The position numbers and the translations under genes were made by a program. From a virus (lineage: Duplodnaviria; Caudoviricetes): DNA of 53,905 bases. Below are positions 1 through 53,905 of the stretch, piece by piece (the first letter of the stretch is position 1; each line of letters begins with the position of its first letter). The DNA lies in IMG/VR virus record IMGVR_UViG_3300048836_001050, positions 1 to 53,905 of that record; one strand, 5' to 3'. Under the pieces are notes generated by a model. That model ran no database searches, was not told the DNA's origin, and worked only from the letters and a program-made list of their open reading frames with translations.

Positions 1-664
1 CGATTTTCATGGAATCGCCGGTATTGCTGTTGGAAGTGCCGTCGCGCCGCTTGAAATCGGCGGGCAGCGTGCTGGCGACGCCATAAGGGATTTTCGGCTT
101 GCCCGGCTGCGCACCGGTAAACACCGAACCGGAGTACTCCCAGGACTGCTCATACATCCCGAATTCCGGGTTGAACTCATAAACCGGCTTGGCGAAGCGC
201 AAATACTGATTGTTGAGATTATAAATGCCGACGTTGGAGCCGAACGTCTCGCAGTCGGCGTTGTCGCCCGCAGGAGCGTTCCCCCACGTGCCGTCCGACC
301 AGGCTTTGAAGTTGGGGGTGTCGAGCCAACTCGCGTTGTCGGCGCTGGTTTGCACCTGAACGAACCCGGCGTCTCCGGGAAACTCGGGATTAAAACCGAA
401 CTCGGTGGGAAACTTCAACTCAACGTAAATACCGCGTGGCGTGCCTAATACGGGAGAATGCATAGTTTTGTCCTTACGATTTTTTTCACTTCTCTTGCCG
501 GATTGCCGGATTGCTGCCGCTTTTGCCGGTTTCGTCTTTACATCCGGCACTACCTCACGACCTCGCCAACCCGCCACCGTCAGCAGTGCCAGAATGGGGA
601 GTACTCCCAGCGTCACCGCCAGCAGCGTGCGCGGGCTGATTTCTTCTTCGTTTTGCCGCTTCAT
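1..664 (-). CDS. hypothetical protein, truncated by left window edge (possible virion or membrane-anchored protein)
   Basis: Not in the ORF track. Manual translation from ATG 664: MKRQNEEEISPRTLLAVTLGVLPILALLTVAGW...MHSPVLGTPRGIYVELKFP..., open to position 1. Alternative in-frame start at 463 after AAGGA. Confidence 0.7.
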   Translation of the reverse strand, partial: MKRQNEEEISPRTLLAVTLGVLPILALLTVAGWRGREVVPDVKTKPAKAAAIRQSGKRSEKNRKDKTMHSPVLGTPRGIYVELKFPTEFGFNPEFPGDAGFVQVQTSADNASWLDTPNFKAWSDGTWGNAPAGDNADCETFGSNVGIYNLNNQYLRFAKPVYEFNPEFGMYEQSWEYSGSVFTGAQPGKPKIPYGVASTLPADFKRRDGTSNSNTGDSMKI

Positions 665-687
665 CTCAACTCAGGAAAATTATTTAA

Positions 688-717
688 TTGACACCGGCTA
701 TCACTGCGATATACAAT
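688..717 (+). promoter_or_regulatory. sigma70-type promoter, probably giving a leaderless mRNA, with a candidate operator in the spacer
   Basis: TTGACA (688-693), 18 nt, TACAAT (712-717); ATG at 725 with no SD. Quasi-palindrome TATCACTGCGATA at 699-711. Confidence 0.7.
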
Positions 718-724
718 ATCCACC

Positions 725-1690
725 ATGAAACAAGGCTCGTTTTTTCGTCTGCCCGAAACCACGCGCGACAAGCTGCGCCGGTTGGCCGAGCAGGAACGTC
801 GCACCCAGACTGCACAGGTCGAATATCTCATTGAAAAGGAAGCAGAACGCATTCTGCCCAAGGAGACCCCAGTAAATCGTCAATCGAAAATCGTCAATCG
901 TCAATCCGGTTTCACCCTCATCGAACTTTTGGTCGTCATCGCCATCATAGCGATTCTCGCCGCGATCCTGTTCCCGGTTTTTGCCAGAGCGCGAGAAAAC
1001 GCGCGCCGCGCCAGTTGCCAATCGAACCTGAAGCAGATCGGTTTGGGCATCATGCAATATACGCAGGATTATGATGAGCACACTCCTTTGCGCGATGGTG
1101 CGGCTCCTGGCGACGTGTCGGCTTCCAATCCCTACGGTTGGGCGGATGCGATTCAGCCGTATCTTAAAAGCACGCAGATTTATAAATGCCCCAGCGCAAC
1201 CGGCACCTTTTCCAATGATCCGACACAGGAAGGCTACACGACGTATTTTTACAATACCGGCGTGAATAACATCAGCATGGCGGCGATTGAATATCCTACC
1301 CAAACGCTTTTGAATGGCGACGGCAAGGTTGAAAAATCGCGTCACGCCTCCAATGGCTGCATTACCGGTACCACGAGTACTCCCATCACTGACGCCGACG
1401 CCGGTCAAGCCGGACAGGGTACATGGGGTGTCAGCGGCACGCCCTGCACCAGTGGCGATTTTGACCCAAATAACGCTATCAATTATCTGGGCGCGGCAGG
1501 CGGCGCCGATGCTGCATTTGGCCGCCATCTCGATGGCGCGAATTATAGCTTTGTGGATGGTCATGTGAAGTGGCTTAAAGGCGATCATGTTTCCGGTTCC
1601 GGGTCTGCCATCAATGGTTCAACGAAAATTTATAACGCCAACATCAAGGCCGAAGACGCGGGCGGTAAAGCGACTTTCAGCAGAAATTAG
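725..1690 (+). CDS. RHH/Arc-like N-terminal domain fused to a DUF1559-family prepilin (N-terminal cleavage/methylation motif, H-X9-DG C-terminal motif)
   Basis: G|[45 protein letters not shown] and [17 protein letters not shown]. Residues 1-45 ([33 protein letters not shown]) show the beta-alpha-alpha RHH pattern. Confidence 0.85.
875..906 (+). repeat. heptamer tandem repeat AATCG(TC/AA) x4.5
   Basis: AATCGTC AATCGAA AATCGTC AATCGTC AATC, encoding [12 protein letters not shown] between the RHH-like part and the pilin cleavage site. Confidence 0.85.
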
Positions 1691-2298
1691 TTGGGTTCGC
1701 AGATAAACAGCGTTGTCCATTGACGGCTGCACGCAGCGACTTCAAAGCCTGCCGCGTGCAGCGCCTTTTTCCATTCGTCGCGTGTGGCGACACCGTGAAG
1801 CGAAGTTACGGCATCGGGAGTACTCAAGAACAATCCGCGCCGCGTGCGCTGGCGAATTTCTCTCAAAAACTCCGGCACGTCCGTTGCCGCGATATGTTCA
1901 ATGACTTCGATACAAAACGCATAATCGCATATTGGCACAGAGCCGGGTGTTTCGCGCGTTAGACGAAGCCAATCGCGATTCCACAATGTTAAATCCTGCT
2001 GCGAAAACTGTTGCGAAATGCTTTGCGCCAGCGCGAAGGCATCGGCGTCCGGTTCGACGCCATAATAACGCGCCACAAAACCAGCGTTCATCATTTGTTC
2101 CAAACCATAGCCAATGCCGGTGCCGATTTCTAAAATGTCCAAATCCGGCTGGCCTTTGAGAAGCTCAATCGGCGCGCGATACATTTGTCGGTGCCCGAAG
2201 CTGTAGGGCGCGCCGCCGCGCTTTTCATGCTCGCGCGCTTCAAAGCTCGGCGTCGGCTCCCGAACATAACGCGGCGCGTATTCAGTTGGGTTCATCAT
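1687..2298 (-). CDS. class I SAM-dependent methyltransferase
   Basis: [11 protein letters not shown] motif I, YYGVEPD, IEVIEHI, LFLSTP. Start set at ATG 2298 after GAGGG. Confidence 0.85.
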
Positions 2299-3409
2299 AC
2301 ATTCCCTCGGTGATAATCGGTTTCTCGTTGCACTCGGCAGCCGCTTTAGCAACGGCCTCGGAGTACTCCAGATAGGGAAATACTTTCAAACCGCTATCGG
2401 GCGTGCAGTTCACAACATTGAATCCGGCGCGGTCGAGATAGGGCTTAGCCTCGCCCAGTCTGCGATTGAGGGCTTTGAAAACTTCGGTATTTATCCTCAC
2501 ATCTTCCGGCGTTCTGTTCTGCTCAAAAGCATAATTGGCCTTGCCGGTTTCCATCTTACAGTCGCAGCCCAACAAATACACCGTGCCTGCGCCCAGATAC
2601 CACAGCATTTTCAATGCTAAAATCATGGTGGACTTATAGCCTTTGATGCCATAAGCATCGGGGGTTTGTGGATTAGTTCCCCACGGAAAATCTGCATCCT
2701 CTAAAAACAGCCGCGCATCAAACCATTCTCCGCGATTGAAGAAATATGTGTTGGGCATTTGATGCGTGCGAAACGCACTGTCTTTGAGATTGCCGTTTTT
2801 GTCGCGTACGCGCGGAAACACATTACGCCGACCATGCGGCGCGAATTTGGTGATGGTCGGGTCTTTCCAAATCTGTTCGATAAAGCGGCGCGGCGTATCG
2901 CCACAAATCCAGTAATTTGGTTTGAATACGGCGGGGCTATTGTTGATTCCCATCGTCACGATGCCGCGCTGATTGAGCAGTGACAAGTCCATGCTGTTTA
3001 ATGACGGCCCGGCACCAATTAAAAACGCCACGCGCCCCACCAGCACATTGTGCAACGCCGCGCGTTCGCCATCGGCGTGATAGACACGAATGCGCCGTTT
3101 ATCCGCTGCACCCGATTGTTTTTCATCGCTGGTATTAAGCGGCAACGCCGGTTTATTCGCCACCTTCGGCAACGCCACGCCGGGAGTACTCCCGCCTCTT
3201 GCCTCGCGCCCCGCGCCTTTGTTTGCCAACACGCTTTTTACGCTCATATTCTCTCCTTTTCTACTCAAAACGTTTTGAGTGGCCGCGCAGTTGTTGCACA
3301 GGCATTGGTCGCGGTCTTTATAATTCACTTCGGCCAACTGGCCGCACGGCTGGCAGAACTCGCCTTTGCACATGCGGCAGTAAAACGCGGGTTTTTCTTT
3401 GGTATTCAT
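2282..3409 (-). CDS. Maf/DUF115/GT42-like (sialyltransferase-fold) glycosyltransferase with a Cys-rich N-terminus
   Basis: AFLIGAGPSL, TMGINN, PNYWICGD, LGAGTVYLLGCD, VVNCTPDS. ATGA overlap with the upstream gene at 3406-3409; alternative start at 3247 after AGGAG. Confidence 0.7.
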   Translation of the reverse strand: MNTKEKPAFYCRMCKGEFCQPCGQLAEVNYKDRDQCLCNNCAATQNVLSRKGENMSVKSVLANKGAGREARGGSTPGVALPKVANKPALPLNTSDEKQSGAADKRRIRVYHADGERAALHNVLVGRVAFLIGAGPSLNSMDLSLLNQRGIVTMGINNSPAVFKPNYWICGDTPRRFIEQIWKDPTITKFAPHGRRNVFPRVRDKNGNLKDSAFRTHQMPNTYFFNRGEWFDARLFLEDADFPWGTNPQTPDAYGIKGYKSTMILALKMLWYLGAGTVYLLGCDCKMETGKANYAFEQNRTPEDVRINTEVFKALNRRLGEAKPYLDRAGFNVVNCTPDSGLKVFPYLEYSEAVAKAAAECNEKPIITEGMYDEPN

Positions 3410-5886
3410 GCTCTTCGATCCATCACAGGCGCGCGCACTTCGCCTGCATCCTCCGGCACCAAAACGCAAATCTCCACCCGCTCGCTCGCCGCGCGCGGCA
3501 GATTCACCAGCTCGTTCCACTTGATTGGCGTGGTGTAGCTGCTCAAATCGTCTCTGGGCGCGTCGCTGTCAATGCGCAGCCACAAGTTCGGAATGACGGC
3601 ACCCGCCGCATGGAGCTTGCGCAAGCGCGTGGTTTCGTCAATATCCGAGACATCCGAAACCTGAATTGCTTCCCAAATGTTGCCGCCGGTTTCCTGCCCC
3701 ACGATGATGTATTTCTGGACGTTCACGCATCCGGCGTTTTCGCAGCGTGGGCGCGGCGGCCAGAAATCGCCGTTCACGCCGCCGTCGTCATACACCGTAA
3801 AACAAAAGTGATCCCAGACATCCGGCGAATACGGGAGACTGGAAACAGGAATCGGGGCGTAGGCGATGGTCGTGCCATCGTCCGTCAGCGCCAGAAACGG
3901 CACACCTTCCGGCTGCGTTTCACTCCGCGTCCAGTAGCCGCCGGCGGGCTGCGCGGCGTCCGCGTTCCATTTCAAAAACGCCGCCAGTTTGTCGGGATCG
4001 AGGCCGCGCGAAACCGCATCGGCGCGCGGGAAAGTAAACGCTTCCCGCAGCTCGTCCCAGTAGGAGCAGACTTTCACGAACTCGCCGCTCAAAGCGATTA
4101 TGCTCCAACTTGCCGACATTTGCGCCACGCCTTCGGCTTCTTCGACGAAGCGCCCGACGCAGTAAATGCGCTCGCTCCCATCTTCCAATGTGCAGCGCGT
4201 CAAACGGCGCGCGCGAAAATTCAAACTCGCGTCGCGCAGCGTTTGCCCGTCCGTGACGGCCCAGATCGCGTTCTCGCTTTGCGCCTCTTTGCCGCAGCAA
4301 ACGAGCTTTTGCCCGCCGGGAATACTCACGCTGCGCAGCCGTTGCCAGCGAGTATCGCTCGCCGCAAACGGCGCGTAATCGAGAGCCGTCCAGCGTCCAT
4401 CACTCATGCGCGCCAGGTACTGCTTTGCCTCTTCATCGCCGAACGGTTCATTTTGCACCCAGCCGTAGTAATCGCCCTGAAAAACTTCCGCGCAGTTGTC
4501 GCCGTGGAAAACCGTGCCGCGCCCGCTGCTGGTGCCTTGTGCCGACAGCGTTTTGAGCGTGTTGTAGAACTGCGCGAATTCGTCGTTGCCGATCGGCGCA
4601 CCCACGCCGCCGAAAAATTCCGTGAACCAGTGCAGGCGCCCTTCAATCTCTCGCAAACAGCGCCCGCCCGGATGCCCGTTCGTCGAGAGCGGCAGGCCGG
4701 GCAGTGCGTCGGCAATCGCAGCAGCGGAATCGTAGCGATGCAGGTGCGAGTGCGTCAGCATCAATTCCGTGCCGTCGCTCAGCGTTCCGCTTGAGCCGCG
4801 TTGCAAAATATCGCTCACGTTGGGATACAGCGACGCCTCGCACACCGGCACAAAATCGTTTTGTGAAATGCCGAGCAACACGGCTTTGGCGGGAGTACTC
4901 GCCTCCGGCGTGAAATGCCAGTAGGCGCTACGCGTGCCGCGCGTGGTGGCGATGGTACCGCCGAGTCGCGCCTCGCCCGCCGTTTCGCCGACTGTCATCA
5001 CGTCAAACGCCGAAACCGAAAGCGCGAGCGGATCAATCAAAACCAGCGTCTTTGTCGTTGTGGTATCGAGCCGGTTCAAAACCGCGCCGGGTGCTGGTTG
5101 AAAACCTTCGCCAACAGCAAACTCATCGCCGCCGACCGCAATCCGCAAAGCCGACCACGGCCCGCCGTCTGCGCCGGCGTCGCCATCGGAGATATATTGC
5201 GACCACGCGCCGACGTGCTGCAAACCGCCGTTGAGCAGCAGCGCGCTGTATTCGTCCCACATGACCGCGCCGGTCAATGACTCCTGCGTTTTGTCGGATG
5301 GCCTGCGCCCCACGTCAGCTTCCCAGTCCCAGATATAGTTTTGTCCGTTTTCCTCATACGAAAAACGCGCGGGAACGCTTTGAAGGCCGCGGACAGATAA
5401 ATAATCCGGCGGCAATGCCCAATCGCGCAGGGCGTTTTCAAGGCGCACCCACAACACCGCGTGAGAAGCAAGCGCCGGCAGTTGGACGGATACGGCGTTT
5501 TGCAAAACATCGAGCAAAAGAGCGCCGCTTGGCGCGTCCTGCAAAATCACGCGCCACTGGCCGCGCGCTTCGATGAAGCCGGGATTGGCGCGCTCCCAGC
5601 GCGCGAGCGGAGTACTCCCGACCAGCACGCGCGCGAGATCGTCATGCCCCATGAACTCGAACTCCGCGCCGTCGAGAGAGAGATTGGCGGCGTGAATCCA
5701 GATCGCGCCCGGCCCGCGCCACCGCCCCTCGTTGTCCGATTCCCACGAGCGTTCGCTCGATTCCCACGCGCTCGGCTGCGCGCCGCAGTACTCCACGCCC
5801 GCGAAGGCAAAACCGTCGAGTGGGAGTACTCCCGTGTTCGGCGGGAAGGTGTGGACGAGTTCGGTATCGAGCAGCGGCTTAGGCAT
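3406..5886 (-). CDS. large hypothetical protein, probable tail-associated structural protein
   Basis: 826 aa ORF coupled to neighbours in the late operon; no recognisable motif. Confidence 0.6.
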   Translation of the reverse strand: MPKPLLDTELVHTFPPNTGVLPLDGFAFAGVEYCGAQPSAWESSERSWESDNEGRWRGPGAIWIHAANLSLDGAEFEFMGHDDLARVLVGSTPLARWERANPGFIEARGQWRVILQDAPSGALLLDVLQNAVSVQLPALASHAVLWVRLENALRDWALPPDYLSVRGLQSVPARFSYEENGQNYIWDWEADVGRRPSDKTQESLTGAVMWDEYSALLLNGGLQHVGAWSQYISDGDAGADGGPWSALRIAVGGDEFAVGEGFQPAPGAVLNRLDTTTTKTLVLIDPLALSVSAFDVMTVGETAGEARLGGTIATTRGTRSAYWHFTPEASTPAKAVLLGISQNDFVPVCEASLYPNVSDILQRGSSGTLSDGTELMLTHSHLHRYDSAAAIADALPGLPLSTNGHPGGRCLREIEGRLHWFTEFFGGVGAPIGNDEFAQFYNTLKTLSAQGTSSGRGTVFHGDNCAEVFQGDYYGWVQNEPFGDEEAKQYLARMSDGRWTALDYAPFAASDTRWQRLRSVSIPGGQKLVCCGKEAQSENAIWAVTDGQTLRDASLNFRARRLTRCTLEDGSERIYCVGRFVEEAEGVAQMSASWSIIALSGEFVKVCSYWDELREAFTFPRADAVSRGLDPDKLAAFLKWNADAAQPAGGYWTRSETQPEGVPFLALTDDGTTIAYAPIPVSSLPYSPDVWDHFCFTVYDDGGVNGDFWPPRPRCENAGCVNVQKYIIVGQETGGNIWEAIQVSDVSDIDETTRLRKLHAAGAVIPNLWLRIDSDAPRDDLSSYTTPIKWNELVNLPRAASERVEICVLVPEDAGEVRAPVMDRRA

Positions 5887-6815
5887 CAGGGTTCCAATGA
5901 TCCGTCACTGTTGATGGTTAAATTTGTGGTGATGTGGTCGGGATGCGAGTTGGAGCCGTCGCCGTAAATCGAGCCGTCCGCGCGCCCCACGACGTTGGCC
6001 GACTGGCTGCGCTCGGCGTCATCAGTGGTCACCGGCGAGAGCGTTCCCAGCCGAATCACCATCTGCCGGGTAATCGCCAGTTCGTGCATCAGTTGATCCA
6101 CGACGGTCTGGCGCGGGCGAATACCTCCGTTTTGCATCTCGGCGCGTAATGTCGCAGTCAGCTCGTCCAGCATCGCTGCAATCACGATATCCGTGCGGCG
6201 CGTATCGCCCGGATCGGGCAGCCAGGGCGCGATGCCGGAATACGCGAAGCCACCACTGCCGCCACCGGAACCGCCACTTTCCAGCGCCGCTAATCGCGTC
6301 AGAATGCTTCGTTGACGCGCCTGCAAAACCGGCAAAGCGAGAATGACATCACTTTCCGCTTCGCTGGTATTGAGCAAAGTCACGGCATCGGCGCTGCTCG
6401 TGACTTTGCCTGCCGTGCCGGTGCCCAGCGCGTTTCGCGTTTCGCTGGTCGCCGCGCTCCATGTCACTACGCCGGTCGTTTCGTTCACCGTGGCAACGGG
6501 CGTTATCCAGCCGGTAAAGCCGCTCGGCACAATCAGCGTCTGGTCACCGTCCACCACGTGCAAAACGCCATCGGTAACGATTTGCGCGCCGGCGGGCAAA
6601 ATCACGGCGAGCGAGGGCGAGCCGGTCATTTGCAGTTTGCCAGCGTCGCCGTCATCAGTGACGAGGCGCCCGTCGCCGGTCAAAACGCCCGCACCAAAGC
6701 CCCCGCCTGCGTCGTCAATTTCGGCTTGCAGGTTCGGCAGCCAGAAATTATTCCACCAGGGCACCCAGTTGTCAGTGCTGTTGGTTGTGATTTTGTTATT
6801 TGGAGAGAGAGACAT
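5886..6815 (-). CDS. putative tail/baseplate or fibre-associated protein
   Basis: 309 aa, Gly/Thr-rich with a GGSGGGSGG linker, downstream of tail genes. Confidence 0.55.
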   Translation of the reverse strand: MSLSPNNKITTNSTDNWVPWWNNFWLPNLQAEIDDAGGGFGAGVLTGDGRLVTDDGDAGKLQMTGSPSLAVILPAGAQIVTDGVLHVVDGDQTLIVPSGFTGWITPVATVNETTGVVTWSAATSETRNALGTGTAGKVTSSADAVTLLNTSEAESDVILALPVLQARQRSILTRLAALESGGSGGGSGGFAYSGIAPWLPDPGDTRRTDIVIAAMLDELTATLRAEMQNGGIRPRQTVVDQLMHELAITRQMVIRLGTLSPVTTDDAERSQSANVVGRADGSIYGDGSNSHPDHITTNLTINSDGSLEP

Positions 6816-6817
6816 AG

Positions 6818-7069
6818 TTACTCTTCACCACCACCAAAATAAAAATCACTACTCCCCGGCGTTCCATCTCCCCACGGATCGCCAGGCGTCCACAGGCGCC
6901 GCACTTTCCCGTCTTCGTCAATGCGCGTGGTCGTGGCGCTCGCGCCATTTCCGATACGCCCTGCGCTCGATTGCAGGCGCGGCGATCCCGCGCCCGGCGG
7001 TCTGGCCTGACGGATCAAGTTCTTGTAGATGACATCGTCGTCGTGCGTCGCCATAGTTAAGGTCGCCAT
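6818..7069 (-). CDS. small hypothetical tail-region protein
   Basis: 83 aa ORF packed 2-3 nt from both neighbours. Confidence 0.6.
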   Translation of the reverse strand: MATLTMATHDDDVIYKNLIRQARPPGAGSPRLQSSAGRIGNGASATTTRIDEDGKVRRLWTPGDPWGDGTPGSSDFYFGGGEE

Positions 7070-7071
7070 AG

Positions 7072-9804
7072 TTAAAGCACCTCGATAATCTGCATTCGCT
7101 TGTCTTCGGCCAGCCGCACCGAAAGTTCCATTTGTGGCCCGTCACCAGCGTTCAGTGCTGCAAAGACAATATCTTCAGTTAAAAACTTGATGGCATTTAT
7201 CGTTACCAGATCTCCTTCGCGCACGGACGGGTCGTAATCCACCGTGATTTGCGCTGTCCACGGCAGCAATCCCTGGGGCGTGAGAGGGGTAATGTTGAGA
7301 AACTCGCGCGCCGCCAGTCGGCAGGCCGCATCGCTTTTGAGTGCTTCGTTCTGCGAAGCGGTGTAGTGATTGGGCGTTCCGGTGTAAAACATCGAATTTT
7401 CAAAGCGCGGATCAGTCGCCTGAGGAATGGACTCCGTCGCTTCGAAGGGCTGGCCTGTAAGCGGGTCTTTATCGCCGTAGAACGTTGCCGAGGTGTAGTA
7501 CTCCCGCGTGTCCTGCATCAGGACGATTCCCCCCGCTTGACCGGCCTTGCGCCGCAAGCGCAGTTTCGAATTCGGTGGCGCAGTCGTGGAATAGGCGAGG
7601 TCGGGCCGCACGCGAAAAGCCTTGCGCGTGAGATGGATACCGTCTTCGTTTTCCCAAAGCTCCCAGCGCGGCGCGTGGTCTTTGACCAACTGCTGCATCC
7701 ATTCCCAGTATTTCGTGCCTGCACTCGGCTTAATGCGAAACGGTTTCCCAACATGGCTCGGCTTGATTTGCGCCAGGTCATCTGTAATCTCACTCGGAAT
7801 GCCGACATAGCGCGAAAGCGGCAGTCCGCCGTCGCGCGCCAGTGAACGCAGAGCATCGTTCACACGAACTCCGTCACAGGAAAACCGAGCTTCGATTTCA
7901 GAATTCAAAAACCCGCTCGCGCCGCCGATTTCGACTTCGACCAAGTCACCGATGCTTGCTGCGGCTTGCAAATATCCACCGTTATCGCTCAGGTCGCTGA
8001 TCGCCGGGTGCGCATTGGTTGGGATGTAACCACCCTTTTGAATAACGGTGGTTTCCATGGTCGTGGTGTCCATCAGTTCGACATCAGCGGCAAGTCCCGC
8101 CAGTGGAATGAGAAGCCGCGATACGTTGTCGGCGTTATGAACGTGCAATTTGCTCAGGCGGCCACGCTTTTTCGTTGCCTGCATCGTAACATCTACGATG
8201 TGATTGCCGCTGTTGGCGGCGGGATTAGCGGCCTGGATTTGCGAGTTCCAGTGCTCGGTTTCTTCCTCGTCCACAACTGCCGCGATATATAACTCAACGC
8301 CGTAAAACTCCGGCGTGCGCCGGTCGCCTTCGAGCGTGACGACAATTTGATACAGGCCATCCGCCGGCACGCCGCCCCAGACTTTGGGCGCCTGCACTTC
8401 GACCAGTTGGGCTGAAAGCGTCGTCCCTTCCGGAGCCAGGCCGTTGATCGAAAACCGTAACTCGTCTTCGTCAAAGGCGAACGGAATCGGGAATGCGGGC
8501 GTCCTCGCTTTGCCCGGCGTGTGAAAAACCTCGCCATAAAGCACGCCCCATTTGCCGCCGTCGCTGTGCAATTGGATGTTCCCGCTCAGGCTGTGAGGGC
8601 GATACGAAACATCATCCGGCTTGTCTTTTTGCCATTCTTTGTTTTCGTAAATCCTGCGTTCATCGCCGACGTGAATCACGACGTGGCCACTTTCGAGCGG
8701 AATAAAAGTAATGTCCACCGGCACGTTCAAAAGGCTGCGCGAGGCTTCCTGTAAAACGAATTGCATCCTCGCGATAATCAGCTCATCTTCGATTTCGCGC
8801 TTGCGTTCTGCGTCCGCTGCCGTCAGCCCACGCTTGGATTCTTTTAAATCCTCGATCCTTTGCTCAAGGGCTTTGATGGAAGCGCTCTCCGAGGTCGTCA
8901 GTGCCTTGTCGCCTCCGTCACGCTTTTTGGCATCGTTGCGAATTTTCTGGATGTCGAGATGCCAGCCTAAAATAATTTGCTGGTCGTCGGGCGTGAGCCG
9001 CCCGCGATCTTTGATTTCTTCCAGTTCCCCACGCAAAGCTTCGGCGTCATCCGCGTCAAGGCGATAATGCACGAAGTCGGCGCTGTTGCCGTCACTGCCG
9101 ATGATCAGCGAGTACTCCCGCCCCAGCGCAATTTCAAAATCGTGGTCGGCCTGGCCTTTGGGCGGTTCCAGTCGTTTGAGCCGCAGAGCCACACCGCCTT
9201 CGATGGGAAGCACGCCAAAAACCGTGACCGGCACGTTCGCGACGCCCAAACCCCAAAAAATGCCTTCCGTGCCGCTCCCGCTCCAGTTGAATGAAGTTTC
9301 GAGGTAGCCTGCGCCGCCATCCGCGATCTGCGACAACAGATTTTCAAGAGTTTCAATTTCAGCAACGTCCTCTTCGTCTTTGTTTTCCTTGCCGAGCAAT
9401 TCGTCCAATTCGTTTTCATACTGGGCGCGGGCGAGAGCGCGGTATTCTTCTTCTTTTGCGCTGGGTGCGTAAAACCAGTCGCGTCCGGCGCGCGTGTTTT
9501 TCCACTCGACGGTGTAGTCGCAAATCAGGGCCGGCGGCTTGATGTTCTCGTAGTCGAAACTGCCTTCGGCGTCGAGGGCTTTCTCGTCAATGCCGACCCA
9601 GATCAAGCCGCCCAGATCGGCGTATTGATGCACGCTTTGGAAAATCGTGTTTGTATCGCGCCGCCCACCCCTCGCCCGAACACCTCTGGCTCGCGCCAAC
9701 GCCACCAATTCATTGGTGTAAATTTCGTAATCGAACGCCGGATGAATCACTTCATTGCGATAAAACCGCGCCCGCGGATAATACGGCGTTTTCCAATCAG
9801 TCAC
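7072..9804 (-). CDS. large minor tail protein (hub-like C-terminus, internal coiled-coil inserts)
   Basis: 910 aa, two genes after the tape measure; C-terminal YDPSVREGDLVTI hub-like motif; GTG start after GGAGG. Confidence 0.55.
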   Translation of the reverse strand: MTDWKTPYYPRARFYRNEVIHPAFDYEIYTNELVALARARGVRARGGRRDTNTIFQSVHQYADLGGLIWVGIDEKALDAEGSFDYENIKPPALICDYTVEWKNTRAGRDWFYAPSAKEEEYRALARAQYENELDELLGKENKDEEDVAEIETLENLLSQIADGGAGYLETSFNWSGSGTEGIFWGLGVANVPVTVFGVLPIEGGVALRLKRLEPPKGQADHDFEIALGREYSLIIGSDGNSADFVHYRLDADDAEALRGELEEIKDRGRLTPDDQQIILGWHLDIQKIRNDAKKRDGGDKALTTSESASIKALEQRIEDLKESKRGLTAADAERKREIEDELIIARMQFVLQEASRSLLNVPVDITFIPLESGHVVIHVGDERRIYENKEWQKDKPDDVSYRPHSLSGNIQLHSDGGKWGVLYGEVFHTPGKARTPAFPIPFAFDEDELRFSINGLAPEGTTLSAQLVEVQAPKVWGGVPADGLYQIVVTLEGDRRTPEFYGVELYIAAVVDEEETEHWNSQIQAANPAANSGNHIVDVTMQATKKRGRLSKLHVHNADNVSRLLIPLAGLAADVELMDTTTMETTVIQKGGYIPTNAHPAISDLSDNGGYLQAAASIGDLVEVEIGGASGFLNSEIEARFSCDGVRVNDALRSLARDGGLPLSRYVGIPSEITDDLAQIKPSHVGKPFRIKPSAGTKYWEWMQQLVKDHAPRWELWENEDGIHLTRKAFRVRPDLAYSTTAPPNSKLRLRRKAGQAGGIVLMQDTREYYTSATFYGDKDPLTGQPFEATESIPQATDPRFENSMFYTGTPNHYTASQNEALKSDAACRLAAREFLNITPLTPQGLLPWTAQITVDYDPSVREGDLVTINAIKFLTEDIVFAALNAGDGPQMELSVRLAEDKRMQIIEVL

Positions 9805-9836
9805 CTCTCAATCACCTCCTTTTGATAATTCGCCTT

Positions 9837-10970
9837 TTACTCGCCGGCCGGCAGCGAAATCCACAGCAGCCCGGCATCGTCGCTTTGCCAGCGCGGCAAG
9901 CCGGTTTCGTCGCAAATATAAACCGTTCCGTCTTCGGCGACGCTGAGGGAGTAATAGCCCTCACCGGCGTTGGCCGCGACGCGTTTGAGATCTCCGACAC
10001 CTTCATCGCTGAGTCGCCGTGTCACCAGCGCGCTGCCCCGTCGCGCCAGCGCCAGACGGATATTTTCGATTCTCACCAGTTGCGGCATTTGCACGCTCGC
10101 TTCAAAGATCGGCGCAGGCACGGTTTGTCTGACTTCGTCCGGCACCGGATAACCGACTTTGCGCCATGTTCGCTGGGTGTCGAAACTTTCATATTCAAAA
10201 TATCCATCGTCTTGAAGTACTCCCAAAATTTCGCGTCCGTCCGGCATTAAAACCAGGCTCGGCTCGCTCGCGCCGCGAACAAAGCCGTGCTCGTTCAACG
10301 TGCGATGAAACGGCCAGCTATGGCCTCCCTGTATGGCCGTCCGGCTCGGCTGGCCGCCCAATGGCCGCGCCGCGACAATCTCGCCAAAAAAGCCCGCTGC
10401 CGTATCCAGCATCCGGCGCACGCCTTCGCGGAAACGGAATTGCCACTCCGGGCGCGTGCTCGCGCCCATGCCCCAGTGATCCTGAATTACCTTGAGCTTT
10501 GCGCCCACGGGCACGTTCATTCGATAAACCGGCGACTGCCACTCCTCGATGATGGTCGCCACAATGTCGGTGTAAGAACTGCCGCCGCCCGGAATCAGAA
10601 TGCCGAACTCGCTGAACTCGGTTCCGCCCAATGTGTAGCTCCACGAAGGATTTTCCGCCGACGTTTCCGCGCCGCCGATAATGGGCGTGGTTATGACTTC
10701 TTTTTGAAACGCCCAGGTGAACAATTGCAATCCGCCGGGAAAGCCGATTGACACCATCCCGATGGTGAGTGAAACGGTTTGCTCGAAGAGCACTCTTTCG
10801 CCATCCACGATTTGAATGATCCACGTGCCGGTGGCGGAGCGGTTGCCGAAACCGAAAGAAAATAACGGCACCGCCCAGACGAGGGCGCGCTTGTATTGAA
10901 ACTGCCCCGCCAGTGCGGTGTTGGGCAGCGTGCCGTCGGACTTGGTTGATTTCCATTCGGTAAATGCCAT
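9837..10970 (-). CDS. putative distal/minor tail protein
   Basis: 377 aa ORF, first minus-strand gene after the tape measure. Confidence 0.55.
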   Translation of the reverse strand: MAFTEWKSTKSDGTLPNTALAGQFQYKRALVWAVPLFSFGFGNRSATGTWIIQIVDGERVLFEQTVSLTIGMVSIGFPGGLQLFTWAFQKEVITTPIIGGAETSAENPSWSYTLGGTEFSEFGILIPGGGSSYTDIVATIIEEWQSPVYRMNVPVGAKLKVIQDHWGMGASTRPEWQFRFREGVRRMLDTAAGFFGEIVAARPLGGQPSRTAIQGGHSWPFHRTLNEHGFVRGASEPSLVLMPDGREILGVLQDDGYFEYESFDTQRTWRKVGYPVPDEVRQTVPAPIFEASVQMPQLVRIENIRLALARRGSALVTRRLSDEGVGDLKRVAANAGEGYYSLSVAEDGTVYICDETGLPRWQSDDAGLLWISLPAGE

Positions 10971-11022
10971 CGCTTTGGTTGAGATTTTGTCGGATGCTGC
11001 CGGTAAGATAAAATTTCAGATT

Positions 11023-11190
11023 ATGGAAAACAAGAATAACGGTGCGCTGCTAATGACTGCATTGAGCCTGCTGTTTTTCGCTGCGATTGCTTTTATCATC
11101 ATTCAATTCATGTACAACGGGCCAGCAGAAAACGAGGCCACCAATAGTCTCGGCACTCAGCTTTCTGAAAAACGCGCGCGGGGTGAATAG
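11023..11190 (+). CDS. small single-TM moron protein 1 resembling a tape measure segment
   Basis: MENKNNGALLMTALSLLFFAAIAFIIIQFMYNGPAENEATNSLGTQLSEKRARGE; AT-rich, antisense to the late operon; TAAAAT at 11009-11014. Confidence 0.75.
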   Translation: MENKNNGALLMTALSLLFFAAIAFIIIQFMYNGPAENEATNSLGTQLSEKRARGE

Positions 11191-11192
11191 TC

Positions 11193-11354
11193 ATGAAAAA
11201 TAATAAAAGTAACTATTTGCTGGTTATCGGACTGAGCCTGCTCTTTTTGGCTGCGGCTGCTTTTGTTACTGTGCAGTTCGGTTTTAATAGACACGCGGAA
11301 AATGAAGCGACTAATAGCCTTTCGATTCAGCTTGCGGAAAATAGAGCGCGTTAA
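11193..11354 (+). CDS. small single-TM moron protein 2, paralogue of the preceding gene
   Basis: Not in the ORF track. MKNNKSNYLLVIGLSLLFLAAAAFVTVQFGFNRHAENEATNSLSIQLAENRAR (53 aa); shares LSLLF.AA.AF, AENEATNSL, QL.E.RAR. Confidence 0.75.
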   Translation: MKNNKSNYLLVIGLSLLFLAAAAFVTVQFGFNRHAENEATNSLSIQLAENRAR

Positions 11355-11372
11355 GTAATCATTTTTCCCATT

Positions 11373-13904
11373 TCAATAGGTAGGCATCGGCGTCATGGCC
11401 GCGTGATGCCGGTTGCGGTGTGCAATGTCAGCCGGACGGTTCGGGATTTTTACGTTCACAATGGTTTCTCCATTCCTTTGATGGGTGTACTGTGGCTGTT
11501 CCTTAGCTCTGACCTCTCTTAGCCACTGCTCATCTTTCCGGCGCTGTTCGCGCTGCCATCTGGGATCGAGGCCGCGATTATACAGCCCTTTCGCTTTTAA
11601 CTCCTCGTCACGCGCGCGCATCCCTTCCGCCGAATGCGGATCGGGCAGTTGTCTTCGCTGCTCTTCGCGTGCGGCTATCGCTTCAGCCGAATTCGGGTTG
11701 TAAATCTGCACATCGCGTTTGCGGGCAAGGTTGCGATAATTTTCAGCAGCGATGCGCTTTGATTCAGCTTCGGTTTCCAAATCGATGATGTCCTGATCGT
11801 CCCACGTCCAGGCGTTTTCTCGATTCAATTTGTCGGCCTGAGCCTGTAATTTGTTTGCGTCCTCTTCGGCCTGTTGCGCCCGTTCTTCCAGCGTCAGTTT
11901 CCGTCCGACATTTTCCTTCGCACGCTTTTCGGATAGCTTGCTACCAAAATCTCCTTCCTCTGCAATTTTTTCAGCCGGACGGTTGTACAGCATATTTGCG
12001 CCCTCACGCAGCGTCACAGCGGCTCCGATCAAAAGCGCTGCCGGTGGGTTAAACGCGGCCAGTGCCGCCGCGCCCAGCCCGACGCCCAACCCCGCCGCCA
12101 TGCTCTCGCCCTGCGATTTTCCCAGCACTTTCAGGTCTTCGTACACACCGACACCGGCGAAAGCACCGGTCAAAGCGCCACCGGCGGCCGCGCCAACCGA
12201 AGTGCGGCCCAGCAGCCCTTTGAGTCCTTTTGAGTTTTTCGCGGCAGTGGCGATCTGACTTTCCCACGCCTTGACCACGTCGCGCGCAGCGAAGCGACCC
12301 GTTAGAGTGTCACGGTAGCGACCGTATCCCAAAAACTGATATCGGCTGGCGGCGCCCGGCAGATTCGTGGCGGAGGTTCCGCCCGTTATCAGCGGGCGCC
12401 CCAGAAAGTCGCGTGCCCTGCCCAATGCTCCCGCAAAACGTCCACCGCGCGCGGTGGCGGCTGCATCCGCCGTTTTCGCCGCTGCCGCCGAAGCATCGCG
12501 CGCCGCGTTCAAAGCCGTCTGCGCGTTGGCCTGCGCCGCGTTCAGCCCGGTGCGCGCGTTGCGAAGCGTCGCAATTCTCTTTTCCGCTTCGAGAACCTTT
12601 TGCGCCGCATCCGCTGCTTTAGCCGCCGCCGCCGCCTCGCCTTTGGTACCGACGGCGGCTTGCGCCGCCTTGGACGCAACAGAGGCTTTGCCGCGTGCCG
12701 TGTCCAGCGCCACCATCGCGCGCGAAAGACTTTTGCTGGTGACGATGCGTGCTTTTTCGATCTGGGTGATTTTTGCCGCTGCCTGAAGTTCTGCCGCCGA
12801 CGCAGCAGCGGCTTTTCCGGTTTGGGTTGCCAATGTGCCTTTGGCCGCTGCCGCCGCGGTCGCCGCGTCACCAGCAGCGCCGATGGCAGCGCCTTCTTTT
12901 CCTGCGACAACCGTTTTTGCGGCTTCGGCGGCGGCGTCGGATTTGGTGGCAAGTTCCAAAGTTTTTTTCGCCGCCGCCGTGGTTTTTAGGATGTGGTTCA
13001 GTTTGATATACGCGCCGGCGATAATCGCGGCCCCGCTTCCAATCCCGGCGAGAATTAACCCGGTTTTGACCAGTTCGGGATTGTTCCTGACAAACTTCGT
13101 CGTCGCGTCCGTTATTCCCGTCAAATCGCTGATCAGGCCGGTGCCGTCGGCAGAAAGGATTTCGCCGAGGGCGTCGCCCAACTGAAAAACCGCGCTTGAA
13201 AGGTTGGAAACCTGTCCGGGAAAGGTCTTGGACGCTTCCATCATCGCGCCGCCGTACAATTCCCGGAAACCTTTCAAAAGCGCATCCACGCCGACATCAC
13301 TCTTGATGGTGTAGGTGCCTTCCATCAACTTTTGTTTTTGTTCGTCGGTCAGGCGCAGTTGCTTTTGGAGAATAGCCAGAGCATTGATGCCGCGATCGCC
13401 CAGCTGATTGATTTCCTCCATCGAAATCCGGCCTTTGCTTTTCATCTGGCCGATGGCACGAGAAATCCCCATGAAATCTTCGGTGCCGCCGCCGCTGCCC
13501 GAAGTCGCATCACCGATATCCCGCAGCGTTCCCATCAACTCTTCGGCCTTGAATCCGACGGCCGAAAGCCGTTGTGCGCCTTTGACGGATTCTTTGAACG
13601 AAAACGGCGAAGTGCGGTCAAACTGGCGCAGTTCCTCGATTTTGGCTTTGGCGGCATTCATGCTGCCGAGGGTTTTTGAGAACCCGATTTCGGCCATCTG
13701 AATTTCGCCGTGCGCTTTCAGCGAGGCAAGGCCCAGCGCGCCCAGCCCGGCAGCACCGGCAGTCCCTAACGCCAAAAGGCGGTCGCTGAGCCGGTCGGCG
13801 CGGCCTTCTGCAGTCGCCATGTCGCCGCCGATGGCGCGCAAGTCGCCGCGCAAGCCGGAAACGCCTTCCTGTATAAATCGGGTGACGACGGTATCGATGG
13901 CCAT
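11373..13904 (-). CDS. tail tape measure protein
   Basis: 843 aa, Ala-rich; tape-measure N-domain signature (LRDIGDATSG...AIGQMKSKGRISMEEINQLGDRGI); hydrophobic segments near the C-terminus. Confidence 0.9.
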   Translation of the reverse strand: MAIDTVVTRFIQEGVSGLRGDLRAIGGDMATAEGRADRLSDRLLALGTAGAAGLGALGLASLKAHGEIQMAEIGFSKTLGSMNAAKAKIEELRQFDRTSPFSFKESVKGAQRLSAVGFKAEELMGTLRDIGDATSGSGGGTEDFMGISRAIGQMKSKGRISMEEINQLGDRGINALAILQKQLRLTDEQKQKLMEGTYTIKSDVGVDALLKGFRELYGGAMMEASKTFPGQVSNLSSAVFQLGDALGEILSADGTGLISDLTGITDATTKFVRNNPELVKTGLILAGIGSGAAIIAGAYIKLNHILKTTAAAKKTLELATKSDAAAEAAKTVVAGKEGAAIGAAGDAATAAAAAKGTLATQTGKAAAASAAELQAAAKITQIEKARIVTSKSLSRAMVALDTARGKASVASKAAQAAVGTKGEAAAAAKAADAAQKVLEAEKRIATLRNARTGLNAAQANAQTALNAARDASAAAAKTADAAATARGGRFAGALGRARDFLGRPLITGGTSATNLPGAASRYQFLGYGRYRDTLTGRFAARDVVKAWESQIATAAKNSKGLKGLLGRTSVGAAAGGALTGAFAGVGVYEDLKVLGKSQGESMAAGLGVGLGAAALAAFNPPAALLIGAAVTLREGANMLYNRPAEKIAEEGDFGSKLSEKRAKENVGRKLTLEERAQQAEEDANKLQAQADKLNRENAWTWDDQDIIDLETEAESKRIAAENYRNLARKRDVQIYNPNSAEAIAAREEQRRQLPDPHSAEGMRARDEELKAKGLYNRGLDPRWQREQRRKDEQWLREVRAKEQPQYTHQRNGETIVNVKIPNRPADIAHRNRHHAAMTPMPTY

Positions 13905-13936
13905 GGATTAGGAAAAAGTGAGTGCGGCGAGTAGCG

Positions 13937-14605
13937 TTATCCGTCTTCTTTCATCAGTGCTTGGGTGATTTTCTCGGCTTGAAGTTGCCTCGCCCATTCC
14001 GGTGCCGCAGCTTCAAGTTTGGCGAGTTTGTGAACGGCTTCGCGGGCTTCGGGAGTACTCAGGTCGTTGCTGGTGACATACTCCACCCAATAAGCGACAA
14101 AGCCGCTTTTAACAAGCAGATCATGAAAGGCGGCTTCCCAGCGCGAATGCGCCGTGACGAGGTTAAGTTCCCTTGATTCCGGCGTCGCACTCTCGTCTTT
14201 TGTGCCCCACGTCGCGGTAAGAATCGCTAGTGTCAAGCGGCGATTGTCCGGTCCGCTCACTTCGTCTTTCAGCAGCCATTCTACAGTCGCGTCATCCAAC
14301 ATCTTGCCGTCGCCAGCGCGCACGCCGTAGCGCAAAAGCAATCGCTCGCGGTTGAGTTCATCGAGTTCCGAAGTCGAGGACTTCATACCGCGCAACTTCG
14401 GATCGGGGTGATCGAGCGGATAATACTGCTCGATGTTTTCATAGCGGTGCATGGCAAAGCTGGGAATCGTTCCGTAGTAAACGGTGCCGCCCAAACCCTC
14501 ATGCTCGAATGTTTTTAGTGTCGACAAGTCCGGCTGTCGTCCCTGTCTTTCCTGCACGCGCTCGCGGATTTCTTCCAGCGAAAGGACTTTTTTTTCTTCG
14601 TTCAT
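13937..14605 (-). CDS. putative tail assembly chaperone
   Basis: Position between tail tube and tape measure. Confidence 0.5.
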   Translation of the reverse strand: MNEEKKVLSLEEIRERVQERQGRQPDLSTLKTFEHEGLGGTVYYGTIPSFAMHRYENIEQYYPLDHPDPKLRGMKSSTSELDELNRERLLLRYGVRAGDGKMLDDATVEWLLKDEVSGPDNRRLTLAILTATWGTKDESATPESRELNLVTAHSRWEAAFHDLLVKSGFVAYWVEYVTSNDLSTPEAREAVHKLAKLEAAAPEWARQLQAEKITQALMKEDG

Positions 14606-14612
14606 GGCAATG

Positions 14613-15029
14613 TTAGGTGGGCGTCGGGCCTTGCTCGCTCAAAGTAAAGGAAAGTTCACTGTTTTGTTGGAACTGGTGATTGATGTTGCGTGAGGTCACC
14701 ACAAAGCGCTTGCCGATGGCGTCCGGCTCACCGCTGACAGCCATTTCGCCGCTGAGCGCCGCTGTCGCTTTGCAATCGAAAACTTCGCCGCGATTGAAGC
14801 GCGCCACGAACGCTGCACGCGCGGCGTCATCGTCGCCGACAACGCGCGTTGTCACATTCCACGTCAGGCGCGAGCGGACATCGACATCAACGTCCATCGC
14901 AGGCGGGCCGCCAATCGGAGTCGAATCGTATTCAACTAATTCGCCCCCACCGCCCTGTACGCCGTTGGCGTGCGTCAACACGCCGCCGACGTTGAGAATA
15001 ATGTTTGTGTCCTTCATGGTTTCAGACAT
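14613..15029 (-). CDS. putative tail tube protein
   Basis: 138 aa, beta-rich, ends ELSFTLSEQGPTPT; synteny. Confidence 0.55.
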   Translation of the reverse strand: MSETMKDTNIILNVGGVLTHANGVQGGGGELVEYDSTPIGGPPAMDVDVDVRSRLTWNVTTRVVGDDDAARAAFVARFNRGEVFDCKATAALSGEMAVSGEPDAIGKRFVVTSRNINHQFQQNSELSFTLSEQGPTPT

Positions 15030-15244
15030 TATTTACCACCATCCTTTTTCACGATTGTTGCCGCTGAATCGGGTGCCTGGTGAAACTCTTCAATCGGCGT
15101 GATTTTGAATCGGCGCCGGGCAGCGGCTTCTGCAACTTTCGGCATGAGTTCGTCCGGCACATCGGCCAGCCCCGCGCCAAAACCGCGCGGGTTGCCGTCC
15201 TTGTCGTAAACCGTCACGACTTTTTCCAAAATGACTTTGGGCAT
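15029..15244 (-). CDS. small hypothetical virion-region protein
   Basis: 71 aa; strong SD AAGGAG that overlaps a GAGTACTC palindrome. Confidence 0.65.
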   Translation of the reverse strand: MPKVILEKVVTVYDKDGNPRGFGAGLADVPDELMPKVAEAAARRRFKITPIEEFHQAPDSAATIVKKDGGK

Positions 15245-15253
15245 GAGTACTCC

Positions 15254-15730
15254 TTAATCAAGTAAAGTGTCGGTCGTGCAGGTCAAATTGATTGGCCTGT
15301 TGAATTCAACGCCGTCCAACTCCAGCGCGTCGGCACTTTCTCTGATATTAAAAACGCCCAACCCGATGAGGGTTTGCCGCTCGGTTGGGCTGGATAAAAT
15401 CTGGCGGATGATGCTCGCCACTTTCGCGGTTTCATCGGCCTTAGCGCCTTTTTCATCGCTTTTTACATCGATGGTCACACGGTGGTATTCCTCCATCACG
15501 CGACCATCGTCGGAATCGAATTCATGCGGCGGGTTTTCATCGGCCCCGGTGTAAAGCAAAACTTTGATGCTGCCCGCTATTTTCTCGGTGCCTTTGGGCG
15601 CGGCAAACTTGAGACTGCGCCGCGGCAAGCGCGCTTTAAACGGCGCGGCGGCCAGGCGTCCTTCCAGCCAGGCCAACAGCACGGTTTTCAAATTGTTGGT
15701 TGCGTCCGTCCCCGCTGCCCAAGCCATCAA
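15254..15730 (-). CDS. putative tail terminator protein
   Basis: Size and synteny only. Confidence 0.5.
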   Translation of the reverse strand: MMAWAAGTDATNNLKTVLLAWLEGRLAAAPFKARLPRRSLKFAAPKGTEKIAGSIKVLLYTGADENPPHEFDSDDGRVMEEYHRVTIDVKSDEKGAKADETAKVASIIRQILSSPTERQTLIGLGVFNIRESADALELDGVEFNRPINLTCTTDTLLD

Positions 15731-16116
15731 TCTCCAATGATTCCACGCTGCGCATCGCGGCTCAATCTTTTCAGCTGTCCGCGCGTCTTTTTTTCCAGTG
15801 CCGGCGCCGGATGCATTTCCAGATTGTGTCCGCCCTTTTTCGAGCGTCCTTTCATGTTCAGGCGCGGCCCGGCGTACAGTGCTTTCGGGCCGTTACCGAT
15901 GTTGTAGCCGACTTCCACGCTCTGCCCTTTGATGCGTCCACCAATCGAACGGCGCATCCGTCCGGTGATCGGTAAATTCGTCACGTTGGTGAGCTGGTCG
16001 TCGTGAACTTCACGCAAGCCTTCGACGAGGACGGCTTTGCTTTCACGACGCAACTTTTGAGTTTGCCCGCGCACCGCGCGAATACGGCGGCGATATTTTT
16101 CCGAAACTTTGGCCAT
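15727..16116 (-). CDS. HK97 gp10-like neck/tail completion protein
   Basis: Basic protein with PITGRMRRSI and YA motifs. Confidence 0.6.
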   Translation of the reverse strand: MAKVSEKYRRRIRAVRGQTQKLRRESKAVLVEGLREVHDDQLTNVTNLPITGRMRRSIGGRIKGQSVEVGYNIGNGPKALYAGPRLNMKGRSKKGGHNLEMHPAPALEKKTRGQLKRLSRDAQRGIIGD

Positions 16117-16119
16117 ATC

Positions 16120-16635
16120 TCACCACTTCTTCGTCACCCTGACGCTCTGCGAATACAGTTCACCGAGGCTCGGCGCGCCATCGGCGCCCGATCCCGCGCC
16201 TTCAGATTTGATCAGCGCACTCGCCCAGTCCAGCAGCTTTTCCAATCGCTGATTGCCCTGAATTCTGTCCTGATCGCTATCGCGGTCGTAGCTCTGGTCG
16301 TTGGAATCAATGCTCTTATTGATTTCCGAGCGCCCGTAGCTCAAAACTGCGCCGTCATACAGCGCGTTGCCTTTGGCGATCCATCCATCGCGCGTGGCTT
16401 GCAGCACAGATGCAAAACGCTCGTTGATGAAGCCGGCGACGGTGTCATAGCCGCAAACCTTCAAAAGCGGCACTGACACCTCGGCGTCGGCGATCGGCAA
16501 CACATTTTCCGTCAGCCAATCGAGCGTCGCCTGCTTTTGCGCCTCATCGCCCAGCTCGGGGCTGACGACATCCTCGCCCAGATCGCCGGGTTCGAGTTGT
16601 GCCGCCTGATAGAGCCGCTCTGCCGTGATCGCCAT
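16120..16635 (-). CDS. putative head-tail adaptor
   Basis: Helical 171 aa protein after the capsid genes; synteny. Confidence 0.5.
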   Translation of the reverse strand: MAITAERLYQAAQLEPGDLGEDVVSPELGDEAQKQATLDWLTENVLPIADAEVSVPLLKVCGYDTVAGFINERFASVLQATRDGWIAKGNALYDGAVLSYGRSEINKSIDSNDQSYDRDSDQDRIQGNQRLEKLLDWASALIKSEGAGSGADGAPSLGELYSQSVRVTKKW

Positions 16636-16641
16636 GATTGA

Positions 16642-17166
16642 TTATTTCAACAGCTCGCGGATTTTCTTGACGGTTGCCGGGCCGATACTGGGCAACGCTT
16701 CCAAATCCTTGTCGCTCGCCGCCGCCACCGCATCGAGCGTGTCGTAACCGGCGGCGGTCAGGCTTTCGAGCACGTCACCGCCCAGCGATTCCAATGCGAC
16801 CAGAGGCGGCGTGTGCGTGTCCGGCTGCAACACTGGCGCGCTTTTGAGAACGTCCAGTTCGGCGCGGGCTTGGTCGCGCTCCTGAATCAGACGCACGATG
16901 AACTGCTGGCCGTCTTCTTCGCTGTGGCGCTCAATGCCCAACTGCCCGGAAACAATGGCGGCGACGGCTTCAAAAGCATCCGGATACGGTGCGCCGGGAG
17001 TACTCCCACCTTCGCCGCTCACATCCCACTCGCCTTCGATGAGGCCGCGCGCTTGCAGGCTGTCATGAAGCGCGGGCGTCAGCACGGCGGCAAACGCAGC
17101 CTCGTCGCCTGGCTTATAAGTTTCGGTGCCATGCCGCAGGCCGGTTAAAATTTTCGGTTCGTTCAT
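16642..17166 (-). CDS. helix-hairpin-helix domain protein
   Basis: C-terminal LTAAGYDTLDAVAAASDKDLEALPSIGPATVKKI. Confidence 0.75.
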   Translation of the reverse strand: MNEPKILTGLRHGTETYKPGDEAAFAAVLTPALHDSLQARGLIEGEWDVSGEGGSTPGAPYPDAFEAVAAIVSGQLGIERHSEEDGQQFIVRLIQERDQARAELDVLKSAPVLQPDTHTPPLVALESLGGDVLESLTAAGYDTLDAVAAASDKDLEALPSIGPATVKKIRELLK

Positions 17167-17209
17167 GATGTCCTTTTAGTAAAGTTTCAGGAAAACGACC
17201 GGCGTAACT

Positions 17210-18268
17210 TTAGGAAGTCACGCCGGTGTCGATCACGTCCACTCTGCTCTCGTCGGGAACCGGCAAAACATTGCTTTGCGCTTCCACGACCAGCGAGCGC
17301 CCGCCGTTGTCGGCTTCGGGGAAAACGGCCACGCCGTTCACATCAATCTGTGCTTCGGGCACCTGGCGCGAAAGCGAAACGGCGCGCGCCACGGGGGCGA
17401 ATGCCGCGTTGCCGATGCGACGATCCGAGGGGATGGCCGCGATCTTGGAAACCGGCCACTTCTTGGTGCGCGTGGTGGCGATACCGCCATCGGAGAACAC
17501 ATCCACCGTGTCTTCCACCAGAAAAAACTGGAACGGCGAAGCCGTGTCCTGCGATACGCGATCCGAAAGGTTCGCCAGGCTCATCGCCGCGCCGCCGGCC
17601 AAAGTCGGCGCATCGGCGAGAATCGCCAGCAAAGGCGGGTAGCGCAGCGCCACGCCTGCCAGCGGCCCGACTTTATCCACCGCGTCGCGCAGCCAGGCGA
17701 TGAACAGATTGTAAGCGTTCACGCCCGCGTCGTTCCAGGCGGTCGTGGCGGTCTGCATTCGCGCGGTGTCCAGTTGAAAGTCGGCGTCGTAGGTCTCGCC
17801 GGTTTCCGGGTCGCGCACGGTGATCTTGCCGGAAGTCCACGCCTGGAACGCATCGAGTTCGAGGCGGCGATAATTGGCCGCCGCCAAGCCTTCGGTGCGC
17901 GCCGGGACATCCGCCTTGATCTGGTCGCGGATGAGCGTTTCGGTTCCGGCAAAGCGCTCGACCAAACGCTGCATTTCGCGTTCGTCAATGCGGAAGTTCG
18001 ACTCGATCGGCACCATCTCCAGATTGCGAGAGTCGGGCGTTTTGAGCGGAATGCGGCGACCGCGCTGATCCCACTCGCGCCGGTCGGCGGCGGGGCGGTA
18101 ATCGAGCGAAACCAGATTGCGCAAATCCACGCTCGGCACGTCCTTGCGCGGGAAAAACTGATCCCACAGCAAGCGCCCGTTGTCGTTGGGCGAAACGGTT
18201 TGCGCCAGAACGGTCAGCGCGGCAGGCGAGAGCTCCTCGGCCTGATCAATCCACGAAAAAGTAGACAT
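17210..18268 (-). CDS. major capsid protein (lambda gpE-like)
   Basis: ~352 aa, LWDQFFPRKDV..., RRLELDAFQAWTSGKI; follows scaffold and decoration genes; AAGGAG SD. Confidence 0.8.
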   Translation of the reverse strand: MSTFSWIDQAEELSPAALTVLAQTVSPNDNGRLLWDQFFPRKDVPSVDLRNLVSLDYRPAADRREWDQRGRRIPLKTPDSRNLEMVPIESNFRIDEREMQRLVERFAGTETLIRDQIKADVPARTEGLAAANYRRLELDAFQAWTSGKITVRDPETGETYDADFQLDTARMQTATTAWNDAGVNAYNLFIAWLRDAVDKVGPLAGVALRYPPLLAILADAPTLAGGAAMSLANLSDRVSQDTASPFQFFLVEDTVDVFSDGGIATTRTKKWPVSKIAAIPSDRRIGNAAFAPVARAVSLSRQVPEAQIDVNGVAVFPEADNGGRSLVVEAQSNVLPVPDESRVDVIDTGVTS

Positions 18269-18306
18269 TTTCAATACTCCTTAAAATTTTCCGGGTTGTG
18301 CCGCGC

Positions 18307-18714
18307 TTAAGTGCGGGTCAAAACCAGCTTCGATCCGGCAGCATCGAAAGCCGCGATTTCATTGGCGCTGTAAGCGCGACCCAGCACGTCTTCGGCGATG
18401 TCGCGGTTCACCTGCGCGATGGTCGCCACCGCCACCGGCGCCACGCCGGTATTGGCGCCGAGCGTGGTATTGGTCGGGCCTTTGTCCACGATCTGGTTGC
18501 CGCCCACGCTCACGCCGAAAATGAATTCGCCCGAGGTGCCGTCCGCGAGGGTGCCGTCTTTCTTGAACGGGACGCCGGGCTTGAGGCGCCCGAATGCGTC
18601 CACTTCAGCGGTCGTGAGTTCGCTGATATCAGCTCGCACCGACGCAGTTTGAATGTCCCCGATAAAGGGAGACGCGTGGCTCAGGCCGCCACTGGTTTTC
18701 TTTACGTTAATCAT
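18307..18714 (-). CDS. head decoration protein
   Basis: ~135 aa between scaffold and capsid, GRLKPGVP motif; GGAGG SD. Confidence 0.65.
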   Translation of the reverse strand: MINVKKTSGGLSHASPFIGDIQTASVRADISELTTAEVDAFGRLKPGVPFKKDGTLADGTSGEFIFGVSVGGNQIVDKGPTNTTLGANTGVAPVAVATIAQVNRDIAEDVLGRAYSANEIAAFDAAGSKLVLTRT

Positions 18715-18761
18715 CACTGCCTCCAAAAAGCTGCGCTCCAAAAGCGTCAGCCGGTTTTCCG

Positions 18762-19691
18762 CTATCCGGTTTTCATGTTCAATCGTTCTTCGAGCGACGG
18801 GCCGGACGGTTCCTGCGCTTTGTGACGTTCTTCGGCGGTCTTGCGAATCTTGTCGAACACGTTGCCCGCGCCACTGGTTCCGCCGCTGCCCTGCTGCACG
18901 TGCCGCGCGCCGGGAGTACTCTCGCTCGCGCCGCCGGACTTAATCGAATCGGCCAGCGCCGGAAAAACTTCGCTCACGACTTCTTTCAGCGCCTTGCGCG
19001 TTTCGACGCCTTTTTCATCCTTGCTCACGACGTAGGCGACCGGCACGTCCTTGCCGTCCTGCTTTTCGGTCTTGACTTCGTATTGCCAATCGTCCACGCC
19101 TTTCAAAGCCGAAAACTTGGCCGGATCGTATCCGGCGGCGGCGGCGGCCTTGTCACGCAGTTCGGTCTTGGTGCGCTGCTCTTCGCGGCCTTTGAACTCA
19201 TCGCGCTCGGCTACCAAGGCGCTCACATCCTCCGGCTTTTTGATTCCCGATTCATCGAGCTTGCGCCACGCCGCCAGTTCCGCAGCATCGGCCTGGGCTT
19301 GCTTGCTGTCGGGCAACTGCGCTTTGAGGCGTCCGATTTCCTGCACTTTGGCATCGCGGTCGGCTTCCAGACGGGCGTTGCGACCGGCGAGTACTTCCAG
19401 GGCTTTGGCCTGATCGCCGTTGACGGAATTCGCCGCTAAAACTTCGGCGACAACCGCCTGGGCAATGGCCTTGAAATCGGGTTGATGGACAGACTGCGGG
19501 TTTTGGGACTGGGAGGAGTTTTGGGACTGGTTGCCGTTATCGGCGTTGCCGCCTTGGGCGTTGTCGGACTGATCGCCGTTTTGATTGTTTTCGCCACCGG
19601 CAGAACTTCCACCGCCAGCGGCGGCTCCATCGGGGCTAAAGAAAACGGTCGGGGAATGACTGAGGAAACGACTGAGGGAATGACGGTTCAT
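18762..19691 (-). CDS. capsid scaffolding protein
   Basis: FFSPDG followed by Gly/Asn/Gln low-complexity stretch, coiled coil and C-terminal G-rich tail. Confidence 0.75.
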   Translation of the reverse strand: MNRHSLSRFLSHSPTVFFSPDGAAAGGGSSAGGENNQNGDQSDNAQGGNADNGNQSQNSSQSQNPQSVHQPDFKAIAQAVVAEVLAANSVNGDQAKALEVLAGRNARLEADRDAKVQEIGRLKAQLPDSKQAQADAAELAAWRKLDESGIKKPEDVSALVAERDEFKGREEQRTKTELRDKAAAAAGYDPAKFSALKGVDDWQYEVKTEKQDGKDVPVAYVVSKDEKGVETRKALKEVVSEVFPALADSIKSGGASESTPGARHVQQGSGGTSGAGNVFDKIRKTAEERHKAQEPSGPSLEERLNMKTG

Positions 19692-19772
19692 ATTCTACTC
19701 CTGTGGAAATTGGTTTGTCAAGAGCTACTAATTAAACTCGCGATTATCGTGTTGCAAAATTAACTACAAAAA

Positions 19773-19832
19773 CAAAAACGCCCGCATCCAAAGCACGCGG
19801 GCCACTTGGCCGGAGTACTCTTGATGCGGGCG
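19773..19832 (-). terminator. long imperfect hairpin with U-tract (terminator/attenuator upstream of the scaffold gene)
   Basis: On minus: CGCCCGCATC...GATGCGGGCG then TTTTTG; inner GGCC-AAGT-GGCC stem; contains a GAGTACTC. Confidence 0.6.
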
Positions 19833-19881
19833 GCGGGTAACTTTGCGATCCGTTAAACGAGGCCCTTTATGTAGTTGTGAT

Positions 19882-20070
19882 TTACGGCTTTTTCAAGTCG
19901 GCAAACCCGCTCTTCCGGCTTGCGCCATGACTTACGGCATCCTGCCTCCTGAGCGTTTCACGGAATTTCTCCGCGCCCGCGCGCACGTTCGGATCATCGC
20001 TTTTTTGCAGATGCCCGAACGTGCGCACGAGGAGCTGTTTAAGTTGCGTGCATTCATGGCACATCGTCAC
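19882..20070 (-). CDS. small hypothetical protein
   Basis: 62 aa ORF with CxxC, overlapping the previous gene end. Confidence 0.45.
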   Translation of the reverse strand: MTMCHECTQLKQLLVRTFGHLQKSDDPNVRAGAEKFRETLRRQDAVSHGASRKSGFADLKKP

Positions 20071-20248
20071 CCCTCCCGAGCTCCCGGCGCAGCTTTTTCA
20101 TGGCTCTGTTTGCCGAGCGCTCGTCCTCTTGCGTCCACTCGATTTCCTCCGCCACATGGCTGGTAATATCAAAGCCGGGACTATCAGCGGGCGCCACCGG
20201 TTTTGTGGGCGATGATTGTTTGGTGTCGTTCATTTTGCTTTGCTCCAT
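20054..20248 (-). CDS. small hypothetical protein (candidate immunity partner)
   Basis: 64 aa, starts 7 nt after the minor head gene stop. Confidence 0.55.
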   Translation of the reverse strand: MEQSKMNDTKQSSPTKPVAPADSPGFDITSHVAEEIEWTQEDERSANRAMKKLRRELGRGDDVP

Positions 20249-20255
20249 GTCTTAC

Positions 20256-21554
20256 TTATTTTACAACAACTTCGTTCTCATCTAAATACGCGTTCAAAAT
20301 TTTTGAATGCAGACTACTCGGATCGGTATCGAATTCTACGCGTGTTTCAATGCCGTTTTCTTTCCACCACTTTGGCCCGTCTTCGGCCAACATTAAATCA
20401 TGCAAGTCTTGAGCGCCTTTGAGTGAATCCGGCAGCCTTCGTTTCTGATCAGCGGTCAATCGAGCATTGAATCCCAATCGCGGCCAAGTGTAATAGCCGT
20501 TAAATTCGGGATCGCCCGGATAGCCTTGAGCGAGCGTTTTGATACGCCGAATTCCCAGCTCGCGCGCCGCCCTGACTTGTGTGGCGAAGACCCTGACGCC
20601 CATGCCTTGAAAAGCAGTTGGTTTTTTCTCGAAGCCGATATTGTTGAGAAATAAGCCGTCAGCGTCCACTTCCAGCGACCGGAACATCGTGCCTTCCAGA
20701 AGGTCGTCATGCTCCGTGCTGATGACGATGCTTTGGCCGGTATGCTTCACGCGCACTCGTGATCCATTCGGCGCACCCACTAAATCGGCCCACTCCCGTT
20801 GCGCCAGTTCTCTTCCGAAATGCTTGCGCGAAAATTCATGGATTTTACTCTCGTTATCAAGTTTCACATCGACAGACCCGCCGAAATGCTTCGTTGAAAT
20901 CGGGTCCTGATCACCTTCGCCCCGCTTGCGGAAAATCTTGTCGCACTTGCATTTGCGCCGGCACCGCCGCGCGCCCGGATGCGGCGAACTCCCGCGCGGC
21001 ACCCAGCCCTTTGCAGCCCAGTAAAGGCAATCCTCACACGAATCCTGCGCGTGGCGAACGGAACGCTCCTCATCCAGTCCAAGCCGCTCGGCTTCCAAAT
21101 CCTTAAAAACGTAAAACGTGTGCCGTCCGGCCTGCGAGTATTGCTCGACGCGCGCCGTGAACCGGCCATCTAGAGGCAGGCCGTTTTCAATCTGGACAGC
21201 AAATTCGCGCAGATATTTGTACTCCTGCTTGACCAAAGAACCAATGCGGCCATAGTCACTCTGCCCAAGCGCGTGCCAGCCGCCTTTGGCCGCCGCCGCG
21301 TTTGCCAGATGAACGCGCGCGATGTTTTGCTCCATCGCGCGTTGCCACTGTGCGATAGAGATTTCCCGATTGCGAAGCTGCTCGGCAAGAGTGCGAACTT
21401 GCTTGCTCTTGTTTTCAAGGTACTCGTCAATGACGCGCCGCACTTCCGTGCGCGGCACGAAGCGGCCTTTATTCGGGCCGTTCAGCCAGTAGTATTGGCC
21501 GGTGGCGTCGTTAAAGCCGAACTGCGGCGTGATCAGACTGCGGCGCGTCGCCAT
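20256..21554 (-). CDS. minor head (MuF-like) protein with C-terminal GNAT-like extension
   Basis: Cys pattern SCEDC...CRRKCKC typical of head morphogenesis proteins; C-terminal FQGMGVRVF...ARELGIRRI...NGYYTWPRLGF. Confidence 0.65.
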   Translation of the reverse strand: MATRRSLITPQFGFNDATGQYYWLNGPNKGRFVPRTEVRRVIDEYLENKSKQVRTLAEQLRNREISIAQWQRAMEQNIARVHLANAAAAKGGWHALGQSDYGRIGSLVKQEYKYLREFAVQIENGLPLDGRFTARVEQYSQAGRHTFYVFKDLEAERLGLDEERSVRHAQDSCEDCLYWAAKGWVPRGSSPHPGARRCRRKCKCDKIFRKRGEGDQDPISTKHFGGSVDVKLDNESKIHEFSRKHFGRELAQREWADLVGAPNGSRVRVKHTGQSIVISTEHDDLLEGTMFRSLEVDADGLFLNNIGFEKKPTAFQGMGVRVFATQVRAARELGIRRIKTLAQGYPGDPEFNGYYTWPRLGFNARLTADQKRRLPDSLKGAQDLHDLMLAEDGPKWWKENGIETRVEFDTDPSSLHSKILNAYLDENEVVVK

Positions 21555-22141
21555 CAGAGTTTTTCGACGTGAAACGGGCCGTCCACACCGCGCTGGAATT
21601 CCGCCGCTGCATAAAGCGCGCCGCGCACCATGCGTTCGGCCTCCAACGAATCGGATGAGGGTTCACGCCAATCCGACACAGCGCGTAAATAGCCGGTGGC
21701 GACTTCACAGCCCGACCCGATGGCTTCATAACCACGTTCGATTTCATACACCGCCAGTTCGCTATCCAGCAGAAAAAGGGACGCTTGAAAAGCGATGAGC
21801 AAGTGAGAAGAACTGACAATTTTCGGCTCTCCTGCGTCTGCTTTATCAGGCGCCCATCGCTTGAATTCTTCGAGTTTTGCCGCAAGTGCCGGAACAAAAT
21901 CAGCGCACAGATAATCCATTGGATCATCGTAACCGGAAGCATCAGGAAACGTAAAAGAGTACTCCATGATCTGCGCGACGCGCGGCGCACCCGAAATGCC
22001 GATGAGCATTTCGCCGCCGGCAAACTTCTCACGAAACATTTTCCGGTTCTTCATGCGAACGCGCGTCTCGCCAAAAGATACCGCGCCGTCCGCGCCCATC
22101 CACACTTCGCCGTTTTGCACCACGCCGACAATACAGCTCAT
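21554..22141 (-). CDS. HslV/proteasome-beta-like Ntn hydrolase
   Basis: MSCIVGVVQNGEVWMGAD...K...IGISG...YEAIGSG. Confidence 0.75.
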   Translation of the reverse strand: MSCIVGVVQNGEVWMGADGAVSFGETRVRMKNRKMFREKFAGGEMLIGISGAPRVAQIMEYSFTFPDASGYDDPMDYLCADFVPALAAKLEEFKRWAPDKADAGEPKIVSSSHLLIAFQASLFLLDSELAVYEIERGYEAIGSGCEVATGYLRAVSDWREPSSDSLEAERMVRGALYAAAEFQRGVDGPFHVEKL

Positions 22142-22371
22142 AAAGATTCCTCAACTAATTTCGTTTGCCCCTGCTGAAAACACGCCGGGCACTCCAATCG
22201 CGCCGCGCCTTCGATCAATGCCTCGTCGCTGTCGGGATCGGCGCGCTCCAAATCAAGCGGCCACACGGCCACCCAGCGATGCGCGCACACGCCGCACGCG
22301 ACCAGCGACGTGACCCAGCCGCCTTCGGCTTCGCGCATGTCGTCTCGAATGGACTCGCTGAGTTCGCTCAT
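22138..22371 (-). CDS. small zinc-ribbon protein
   Basis: CGVC...ECPAC. Confidence 0.65.
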   Translation of the reverse strand: MSELSESIRDDMREAEGGWVTSLVACGVCAHRWVAVWPLDLERADPDSDEALIEGAARLECPACFQQGQTKLVEESL

Positions 22372-22781
22372 TGCAAAAATCGCATTGCTTGCATTGGGTC
22401 AGCAACCATCAATACGTCCCACTCTTTCCATTCACCCACGCCCATATCGCGGCGCGGATGTGGATCGTAAACGATTTCTCCGTCAAGGCACACAACGGAA
22501 TGCAAGCCGTCATGTCGCGGGCTTTGCGCTGCTAAAAGCGCATAGCCGCGCGGCTTCCACCCATCGTATTTGAAAGTCACAATGTAAAATCCACGCGGCA
22601 GCAAAAACTCTTGGTTTAGGCGCTCGGTGTATTGCAGCCAACCATCATCGTTATGCTTATCCAATTCCTGCGGCGTAGCTTGCGGCACTTCGTCTAAAGC
22701 GACCTCAAAAAGAGAGGCAAGACAAGCGGCGAAGCAGTTACCATCCGTGCCACTAAGCCGCGTCTGCTCAACTGGTTTCAT
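22368..22781 (-). CDS. papain-like (C39-like) peptidase fold protein
   Basis: EQ...GNCFAACLASL...HSVV...IVYDP gives a Cys-His-Asp pattern. Confidence 0.65.
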   Translation of the reverse strand: MKPVEQTRLSGTDGNCFAACLASLFEVALDEVPQATPQELDKHNDDGWLQYTERLNQEFLLPRGFYIVTFKYDGWKPRGYALLAAQSPRHDGLHSVVCLDGEIVYDPHPRRDMGVGEWKEWDVLMVADPMQAMRFLQ

Positions 22782-22822
22782 TATTCTCCTTTGTCTTCTT
22801 CGAACATCCGTTTACTTTGGAT

Positions 22823-23455
22823 TTAGGTTAAAGCTGGACACGACGGTAAATACCACCGCTCATCGGGAAAAGCATGGCGGCCAAATTTCTTTTCAACGTT
22901 GAGATCAATCAGGCCACGGCGCTTATCACAACCCATCTCCAATAACTTTCGCGTGATCTGGACATCCTGCAAACAATAATCGATAACCTGGCCAAAGTGC
23001 CCGCGCTGCCAAAGTTCAGGAGCGAGCGCACCGTTGCCGCTCTTGCCGTAACCAAGATTGCTCTGCGCTAAATTCCCCAAAGACAAACCCTTTGACGAAA
23101 CCCCCTGGGTGTACTCCTCTGGCTCTCCAGCCGCCCGACGAACTTTTCGAAGAAGATCATAAGTCGTTGTGATGTCGATGTTGTTGGCGCGGCAAAGAGC
23201 ATCATCAAAGGAAAGCGAATTGAAGCCGATAATATGCTCGCGCTCTTTGATCAAGGCTCGAAATTCATCCAGATTATCGGGAAGGAAAACGCGATAGCGA
23301 TCTTCCCGATAATCGTAAACGCCGATACAGGAAATCCCCATATTGGCATGATCGTCCCAGCCTCTGCAGTAATTCAAATCGTCTTCGGGTTCACCTTTGG
23401 ACGGGATACAGTTGATAATTTCGCAGTCGTAAATAATGGCGCTGTTACCGTTCAT
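22823..23455 (-). CDS. RNase H-like DEDD 3'-5' exonuclease domain protein
   Basis: IIYDCEI, IIGFNSLSFD, YCLQDV; ATGA overlap at 23452-23455. Confidence 0.8.
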   Translation of the reverse strand: MNGNSAIIYDCEIINCIPSKGEPEDDLNYCRGWDDHANMGISCIGVYDYREDRYRVFLPDNLDEFRALIKEREHIIGFNSLSFDDALCRANNIDITTTYDLLRKVRRAAGEPEEYTQGVSSKGLSLGNLAQSNLGYGKSGNGALAPELWQRGHFGQVIDYCLQDVQITRKLLEMGCDKRRGLIDLNVEKKFGRHAFPDERWYLPSCPALT

Positions 23456-23661
23456 TCGCTCTTTTCTCCGTCCAACAACGTCTTGAATTTTTTCGGCGCG
23501 TTTTCCCGCCAATCATCCGCCGCATCTTCGGCGAACGCTTCCATCGCCTCGGCGCTCGTCATTTCGTCCAATTCGGCCTCGGTGCGGCGAATTGCTTTGC
23601 CGCGCGCTTTCACGGGTTTAACGATCCCCGGCTTTTCTTCGCTCGTTTCTTTATTCGGCAT
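23452..23661 (-). CDS. small hypothetical protein
   Basis: MPNKETSEEKPG..., overlapping the portal stop. Confidence 0.6.
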   Translation of the reverse strand: MPNKETSEEKPGIVKPVKARGKAIRRTEAELDEMTSAEAMEAFAEDAADDWRENAPKKFKTLLDGEKSE

Positions 23662-25306
23662 TATTTGCATCCTCCACAAAATCACTTCGCGCCATCGCCG
23701 CGGCGCGCTCTTCGTCCACGCCCGCTTCAAGGGCGGCTTCTTCGACGCCCGCGCCAGCCGCGCTCCACAACTGCGCGATGGTCGCCTGGTTCTTCTTCCA
23801 TTCCTGCGATGACTCCTGCTCACCCTGCAATTTTTGCTGCTCTCCATCTAAATCTTCGATTCCAAGCATGGATTGCGCGGTTTCCCGCGAGATCATTCCG
23901 CCTTCGTGCAGTTCCAGCAAAGCGCGCTTTTCATCCGGCGTCATCGGCCCGGGATCGAGGCGGCAGTCCACGCGCACGCGCAGCTCCTTGAACCGTTTCA
24001 AGCTGTCTTTATCATCGGCGAGAAACGCGGCCAAGAGCAGCACCGCGCGCAGCCGGGAGCGGAGTACGCCCTCGATCTTCGGCTTGGTTTTCAAAAGGCT
24101 TTGCACGAAGTCGGCGCGCGCCTGCACGCGGGAAACCGCCGAAGCCGTCGCATCGCCGGAAATCAAAACGTGGAGTTGCGAAACGGCCTGATAAAAGCCG
24201 CGCTCGAAGCGCTCGGCGGCGGTGATGAGCGGCTCGGGCGAAACCGGATCGCTGATAATGACCGCGCCGTTGGCAATTTTCTCGTTGCCGGTATCATCTC
24301 TGTAAACAATGCCGGTTAAAAAATTCGCGGCGTCGGCGCCGACTTCCAAAGCCGCCGCTTCCAGCCGGTAACCTTCGGCCTTGCTCGTATCAGACACCTG
24401 CACCTGCGGGCGCTGCAAGTTGATGTAGTTGCGCTCGCGAAAACCGGCCAGATCGCCATTCTTCAAAATCATCGAATTGATGACGTTGAGCGCGTTTTGC
24501 AGTTTGTGCGCGGCGGGCGAAATCAACGACGGCAGTTCGGCGACATCCACGTACAATTCGCCGCCCAGATCCTGAATCGCCTCACCACCCTCGACGATCA
24601 CGTCCTCTTCGAGAATGCGAATCACGGTTTGGCCCGCGGCGTTCACAAAGGAGATTTCGACGCGCTCGACTTCGACTTCCTTGCCGTCGCGCAGCACGTT
24701 TTCTTTGTAAACGAAGATTGAAACCGGCTGCATGGTCGCGCGCTCGACGTGAACCGTCGCGCTTTCGGGCGCCGGGCATTCCATGTAAATCGCGTCCAGT
24801 GCGCTCTTCCAATCACTGTTTTTCAGGAGCCTTCCGTCTTCGCGCAAAAGACCTGACGGCACCCACACGCGCAGCGCCGCGCGCCCGGTAGCGATCAGTT
24901 GGGCTGCGAATTCTCCCAGCACTTCATGGCCGCCCTGCGCATCCCACCACGCGCCCACGGCGGCGTTGGTTTCTTCGATGTCGCGCGCTTCTTCGGGCGC
25001 CATTTCCTCGTCTTCTTTTAATGCGCGCGCCAGCACGTATTCGAACGCCGGCTCGTGCCCGACGACGCCATCCACATGGCGACGCGTCGCTTCCTCGATC
25101 AGTGGCTGCGGCACGAACATGCGCGCGAGTTCTTCTTCAACCACGGCGCGGTTCTCGGCGTCGAGCGGTGGGCGCGTCCCGGCCCAGGCGTCCATGTTCT
25201 GCCAGTAATCGCCGTCCAGATACCGGAGCGTGGTTTTCGCGCCGGGCGAAAGCGCGGGCACGAGCGCCTTGGCGTCATCGGTTTTGGTGAGTTCGTTCGG
25301 GTTCAT
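23651..25306 (-). CDS. portal protein
   Basis: 551 aa directly after terminase; YLDGDYW N-terminus, GMISRETAQSMLG C-terminal motif. Confidence 0.8.
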   Translation of the reverse strand: MNPNELTKTDDAKALVPALSPGAKTTLRYLDGDYWQNMDAWAGTRPPLDAENRAVVEEELARMFVPQPLIEEATRRHVDGVVGHEPAFEYVLARALKEDEEMAPEEARDIEETNAAVGAWWDAQGGHEVLGEFAAQLIATGRAALRVWVPSGLLREDGRLLKNSDWKSALDAIYMECPAPESATVHVERATMQPVSIFVYKENVLRDGKEVEVERVEISFVNAAGQTVIRILEEDVIVEGGEAIQDLGGELYVDVAELPSLISPAAHKLQNALNVINSMILKNGDLAGFRERNYINLQRPQVQVSDTSKAEGYRLEAAALEVGADAANFLTGIVYRDDTGNEKIANGAVIISDPVSPEPLITAAERFERGFYQAVSQLHVLISGDATASAVSRVQARADFVQSLLKTKPKIEGVLRSRLRAVLLLAAFLADDKDSLKRFKELRVRVDCRLDPGPMTPDEKRALLELHEGGMISRETAQSMLGIEDLDGEQQKLQGEQESSQEWKKNQATIAQLWSAAGAGVEEAALEAGVDEERAAAMARSDFVEDANNAE

Positions 25307-25318
25307 GGAATGAATTTT

Positions 25319-26917
25319 TTATCGCCTTGATTGAATGTTATGTTGATGCGCGCTGCGCCAGTTCGTCATGCCGCGCCCGCTGGTCGAAGGCGGAATATTC
25401 GTTTTAGGCAACGGTTCCGGTTCGTCATACAGCGTTTGAATCACGGCGTCGGCGGCATCCGTCGAGCGGTGCAGCCGTTTTTTCACGTCGTCTTTGCTTT
25501 CGACTTTGATTCGTTCGCGCCCTGCCTCTTTCCACTTGGGCGCGCTCAAATCGCCCGTCAGCCGGTCATCGGGCGGCAGCGCCCAGTTCTCGCCATACTG
25601 AGGATCGAGCATCTCGCGCATCGTCCACCACGCCCAACTCCGCAAATCGGCAAACCCGAACTCGCCGCTCCGATCCGTTTTCTCGCGCCCGCGTCGGTCT
25701 TTCAGTGGCTGCGTCGCGCCTGCTACAAAGCCCAGCACGTTACTAAACCCCAACCGGCGCAAGTGACTCACGGTTCCCGATCCCACGCCGATGGCATCCA
25801 CCACGCAGCGCAGATTCTTGTTGTCGTCCATCACGCGCGCCGCGCGGTCGCCGATCTTAAGCGGGTCGCTCGACGTCTCGTAAACCAGATTGTCAATCGC
25901 CTTTTTCACATTTCCCTGTTGCACATCAAACAATTTCGCCAATGCCGAAGGATCGCCACCCGCGCCTACATCCACGCCGAGCGCCTCGAGTACTCCCGGC
26001 TTGCCTGCCTCATCCCATTCCTTCCACCGCTCCTGCGCCGCTTCGATCCACGACAGCGGAATCACCGTGTCTTCTTCCTCCGAAGCGAAGTTGCCGAGTA
26101 CTCTCCGTTGATAAAGCGAGCTTTCTTCGCCCCACTGCGCTTTACGCTGCTCGGCCCACTCCTGCGACACGCGCCGCGCCCGGATCGTTTCTTCGAGCGT
26201 GACCGCCCGCGCCCACCAGTCTTCGAAACCGGCCTTCTTCGACTGGATGTCGTAGAACCGCCCGAACGGATCACCGGGAGTACTCACCGCGAGGGCATAC
26301 GCTTCGCCGGGCAAGTCGCCCCCTGCCGTCGAGAACGCGCCCTCGGCGGCATCGAACGTCGCGTCGGGAATCGTTTTCGACTCGTCAAACAAATAAAACA
26401 AACAATCCGCGTGCGCGCCCTCAATGTATTCCGGCACGTCCGACGCCACGGCGAACGCTTCGCCGGTCGAGAGTTTCAAGTTCAGCTTTTGCAACTCCAA
26501 CCGCTCATCAAACGGAGCGCGCCCGATTTTCTCCCAGCGCAGTTTTCGCGACCATTTGTGGATTTCGGGCCAGAGGAACTTCGTGAGCTGTCGCCAAGCG
26601 GAGGCGGTAGTGGCGATCTTCCAGTCTTCGCCGTCACGCGTCAAAGCGAACCAAAGCACGCCCCACGCCGACAGCGAGGTTTTACCCAGACCATGCGGAC
26701 CGCGCACGCACACGCGCCGCCGCAACGGGAATTCTTCCATGATTTCATTCTGGTAAAAGGACGGCCCTTCGCCGTCCTTCCACGCGATGCAATCATGGAC
26801 AAACCCTGCCCAGTTGTGGCGATACCGAGTTTTAAAGGTGCTGTGAATCGGCGCGCTCGTGCTTTGACGCCGCCGCCGCTCAAGTTCCGCCTGCGCCCGA
26901 ATCTGCAATGTCGTCAT
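25319..26917 (-). CDS. terL: terminase large subunit
   Basis: Walker A RGPHGLGKT, Walker B YLFDES, STP coupling motif, nuclease LGVDVG and STDAADA. Confidence 0.93.
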   Translation of the reverse strand: MTTLQIRAQAELERRRRQSTSAPIHSTFKTRYRHNWAGFVHDCIAWKDGEGPSFYQNEIMEEFPLRRRVCVRGPHGLGKTSLSAWGVLWFALTRDGEDWKIATTASAWRQLTKFLWPEIHKWSRKLRWEKIGRAPFDERLELQKLNLKLSTGEAFAVASDVPEYIEGAHADCLFYLFDESKTIPDATFDAAEGAFSTAGGDLPGEAYALAVSTPGDPFGRFYDIQSKKAGFEDWWARAVTLEETIRARRVSQEWAEQRKAQWGEESSLYQRRVLGNFASEEEDTVIPLSWIEAAQERWKEWDEAGKPGVLEALGVDVGAGGDPSALAKLFDVQQGNVKKAIDNLVYETSSDPLKIGDRAARVMDDNKNLRCVVDAIGVGSGTVSHLRRLGFSNVLGFVAGATQPLKDRRGREKTDRSGEFGFADLRSWAWWTMREMLDPQYGENWALPPDDRLTGDLSAPKWKEAGRERIKVESKDDVKKRLHRSTDAADAVIQTLYDEPEPLPKTNIPPSTSGRGMTNWRSAHQHNIQSRR

Positions 26918-27521
26918 GAGGATTCAGTGCGCCCGCTTCGTTTCCCGCTCCTTCGGTCAGTCCCAGAACTTTGTAAATGCTCTCGCCTTTCGACAATCGC
27001 AAAAGCTGTTCTTCGCTTAAAGTACTCAGGTCAATATATTTCACGATGTCCGACTCGCCGCCCAGCATTTTCTGTGCGGCCAGCAAGCGCGCCACGCTAT
27101 TCAAGTTCCAGCGCACCGGCTCAATAATCGTCGTGCCGCCGCTCCCGCCGCTGGTGACTTTGGCCAGCGGAAAGTCCAGCATCTTCTCGACCTTCTCCAC
27201 CAGCCGCTCGCGGACTGTGAACAAGCGATCCTCCAAAGCCTGCTGGCGCTCGCGCAGGCGCTCCTCGCTTTGCTGCTGTTGCCACACGTCCCACGCCGCC
27301 GCGCGCTCACGCCACCGCCATTTTTCAAAAACCTGATGCCACGCGCCCGACGCCTGGCTTTGCTTTTCTTTGCCTTTCTTTGCCTGAATCGTGTTGTAAG
27401 CCGCCACCAGCGAACGGGACGGCCCCAGCATCAACCACACGTGAAACCACTCGTAATGATGTTTTTTTTCGCCGGGCTGCCTCTCCCAGACCGGAATATT
27501 CTGCTCGCTCTGCGCCTCCAT
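26880..27521 (-). CDS. putative terminase small subunit
   Basis: WERQPGE...GPSRSL...WRWRERAAAWD, directly upstream of terL. Confidence 0.7.
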   Translation of the reverse strand: MEAQSEQNIPVWERQPGEKKHHYEWFHVWLMLGPSRSLVAAYNTIQAKKGKEKQSQASGAWHQVFEKWRWRERAAAWDVWQQQQSEERLRERQQALEDRLFTVRERLVEKVEKMLDFPLAKVTSGGSGGTTIIEPVRWNLNSVARLLAAQKMLGGESDIVKYIDLSTLSEEQLLRLSKGESIYKVLGLTEGAGNEAGALNPHDDIADSGAGGT

Positions 27522-27551
27522 AAATCACCAACAAAAAATTCTCGACTTCCC

Positions 27552-27580
27552 TTGAACCTTCATCCGAAGCTGCTTAATAT
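27552..27580 (+). promoter_or_regulatory. sigma70-like promoter for a leaderless antisense moron
   Basis: TTGAAC (27552-27557), 17 nt, TAATAT (27575-27580); ATG at 27588. Confidence 0.55.
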
Positions 27581-27587
27581 GGCAGCC

Positions 27588-27818
27588 ATGAATACAACTA
27601 CCACCAACCCGCCCGATATTGAAGTCCTCGCCGCCCGCGTCCGACTTTGCAAAAAGACCGTTGCCGACTACAAGCGCGGTCATGCGCTCGGTCATGTTTC
27701 CTACGACGATCTCGCCGCCGCAGGCAAAGAACTTTCCGCTGCCATGTTCGAGTACTCCCAGGCGAAGTTTCCAAACGTCAAGCCGCGCCGTATTCCGTAT
27801 CAGGCGATCATTCGCTGA
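27588..27818 (+). CDS. small hypothetical moron protein (76 aa)
   Basis: MNTTTTNPPDIEVLAARVRLCKK...PYQAIIR fills the gap between the methylase and terS on the opposite strand. Confidence 0.65.
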   Translation: MNTTTTNPPDIEVLAARVRLCKKTVADYKRGHALGHVSYDDLAAAGKELSAAMFEYSQAKFPNVKPRRIPYQAIIR

Positions 27819-29334
27819 CACCTTCTTCGCCTTCTTCCACGCTCAAATCCCCGAATTCGGTTGCTCCCAGAATATCGGGGATTTTTTGTGGATCGCCTTT
27901 ATAAAAGACCTGAACGTACTGATGCGTTCGTCCCAACTTGCGATATTTTCCAAACTGCGCGTTCACGCGGATCGGCAGGCTGCCGAACGGCGTGAGCAGA
28001 ATCGCGTCGTTGTAATACGAGCAGCCCGCGCTCGTAAACGCCTCGACGGTATCTTCAATAAACGGCAATAAGCAGCCCTTGTGCTCGCCTTCTTTGGGAT
28101 CGCGGCACGAGCCGATCACGAAGCACGCGAAGCGATTTTCTTTCAGGCGCGCGGCGGCGGCGTGGATAATGGCGCGATATCCCGCGCGAAAGTCGGCATA
28201 GTCCATGCGCGACAAGTCGCGCGGATCGTCGGAGTAGATCTCCAGCCCCGCATACGGCGGGCAGGAAAAAATATAATCAGCCTGCCAGTCCGCGCCGATG
28301 CCTTCCTGCTGCGTCAGAAGTGATTCGAGCTGCGTACTGTCGCCGTTGATCCACGTCGGCTCATGAGCGATGCCGCGCTCGCCCCATGCCTCTTTAACGC
28401 GAGGCCACGTTTCTATGTTCGCGCTGATTTGCTTCGGGTTCAAGTCAAGACCGACATACTCGCGTCCCAGCAATGCGGCCATCGCTCCGCGCGTCACGCC
28501 GCCCGAAAACGGATCGAGTACTTTGCCGCCTTCAGGACAAAACCAGCGATAAGCCAATTCGCACAGGACGGGATCGAAGCCGCTCGTGCCGTGCAAAACG
28601 TTCATGCCGCGCTTTTTGGCTTCTTCGATGATTTCCGGCCAGGACGGAGTACGACCCCATTCCTGAATTAACTGCGTGCGCAGCTCGTACATCGCGGGCG
28701 ACTGGCAACTGTTGGAATACGTGATGTTGTCGTCGCGCCCGATTTCGCTGAACATCCCAAAGGCGTGCCAGGCGCGCTTGCGCTCCTGCCAGTAGCCCTG
28801 CCGCGCATCAAGCACGCTAAAAGGCGGAACGCCAAAGCGCGCAGCGAGCGTAGCTTTGGCCTGCGTTTTCTGCTCCTCGCTGGCCGCGTCCTCGGCGTTC
28901 TGCTGCTGGGATTCCAATTCACTCAGCAGATCGCTTAAAAACGCGTCGTCGTAACCCGTGCCTTCGAGGGTGCCCTGCTCTTCCTGAATCTCTTTCAAAA
29001 GCGCGGCGAGTGTGGTCTCATCATCGCTGCCCAGCCGCGCGGTGCGATTGTCGCTCGCCAGCACGCGCAGGGCATGGGCGTCGGAATCGGTTTCGATGAT
29101 CTCGACGGGAATCTGAGCCATTCCCAATTCGCGCGCCGCCATCACACGGTGGTTGCCGGCGAGGACTTTGCCGCTGCGTTTGTCCACCACCACGCGCCCC
29201 CAGAATCCGTTTTGCCGAAACGATTCGATGATGGATTCCAGATCGCCACGATTGGGATTCGCTTCGTGCAGGGACAGCGAATTCGGCTCGCGCATAGCGG
29301 TTTCGATGTTGAGGATGCGAATGTCCTGGCTCAT
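27808..29334 (-). CDS. ParB/Srx-like domain fused to an N4/N6 DNA methyltransferase
   Basis: NPNRGD...LAGNHRVMAA...DNRT; VLDPFSGG and SCPPY motifs. Confidence 0.88.
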   Translation of the reverse strand: MSQDIRILNIETAMREPNSLSLHEANPNRGDLESIIESFRQNGFWGRVVVDKRSGKVLAGNHRVMAARELGMAQIPVEIIETDSDAHALRVLASDNRTARLGSDDETTLAALLKEIQEEQGTLEGTGYDDAFLSDLLSELESQQQNAEDAASEEQKTQAKATLAARFGVPPFSVLDARQGYWQERKRAWHAFGMFSEIGRDDNITYSNSCQSPAMYELRTQLIQEWGRTPSWPEIIEEAKKRGMNVLHGTSGFDPVLCELAYRWFCPEGGKVLDPFSGGVTRGAMAALLGREYVGLDLNPKQISANIETWPRVKEAWGERGIAHEPTWINGDSTQLESLLTQQEGIGADWQADYIFSCPPYAGLEIYSDDPRDLSRMDYADFRAGYRAIIHAAAARLKENRFACFVIGSCRDPKEGEHKGCLLPFIEDTVEAFTSAGCSYYNDAILLTPFGSLPIRVNAQFGKYRKLGRTHQYVQVFYKGDPQKIPDILGATEFGDLSVEEGEEGVSE

Positions 29335-29696
29335 AAAATTTCTTCCACTCCGTCAGCATCGCGCAACACATGCACCCGCACGCCGAACAAGGCGGCGAAG
29401 CGGTGAAACCGCTCCTGCTTATCGGATAATTTACCCGTCCGGGTTTTGACTTCAATCAGCAACACTCGCGCTTCGCCGGTTGCGGGATCACCCTTGAACG
29501 CCGCCAGATCAGGAAAGCCGCACGCCGCGTTCATCCCGTAAACGATGTAGTTCTTCACGTATTTGCCGCGCGCGTCCGTAAAGCCGCCGCCGTTAAAACG
29601 CACTACCATGTAACCGTGATAGCGCAGCGTGGCGGCGATGGCGTTCTGGATCGCGCGCTCGGCGGGTTCGGGGCGTTGGAGCTTCAGGGTTTTCAT
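29331..29696 (-). CDS. VRR-NUC domain nuclease
   Basis: ERAIQ...GFPDL...LIEVKTRTGKLSDKQ. Confidence 0.85.
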   Translation of the reverse strand: MKTLKLQRPEPAERAIQNAIAATLRYHGYMVVRFNGGGFTDARGKYVKNYIVYGMNAACGFPDLAAFKGDPATGEARVLLIEVKTRTGKLSDKQERFHRFAALFGVRVHVLRDADGVEEIL

Positions 29697-29701
29697 CGCT
29701 T

Positions 29702-30304
29702 TTATGCCTCGTCGCTTTCCCGGCGCCGGTGGCAGTCGCCGATCCAGCCCAGCACTTCGCCGCCCGGCCCAAACATGCGCTTGCCGGAAATCCGCACCGG
29801 AGCGCCATTCACGAAACGGTAATGAAACTCGAAATCGCGCTTGTCGGCAACCGCGCTTTTCCACGCCGCCGAAAGTTCTTCGCGGTCATCGGGATGCACC
29901 AGGGTTTTCCAGCCCAGGCCCATGAATTCGCCCGGCGCGGCACCCGCCAGGCGAGCCATCGCCGGATTGACGTAGGTGCATAGCCCGTTGGCATCGGTTT
30001 CCCAGATACCGACCGCGTCCAGGTTATACATTGCGAGTTGGCGCTGCCCGATGAGGCCGATATTACGATTGGCGACATTGACCTTCTGCTCGATGCGGTT
30101 GGCTGCGTCGCGCAGGCTGCCGCCGCCGTTGGGGCGCAGTTCCCGCTCGATGAAGAACAGCGCCTCGCGCAATTTTTTGATGCCCTCGAGCGTCGGCTTG
30201 CCGATGAACTTCCAGATCACCGCGCAGGCCGTCAGCACGCCCGCCGCCTGTCCGAGAAAAACAGTGAGCGTCTGCCAGCTTTGGGCATCGAGGTGCAAGT
30301 CCAT
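29702..30304 (-). CDS. membrane-anchored PAS domain protein
   Basis: N-terminal TM, ELRPNGGGSLRD, then PAS signature IWETDANGLCTYVNPA...GLGWKTLVHPDDRE...FEFHYRF. Confidence 0.85.
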   Translation of the reverse strand: MDLHLDAQSWQTLTVFLGQAAGVLTACAVIWKFIGKPTLEGIKKLREALFFIERELRPNGGGSLRDAANRIEQKVNVANRNIGLIGQRQLAMYNLDAVGIWETDANGLCTYVNPAMARLAGAAPGEFMGLGWKTLVHPDDREELSAAWKSAVADKRDFEFHYRFVNGAPVRISGKRMFGPGGEVLGWIGDCHRRRESDEA

Positions 30305-30392
30305 AAACGTAGTTTTTGAGAAAACGTAAAAGTTGAAAATCAACGCCGAAAGAAGGAGTACTCCCGGCGCTGATTTTTGCTCCTTGCCGAAA

Positions 30393-30791
30393 TTACGCGC
30401 TCGCTTCCGGCGCATCGCCTTCGGGCACGTCGCCTTCCGGCGTCGCTTCACCGGTTTCGCCGGATTCGGTTTCGCCGCTTTCGGCGGGTAATGTTTCGAC
30501 AGTGCCGCTCATCGAAGCGCTGATGGCTTTCAGTTCCGCGATTTCGTCGGTCAAGTCAATCTGCGGCGTGTTGGCGTTCTTTTCTTCCAGCGCCGCGATC
30601 GTCGCATCAGTGCGCGTTTTGAATCCTTCAAACGCGGTTTTCACTTCGCTAATCGCCTGCTGTAACTGCTGTTCCTGTTCGTTCATCTTTTTCTCCAAAT
30701 ACTGAAATTTTTTGCTATGTGAATAGCCCACGATGGCGTTCAAAATCACGCCGCCGCTGACTAACAAAAGCCCTGCTTCAAGTGGCGTCAT
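30393..30791 (-). CDS. membrane-anchored coiled-coil protein (lysis region)
   Basis: N-terminal TM, coiled coil, acidic tail. Confidence 0.6.
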   Translation of the reverse strand: MTPLEAGLLLVSGGVILNAIVGYSHSKKFQYLEKKMNEQEQQLQQAISEVKTAFEGFKTRTDATIAALEEKNANTPQIDLTDEIAELKAISASMSGTVETLPAESGETESGETGEATPEGDVPEGDAPEASA

Positions 30792-31126
30792 TCGTCCACT
30801 CGCTCATAGGTCGCTTCGAACGCATCCGGCTTGCAGGGATAATACTGCTCGCCGTTTTGCTCGGTGATAATCCAATCGCCTGGACAGACCATGTGGCCAC
30901 CCTGCACATCATCAATCCATCCGTGCTCGTGAAAAGTGTGGTTGCACTGATTGCAAATTTCCCTGCCGCTAAAATCAGGAAGTCGAAAGTAGCGCACAAC
31001 TGCACCTTCGGTGCGTTCGCCCGCAACTATTTTGCTCGCAGGCGGCAAATTATCTTCGGGATGATCGCCGTTCTTAAACCACTGTGTCGCTTCCACGATG
31101 ATCGGCTTCTTTCTAAATTTCGCCAC
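30788..31126 (-). CDS. conserved phage protein (PGDWII/PGDYG-like)
   Basis: KFRKKPIIVEA...VCPGDWII...YPCKPDAFEATYE. Confidence 0.8.
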   Translation of the reverse strand: MAKFRKKPIIVEATQWFKNGDHPEDNLPPASKIVAGERTEGAVVRYFRLPDFSGREICNQCNHTFHEHGWIDDVQGGHMVCPGDWIITEQNGEQYYPCKPDAFEATYERVDE

Positions 31127-31305
31127 TTTTCAAACTCCCCTTGCGCGATGATAACGCTGCGCTGCCGTCAAGCGATGCGTGCGATGCTGGCGTTTGCCCG
31201 TGCCGTAAAACGCGCGCGGATTGCCGCCCAAACCTTGCGGCTTTTTCAAACTCAATCCAGCTATCAAAGGCGGCATCAATGCCCACGGTTTTCTCTTTGT
31301 CATAA

Positions 31306-32151
31306 TTATTGAATCACCACCTTCCCGAATCCATCATCGAACGCTTTCAGTCCGTTGTGCGCGGCCAGTTTCGTCACCGGCAGCCACGCGCGCCCTTCGA
31401 TGATCTTCGGTTGCGCGGCGACTTCGCGCCCGGTGATCACCACGCTTTGCGCTTCCCGGTTCCAGCCCAATGCAGGCACGCCGTTTTTCTCCTGCCAGGC
31501 GCCGCCGATCCAGTGCGCCCACTTCCAGGCCGGTAGCCAGGCGCGGCCTTCGATGAGCGGCACGGTCGCGATTTGCTTCCCGCCCAGCAAGAGCGGCCAC
31601 ATCTGGGCGCCTTCAAGCGGCGCGGGAACCGCCACAGGCGAAACCTCGGCGCCTTTGGCCGTCGCGCCCTGCGGTAACAACGCCGCCCAGTTCACATACA
31701 GATAGCGAGAGGAGTTTTTGCGAAAGCGCGCATACACGCCGTTGCCGTTGCGTGATCCGCCCGTGTTGGTATTGCCCTCCACGGTTTTCACGCCCTGCGC
31801 GGCGATGTCGGTGACGAGAAAAATATGCGTCGCGTCGTATTTCGAGGCCATCACCAGGCCGCACGCGCCCACTGCGGGAGTACTCCCGATAATCTTTTTG
31901 CGCCGCGCCCAGTTCAAAATCTCGTCACACGACGCGCTGCGGTACCAGACCTGATCGCACAGCGTTTTGCCCAGAACCGTGAGCAGGTTCCACGCCTGGA
32001 AACTCGCGCACCATGGATAGCCCAGTCCGGGCAAGAGATCGGCGCGCTGATACTCGTCCACGCGCCGCCCGCGATTGGTATTGCCGATCTCGCGCACGCC
32101 GACTTCGCCGAGCGCGTTCTGAATGACCGCCTGCACGATGTTCGCACTCAT
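31306..32151 (-). CDS. endolysin: CHAP amidase plus C-terminal copper-amine-oxidase-N-like (stalk) domain
   Basis: PWCASF, HIFLV, TVEGNT; two IEGRAWLP repeats. Confidence 0.85.
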   Translation of the reverse strand: MSANIVQAVIQNALGEVGVREIGNTNRGRRVDEYQRADLLPGLGYPWCASFQAWNLLTVLGKTLCDQVWYRSASCDEILNWARRKKIIGSTPAVGACGLVMASKYDATHIFLVTDIAAQGVKTVEGNTNTGGSRNGNGVYARFRKNSSRYLYVNWAALLPQGATAKGAEVSPVAVPAPLEGAQMWPLLLGGKQIATVPLIEGRAWLPAWKWAHWIGGAWQEKNGVPALGWNREAQSVVITGREVAAQPKIIEGRAWLPVTKLAAHNGLKAFDDGFGKVVIQ

Positions 32152-32903
32152 ACTCCACCGCCTTTGAAGGCGTCGCCTTGCGTCATGCCTTGCGGCGGCA
32201 AAATCGTCGCGAAAAGCTGCTGCGCTTCATCGCTCTCGGTGATGTCTTCGCCCGTTTCGGGGAAAGGTTCGAGCGGCGGCGGCGCGGGAGGAATGAGATT
32301 TGTCTGGGGCGATGCGACCGGCGCGCTCACAATCTGCGTTGCCGCTTTAGGCACCGCGTCCGGTTTGGTATCGAGCAGAATTTTCAGGGCGTCCACCGCT
32401 GAAATCACCGATTGCGCTTTGTCAATCTGCTTGTTGATTTTCTGCGCCGCCGTCGGCGTTTTGGAAGTTGCTTTTTCGAGCTTGTCGGGCAAGCCGGTAT
32501 CACGCCAGAAGTTGGTAAAGAGAATTTTCGTTGCGCTCAAAATCACCGTCGCGTTGATTAAAAACCACGAGCCAAAGTTGGCGAGTTGCTCGCCAAAACC
32601 ACCGCCGCTAATGAAACGAAAGGAGTATTCCTGATTCAAAAGCGTCGCCAAAAGCGCCACGCCAAAGCAAATCACGCCACTGACGATGCGCTTGGTGGTT
32701 TGCGGCCAGTGGTGCTGCAAAATGAACGGAATCACCACGACCGGAAGGAGCCAACTTGTGATGAGGTTGAGCAACATTTCCGGCGCGCCGAGCGGCATCG
32801 AGGCGGCAGTACTCCCGGCCTCTTGCGCCCACGCTGCGCCGCATGACAAAAACAGCACGAATAGCGCCCACAACATCAACTTCAAATTGGTTTTCATGCT
32901 CAT
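32148..32903 (-). CDS. putative holin
   Basis: Several hydrophobic segments, ATGA-coupled to the endolysin. Confidence 0.65.
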   Translation of the reverse strand: MSMKTNLKLMLWALFVLFLSCGAAWAQEAGSTAASMPLGAPEMLLNLITSWLLPVVVIPFILQHHWPQTTKRIVSGVICFGVALLATLLNQEYSFRFISGGGFGEQLANFGSWFLINATVILSATKILFTNFWRDTGLPDKLEKATSKTPTAAQKINKQIDKAQSVISAVDALKILLDTKPDAVPKAATQIVSAPVASPQTNLIPPAPPPLEPFPETGEDITESDEAQQLFATILPPQGMTQGDAFKGGGV

Positions 32904-33169
32904 CGCTCCCAAGCGTTCACCGCTCCGTCAGATAGCTGTATTGATAATCCGCCCACGCCTCGAACGGCGTGTCGCCAAAGCCGACAACAGCACTGCCGTT
33001 CCTGCGGCCTTCCACGCGCCACAGGGCGCTGTCATGGCACAACCGCGCGCGATGCGTCCAGGCCACGAAGCGATAATACGCCGCGCTCCCAAACTCGGCG
33101 ATGCGTTCTGCGCAACTGTGCCTGTGTTCGTTTTTCATCGCTCGCTCCATCGCTTTAAAATCCCGCTCA

Positions 33170-33207
33170 CTCGACCACTCCACAACGCCTCGACCACTCC
33201 ACAACGC
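33170..33207. repeat. 19-bp tandem duplication
   Basis: CTCGACCACTCCACAACGC x2. Confidence 0.85.
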
Positions 33208-33284
33208 GCAGTAGCCCCCACACCAGCGTCGATAGCAAAGCGATGAGTACTCCCAGTAGCTCGCGCATGACAACAGGGTAAATC

Positions 33285-33363
33285 AAAAGGTGCGGGAATT
33301 TCATCCCGCACCTTTTCGGACAGACAAAAAGCCACCGCAGAATTAAATCTGTGGTGGCTTTTC
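33285..33363. terminator. two tandem bidirectional terminator-like hairpins
   Basis: AAAAGGTGCGGGA..TCCCGCACCTTTT (33285-33316) and AAAAAGCCACCGCAGA..TCTGTGGTGGCTTTT (33326-33362). Confidence 0.75.
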
Positions 33364-33395
33364 TTGATCCCGTAGGGCGTCGGTTGCAGCGATTT

Positions 33396-33490
33396 GTTCA
33401 ACACTTAGCTCACCCGCGCCCCGCCACGAAGCCTAACAGTTACCCGAAAAGCCGCGCGGCGGGGTGTCGGTGTGCAGCGCCTTGTTAGCC
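33396..33490 (-). mobile_element. integron attC-like site
   Basis: Minus strand GGCTAAC-AAGGC-GCTGCAC...GTGAGC-TAAGT-GTTGAAC with imperfect stem; the upstream gene's TAA lies in GGCTAAC. Confidence 0.75.
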
Positions 33491-33703
33491 CGCAGTTTCA
33501 AGAGTTGCGCGCCCCTTTTCTGTGACGAAGTAACTGCCCGTGCGATACGAATCCGCCAAGCCGCGCCGTTGCAACGCCCGCGCCGCGCTCAACCATTTCG
33601 CCATGCCGTAACCCGCAACCTGACGGCCACACTGGTCTGCGCCCAGCCACTTCAACAACTTTTGCTGATGTTTCGACAATTCCTCAAATTTGATTTCATC
33701 CAT
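33485..33703 (-). CDS. cassette gene, small winged-helix-like protein
   Basis: ALQRRGLA...YFVTEKGRATL; flanked by attC-like sites. Confidence 0.65.
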   Translation of the reverse strand: MDEIKFEELSKHQQKLLKWLGADQCGRQVAGYGMAKWLSAARALQRRGLADSYRTGSYFVTEKGRATLETAG

Positions 33704-33731
33704 TTTGGTTCCCACCAAGCCGCGCGCAGCG

Positions 33732-33829
33732 GCCTAACGCCGAACTCACCCGCCGAAACAGCGCCCGGATTGTTCCGCCTGCTGTAAAGTATCTGCGCTG
33801 TTTCGGTCGGGTGCAGTGGTTTGTTAAGC
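33732..33829 (-). mobile_element. integron attC-like site
   Basis: Minus strand GCTTAAC-AAACC-ACTGCACCCGACCGAAACAGCGC...GCGCTGTTTCGGCGGGTGAGT-TCGGC-GTTAGGC; the upstream gene's TAA lies in GCTTAAC. Confidence 0.82.
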
Positions 33830-34039
33830 CGCTGTTAATCGGTTTTGGGCGTGATATTTCTCCAACCACACCCACTCGTTTCTGATTTCGATGAGCCGCT
33901 CTGTGATGTCAAGGGGTAAACGGAACTCGTCACCCATTGCCGTTTCCGGCAGCGCATCATTACATTTCAAGACCAAGTTGATGGCTGTGTCCAGCGCGTC
34001 AATCGCCTTGATTTCCTCCCGTGTCAATTCATCTTCCAT
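33824..34039 (-). CDS. cassette gene, small hypothetical protein
   Basis: AGGAG SD, MEDELTREE...; flanked by attC-like sites. Confidence 0.7.
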   Translation of the reverse strand: MEDELTREEIKAIDALDTAINLVLKCNDALPETAMGDEFRLPLDITERLIEIRNEWVWLEKYHAQNRLTAA

Positions 34040-34077
34040 TCGATTCTCCTTTGCGCCCAACCAAGCCGCGCGCTGCG

Positions 34078-34140
34078 GCTTAACAATGTGTTATACCGCA
34101 AAATATGGCAGTTTTGCGGTATAACACCGCTATGTCGGAA
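34078..34140. repeat. perfect 16-bp inverted repeat next to a GTTAAGC core (atypical att-like site)
   Basis: GTGTTATACCGCAAAA (34088-34103), 8 nt, TTTTGCGGTATAACAC (34112-34127); GCTTAAC at 34078-34084. Confidence 0.8.
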
Positions 34141-34141
34141 A

Positions 34142-34414
34142 TTACCGCAAATGTTCCAGAATCCCGGCCTGAAATATTTTCAGCGGGGTCACATCGGGTG
34201 GCAGCAATTCCGCCAGCGCGAACATTTCGTCGCTTTCGCGCTGGTCGAGTTTCAAGTATCGCACATACGCCGTCAGCACAGAAACCGGCGGGCGCAGGCG
34301 GTCATTTTCATATTTTGACAACGTGCTGTTGTCGTAGCGCGTCCGCCGCGCCATCTCACGCAGGCCGATATTTTTTGCTTTGCGTTTTTCGCGCAGATAT
34401 TGTCCCAGTGTCAT
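34142..34414 (-). CDS. XRE-family helix-turn-helix protein
   Basis: LGQYLREKRKAKNIGLREMARRTRYDNSTLSKYEND. Confidence 0.85.
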   Translation of the reverse strand: MTLGQYLREKRKAKNIGLREMARRTRYDNSTLSKYENDRLRPPVSVLTAYVRYLKLDQRESDEMFALAELLPPDVTPLKIFQAGILEHLR

Positions 34415-34424
34415 GTCGCGTTCC

Positions 34425-35192
34425 TCAAAAACTCACTTTGAAAAATCCCAACTGCCCACGCAGTGGCCTAAAAGCCAGCGGCTGCGCGTCTTCGATCACG
34501 AAGCCATACGGTCCGAAAAACCAATCCGATTCCGAATCGTCCACGCAATCCACGATTCGCGCTCGACCGACGATGCCGCCCAACTCGAACTCGTTTTTGT
34601 TCGGTATCTGCAAGCGAACGCTCGGCTCGCACCATTCCTGCAACGAGCGGTAGCCGTCGGCGTCAAAACTTTTTCCGGCATGGATGAAAAACTCACCGCG
34701 AAAGCGCGTCGGCCAGGTGCGATTTTCGACATCCTTGAATCCGTTGGCTATGAGCCAAGCCCACGGCTGGCGGATACTGAGCACCACGCCGGAATGCGCG
34801 GTGGCGACCTTCGGCCATTCTAACTCCTGCGTTTCCACCCCGCGCTCGTGGAATAATTCCGCACAAACGCGCCGGTGACAATGGGAGTACTCCCGGCAGC
34901 CGCACAACAAAATCACGTTGTGCGTTTCCAGCAGCTTGAAAACTTTCAGCAATCCGCGTGGTGCATCGGCTAATTTAATTGCGCCGCCTTTGTAATGGAG
35001 ATTGCCCCATTCCGGCAGCGGGCAATAACGCGCTGCGCCCAGCACGCGAAACAAATTATCTTCGTTCCACTCAAACATTCGAGAGCGGCGCATATGGCGA
35101 ATATCCAAAACCAGTGCATCAATTTTCTCAGCGGCTTGCTTCAGTTGTTCGGGCGTGTGCCCGGAATATCCACAGGTGTAGATGTTGTTCAT
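34425..35192 (-). CDS. DUF488-like domain fused to an ASCH domain
   Basis: IYTCGYSG...LDIR...LLCGC...CHRR, then LSIRQPWAWLIANGFKDVENRTW...IHAGK...RGQLGFF. Confidence 0.8.
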   Translation of the reverse strand: MNNIYTCGYSGHTPEQLKQAAEKIDALVLDIRHMRRSRMFEWNEDNLFRVLGAARYCPLPEWGNLHYKGGAIKLADAPRGLLKVFKLLETHNVILLCGCREYSHCHRRVCAELFHERGVETQELEWPKVATAHSGVVLSIRQPWAWLIANGFKDVENRTWPTRFRGEFFIHAGKSFDADGYRSLQEWCEPSVRLQIPNKNEFELGGIVGRARIVDCVDDSESDWFFGPYGFVIEDAQPLAFRPLRGQLGFFKVSF

Positions 35193-35226
35193 GGCTTCAC
35201 AATGCTCCCGTCTCCTAATATGGGCA

Positions 35227-36594
35227 TTACTGCAACACCGCCTTGCAAAGCGCTGTCGCCGTCAGCTTCTCAACGGCATTGCCTGCCATTTTGGTTTTGT
35301 CTTTCTTGGTGGTTTTGTCGGGAAACTTGTAGCCGTCCAAACCCATCGCCGCCATGAGTTCATGCGGCTGGAACATCCGCAGCCGAATGTCCATGAGTGC
35401 ATACACAATTCCGTCGCGCTCAAAGATCGCAATCGGTTCCGGCTGGCACAACCCGAAACGATCTCTGGTTGTCAGAGTTGGCACGGGTGCATCGCACGAC
35501 ACCACGTCCGACTGTCCGTTGTATTGAACAAGAAAGGGTTCGATCAAAGCCAGCTCGCCGCGTTGCGCGCCGGTGATCGTTGGTAACGGCTTGTTCACGT
35601 CATGCGCCCGGCTCTCGCCACCACCATGAGTGACGGGAATGATGAACGGCTCGCAGAGCGCCAAATGCCCACCGCCCGCGCAAAGCGTTGGAAGCGGCTC
35701 GCCGGTTGAACGCGCGTTGCCGTTGTTGCGCAGCACCACGACGAAAGGTTCGACTAAGGAAATCGCGCCGGCGCATGAAATCGTAGGAATGGGTTGCCCG
35801 ACATCACGCGGCGCGCTGCATGACTGTTGACCTAAGACAAACTCCACGCCGCCGAATTTTTTCAAACCCGCTTCGATGCGCTTCAGGGTTTTGGGAGCGA
35901 GTGGCTTCTTGCGTCCGAAAATAGATTGGCTGGGATACGACCAATCAATGATCTCGCGCGCTGCGCGATAGGGCTGTTGCTCAATCAGATTCGGCGTGGC
36001 GCTATGAGTACGCGCCGGCCACAGTGGACGCCGGCGCCGCGAGGCTTGGATGAACAATCTTTCACGCGCGGTCGCCGCGCCAAACCATGCGCTGTTGAGT
36101 ACTTTGTGATCCACGCGATAGCCCAACGCATCTAAGCAGCCGAGCCAGGCGCGGAACAATTCCCCTTTTCGATGCTTGATCGGCTTGCCTTTTTTGTCCA
36201 GCGGCCCCCAGTCTTGAAACTCTTTGACGTTCTCCACGATGATATTTTCAATGCGAAGCGCCTCCGCCCATCTGATGACGTGCCATGCTGAAGCGCGGCT
36301 TTGATCCGACATCGGCTTGCCGCCGCGCGCTCGGCTGTGGTGCGTGCATTCGGGCGAAGCCAGCAGGATGTTGAGGCGGCGTGATTTCACAACGTGGCGT
36401 GGATCAACGTTGTCGAGGTTCTCGCACAAATGAGAAACGCTCGGATAATTAAGTTGATGCGTAGCGATGGCGGACGGCCAATGATTGATTGCCAGCAGGT
36501 CGGGCGTGAGTTGCAGCTCATGGCACGCTTGCAACAGCCCCGACGAAAAACCGCCGGCCCCGCAAAACAAATCGCTTGCTTGCAGAGTACTCAC
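35227..36594 (-). CDS. DNA (cytosine-5) methyltransferase
   Basis: DLFCGAGG, SPEC, ENV, RERLF, GNAV; GTG start overlapping the upstream TGA. Confidence 0.92.
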   Translation of the reverse strand: MSTLQASDLFCGAGGFSSGLLQACHELQLTPDLLAINHWPSAIATHQLNYPSVSHLCENLDNVDPRHVVKSRRLNILLASPECTHHSRARGGKPMSDQSRASAWHVIRWAEALRIENIIVENVKEFQDWGPLDKKGKPIKHRKGELFRAWLGCLDALGYRVDHKVLNSAWFGAATARERLFIQASRRRRPLWPARTHSATPNLIEQQPYRAAREIIDWSYPSQSIFGRKKPLAPKTLKRIEAGLKKFGGVEFVLGQQSCSAPRDVGQPIPTISCAGAISLVEPFVVVLRNNGNARSTGEPLPTLCAGGGHLALCEPFIIPVTHGGGESRAHDVNKPLPTITGAQRGELALIEPFLVQYNGQSDVVSCDAPVPTLTTRDRFGLCQPEPIAIFERDGIVYALMDIRLRMFQPHELMAAMGLDGYKFPDKTTKKDKTKMAGNAVEKLTATALCKAVLQ

Positions 36595-36971
36595 GCCGCC
36601 ACCTCCGTTTCTCCAAAACCTGCTGCGCGCAAGCCGCGCATTGCCTCGCGCCACGCCTTAACTTCTTCGACCGCCAGATCGAAATACGGCTCGTCCTCAA
36701 CGCCGCAGCGCGAAAGCCATTCATCTACACTCGACAGCGTGCCGATGCAATCTTTTACCATCTCGCGGTAGTGCCCGATTTCCAGGCGGAGCTTTTCTAT
36801 CGTTGCCCCGTCCGCTCGCTCCGCTTCCTTCTGTCCCGCCGCCTGCGCTACATCCAGCAGCGCCGCCAACTCGGTTTCAAACAAAGGCCGCGAGCCGGTT
36901 TGATCGCGGCCCGGCCCCCAGTTGCGTGCGAATTGCTCGCGCTTGATTTCTAATAGTTCGTGATTGTTCAT
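36591..36971 (-). CDS. hypothetical protein
   Basis: 126 aa, translationally coupled on both sides. Confidence 0.65.
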   Translation of the reverse strand: MNNHELLEIKREQFARNWGPGRDQTGSRPLFETELAALLDVAQAAGQKEAERADGATIEKLRLEIGHYREMVKDCIGTLSSVDEWLSRCGVEDEPYFDLAVEEVKAWREAMRGLRAAGFGETEVAA

Positions 36972-37711
36972 TTGCTCCTCCTGCTTTTACTGCTCTGGCT
37001 GCGCCGCTCGAACGCGGCGCGCTCCTCATCGCTCATCGCCGCGATGCGCCGCTCTCGCTTTTGGTTTTGCAGTTCCCGGTGCCGCGCGACTTTACGCGGC
37101 GCTCGCGCAAAGTAGGCAGGCGTGAGACTCTTGGCATATTTGCGAATCTCCAACCACGAACGCGCCGGGCCAAGCTCCGCCACCCGCGCCACAATCTCCT
37201 CGCGGATTTGCTGCGCGCGTGCCGTCTTCGCGCCAAAGCCGCGCTTAGGCCAGAACGAGGAATTGATGCATGACGCGATGTAGGCGCGCTGCGGATGCGG
37301 CCACTGCCGCCCGTGCTTGACGGCTGCCGCCTCCTTGAACACACCCATGCGGTTGCAGAGTGCGCGCAGCGTCCCGGCATCGCGTCCCGTCAGGGCAACC
37401 AATCGCGCTACGTTCGCGCGTGGATAATGCACGCGCAGGAAAACGCGCTCGACGCCGGTTATGCCTTTCACGAAATCGCCCGTCGCGCGAGGATTTCCCT
37501 TGCGAGCATCCCGCGCGCGATATGGACGCGGATCGGCGTGCGGACACGGCGCGAGTTGCATCGGCCAATTGCGCTTGAGCCGGCGGCAGAAAATCGGCAC
37601 TGCATCGTAGGATTGCTCCATCGCCGCTTTGGAGTGCGGGAGCAACTTGCAGTGACGGCAACGCAGGCAGTTGATGGCCTGACCGGGCGCGATAGTTTGT
37701 TTTTCGTTCAT
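36968..37711 (-). CDS. basic hypothetical protein with Cys cluster
   Basis: MNEKQTIAPG...CLRCRHC; ATGA overlap at 37708-37711. Confidence 0.55.
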   Translation of the reverse strand: MNEKQTIAPGQAINCLRCRHCKLLPHSKAAMEQSYDAVPIFCRRLKRNWPMQLAPCPHADPRPYRARDARKGNPRATGDFVKGITGVERVFLRVHYPRANVARLVALTGRDAGTLRALCNRMGVFKEAAAVKHGRQWPHPQRAYIASCINSSFWPKRGFGAKTARAQQIREEIVARVAELGPARSWLEIRKYAKSLTPAYFARAPRKVARHRELQNQKRERRIAAMSDEERAAFERRSQSSKSRRSK

Positions 37712-38478
37712 GCGGCCACTTCCGTATTGCCATATTCGCCGTAATCGAAATCTTCTTCGAGCGCGCGAGTACTTTCCGCACCCAGCATCTCGCGTCCCAG
37801 CGGCCCGACTTCGCCGCGCAGGGGCGCGTCCATCGTGTCGCGGATCGGCCAGTGAAACGCGCATCGCCCCGCCGCGCACACCCAGTGGGTTTCAAACGTA
37901 TCGAACACGGCGGGAATCGCATAGCCCGCGCTGTCGTCGCATTCGCAGCACACGGCCAGCAAACCGCGCCCCCAGCGCCGGCGGTTCCATTGCGCCGCGC
38001 GGTAGCCCGGCCCGTCGCGCAGCTCGCCGCTCTGGGCTTTGGCCTGCCACTGTGAATCCTGCCGGCGGCGTTCTGCGTCCTGGCGCCGCGCGAACTCTTG
38101 CGCCTGCCCGGCACGCCAGGCGTCCAGAAACTCGCCCGCACTTTTGAAGCCGCAGCGCAGCCCCTCGCGGCGGAGTGCGTCTAAACCAGATGTCGGCACT
38201 TCGAGCAGTACTTCGTCCCAGTCCTCAATGGCGTCGAAAAGCTGCGCGTCCGACAACTGCGAAATCGCCGCGACATTACGCGTGCCCTGAATCATGCGCG
38301 CCAGCAGCGCCTCACGGTCATGCGCCTCACGGTCATGCGCCTCACGGTCATGCGCCTCACGGTCATGGTTTTCTTCGTGGTGTTGTTCTGCGTGGTTTTC
38401 TGCAAAATTACTTGCGTCCATAGGCGCGCTGCTGTGCGGCGCGGGCGCGTAGAATTCGCTCGTTACGCGTTCGTTCAA
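37708..38478 (-). CDS. hypothetical replication-region protein (possible helicase loader/inhibitor) with HDREA repeats
   Basis: Follows the initiator; C-terminal CCEC...WVCAAGRC. Confidence 0.55.
   Translation of the reverse strand: MNERVTSEFYAPAPHSSAPMDASNFAENHAEQHHEENHDREAHDREAHDREAHDREALLARMIQGTRNVAAISQLSDAQLFDAIEDWDEVLLEVPTSGLDALRREGLRCGFKSAGEFLDAWRAGQAQEFARRQDAERRRQDSQWQAKAQSGELRDGPGYRAAQWNRRRWGRGLLAVCCECDDSAGYAIPAVFDTFETHWVCAAGRCAFHWPIRDTMDAPLRGEVGPLGREMLGAESTRALEEDFDYGEYGNTEVAA
38307..38366. repeat. 15-bp coding tandem repeat x4
   Basis: GCGCCTCACGGTCAT x4, encoding (HDREA)4 on minus. Confidence 0.95.
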
Positions 38479-39412
38479 GGGAATTTCCTCCGTTGTGATT
38501 TTTGTGATTGTCTTCGGGCGGCGCGGCCATCACGCGCGCCCAGTGCCCTGCGATCTGCGACAGGTAGGGGCTGCGCCGCCCCTCGCTCGCCCAGCGCCGC
38601 CCAAACTCCCCGATAGCCGCAGCGCGCTCTTCGGGTGATGCGTCCGGCAGCGCTTCGCGAACAGTGGCGATGGCCCCGGGCCATTGCTCCCGGTCGCGCT
38701 CGGCGGGACGGGACACGTTGACGCAGCACAAGCCCAGTAACGCTTTGGCATCCACCACGTCGGCAGGCGGAGAAAACGCACTGTTTTGAAAATTTTTGGT
38801 TTGAGAACTTGTGGTTTGAGATTTTTGTTGCAAGCCATCCGGCGGAGGCGGAGTGTTGCCTTGCGCTTCGCGCCCGCGTGCGAGGTTATTACACACACCA
38901 CCGCTTTCTATTGATGGTTCATTATGATGGTTCTTATGATGGTTAACGCGCCCGCGTTCCTTATATGCAGAGGTGTTTTCGGTGCGCGATTTTTCACCCT
39001 TTAGTGCTGGATTTTTCACCCTTTCCGTGTCGGATTTTTCACCCTTTACGCCATCCAAAGGGTGAAAATCCTTCACCCTTTGGCAAGGGTTAAAGGGTGC
39101 AATCATTTCGCCCTTTGGCGCGCGATACGGAGGCTTGCGAACACCGTTGTTGATGTGGATGTGATACTCCGTCCGATGCCCACGTCCGCCGTGTTCGCCC
39201 GCAACCGGTTCGATGATTTCGTCGGCTTCCAGTTGCCGCAGAATCATCTGCACATTGCGCTGCGAATAGCCGGTTTTCCACGCCAGATACGGCACGCCTG
39301 GAAAGCAGCGTGTACCGTCGTCATGGGCGTGATCCGCCAAAGCGAGCAGCACGTTTTGCTGGTTGGGCGGTAGTTTCAATTCCCAAACCTGCCCCATCAG
39401 CTTGGCGCTCAT
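38408..39412 (-). CDS. phage replication initiator with N-terminal winged HTH
   Basis: MSAKLMGQVW...VLLALADHAHDDGTRCFPGVPYLAWKTGYSQRNVQ; internal iterons. Confidence 0.8.
   Translation of the reverse strand: MSAKLMGQVWELKLPPNQQNVLLALADHAHDDGTRCFPGVPYLAWKTGYSQRNVQMILRQLEADEIIEPVAGEHGGRGHRTEYHIHINNGVRKPPYRAPKGEMIAPFNPCQRVKDFHPLDGVKGEKSDTERVKNPALKGEKSRTENTSAYKERGRVNHHKNHHNEPSIESGGVCNNLARGREAQGNTPPPPDGLQQKSQTTSSQTKNFQNSAFSPPADVVDAKALLGLCCVNVSRPAERDREQWPGAIATVREALPDASPEERAAAIGEFGRRWASEGRRSPYLSQIAGHWARVMAAPPEDNHKNHNGGNSLERTRNERILRARAAQQRAYGRK
38905..39116. other. putative replication origin (iterons plus AT-rich repeats)
   Basis: GATTTTTCACCCTTT at 38988, 39010, 39033; inverted/degenerate copies 39057-39116; TGATGGTT x3 at 12-bp period near 38912-38944. 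Confidence 0.75.
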
Positions 39413-39606
39413 GCCGAACCTCCGTTTTGCCAAAAGATTTCCATGTGCCGCTCGTCGCACAGCAGTTGCAGCAACTGACTGCGACTCAGTTGCAGATGAT
39501 GAGCGAGAATCTCGGCATCCTGCGGCCAGCGTCGCCACAGGCCGGTCTCGGCCACTGCTTTGGGAACCTCCGGCACGCTGCGGTTCAATTCCTGCCGCTC
39601 GTTCAC
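39409..39606 (-). CDS. small hypothetical protein
   Basis: 65 aa, 4-nt overlaps on both sides. Confidence 0.55.
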   Translation of the reverse strand: MNERQELNRSVPEVPKAVAETGLWRRWPQDAEILAHHLQLSRSQLLQLLCDERHMEIFWQNGGSA

Positions 39607-39836
39607 AATCCCAGCTTCTCCATACGCGCGGCTTCACGACGCGAGGCAAAATAACATTCCAGATATTCGCGACGGCGCTGCTGTTCGCGTTTTTTAAGGA
39701 CGTGGCGCACCACGCTCCAAAACGCGATCACGACTGCGCCGCCAATGATGATCCACCAGAACAACTGACTCGCCCGCGCGCCGCTTTCAGCCAGAAGGCG
39801 CGCGCGCTCGGCGTTTTCCAAAAGCATCGGATTCAT
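39603..39836 (-). CDS. small single-TM protein
   Basis: LFWWIIIGGAVVIAFWSVV. Confidence 0.6.
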   Translation of the reverse strand: MNPMLLENAERARLLAESGARASQLFWWIIIGGAVVIAFWSVVRHVLKKREQQRRREYLECYFASRREAARMEKLGL

Positions 39837-40198
39837 GGCAATTCCCCTATGGCATCCGCTTTAGCGCCGGCATCCGCTTTAGCGGCACGAATGGCAGCGT
39901 GCAGCATCTCCATCGTTTTGCACGATACGCGATAGTTGTTCGCGCCGTTCATGCCGTCGCTGTTGGCGGCTTCGCATGCTTTCAGTAAGAGATCAAACGA
40001 ATTGCACGCGCGCACGATGAAACGGGCGTTGGCCGCGTCTACCTCCGCGTTGTTCTCGCCACCGGTTTCGGTGTAGGCGACATCATGATTATTTGCACCC
40101 AACACCACACCATACGCCGGCAAATCAATTGTCCACGGCGTAGGCGTGTATGGCACAGTAGTCGTGTGTGGCACATTTTTTATTTCGATTTCGGGCAT
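39833..40198 (-). CDS. conserved phage hypothetical protein
   Basis: YTPTPW...DAANARFIVRACN; GGAG SD. Confidence 0.7.
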   Translation of the reverse strand: MPEIEIKNVPHTTTVPYTPTPWTIDLPAYGVVLGANNHDVAYTETGGENNAEVDAANARFIVRACNSFDLLLKACEAANSDGMNGANNYRVSCKTMEMLHAAIRAAKADAGAKADAIGELP

Positions 40199-40285
40199 GA
40201 ATACTCCTTTGTCAAAATTCAAACTCCAAAACATTCGGTGCGTGGTGTGCGGCGTGAGTACTCCCCGCACACCACGCGCCGCATT

Positions 40286-40813
40286 TCACCGAATCCGAAT
40301 TGATTTACCGCGCTCACCCAGGCGAGCGAATTCCAAGCACTCGCCGTGCTCCAAAGCCGCGCGAATCATCTCCCTGTCCAATTCACGCCTGGTAAACACA
40401 ACCGGCACGTCTTCGGGATCGGTTCCTTCATCAATGACCAACGGCACCTTGCCGCCGTTTTGAGCGAGCGTAAATTTGTGGGCTTCGGTTTCGCGCGTGG
40501 TGAAGCCGCGCGCTTCAAAGAACCAGCACAAACGCTCTTTCATTCCCGCCACCGCGTTTTCGTCGGCTTGCGCCAAAGCCCGATAACGCGCGGCTTCGGC
40601 TTTACGCGCGCTGGCGAGTGCTTCGCGCTCGGCGATCACGGCGGCATAGGCATCGAGTTTTTTATCGATGTCGCCGCCGCTTTCTTCGAGCCACCCGGTA
40701 ATGACCGTCTCCGCCTCCGGCGTCATTTCGCCGCCGCTTTGCGTCAGGTGCTGGTCGATCAGCGCGTCCAGCGCCCGCGCCTCGTCGTTCAGTTGAAAAA
40801 TACTTTTGCTCAT
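40286..40813 (-). CDS. siphovirus Gp157-family protein
   Basis: KKLDAYAAVI...KAEAARY...LAQNGGKVPLVI...IRAALEHG...RGKSIRIR. Confidence 0.85.
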   Translation of the reverse strand: MSKSIFQLNDEARALDALIDQHLTQSGGEMTPEAETVITGWLEESGGDIDKKLDAYAAVIAEREALASARKAEAARYRALAQADENAVAGMKERLCWFFEARGFTTRETEAHKFTLAQNGGKVPLVIDEGTDPEDVPVVFTRRELDREMIRAALEHGECLEFARLGERGKSIRIR

Positions 40814-40869
40814 TTGAATCCTTTTTGAATCCTTTTTTATGGGGTATCTGCTTGCGGGAGCGTTTGCGT

Positions 40870-41874
40870 TTACTCGTCTTCAAAACTCACCATGCGCGTC
40901 GGTTTATCCACCAGCAGGGAGTTGAGTTGGGTTTCGATTTCGCCGAACGCGCCCGACAGGCTCGCGCGCAAGTCCGCCGACCTGCGAAGCGTCTGCGCGT
41001 CCACGCCGTTCAGCAATTCGCGCGCGCTGGCAACCAACGCCGCCAGTTCTGCGTCGCCCGTCACGTTCAGCGAATCGAAATCTTCCAGAAACTCGTCGAT
41101 ATTTTCGATCATCGAATTGCGAAAGGTTTTGGCCTTGCCGTCCGCGCCGGGCGCGAGGCGCTCGGTCATGTGCGCCACCATCTCCAGCGTCCGGGCGCGC
41201 AGCAAGTCCTGCACGACGCTCTGGGCTTCCTGCCACTGCGCGGCCTGCTTTTGCTTTTGCTCTTCAAAGAGCGCCTGGTCGATCGTTGCCAGCGACTCGG
41301 GCACGCCGAACGAAACGTAGTTCCACGAAAGGGAAAACAGGTTTTGCACCTGATCGGCGGGCGGGTAATCGTCTTCGCTGAACAATTCGCGCAGCCTCAT
41401 GCGCGCGGCTTCGATCAGGTTCGGATACACCGCAACGAAGTTCTCCACGAGCGTTTGGCGTTGTGCGGAAAACTCATCGAGCCGGACGTTCACCTTCGAG
41501 ATCGAAGTGAGCGGGAGCAGGAACACGCCTTTGCGCAGCACCGAGGGAAGGCACTTGCGCTTGATGTAACTTTTGATTTCGCTATCAAGCGCTCGGATTG
41601 CCTTGAGTTCGTTACTGTCGAGCAGGGTTTTCGAAACGCGAATCAAATCTTTATCCGTGTCGGCGGCGACGCAATCGTTGTTGACCTTGCGCGCGTTGCC
41701 CATGCGCTTCACGTCAATTTGCAGCAGGATCGCTTTTTCCAGCATGGCCGGCGCGGGTGGGGCCGGAGTCTGCAACGGCGGCAAGCTGCTGTTTGTCCCG
41801 TCGTGATGCTGTCCGTTGAGATGCGCAGTTGGCATCAAAACAGGCGGTTCGAGTATGGCGGTTGTTTCGTTCAT
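40870..41874 (-). CDS. DUF3150-like protein
   Basis: SKTLLDS...GVFLLP...YPNLIEAARMRLRELFSEDDYP...FDSLNVTGDAEL; start at ATG 41874 after AAGGA. Confidence 0.6.
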   Translation of the reverse strand: MNETTAILEPPVLMPTAHLNGQHHDGTNSSLPPLQTPAPPAPAMLEKAILLQIDVKRMGNARKVNNDCVAADTDKDLIRVSKTLLDSNELKAIRALDSEIKSYIKRKCLPSVLRKGVFLLPLTSISKVNVRLDEFSAQRQTLVENFVAVYPNLIEAARMRLRELFSEDDYPPADQVQNLFSLSWNYVSFGVPESLATIDQALFEEQKQKQAAQWQEAQSVVQDLLRARTLEMVAHMTERLAPGADGKAKTFRNSMIENIDEFLEDFDSLNVTGDAELAALVASARELLNGVDAQTLRRSADLRASLSGAFGEIETQLNSLLVDKPTRMVSFEDE

Positions 41875-41912
41875 TCGAGAATCCTTTTTGTCTTGTTTGT
41901 CTTGATTTGGCT

Positions 41913-42194
41913 TTACAGATAGTTGGCGTTCAGCCAGTCCACTTCGGCGGCGAGCGCGGCGGCGCGGCTGGGAAACGGCCCCAGGAGCGGGCCATCCACG
42001 GGCGCGAGGTCGGCGATCCACTGCGTGCCGCTGGGTTCGCAGTGCGATGCGCGAGAGATGCGCGCCTCGCCCTCGTTCAGCAGAGCATTGAACTCATCGT
42101 CATGCAGCAAAGCGATTGCGCCGCTTTCATCAACGCTGATGAGTAGCTCTTTGGCCGGTCGTGGCGCGCTGGTAGTACTCGCTCGTTTTTTCAT
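41913..42194 (-). CDS. conserved small protein of the AAA+/DUF1257 module
   Basis: RASHCEP...WIADLAPVDGPLLGPFPSRAAALAAEVDWL. Confidence 0.65.
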   Translation of the reverse strand: MKKRASTTSAPRPAKELLISVDESGAIALLHDDEFNALLNEGEARISRASHCEPSGTQWIADLAPVDGPLLGPFPSRAAALAAEVDWLNANYL

Positions 42195-42324
42195 CTTTGC
42201 TCACCTCACCCAGTGCGTTTTCGATGTCTTTGGTCAGCGCCTTGCAGCCTGCTCCGGCGCAGCCTTTGACGGCGACTTGCGTTTCGCCTGCTTCATCAAT
42301 CGTGATCTCGATACGCTCGCTCAT
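42130..42324 (-). CDS. DUF2997-family protein
   Basis: IEITIDEAGETQVAVKGCAGAGCKALTKDIENALG...TSEYYQ. Confidence 0.85.
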   Translation of the reverse strand: MSERIEITIDEAGETQVAVKGCAGAGCKALTKDIENALGEVSKDEKTSEYYQRATTGQRATHQR

Positions 42325-42548
42325 CGCAGCTCCTTCATCAGCGTCTTGTCAATTTCGCGGAGTTGTTTTTCAATGGTGTTGGCGAGGCTGCAAGTATGTT
42401 CGGCAGCTGCCTCGCTGAAGCTCTCCCACGTTTCGTTCAGGCGTGCCACCTGAACCGCCAATGCCAGCGTCGCGGCGGCTTGGGCCGGTGCGCCCTTTGC
42501 CTGCAATTCGTCAAAGGTTTTCAAAACCCGTTCGGCGTGTTTGTCCAT
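42321..42548 (-). CDS. small hypothetical protein
   Basis: MDKHAERV..., AGGAG SD, ATGA overlap downstream. Confidence 0.6.
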   Translation of the reverse strand: MDKHAERVLKTFDELQAKGAPAQAAATLALAVQVARLNETWESFSEAAAEHTCSLANTIEKQLREIDKTLMKELR

Positions 42549-42567
42549 GATTTTTCTCCTGAATTTT

Positions 42568-43008
42568 TCAGCGCGTGCAGATGAGCCGGACTTTGCCATC
42601 CTGCCCGACGCTTTGCTGCACGCGATAACCCTGCTTGCGCGCCTGCTTCGCCGCGACCTGCACGGCGTAGGACTGGCGCAGCTTTTTACAATCCTGCCCG
42701 GCCTTTTCTTCCAGCCCGAAGCCGCCGTGCCAGAAATCCCACAGCAGCGCGTAGCCGGGTTTGCCGTCGCGCCGCGCCACCACGCCGATCTCGTAAGCGC
42801 TGGGCTGTCCGGGAATGCGAATCGCGTGCTCGCACTGGCCGAGTTCATGCGCCCCGAAACCGGCGGGCAGCGGATAATCGCCGACGCTGCGGCCATACCA
42901 CTTGTAGGTTTTCTGGCCGCGCACCAATTCCAATCCCAACTGCGCGCACGCTTTTTCGAGCGCGCTTAAATCCTTGATGTGTAAATCCACCTGAGCGATG
43001 TGGCTCAT
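42568..43008 (-). CDS. DUF1257 (Ycf35-like) protein
   Basis: MSHIAQVDLHIKDLSALEKACAQLG...YEIGV...LRQSYA...QGYRV. Confidence 0.82.
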   Translation of the reverse strand: MSHIAQVDLHIKDLSALEKACAQLGLELVRGQKTYKWYGRSVGDYPLPAGFGAHELGQCEHAIRIPGQPSAYEIGVVARRDGKPGYALLWDFWHGGFGLEEKAGQDCKKLRQSYAVQVAAKQARKQGYRVQQSVGQDGKVRLICTR

Positions 43009-43346
43009 TGTGTTTCTCCTTGTGGTTCTGCCTTTTGTCTTGCCAGATAAACCTCGATGCACTTCTGCAACCGCACATTGGACTGCGCGATTTTCGAGGG
43101 CGCAAAGCCTTGCTCGATGAGGCGATCAATTTTTTCGCTACAGCCAGGACAAAACGGGAATCGGGTATAGGCGCTGTCCTCGCACGCTTCACAAATAGCG
43201 CCGACCGCAATGGTTCCCTCGTCATTTGCAGAGCGATGCAACGCCATTTCCAACTCGCGTTTTTCGTCTTCCAGATTGGAGATTTCGCCCTCGATGCGGT
43301 CGATCTCGTATTCGATATCCTCCTTGGTCATGCGCTCGGCAGTCAT
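43005..43346 (-). CDS. coiled-coil plus zinc-ribbon protein
   Basis: CEAC...FCPGC; ATGA-coupled. Confidence 0.65.
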   Translation of the reverse strand: MTAERMTKEDIEYEIDRIEGEISNLEDEKRELEMALHRSANDEGTIAVGAICEACEDSAYTRFPFCPGCSEKIDRLIEQGFAPSKIAQSNVRLQKCIEVYLARQKAEPQGETQ

Positions 43347-44860
43347 CCGGTTTCCTCCTGCAATTGAATGGCGCGCCCACTCGCGGCGAGCGGCGCGGGA
43401 GTACTCTTCTCGAGGCGATAAACGCCTGGCTGCGACGCGGAGATGAACCGCCCGCTGGCTGTGCCGCGCAGTTGCTCGATCTGGTCGGCGGCACTGCGCG
43501 AAACGGGGACAATGTAGGCGGCGGCTTCGGCCAGCGTGCAGCGCAGCCGGTAGGCGATCTCGCAGCATTGCTTGATTTCCGCGCCCGTCCAGCCGTCGTC
43601 GTGGATTTGCTCGCCGAAAGCGTTTTCCGGCAAATCGTATTTGCGCGTGTATAGCCCCCAGATAAGATCACGCTCAGCGGCGGTCGGCAAATCAAAAAAG
43701 AAGGTGCCGAACGTAAAGCGCCTGCGAAGCTCCGGTGGCAAAACCGCGATCCGGTTGCACGTCGCGATGAAGAGTACTTTGTCCTGCGCCATCGCTTTGA
43801 CAACCTTCAAAGCCGTGCGCAGCCGCTGCTCGCTTTCGCCGACGAGCGAGCCTTTCATCGCGCCCAAATCAAGCGCGATCGTCGGCACGCCCGCTTCATT
43901 GCCCGTCGCTTTGGCGATCTGGCTTTTGGCGGTTCCGGGCGGGCCGATGCAGATAATCCCCGCCGCGCTGTTGTCCTGCATCCATGACAGCAATGTTCCC
44001 AGTTGGTCTTGCGAAACGCCGGAGGTGTCGTGCCCTGCCCCACCGCCCGCGCCCGCGAGCGCCTTTTCGATTTCGTCAATGAAGACAATCGCGCGCGGCG
44101 GCGCGGCTCCGGCAATCACGCGCGAAAGAAAAGCCTTGATGTTTTCCACGCCGCCGATGTCGGCAAAGGTTTCGCCGCCGCGCCAGACATTCAGCCCCGG
44201 CGTTTGCTCGATGGTCTGGCGCTTGAGTTCCCACAGGCCGGACAAATCCAACCCGTCCGAGGTGAGGTTCATCATCGTGACCTGCTCGGCGGGAAACGCC
44301 GCCAGCCCCGCGAGAGCGTCCGTCGCCTGCCCCAGAGTACTCCCATCCGGCTCGGCCAGTTCGGCGGCGGCATAAGCATCTTTGACGATCTGCTCCAATT
44401 CGGCATGGATGGGCAGCGGCTCATCCAGCAGCAGCACGTCGTTGGCCAGCTCGGGCGGAAGTTGAACGTCCGGGCAAAGCAAAACGAGCGTTCTCATGTT
44501 CTGCTTGAACGCGTCGCGCAGATTCCACACGGCCTGCACCACGATCGCGCTTTCCAAAGCGCGCTGCGCGTTGTGCAGGAAAAGCAACGACTTCGTGGGC
44601 AATCGCTCGGCGGCGATCAGCGAGGAAACCGGATCGGTGGCGTCCATCATCTCATCGCCCAGCGTAGCGAGCGCGGTCTGGCCGGATTCGTTAAGACCAG
44701 CCAGACCGCGCACCGCGTCCCACTGCAACAGCGGCGGTGCGGATCCGTTGAGGGCGGCGGCAATGCTTTTGATCGTCGCGGCCGAGTCCGGCGTGCGAAC
44801 GGCAACGAGCGGAGTACTCACCCGGCGCGCAGCGCGGAACTGTTTGAGAAAATCGCTCAT
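43343..44860 (-). CDS. Ycf46-like AAA+ ATPase
   Basis: GPPGTAKS, GSLVGESE, FIATCN, LPPELRRRF, GWTGAEI; the FIDEIEK segment lies before the Walker A motif. Confidence 0.88.
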   Translation of the reverse strand: MSDFLKQFRAARRVSTPLVAVRTPDSAATIKSIAAALNGSAPPLLQWDAVRGLAGLNESGQTALATLGDEMMDATDPVSSLIAAERLPTKSLLFLHNAQRALESAIVVQAVWNLRDAFKQNMRTLVLLCPDVQLPPELANDVLLLDEPLPIHAELEQIVKDAYAAAELAEPDGSTLGQATDALAGLAAFPAEQVTMMNLTSDGLDLSGLWELKRQTIEQTPGLNVWRGGETFADIGGVENIKAFLSRVIAGAAPPRAIVFIDEIEKALAGAGGGAGHDTSGVSQDQLGTLLSWMQDNSAAGIICIGPPGTAKSQIAKATGNEAGVPTIALDLGAMKGSLVGESEQRLRTALKVVKAMAQDKVLFIATCNRIAVLPPELRRRFTFGTFFFDLPTAAERDLIWGLYTRKYDLPENAFGEQIHDDGWTGAEIKQCCEIAYRLRCTLAEAAAYIVPVSRSAADQIEQLRGTASGRFISASQPGVYRLEKSTPAPLAASGRAIQLQEETG

Positions 44861-45264
44861 GCAGCCTCACCGCCTTCGGCTTCGGCCAGACCTTCGATAA
44901 AATCGCCCTGCGCCAGAATCTTCCCCAGTCCCGACAGCGTATAAACCGTATGCCACTCGCCGTTACAGCGCACGCTCAAATGCTTGTCGCCGTCGCGCAC
45001 GCGCAGCAGCAAGCCGTCCATCTCGAAAACGAACGCCGGACACCCCAACGGGTCGGACGTGCGCTCGAATGGTATACGCTCGAACTCGGTTTTGTTTGAG
45101 TCGGCGAGATGCAAAACATTGGCAGCCACGCGCCGCGCCCGCACGCTCGCCGCTTCCATTTCCTGTTCTTCGCGCTCGCGTTTTTCGCGCGCCATGCGCG
45201 CTTCTTCTTCGACGTGCGCGGCGACGGCGCGCTGAATGAGACTGAATTTATTGAGGTTCTTCAT
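44857..45264 (-). CDS. hypothetical protein
   Basis: ATGA overlaps at both ends. Confidence 0.6.
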   Translation of the reverse strand: MKNLNKFSLIQRAVAAHVEEEARMAREKREREEQEMEAASVRARRVAANVLHLADSNKTEFERIPFERTSDPLGCPAFVFEMDGLLLRVRDGDKHLSVRCNGEWHTVYTLSGLGKILAQGDFIEGLAEAEGGEAA

Positions 45265-45734
45265 AGTCCCCGCGCCTCCATTGCGCACAAATCGCGCTCA
45301 CGCATCAGGCGCGTAAACAAAGCCCCGGCGACAGCCTCGATGCGCTCGTCCAGCAGCATCTCGGCGCGCTCTTCAAAGGTAAAGCCCGTTGGCTCCGGTG
45401 TTGATTCCGGCTCCGCTTCCGGCTCCAACCATAACGCGACCTTTTCGGGCGAGCCGTAGTCTTCGGTGGGGGCGGCGACATGGAGCAAGCGCACGATTTC
45501 GGGCAGCGCATTCCAGATTTCAGAAGCTAATAAATGACACGCCACTTCTTCCAGATCGTTTTCCAGCACGGCGCGCAACAAACTCCCCGGCGATTGGCAT
45601 TCGTTAAAATACTTCGTCAGGGAAATTCGCACCCAGTGAGGCACGGTTTCGTTGAACTCGTCCGGCACCTGAAATGTATTCAGTTGAAATGTCGCTGGTT
45701 GAACTGTGTTTGATTTTTCGGTTACAATACTCAT
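45261..45734 (-). CDS. conserved phage hypothetical protein
   Basis: PGSLLRAVLENDL...YGSPEKVALWL. Confidence 0.7.
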   Translation of the reverse strand: MSIVTEKSNTVQPATFQLNTFQVPDEFNETVPHWVRISLTKYFNECQSPGSLLRAVLENDLEEVACHLLASEIWNALPEIVRLLHVAAPTEDYGSPEKVALWLEPEAEPESTPEPTGFTFEERAEMLLDERIEAVAGALFTRLMRERDLCAMEARGL

Positions 45735-45777
45735 CAGAATCCTTTTTGTCGTATCCAGCCGCAAGGCTGGCCTTTCG

Positions 45778-45819
45778 GCGGCTGACGAGAATTGCGCTCT
45801 CGTCAGCCGCTTTGTTTTT
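45778..45819 (+). terminator. 13-bp hairpin with U-tract on the plus strand
   Basis: GCGGCTGACGAGA, 7 nt, TCTCGTCAGCCGC, then TTTGTTTTT. Confidence 0.6.
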
Positions 45820-45831
45820 AGTCGTTGTTTT

Positions 45832-46056
45832 TTAGTCTTCGTCCTCGTCGTCCGTTTCACTCGTGCTGCGTTGGCTTTGCACGATGGTCAGTTGAAACTC
45901 GCTGCCGTCAACCAGGGAAATCACGAGGCCGCGATTGCGCGTGAGAATGCCGGCGTTCTCAAACGTGTCCACGCTTCTGACATTGAGTTCAGCTCCGTCT
46001 GAATCCGCATATTCCACCAGATCGCGCAGCAAACTCTCGAACCGTTTTTCTTTCAT
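45832..46056 (-). CDS. small conserved hypothetical protein
   Basis: TFENAGILTRNRGLVISLVDGSEFQLTIVQS. Confidence 0.75.
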   Translation of the reverse strand: MKEKRFESLLRDLVEYADSDGAELNVRSVDTFENAGILTRNRGLVISLVDGSEFQLTIVQSQRSTSETDDEDED

Positions 46057-46400
46057 TAGATTTCACTCCTTCCGGTAGCCGAGGGCAGCCGGCGCGCCTC
46101 GGCCAATTCAACCGCTTTTTGCAAAACGGCGATAAAAGTTTTGGTTTCCTCAATGCTGCCGTTCCATGAAGCGGCACTGATCTCAACCGGTTCAATTTGG
46201 GCATCAATCACATCACGACGCTGAATCACATCCACCGTGTCGCTCCAGCGGTCGCCGGAACTCCTGAATAGCTTGAAATTGACCGGGATATACGCGCTCG
46301 TGCGCTGCTCCCAAATCTCGCCCGCCTGATGATTGCTCAAGTCGGGTTCAGCGGGTGCGGTTTCGTCAGGCGTGGTTTCCTGCATGATTGTGTCCTGCAT
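46056..46400 (-). CDS. hypothetical protein
   Basis: GAGGAG SD; TAATG overlap with the next gene. Confidence 0.65.
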   Translation of the reverse strand: MQDTIMQETTPDETAPAEPDLSNHQAGEIWEQRTSAYIPVNFKLFRSSGDRWSDTVDVIQRRDVIDAQIEPVEISAASWNGSIEETKTFIAVLQKAVELAEARRLPSATGRSEI

Positions 46401-46600
46401 GATTCTCGTCTCCTCAAATTAGTAGTTGCATTCACCATCATGTCAATGCATGGCTGTCATGTTAAGCAGCTTTAACCACTGGTTCAAGGGAAGTTTCAAA
46501 AGATTTCTCAAGAATGTTTTCAAGAATTTCACAGAAATTACTGGAAAATTTGAGCGGCGGCTGGCACTGCTTGAATTGGCAGTGTCGGCTCCAGCCGCCG

Positions 46601-46858
46601 CTAAAAGGCGCGCTCCGCTTGCACCTTTTCTGCTTCCCGCAATTTCGACCAATACGCCGGCGGGAAAAAATACAGCGCCGGATCGCACTTCAAATGCGCC
46701 CCCATGCGGCGGCACAAATTGTCGCTGCCTCCACCGTGAATTTCGGCGCTGCGAATGGTGCGCGGATGGCAATTGACGCGGCGCGCCAAACGTTTCAAAC
46801 CGCTCGCGCCGCCATACCCCGCCGCCTCGCGCGCTTGCTGCGCGGGAGTACTCCTCAT
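46601..46858 (-). CDS. HTH-like small protein
   Basis: QAREAAGY...LKRLARRVNCHPRTIRSAE. Confidence 0.6.
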   Translation of the reverse strand: MRSTPAQQAREAAGYGGASGLKRLARRVNCHPRTIRSAEIHGGGSDNLCRRMGAHLKCDPALYFFPPAYWSKLREAEKVQAERAF

Positions 46859-46864
46859 GTTCTT

Positions 46865-47158
46865 TCACGCTCCTTCGACTTCGCCGATCACAACGCCCGC
46901 TTCGTTTTCGATCACGATTTTGTAGCGGCGCGCCTCATGAATTTTGCGGCGCGCGTCTTTGGCTTTTTGCGTAAACACGTCGGCGGCGTGCTGCGCGTCC
47001 GAACTGTTCATGCCGCGCGCCGTCAGCACCAGATAAATAATCCCGCCGATCTCGCCCTCAGGCGCATCGCCCGCCAGCTTGTGGCTTTCCGCTTCCACGC
47101 GGCTTAAACGTACTTCGATCATAATCTCACTCTCCGTGATAAAATTGTCTTTGCTCAC
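46865..47158 (-). CDS. hypothetical protein
   Basis: GGAG SD, GTG start. Confidence 0.6.
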   Translation of the reverse strand: MSKDNFITESEIMIEVRLSRVEAESHKLAGDAPEGEIGGIIYLVLTARGMNSSDAQHAADVFTQKAKDARRKIHEARRYKIVIENEAGVVIGEVEGA

Positions 47159-47206
47159 TCTCCGTGAGCCGCCCGTAGCGACTGGTCCTCGCTGCGGGCA
47201 ATTTTC

Positions 47207-47416
47207 TTATGCGGGCACCGCCAAAAACTCGTCGCGCCGCGCTTTGTATTCCAGCACGTCGCTTTCCAGCAACAGCACACGCACGCTCTTACCAAAGCAG
47301 ATTCGTTCGGCCTTCAACTCTCCTTCCTTGATGAGCTGCTGCACCCGTGCGCTGCTCACACCAATCAATACTGCGGCTTGCATAACGCCGATTTTCTTTT
47401 GTTTTGCTGGCTGCAT
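47207..47416 (-). CDS. excisionase-type (HTH_17-like) DNA-binding protein in the Cro position
   Basis: GVMQAAVLIGVSSARVQQLIKEGELKA; GAGGGG SD. Confidence 0.8.
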   Translation of the reverse strand: MQPAKQKKIGVMQAAVLIGVSSARVQQLIKEGELKAERICFGKSVRVLLLESDVLEYKARRDEFLAVPA

Positions 47417-47465
47417 TTCCCCTCCTCTTACGTAAATAACGCCTCTTAGGTGTGCGTATGTGACT

Positions 47466-47538
47466 ATTCTAAGCGTTATAAACACACTTGTCAAGTTTTT
47501 TGAACTAACTATCATTTATAAGCGTTTATTAGCACTTA
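47466..47538 (-). promoter_or_regulatory. early lytic promoter and candidate operators of the genetic switch
   Basis: Minus-strand TTGACA (47494-47489), 17 nt, TAGAAT (47471-47466); related boxes TAAGCGTT...CACTT at 47470-47489 and 47519-47538. Confidence 0.75.
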
Positions 47539-47551
47539 ATGAGGTGCTGAA

Positions 47552-48034
47552 ATGGCAACGTCCATCCCAGTCCAGAGAATTTTTATGTCACGCAGAACTC
47601 CTTCAGGTCGTCGTCCTATGGGTGGAATCGGTGGAAGTGATCGCCTGCCACCTGTCTATGCCTCTGAGGACTTTGTTCAAAAAGTCACTGAACAGGCCGA
47701 TGCGTCAGGTATGGGCTTTTCGGAATTTGGACGCGAAGCGTTTCAGTTCTATATCGAGCATCGTGGCACCAAACGTGAAAACGAGATCGCCTTCGAGCTG
47801 AGCGAGCGCGACATGAGCGAGTTGGCAAAGCTTTCCGACGACGCGCTCAAGCTGGACGACCCCGACTTGTTCGCCAAAATGATCGTGCGCCGGGCGCTGG
47901 ATTTGGGGCCGGAAGTGGTGCGCGAGTTTCTGCTGGGGCAAGTCAAGCGCGAGGTGGCAGCGCGCGTGGAAGCGGAGAACGAAGCGCGGGCCAACACGCC
48001 GACTTCTTCGCGCAAGACGCGCAAAGCGGCTTAG
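47552..48034 (+). CDS. putative immunity repressor with RHH-like domain(s)
   Basis: Divergent from the Cro-position gene; LPPVYASEDFVQKVTEQADASGMGFSEFGREAF and a second similar unit. Confidence 0.55.
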   Translation: MATSIPVQRIFMSRRTPSGRRPMGGIGGSDRLPPVYASEDFVQKVTEQADASGMGFSEFGREAFQFYIEHRGTKRENEIAFELSERDMSELAKLSDDALKLDDPDLFAKMIVRRALDLGPEVVREFLLGQVKREVAARVEAENEARANTPTSSRKTRKAA

Positions 48035-48048
48035 CAATTCAAAACATC

Positions 48049-48666
48049 ATGTCCGCCCCCGCCTGCGATTATTATCCCGATCCGCCGGTATGCGGTTACG
48101 AACCGGAGTACTCCCGACCTGCGGATTTATCGTGGATGAAAAGTTGCCTAAAGACGCAACATCGGCCTCGGGTGATACATCGGTCTCAGCCGCAACCTCG
48201 GGCCGGAGCAGAGCGGTCGTTGGGAAGCACTCCGCTTTTCCTCGTGCCGCACAGCAGCGCGGCTAACGGGCTGCGCGAAGAGTTTGCGCCGCCGTCGTTA
48301 ACCGTCATCGCGGGCGGAAAAACCGCCCAAATGAAAGCCCTGGTGGAAGAACCGCGACGCGACGGTGTGGCCGTGGTGGTGGAGTGCGCGGCGGAGCTGG
48401 AGTGGGTGTGCCAGGTGTTCAAGCTGGAAGCCAACGAGCGGGCGATTTTGGACGTGGAGCCGCACCTGCGCCGCGTGACGCGCGCAGCCAATCAGCTCAC
48501 GCGCGAAGCCGCACGCGTACGGCGCAAGCAATTAATGAACGAATCTGACGATAGTTTGTTTTTGGAATTGGAGATGAACAACTCCAATGAGCACTCTGTG
48601 CGGATTCCAGTGTTTAACAATCTGGACGCTGCTGTCGAATACCTGAAGCGGCGGCGCGAGAGATAA
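48049..48666 (+). CDS. hypothetical protein
   Basis: 205 aa ORF after the repressor candidate; start uncertain. Confidence 0.55.
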   Translation: MSAPACDYYPDPPVCGYEPEYSRPADLSWMKSCLKTQHRPRVIHRSQPQPRAGAERSLGSTPLFLVPHSSAANGLREEFAPPSLTVIAGGKTAQMKALVEEPRRDGVAVVVECAAELEWVCQVFKLEANERAILDVEPHLRRVTRAANQLTREAARVRRKQLMNESDDSLFLELEMNNSNEHSVRIPVFNNLDAAVEYLKRRRER

Positions 48667-48711
48667 GTTCGTTTGCATCGGTTCACCGGCAGAACCACTA
48701 AGGAGTAAAAA

Positions 48712-49380
48712 ATGCAATGTCCCGCGTGTAAATACATGATGGATTCGTTTGACACCGAATGTCCTCGGTGTCAAGGAAAAGGAATCGCACCGGCTCCCAC
48801 TGCACCGCCGCCTCCAACTCCCCCGGCGCAAAAGCAGACGCTGCCTCCTGCCCCTCCCGCAGCGCCGACACTTTCACCTGCCCTGAAAAACGTCGGGTTT
48901 TGCTACAAATGCGGGGAAAAGATTCATAAAACAGCCGCTCACTGTAGCCACTGTGGGGCCATGCAGGGGAAGCAAGTCGGCGGGTTCCCTTGGGGCAGCG
49001 TCATCGGCGGCCTATTTTTGATTCTTTTGGTTGGCGGCGTTCTTTATGGTTTTAAGTTCGCGGGCGGCTTAATTAACAGTGATGGCACGCTGACCGACGA
49101 CATCAAAGTCACCAGGAAAATCAAAGTCACCAAAGAAGAGCTTCAAGATCAGATTCAATCGGAATACACCAGCGAGCTATTGGCGAAACAAACTGACGTG
49201 GAATCAAGCGAAAAGGTATCATGCACGAAGGTTGAGCTGGTGAAGGAGTCTGAAACCGATGTCGCCATCAAATACACCGGTTTTGCCGAGTTGTCCGACA
49301 ACACCAGTATTGATGTCGTCGTCACCATCGATAAGAGCGACGGAAGCAGAATTTGGAAAACGGGCCGTGGGCGTTCGTAG
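48712..49380 (+). CDS. double zinc-ribbon membrane protein
   Basis: CPAC..CPRC, Pro-rich linker, CYKC..CSHC, TM, extracytoplasmic domain. Confidence 0.8.
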   Translation: MQCPACKYMMDSFDTECPRCQGKGIAPAPTAPPPPTPPAQKQTLPPAPPAAPTLSPALKNVGFCYKCGEKIHKTAAHCSHCGAMQGKQVGGFPWGSVIGGLFLILLVGGVLYGFKFAGGLINSDGTLTDDIKVTRKIKVTKEELQDQIQSEYTSELLAKQTDVESSEKVSCTKVELVKESETDVAIKYTGFAELSDNTSIDVVVTIDKSDGSRIWKTGRGRS

Positions 49381-49434
49381 GGGCATGACGTAGATATAAA
49401 CGGCCACCGGCAGGCCAGCTTTGGAGAAACCAAT

Positions 49435-50610
49435 ATGGATTTCATCGAACAGTTGCAACAACTCGCCAAGCGCATTCCGGCTTTATGCGAGCACTTGCAA
49501 ACCGAAGAAGCAACCAAAAACGCCCTTGTGATGCCGTTCATCGCCGCTTTGGGTTACGACGTTTTTAATCCGCTTGAAGTCGTTCCCGAACTGAACGCCG
49601 ACTACGGCACCAAAAAAGGCGAAAAGGTGGATTACGCCATCAAAAAAGACGACAAGATCATCATGCTTTTCGAGTGCAAGCACTGCGGCGGCGATCTTTC
49701 CATTGATCATGCTTCCCAACTCTTTCGCTACTTTTCCGTGACCGAAGCGCGCATCGGAGTACTCACCAACGGCATGACGTATCGCTTTTTCACCGATCTG
49801 GAATCGCCCAACAAAATGGACGAAAAGCCTTTTTTGGAAGTGAATATGCTGGAGCTAAGCGAGGCGGCGGTCAGTGAACTGAAAAAACTCACCAAGCCTG
49901 CGTTCAATTTGGACGAGCTGATGACCTCAGCAGGCGAACTCAAATACACGCGCGAAATCAAGCGCTTGCTGGCCGAGCAGATGGCCGCGCCATCGGAAGA
50001 ATTTGTGAAGCTGTTCGCTTCCAAGGTTTACAGTGGCGTGCTGACGCAGGGACGTCGCGAGTTTTTTACCGACATCACCAAGCGCAGTTTCAATCAATTG
50101 GTCAATGAGCGTATCAATGTACGCCTCAAGTCGGCACTGTCCGCGCCGGGCGATACCGAGCGCGACGCGCCGACCGTCGCAGTAGATGACACGGACAGCG
50201 TTACATCCGCATCTGTTGCTGAAGCCGAAGTTTCTACACCCTCGCGCGAAGATCTACTCGAAACCACCGAAGAAGAATTGGAAGGGTTTTACATCGTGAA
50301 GTCCATGCTGCGCGATGCCGTCGAACCGTCGCGGATCACGCATCGCGATACGCAAAGCTACATGGGCATTTTGCTGGACGACAATAATCGCAAACCTTTG
50401 GCACGTCTTTATTTCAATCGCTCACAAAAACATCTTGGGCTGTTTGACGAGCAGCGAAATGAAGAGCGCCTGCCGATTGACGACTTGAACGACATCTATA
50501 AACACGCCGCGAAACTCAAACGCGTACTGGCGTTTTACGAAAAAAGTGCAGAGAGAGGCGACGGTGCCGGAGGCGAAGCGTCTGGCGACAATGATGCGCC
50601 GGGCGCTTGA
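49435..50610 (+). CDS. stand-alone type I restriction HsdR N-terminal-like nuclease protein
   Basis: TEEATKNALVMPFIAALGYDVFNP...EKVDYAI...FECK...QLFRYF...LTNG. Confidence 0.85.
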   Translation: MDFIEQLQQLAKRIPALCEHLQTEEATKNALVMPFIAALGYDVFNPLEVVPELNADYGTKKGEKVDYAIKKDDKIIMLFECKHCGGDLSIDHASQLFRYFSVTEARIGVLTNGMTYRFFTDLESPNKMDEKPFLEVNMLELSEAAVSELKKLTKPAFNLDELMTSAGELKYTREIKRLLAEQMAAPSEEFVKLFASKVYSGVLTQGRREFFTDITKRSFNQLVNERINVRLKSALSAPGDTERDAPTVAVDDTDSVTSASVAEAEVSTPSREDLLETTEEELEGFYIVKSMLRDAVEPSRITHRDTQSYMGILLDDNNRKPLARLYFNRSQKHLGLFDEQRNEERLPIDDLNDIYKHAAKLKRVLAFYEKSAERGDGAGGEASGDNDAPGA

Positions 50611-50688
50611 AGAAATCGCAGGAGTCGTTGATTGAGTACAGATATCTAAAAAAGCAAGCACCGGCAGCTTAGCTTTCATGAGTAAAAA

Positions 50689-50820
50689 ATGCAATGTCCC
50701 GCGTGCCGTTACATGGTGGACGACTTCGATAAGGAGTGCCCGCGCTGCCACGGCCAGGGTATCGCGCCGCCACCAGAAATGGCTGACCGCAGCCAGGGCG
50801 GGAATTTGCCGGGATTTTAA
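50689..50820 (+). pseudogene. 43-aa truncated paralogue of the 48712 gene
   Basis: MQCPACRYMVDDFDKECPRCHGQGIAPPP; shares GAGTAAAAAATGCAATGTCCCGCGTG with the 48712 gene start. Confidence 0.7.
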
Positions 50821-50857
50821 TCAGGGACGGGATTTCGTTCAGTCCGGGAGGATTTCG

Positions 50858-52069
50858 ATGAGGAAGATAAAGCTGGTATTGGTGTTCGCGCTGGTGGCGA
50901 TGGTGAACTGCTCCGCTCCCATTTTTGCCCAAACCGTCAACGACTATTATCAGGCGGCGCAGGCCAAATCCGCACAAGGGGATCACGAAGGCGCCCTCGC
51001 TGCCCTCGATACCGCCATCAAGATGAACCCCAAGCTGTGGGAGCTTTACGACGCCCGAGGCAAGCAGTACGCTTACTTGGGCAAACTAAAGGAAGCCTAC
51101 GACGATTTCACGGCGGCGATCGGAATCAATCCCAACTCCTTCGAATCGTATAGCAATCGTTCCACGATCCTGGCGGACGGGGGGCATTACGCGCTGGCGG
51201 TCGCCGACGCCGATGCTGCAATCAAAATCAACCCGAATTTCTCCTCGGCTTACTCAAACCGGGCCCGCGCCGAATCAATGCTCGGCCACTATGAAAAGGC
51301 AGTCGCCGATTGTGATCAGGCCATTCTGCTCGATCCCAAAAATACCAACGCCTATAACTCGCGCGGCGCGGCCAACTATAAATTGGAGCGCTACGCGGAC
51401 GCGATTGCCGATTACAGCAAAGCGATTGAACTTGATCCGGCCTACGCCCTGCCTTACAACAATCGCGGCCTGGCCAAACAGTGGCTGAACGATTACCGCG
51501 GGGCGATTGCCGACCACACCAAAGCGATCGAACTCAATCCGAAGTACACCAACGCTTACTATTCGCGGGCTCTTTCCTTTTATCTGTTGCAGGACTGGCA
51601 AGCGTCGCTGGCGGACTTTCGACAACTGCTGGCGCGCTCGCCCCAAGGCGCTCTCGCCAAATCCGCACATCATTTCATCTGGATACTGCGCCACCGGCTG
51701 ATCCCGCCCGACCAGGCGCCCGCCGACAGCCAAAAGGAACGGGAAGCGGCCACTGCGGAATTGAAGAGATTTTTCGCATCCCTACCGGGCTCCGGAGTGC
51801 GGGACTGGCCGTCCCGGCTCGCCGATTTTCTCAGCGGGGCACTGACCGAGCAGGAGTTGCTGGCCGCCGCCCGGACCGACGACGAAAAGACGACGCAGGG
51901 ACAGTTGGGCGAGGCGCATTACTTTGCGGGGCTGAAGCGACTGATCGAAGGCGATCGGGCCGGCGCGATCAAGCAGTGGGAGCGAGCCGTCGCGCTAAAA
52001 GCCAAGACCTTTGAATCACGAGCGGCAGCGATTGAGTTGGCGAATGTGCAAAAAGGAAGGGCACAGTAG
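50858..52069 (+). CDS. exported tetratricopeptide-repeat protein (NlpI-like C-terminus)
   Basis: Signal peptide MRKIKLVLVFALVAM..., repeated AY.NRG...AIADY.KAIEL.P units. Confidence 0.9.
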   Translation: MRKIKLVLVFALVAMVNCSAPIFAQTVNDYYQAAQAKSAQGDHEGALAALDTAIKMNPKLWELYDARGKQYAYLGKLKEAYDDFTAAIGINPNSFESYSNRSTILADGGHYALAVADADAAIKINPNFSSAYSNRARAESMLGHYEKAVADCDQAILLDPKNTNAYNSRGAANYKLERYADAIADYSKAIELDPAYALPYNNRGLAKQWLNDYRGAIADHTKAIELNPKYTNAYYSRALSFYLLQDWQASLADFRQLLARSPQGALAKSAHHFIWILRHRLIPPDQAPADSQKEREAATAELKRFFASLPGSGVRDWPSRLADFLSGALTEQELLAAARTDDEKTTQGQLGEAHYFAGLKRLIEGDRAGAIKQWERAVALKAKTFESRAAAIELANVQKGRAQ

Positions 52070-52139
52070 CTTGGCGATCGCCTTTTGACAAAAAGCCAGA
52101 CCACAAGCGGTCACCGGCAGGCCGGCGACGATCTTAGGC

Positions 52140-52280
52140 GTGGAAGTCGGCGGTGGGCGCGTGAACAACATCGGGCTGATGGCGCAGCGCCAGAACGGGA
52201 TTCTGTTTGGGTTTGGGGCTTCCATCGTGAGCGCCATTGTTTATTTTTTGCTGCAAAACCAGATTAAGCAGAGTGAGTAA
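52140..52280 (+). CDS. small single-TM protein or gene remnant (46 aa)
   Basis: Not in the ORF track. GTG start: MEVGGGRVNNIGLMAQRQNGILFGFGASIVSAIVYFLLQNQIKQSE; lies exactly between two repeat copies. Confidence 0.5.
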   Translation: MEVGGGRVNNIGLMAQRQNGILFGFGASIVSAIVYFLLQNQIKQSE

Positions 52281-52321
52281 AAGCGGCCACCGGCAGGCCA
52301 GCGAGTGGGAGAGTTGAGACG

Positions 52322-52636
52322 ATGGCAGAATACAAAATTTCAAGACTATTGACAGTCGGAGTACTGCTAATGCTATTGATCGGCTGTAGTGCCGGTCATC
52401 AAGTCATCACGCTGGACGAATATAATCAGGTCAGCGACGGTATGTCCTATTCGCAAGTCGTTTCCATCGTTGGCGAGGACGGCAAGGAAAACTCCAGCAG
52501 TACCATGCCGGGTGTTCCCGGCTACACAGAGGCCATCATAACCAAAGCCTATTCTTGGCAAAACGCCGATGGCTCCAACATGATCTGTATGTTTCAAAAC
52601 GATAGGCTGATCAGTAAGGCGCAGGCCGGGCTTTAG
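52322..52636 (+). CDS. DUF3862/BLIP-like lipoprotein
   Basis: Lipobox LIGC; YNQVSDGMSYSQVVSIVG...YSWQNADGS...FQND...KAQAGL. Confidence 0.8.
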   Translation: MAEYKISRLLTVGVLLMLLIGCSAGHQVITLDEYNQVSDGMSYSQVVSIVGEDGKENSSSTMPGVPGYTEAIITKAYSWQNADGSNMICMFQNDRLISKAQAGL

Positions 52637-52677
52637 AGAAAAATGCAGTGGCTGCAAGCGCAACCACTAATCCTAAC

Positions 52678-52776
52678 ATGCCTTCTTCCTCCTCTCCTGG
52701 CGCCGCCATCACCGGCAATCCCGCACTCGAAAACGCCGTCTGGCTTTCGCCCGAGGCCATCGAGCCGAATCCGCTA
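52678..52776 (+). pseudogene. orphaned 5' stub of parB
   Basis: Encodes LENAVWLSPEAIEPNPL, which aligns without gaps to FENAVFLDINSIESSPF of the parB at 53457. Confidence 0.6.
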
Positions 52777-52794
52777 CTCGAAAGAAAAGCGCGG

Positions 52795-53421
52795 TTATTT
52801 AGATTTAGCTCTGACTGGAGCGGTAAGTGCTCGCTCTACATCCCACCCTGCCGCCAAGCGGCGCTGAAGCGTACTGTATTCGATCTGCATATCTTGCGCC
52901 CAAGCCGCGAGGCATTGGGTTTTACCCTGGAAGGTAAGTCTTCGGTTCGTGTGTTGATTGCGGTTTTGCTCTTTTGTCGTCGCCCATCGGCAATTTTCAG
53001 GGCAGTAGTTACCGTCATTGTCAATTCTATCCAAGGTCATTCCGTTCGGCGGTTCGCCCATGTCGTCAAGGAAATTTTCAAAACTGCGCCATCGCTCACA
53101 AACACCAATGCCCCGGCCACCGTATCTTGGATAATTGTCGTGCGCCGGATTAGTACATCGCTGGATCATGGAAGTCCACCGCGTGTAGGCAGAAGACCGG
53201 CACATACGGTGTTTGGCCTTAAATAAAGAGGAGGAGTTATGCCGCAGGCATCCACATGACTGTACTGCGCCTTTACGCAGATGCCCTGTCCTGACGCGCT
53301 TCAAGCCGCCGCAATCGCAACGACATTCCCAGTACACGCCATGTCCTTGCTGAGACTCTGCTTTTCGAAGAACCACCAGCCGGTTAAATCTCCGGCCTAT
53401 TAGATCGAGTTTCGTCGGCAT
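52795..53421 (-). CDS. free-standing HNH homing-endonuclease-like protein
   Basis: WECRCDCG...SCGC, YGGRGIGVCERW, TLDRIDNDGNYCPENCRWAT..EQNRN; GGAGG SD. Confidence 0.88.
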   Translation of the reverse strand: MPTKLDLIGRRFNRLVVLRKAESQQGHGVYWECRCDCGGLKRVRTGHLRKGAVQSCGCLRHNSSSLFKAKHRMCRSSAYTRWTSMIQRCTNPAHDNYPRYGGRGIGVCERWRSFENFLDDMGEPPNGMTLDRIDNDGNYCPENCRWATTKEQNRNQHTNRRLTFQGKTQCLAAWAQDMQIEYSTLQRRLAAGWDVERALTAPVRAKSK

Positions 53422-53456
53422 AACACCTCCATTAAACGCTTACTGATGAATTTTAC

Positions 53457-53905
53457 ATGACTAATAACATCGCCGTTTTACCATTTGAGAATGCTGTTTT
53501 TCTTGACATTAACTCAATCGAAAGCAGCCCCTTTCAGCCGCGCCGGGAATTTCCCGAAGCCGAAATGCGCGAGCTGACGGATTCGATTCGCACCCACGGC
53601 GTACTCCACCCCATCGTCGTGCGCCCGGTGAAAGGTAAAAAGCACAAGGGCGTCGCCTACCAACTGGTGGCGGGCGAGCGGCGCTGGCGGGCGGCAACGG
53701 CAGCGCACCTGAAACTGCTCCCGGCGACCGTGCGGGAGATGAGCGATTTTGAAGCGGCCACGCTCGCTTTGGTCGAGAACATTCAGCGCAACGATCCCGA
53801 CGACTGGGGCATGGCCGAGCGGATGCGCTGGCTGATGCAGGAGCACGAGCGCCGCCACAAAGCGCCCATGAGCGAGCGCCAGCTCGCCAGGCAACTGGGA
53901 AAAAG
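53457..53905 (+). CDS. parB: ParB/Spo0J-family protein, truncated by right window edge
   Basis: Not in the ORF track. Manual translation: ...SPFQPRREF...LTDSIRTHGVLHPIVVR...LVAGERRWRAA...ALVENIQRND...SERQLARQLGK. Confidence 0.9.
   Translation, partial: MTNNIAVLPFENAVFLDINSIESSPFQPRREFPEAEMRELTDSIRTHGVLHPIVVRPVKGKKHKGVAYQLVAGERRWRAATAAHLKLLPATVREMSDFEAATLALVENIQRNDPDDWGMAERMRWLMQEHERRHKAPMSERQLARQLGK

Follow-up and report, generated by a model that had tools for sequence, protein, structure and literature searches.

Mini-genes beside the tape measure gene

Do two small genes, lying backward next to the gene for a phage tape measure protein (TMP), encode mimics of a part of this same TMP? The question is raised by a locus on a 53.9-kb IMG/VR siphovirus contig, which was analyzed over its whole length of 53,905 nt (the window) and represents ~57% of a genome. 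Two mini-genes, m1 and m2, occupy the 402-nt gap between the TMP stop codon and the next tail gene and run on the opposite strand (Table 1). The initial annotation had described them as two paralogous plus-strand genes after the TMP stop, each with a single transmembrane (TM) segment, and both the coordinates and the anatomy proved correct. It had also called them antisense. This label holds only relative to read-through of the tail operon; counted from the ATG at 11023, neither mini-gene overlaps a coding sequence. The m1 start at 11023 was picked by alignment to m2 and to a third family member (P0006, described below), and gene callers gave longer m1 forms of 71 and 90 aa. The TMP matched 11 PHROG families, 8 of which are named tape measure.

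Table 1. Features of the m1/m2 locus and the adjoining tail genes (positions in the window)
Feature	Position	Strand	Description
Tail gene next to TMP	9837-10970	-	377 aa; distal-tail position; without family match (Pfam, PHROGs)
Promoter-like site	10987-11014	+	TTGTCG, 16-nt spacer, TAAAAT; ends 8 nt before the m1 ATG
m1	11023-11190	+	55 aa; short polar N-terminus, one TM helix (about residues 9-29), 26-aa polar tail with TMP-like motif
m2	11193-11354	+	53 aa; m1 paralogue; starts 2 nt past the m1 stop
TMP	11373-13904	-	843 aa; Pfam TMP_3, E 8.4e-18
Weak terminator-like hairpin and T-run	11432-11453 (hairpin 11432-11444)	+	5-bp stem, about 80 nt past the m2 stop
TMP residues 639-663	11916-11990	-	LYNRPAEKIAEEGDFGSKLSEKRAK; motif common to the mini-proteins; kept in the TMP relative P0003
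TMP residues 604-636	11997-12095	-	Gly/Ala-rich hydrophobic segment immediately preceding the motif; Kyte-Doolittle 19-mer 1.66-1.67

m1 and m2 are genuine genes encoding membrane proteins

The m1 and m2 proteins are 58% identical, with 31 of 55 alignment columns invariant. Over 53 codons, the two genes differ at 14 first, 12 second, and 32 third positions. With pN at 0.247 and pS at 0.770 (pN/pS about 0.3), the synonymous sites are saturated, yet the protein has been retained, which supports purifying selection on both genes. When the five other frames were read, four had a stop codon in at least one copy; the first reverse-complement frame stood apart, with a stop in m1 and none in m2.

A third homologue, P0006 (49 aa), is encoded on a separate, unrelated contig of 16772 b. 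A full HMMER search over 1.84 billion representatives recovered it with an E-value of 5.4e-5, without any use of the TMP. At E ≤ 0.001, this search returned six proteins, namely m1, an m2 variant (P0004), P0006, P0005, P0007, and P0008, and no further mini-protein. P0004 carries 2 substitutions relative to m2, is found on 3 other contigs, and keeps the reading frame. P0005, P0007, and P0008 were rejected as spurious, as they are long proteins in which the profile matches 5-13 stretches; P0007 and P0008 are visibly repetitive.

The reading that m1 and m2 are not genes, with the gap being a non-coding spacer or a degenerate remnant, is highly improbable. It could draw on the failure to find a Shine-Dalgarno sequence upstream of m1 and on a word-based protein search with m1, which returned m1 itself only and did not recover m2, but it is opposed by the third-position excess and the pN/pS ratio, by the stops in the alternative frames, by the homologue on the unrelated contig, and by the intact frame of the m2 variant.

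Each mini-protein has a single strongly hydrophobic segment of 19-21 residues (Kyte-Doolittle 19-mer 2.79 and 2.67). The AF2 model of m1 is a single helix spanning residues 2-52 (pLDDT 81.8), with a dip in confidence at residues 31-40. When lysine and arginine residues were counted by eye according to the positive-inside rule, m2 was richer N-terminally and P0006 C-terminally. Because these biases are opposite, the topology of the mini-proteins is ambiguous. Within the family, conservation is highest in the polar tail, and nine consecutive residues are the same in m1 and m2. Since the tail was conserved despite synonymous saturation, a specific protein contact is likelier than plain membrane damage.

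No significant match to the mini-proteins was obtained in Pfam, PHROGs, NCBIfam, or PADLOC. At E ≤ 10, the three mini-proteins gave just two weak and unrelated Pfam matches (EssA, 0.2; Pilin_N, 0.12), and the best score in the ESM Atlas (0.81) was inside the range of shuffled proteins. P0006 carries the JGI label "uncharacterized protein YoxC", which Pfam and NCBIfam did not reproduce.

Composition and signals of the mini-genes

In composition, m1 and m2 resemble a moron. Their GC content is 0.41-0.46, compared to 0.55-0.68 in the flanks, and their GC3 is 0.55 (m1) and 0.42 (m2), compared to a median of 0.69 and a minimum of 0.52 among 33 phage genes. The promoter-like site upstream of m1 was the only one found in 10500-11900, where shuffled sequences yielded 0.9 ± 0.8; because shuffles yield similar numbers, only the position of this site counts. 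If used, it would produce a leaderless or near-leaderless m1 mRNA. The m2 gene is preceded by a Shine-Dalgarno-like GGGGTG, 7 nt upstream. Terminator-like sites were not above chance (3 found, 2.4 ± 1.4 in shuffles). The hairpin listed in Table 1 lies within the 3'-terminal part of the TMP gene, over the codons of its second NRPA copy. In 10500-12000, Rfam gave no match at E ≤ 1. A look-up of sequencing runs, RNA included, yielded none.

No integrase or other lysogeny gene was recognized in the window, and expression of the mini-genes from a prophage therefore cannot be assumed. This finding would fit a role in the phage's own lytic cycle, where the mini-proteins could impose an early block on further injections or keep newly made TMP out of the producer's membrane. 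A precedent is Imm of the lytic phage T4, which is encoded by an early gene and binds the TMP (bioRxiv 10.64898/2026.03.06.709160). We nevertheless consider a lytic role improbable. The mini-genes are oriented opposite to the late operon, which speaks against joint expression with the TMP, and the low GC content and separate promoter-like site suit a moron. Moreover, lysogeny genes may sit outside the window because only ~57% of the genome is covered.

A role as holin or spanin was also considered and is unnecessary. The endolysin gene is flanked by candidates for membrane proteins, identified by hydropathy only, and the mini-genes are thus not needed for lysis.

The m1 tail resembles a TMP segment beyond chance

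The initial annotation had proposed that the mini-protein tails align with a TMP segment that follows a hydrophobic region. The aligned TMP part indeed directly follows the Gly/Ala-rich residues 604-636. In the alignment of the m1 tail with TMP residues 639-663, 13 of the 25 columns are identical, with 1 gap. Different codons are used at 8 of the 13 identical residues; the initial annotation had noted several such cases.

The Smith-Waterman score of m1 against the TMP was 55. This score was reached by none of 2000 whole-protein shuffles (maximum 52), none of 10000 segment shuffles (maximum 52), and none of 10000 composition-preserving shuffles of the m1 tail only (maximum 48; Gumbel p 2.5e-5). 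When the TMP was block-shuffled, 1 of 5000 versions reached it. The m1 tail was also compared with 1049 six-frame segments of the window (86352 aa); with the mini-gene frames themselves (133 and 76) excluded, its top match was the TMP, and the next segment scored 31. None of 640 natural decoy frames of 40-80 aa reached 55, the highest scoring 51. In a six-frame search of the phage's own genome, the E-value was 0.0024. The proposed alignment is thus real for m1, whereas m2 alone is not significant: its score against the TMP was reached by 243 of 2000 and, in a larger set, by 834 of 10000 shuffles. The best alignment of m2 on the TMP nevertheless falls on the same segment as that of m1.

The TMP motif is shared at the family level

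The only TMP relative found, P0003, is encoded on a Logan contig and is 38% identical over the C-terminal part, with the motif conserved. Against P0003, m1 aligned without gaps at the homologous site (score 47; 1 of 3000 shuffles), and P0006 aligned at the same site (score 44; 8 of 3000 shuffles). Against the TMP of this phage, P0006 showed no similarity (score 27; 1821 of 3000 shuffles). With an HMM of the two TMP motifs, m1 scored 20.1 bits (0 of 3000 shuffles), P0006 7.2 bits (2 of 3000), and m2 1.5 bits (51 of 3000). When this HMM was run on 1760 six-frame background segments, the best non-TMP segment was the m1 frame (18.6 bits) and the next scored 5.7 bits.

Profile-profile comparison by hhalign pointed in the same direction. 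For the whole TMP pair, the P-value was 1.4e-3 without P0006 and improved to 4.6e-4 once it was added; for the 88-column segment, the corresponding values were 4.5e-5 and 1.1e-5. The hhalign probabilities were modest, at 18-33% for the whole TMP and 69-82% for the segment. In a five-way MAFFT alignment, the TM helix was lined up with the hydrophobic segment of the TMP and the tail with the motif, and the N, E, and A columns, which do not vary among the five sequences, coincide with TMP-invariant positions. As summarized by eye from this alignment, the motif reads roughly N-R-P-x-E-x-x-A, a short spacer, L/F-G-x-x-L/I-S/A, and a basic end. The mini-proteins have only this C-terminal module in common with the TMP and are not tape measures.

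The likeness is nonetheless short, and the initial annotation was made without a prior hypothesis. A short Ala/Glu/Lys/Arg-rich tail could match a long Ala/Glu/Lys/Arg-rich protein by chance and be picked out afterwards. The aligned length of about 25 residues, the small distance of the top natural decoy from the m1 score, the result for m2 alone, and the low hhalign probability against the whole TMP would all fit such a match. Chance is still a rather improbable explanation, given the tail shuffles, the large gap to the next six-frame segment, the invariant columns, and the profile-profile P-value that became better with P0006. In particular, P0006, which was collected blind to the TMP, matches both the homologous site in P0003 and the TMP motif HMM. 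These alignments support a likeness of the tails to the TMP post-hydrophobic motif that is above chance and is also a family trait.

A single-sequence AF2 model of TMP residues 561-720 had low confidence (pLDDT 66.6), with the hydrophobic parts predicted as helical and the first half of the motif as a low-confidence linker. Complex prediction of TMP residues 560-700 with the mini-protein alignment gave no answer (score 0.00 in two uncontrolled runs) and is evidence neither way.

Searches for further relatives

In viral contigs, no relative was found with the TMP, the m1 and m2 alignment, or the four-sequence alignment as query. The sole match of the TMP-pair query in this set (L004) carries a 480-aa TMP with an unrelated C-terminus and was rejected. 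A candidate P0006 relative (L005) was also rejected, as it matched over 13 residues only, which was judged to be chance in a TM helix. A degenerate motif pattern gave 3 matches in the viral contigs, none of them in a TMP-like frame. Metagenome contigs and genome contigs likewise contained no detected relative. Among GenBank phages, there was no DNA match and no match to the TMP C-terminus, and P0006 had a match only at E = 7. The nearest TerL relatives in this set are from Streptomyces and Actinoplanes phages (47-48% identity), which does not settle the host. When TMP residues 596-680 were compared with shorter proteins in a word-based search, none of 2384 candidates had E ≤ 10.

Across these searches, the mini family and the TMP family were found together in this phage only. 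For the P0006 contig, no TMP relative was found beyond P0003, and no mini-protein was detected for the phage of P0003 because the representatives search gave no other.

Origin of the likeness

The initial annotation had suggested that the mini-genes might have arisen by inverted duplication. At the DNA level, a recent event of this kind is not supported. At the identical m1/TMP residues, the same codon is used in 5 of 13 cases, compared to 5.26 ± 1.73 expected from codon usage. The GC3 of the mini-genes is low, as described above, and the mini family aligns without gaps to the P0003 motif, whereas a gap is needed for the phage's own TMP. The best inverted repeat in 10900-12200 pairs the m1 and TMP YN.PAE codons (22 nt, 82%). 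This repeat was not counted as evidence because the same region contains chance pairs (19 nt at 79%).

Proposed function of m1 and m2

Tentatively, and with somewhat less than even confidence, we propose that m1 and m2 are a backward-inserted and independently transcribed moron of a rare siphovirus, whose products serve as membrane decoys that interfere with TMP-mediated DNA entry. We infer expression, topology, binding, and the block of DNA entry alike. As the tail matches the motif after the last hydrophobic segment of the TMP, a mini-protein would in effect be a free-standing copy of the TMP membrane-insertion module. Superinfection exclusion at the cytoplasmic membrane would then seem the likeliest role, with membrane-seated mini-proteins presenting the TMP motif as a decoy. 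They might occupy the partner required by the incoming TMP, either a domain of the TMP or a membrane protein of the host. Alternatively, they might co-assemble with the hydrophobic helices of the incoming TMP. Either way, the DNA conduit would fail to form. The backward gene pair with TMP-like tails suggests, but does not prove, such a decoy against DNA entry by rival phages.

The mini-proteins may instead be real moron-encoded membrane peptides with a job unrelated to the TMP, such as a type I toxin-like peptide, an abortive-infection peptide, or a host-fitness factor, with the motif being a relic or a generic membrane-adjacent helix. Type I toxins such as Hok, Ldr, and Ibs are about 50 aa long, with one TM helix, a charged tail, and tandem paralogues. 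The mini-proteins share this size, the single helix, and the tandem arrangement, and the opposite strand is transcribed in both cases, as the late tail transcript would run antisense to the mini-genes. It also fits such a job that m2 and P0006 have drifted from the motif of the phage's own TMP and that the mini and TMP families co-occur, within our searches, in this phage only. We regard this alternative as unlikely, although well short of negligible. Membership in a type I toxin-antitoxin family was not found in Rfam (E ≤ 1, 10500-12000), Pfam, or NCBIfam, and PADLOC gave no match. The polar tail is long and is the most strongly conserved part, which points to a specific protein contact, and all three family members beat their own shuffles on the TMP motif HMM.

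The decoy reading can be carried one step further. The mini-proteins would then be dominant-negative "cut-outs" and the first exclusion proteins that act by homologous mimicry of a channel-forming subunit, with m1 tuned to the TMP type of its own phage and m2 and P0006 to others. The fit of P0006 to the P0003-type motif is in line with this extended version, which we consider doubtful.

How the DNA of long-tailed phages passes across the cytoplasmic membrane, and how this passage is excluded, is only now becoming resolved. Recent work suggests that the TMP forms the conduit and that Imm, gp15, Ltp, and SNIPE all target it. If the decoy reading is true, it would single out the TMP motif as a contact with a function in the entry machine and would provide a simple competitive mechanism of exclusion. 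A sequence rule, i.e., comparison of the mini-protein tail with the TMP motif, might then predict which phages are excluded, and defense genes could be seeded by phage structural genes. Because the case comprises a single phage lineage, two TMPs, and three distinct mini-proteins, we regard it as a lead rather than a result.

Comparison with known exclusion systems

A close parallel in gene arrangement is gp15 of phage HK97, a small protein of the inner membrane with a single TM segment, which is encoded by a moron within the tail operon, adjoining the TMP gene (PMC3594210; PMC10883804). It stops genome injection, and a tail swap lifts this block (PMC3594210). The block depends on the tail region of the incoming phage (PMC3594210; PMC10883804), whereas the function of m1 and m2 is proposed here. 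In contrast to the mini-genes, the gp15 gene lies upstream of the TMP gene and its product is related to the host protein YebO; a resemblance to the TMP is not reported. The m1 and m2 genes, in contrast, are a pair of paralogues that follow the TMP gene and run on the other strand, and their products gave no significant Pfam match and end in a TMP-motif tail. Pfam includes a YebO model, and the Pfam search at E ≤ 10 revealed no gp15/YebO homology, as it gave EssA and Pilin_N only, both weak.

In phage TP-J34, the prophage exclusion protein Ltp acts on the TMP. Changes in the TMP allow its block to be overcome, and a cited title names the TMP as the target of the exclusion lipoprotein (PMC10883804). 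Ltp differs from the mini-proteins in being a lipoprotein of a Gram-positive host (PMC10883804), and its architecture is unlike theirs. The defense protein SNIPE contacts TMPs, and its N-terminal adapters borrow pieces resembling membrane or phage-entry proteins, e.g., the P22 tail needle, to reach the injection site (PMC13190303). SNIPE, however, is a large nuclease in which the borrowed piece is a localization adapter instead of a mini-protein of its own, and a copy of a TMP segment is not reported for it (PMC13190303).

A close parallel in the proposed mechanism is T4 Imm, a membrane protein that halts DNA entry through binding to the TMP and disturbs the interplay between the TM region and the helical bundle of the TMP (bioRxiv 10.64898/2026.03.06.709160). 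The mini-proteins showed no homology to Imm, with no Pfam or PHROG match and one predicted helix instead of four. Imm consists of helix 1 and the core helices 2-4 and is not described as a TMP homologue (bioRxiv 10.64898/2026.03.06.709160), whereas m1 and m2 are single-helix proteins that resemble the TM-plus-motif module of the TMP itself.

m1 and m2 are genes in the gap beside the tape measure gene

The tape measure protein (TMP) gene has its stop codon at 11373, and the minus-strand gene that comes next starts at 10970. The 402-nt gap between them is occupied by two plus-strand reading frames, m1 and m2. As the initial annotation had stated, these are two paralogous frames of 53–55 aa with a single transmembrane (TM) segment; they share 58% identity, with 31 of 55 columns invariant. 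In both products, the N-terminus is short and polar, a single stretch is strongly hydrophobic (Kyte-Doolittle 19-mer peak of 2.79 in m1 and 2.67 in m2), and the polar tail has 24–26 residues. AF2, run with a four-row alignment, predicted m1 to be one long helix (residues 2–52, mean pLDDT 81.8), with a dip in confidence at residues 31–40, the site of N-G-P. Differences between the two genes number 14, 12, and 32 at first, second, and third codon positions, respectively (pN 0.247, pS 0.770), and four of the five other reading frames hold a stop in at least one copy. Because the protein was kept though synonymous sites are saturated, m1 and m2 are real genes, which we state with high confidence; that these frames are not genes is scarcely credible. 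Their variants occur on 3–4 near-identical contigs, and the m1 start at 11023 is backed by the aligned N-termini of three mini-proteins.

Several traits of the pair resemble those of a moron. The GC content is 0.41–0.46 over the mini-genes and 0.55–0.68 on both flanks. GC3 is 0.55 for m1 and 0.42 for m2; for 33 minus-strand genes, the median is 0.69 and the lowest value 0.52. No Shine-Dalgarno sequence precedes the m1 start. If the sigma-70-like site ahead of m1 is used, the m1 mRNA would be leaderless or nearly so, which fits this absence; a GGGGTG element stands 7 nt ahead of m2. Promoter-like and terminator-like sites were equally common in shuffled sequence, so that these two are favored by position alone. 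Rfam gave no match within 10500–12000 at E ≤ 1.

Features of the window
Feature	Position	Strand	Description
Sigma-70-like site	10987–11014	+	TTGTCG, 16-nt spacer, TAAAAT; 8 nt ahead of m1 ATG
m1	11023–11190	+	55-aa ORF
m2	11193–11354	+	53-aa ORF; 2 nt beyond m1
TMP	11373–13904	-	843 aa; Pfam TMP_3, E 8.4e-18; 11 PHROG families matched, 8 named tape measure
14-nt direct repeat, first copy	11428–11441		within TMP gene
Terminator-like site	11432–11453		weak hairpin and T-run
14-nt direct repeat, second copy	11971–11984		within TMP gene
TMP middle	12400–12900		long Ala-rich low-complexity stretch
Gap among head genes	19692–20255		564 nt
Fusion protein	27808–29334	-	508 aa; ParB-like nuclease domain and DNA methyltransferase; adjoins small terminase gene
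Lysis-like cluster	29702–32912		around endolysin
Endolysin	31306–32151	-	PHROG/Pfam
Plus-strand block	46514–52636	+	sole long plus-strand block
HSDR_N-type endonuclease	49435–50610	+	in plus-strand block
TPR protein	50678–52069	+	in plus-strand block
BLIP-like small protein	52322–52636	+	in plus-strand block
O-like replication initiator, Gam-like protein, two DNA methyltransferases		-	PHROG/Pfam
Small terminase, large terminase, major head protein		-	PHROG/Pfam
Large tail genes		-	no family match (PHROG/Pfam)

Relatives of the mini-proteins and of TMP

An m1+m2 profile, run in a full HMMER search against 1.84 billion cluster representatives, yielded six proteins at E ≤ 0.001. Two of them were m1 itself, there 71 aa long, and P0004, an m2 variant that differs by two substitutions. 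P0006 (49 aa; E 5.4e-5, 45% identity to m1) was a third, distinct homologue, encoded on just one JGI contig (16772 bases). The remaining three were long proteins, matched by the profile in 5–13 stretches, and were discarded as spurious. Pfam, PHROG, NCBIfam, PADLOC, and ESM Atlas gave no functional hint for the mini-proteins. With TMP residues 560–842 as query, a word-based search through 5.8 billion proteins found one TMP relative, the 628-aa P0003 (encoded on a 22351-base Logan contig), with 38% identity to the window's TMP across the C-terminal part. The search of representatives surfaced no additional mini-proteins, so none was detected for the phage of P0003, and protein searches surfaced no TMP relative besides P0003 for the contig of P0006. 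Small ORFs are often missed by gene calling. As far as protein searches show, the mini-protein family and the window's TMP family are found together in this phage alone.

The m1 tail resembles a conserved TMP segment

The m1 tail (MYNGPAENEA-TNSLGTQLSEKRAR) aligned with TMP residues 639–663 (LYNRPAEKIAEEGDFGSKLSEKRAK, 11916–11990) with 13 identities in 25 columns, one gap, and a score of 55 (BLOSUM62, gap penalties 11/1). This score was reached by none of 2000 whole-protein shuffles (maximum 52), none of 10000 shuffles confined to N-terminus, TM, and tail, and none of 10000 tail-only shuffles (maximum 48; Gumbel p 2.5e-5). One of 5000 TMP sequences shuffled by 25-residue blocks reached it; none of 640 natural 40–80-aa frames, taken from the window and from two unrelated loci, did (top score 51). 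The window yields 1049 six-frame segments (86352 aa); among them, TMP was the best match to the m1 tail and the next scored 31, the mini-gene frames (133 and 76) aside. A six-frame search of the phage's own genome gave E 0.0024. The alignment of m2 fell on the same TMP segment and scored 35, but 243 of 2000 and 834 of 10000 shuffles did as well, which makes it weak by itself. Thus, the similarity to TMP that the initial annotation ascribed to the post-TM part of both proteins held against shuffled sequences for m1 and not for m2 alone. The top TMP scores of out-of-frame decoys fell in the Ala-rich middle of TMP (residues ~335–500), a stretch missing from P0003, which is 215 aa shorter.

The motif segment is kept in P0003 (LVNRPMERAAEDG-LGARISQEQQKG), with N, R, P, E, A, E, G, G, S, and K invariant between the two TMPs. 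With 3000 tail shuffles per pair, m1 aligned with P0003 without a gap at the exactly homologous site (score 47; 1/3000), and P0006 aligned at this same site (score 44; 8/3000). The match of m2 to P0003 was not significant (746/3000), and P0006 aligned with the window's TMP at a different site (score 27; 1821/3000). A 29-column HMM built from the two TMP motifs gave 20.1 bits for m1 (0/3000 shuffles), 7.2 for P0006 (2/3000), and 1.5 for m2 (51/3000). When this HMM was run on 1760 six-frame segments (129157 aa), its top non-TMP match was the m1 frame (18.6 bits; next 5.7). In hhalign, adding P0006 to the mini family improved P from 1.4e-3 (probability 18%) to 4.6e-4 (33%) against the whole TMP pair, and from 4.5e-5 (69%) to 1.1e-5 (82%) against an 88-column TMP segment. 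In a five-way MAFFT alignment, the entire mini-proteins were collinear with TMP residues 610–664, so placed that the TM helix covered the hydrophobic segment rich in Gly and Ala, and the tail covered the motif. Three residues, N, E, and A, were invariant across the five sequences. Since P0006 was found independently of TMP, its match to the TMP motif is a genuine replication. We regard the resemblance as real; its significance is modest but has been replicated. A chance likeness, which the shuffles of m2 by itself would allow, is improbable.

The TMP gene also contains an exact 14-nt direct repeat, both copies of which read N-R-P-A followed by D or E on the minus strand. One copy belongs to the motif (TMP residues 640–644), the other to the highly conserved C-terminal end (IPNRPADIA, residues 819–827), and both are kept in P0003. 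TMP therefore bears the NRPA element twice.

Origin of the mini-genes

The initial annotation suggested that the mini-genes may have arisen by inverted duplication. A recent event of this kind, starting from the TMP of this phage, is not supported. The 13 residues identical between m1 and TMP use the same codon at 5 positions, where codon usage alone predicts 5.26 ± 1.73. The GC3 of m1 and m2, strongly unlike that of the phage genes, also counts against it, and the motif spacing in the mini family is that of P0003, not of the window's TMP. A 22-nt inverted repeat (82%) links the YN.PAE codons of m1 and TMP; near-equal chance pairs occur nearby. With a recent duplication unsupported, the relation would be old, or would reflect transfer from another TMP lineage, or would stem from a module that TMP and the mini-proteins each acquired from a third source. 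A parallel is HK97 gp15, which a passage of PMC3594210 derives from host YebO.

Genome context

The window is an entire IMG/VR virus record of 53905 bases, linear, with a CheckV completeness estimate of 57%. PHROG and Pfam scans showed a siphovirus-like arrangement on the minus strand and recognized no integrase or other lysogeny gene in this window of ~57% of the genome. The closest large terminases are those of Streptomyces and Actinoplanes phages (47%–48% identity); as a pointer to the host, this kinship does not fit the GC content of 57.5%. The plus-strand block, which diverges from the minus-strand early genes and holds four further ORFs without family match, could be an accessory/defense region or a lysogeny-side module. 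The gap among the head genes, with GC down to 0.50–0.53 and short ORFs only, none convincing, could be a further insertion or a regulatory region.

A 254-aa protein with three hydrophobic segments, as judged by hydropathy only, is encoded immediately upstream of the endolysin. On the downstream side come a 132-aa protein, a few hundred bases away, which begins with a hydrophobic segment at its N-terminus and is otherwise polar, and also a 249-aa protein with two hydrophobic segments. The 132-aa protein looks like an i-spanin, which, if right, would imply a two-membrane host. With such candidate membrane proteins (hydropathy only) already flanking the endolysin, a lysis role for m1 and m2 is unlikely.

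Proposed function

From anatomy and precedent, we tentatively propose, at somewhat less than an even chance, that m1 and m2 act in superinfection exclusion as decoys of a TMP module. Such a mini-protein would be a free-standing copy of the last hydrophobic helix of TMP and its conserved flanking motif, and would make a good competitor of the incoming TMP, either by taking up the binding partner of this module or by co-assembling unproductively with the incoming TMP. Small membrane proteins encoded next to tail genes stop DNA entry by acting upon TMP, according to passages of PMC3594210, PMC10883804, and bioRxiv 10.64898/2026.03.06.709160; this precedent, together with the TMP-like module, favors a decoy. 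HK97 gp15 is described there as a protein of the inner membrane and as a moron adjoining the TMP gene, whose block is relieved by a tail swap (PMC3594210) that brings in the HK022 tail tube and TMP genes (PMC10883804). The exclusion block of TP-J34 is overcome by TMP changes, and, going by a title cited in the same source, its exclusion lipoprotein targets TMP (PMC10883804). SNIPE, in a passage of PMC13190303, contacts TMPs and has N-terminal adapters like membrane proteins or phage entry proteins. For T4 Imm, the bioRxiv text reports that a TMP fragment co-purifies with it and that it disturbs the interplay of TM region and helical bundle in TMP (10.64898/2026.03.06.709160). A lytic-cycle role like that of Imm, whose mechanism would overlap with that of a decoy, is quite unlikely for m1 and m2.

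Several observations speak against a decoy: m2 and P0006 have drifted from the motif of the window's TMP, the membrane topology of the mini-proteins is ambiguous, the promoter-like and terminator-like sites are no commoner than chance, the window shows no recognized lysogeny gene, the mini family and the TMP family co-occur in this phage alone as far as protein searches show, and the family libraries offer no hint of function. That m1 and m2 are membrane peptides whose role is unrelated, for example type I toxin-like or abortive-infection ones, is rather unlikely, though readily conceivable. The TMP-module decoy is plausible as a mechanism and would be new in its details. No title or abstract listed by full-text literature searches described an exclusion protein copied in sequence from part of a TMP. 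In kind, it would be familiar, with m1 and m2 a variant of those small membrane proteins, encoded by morons, that act on entry mediated by TMP.
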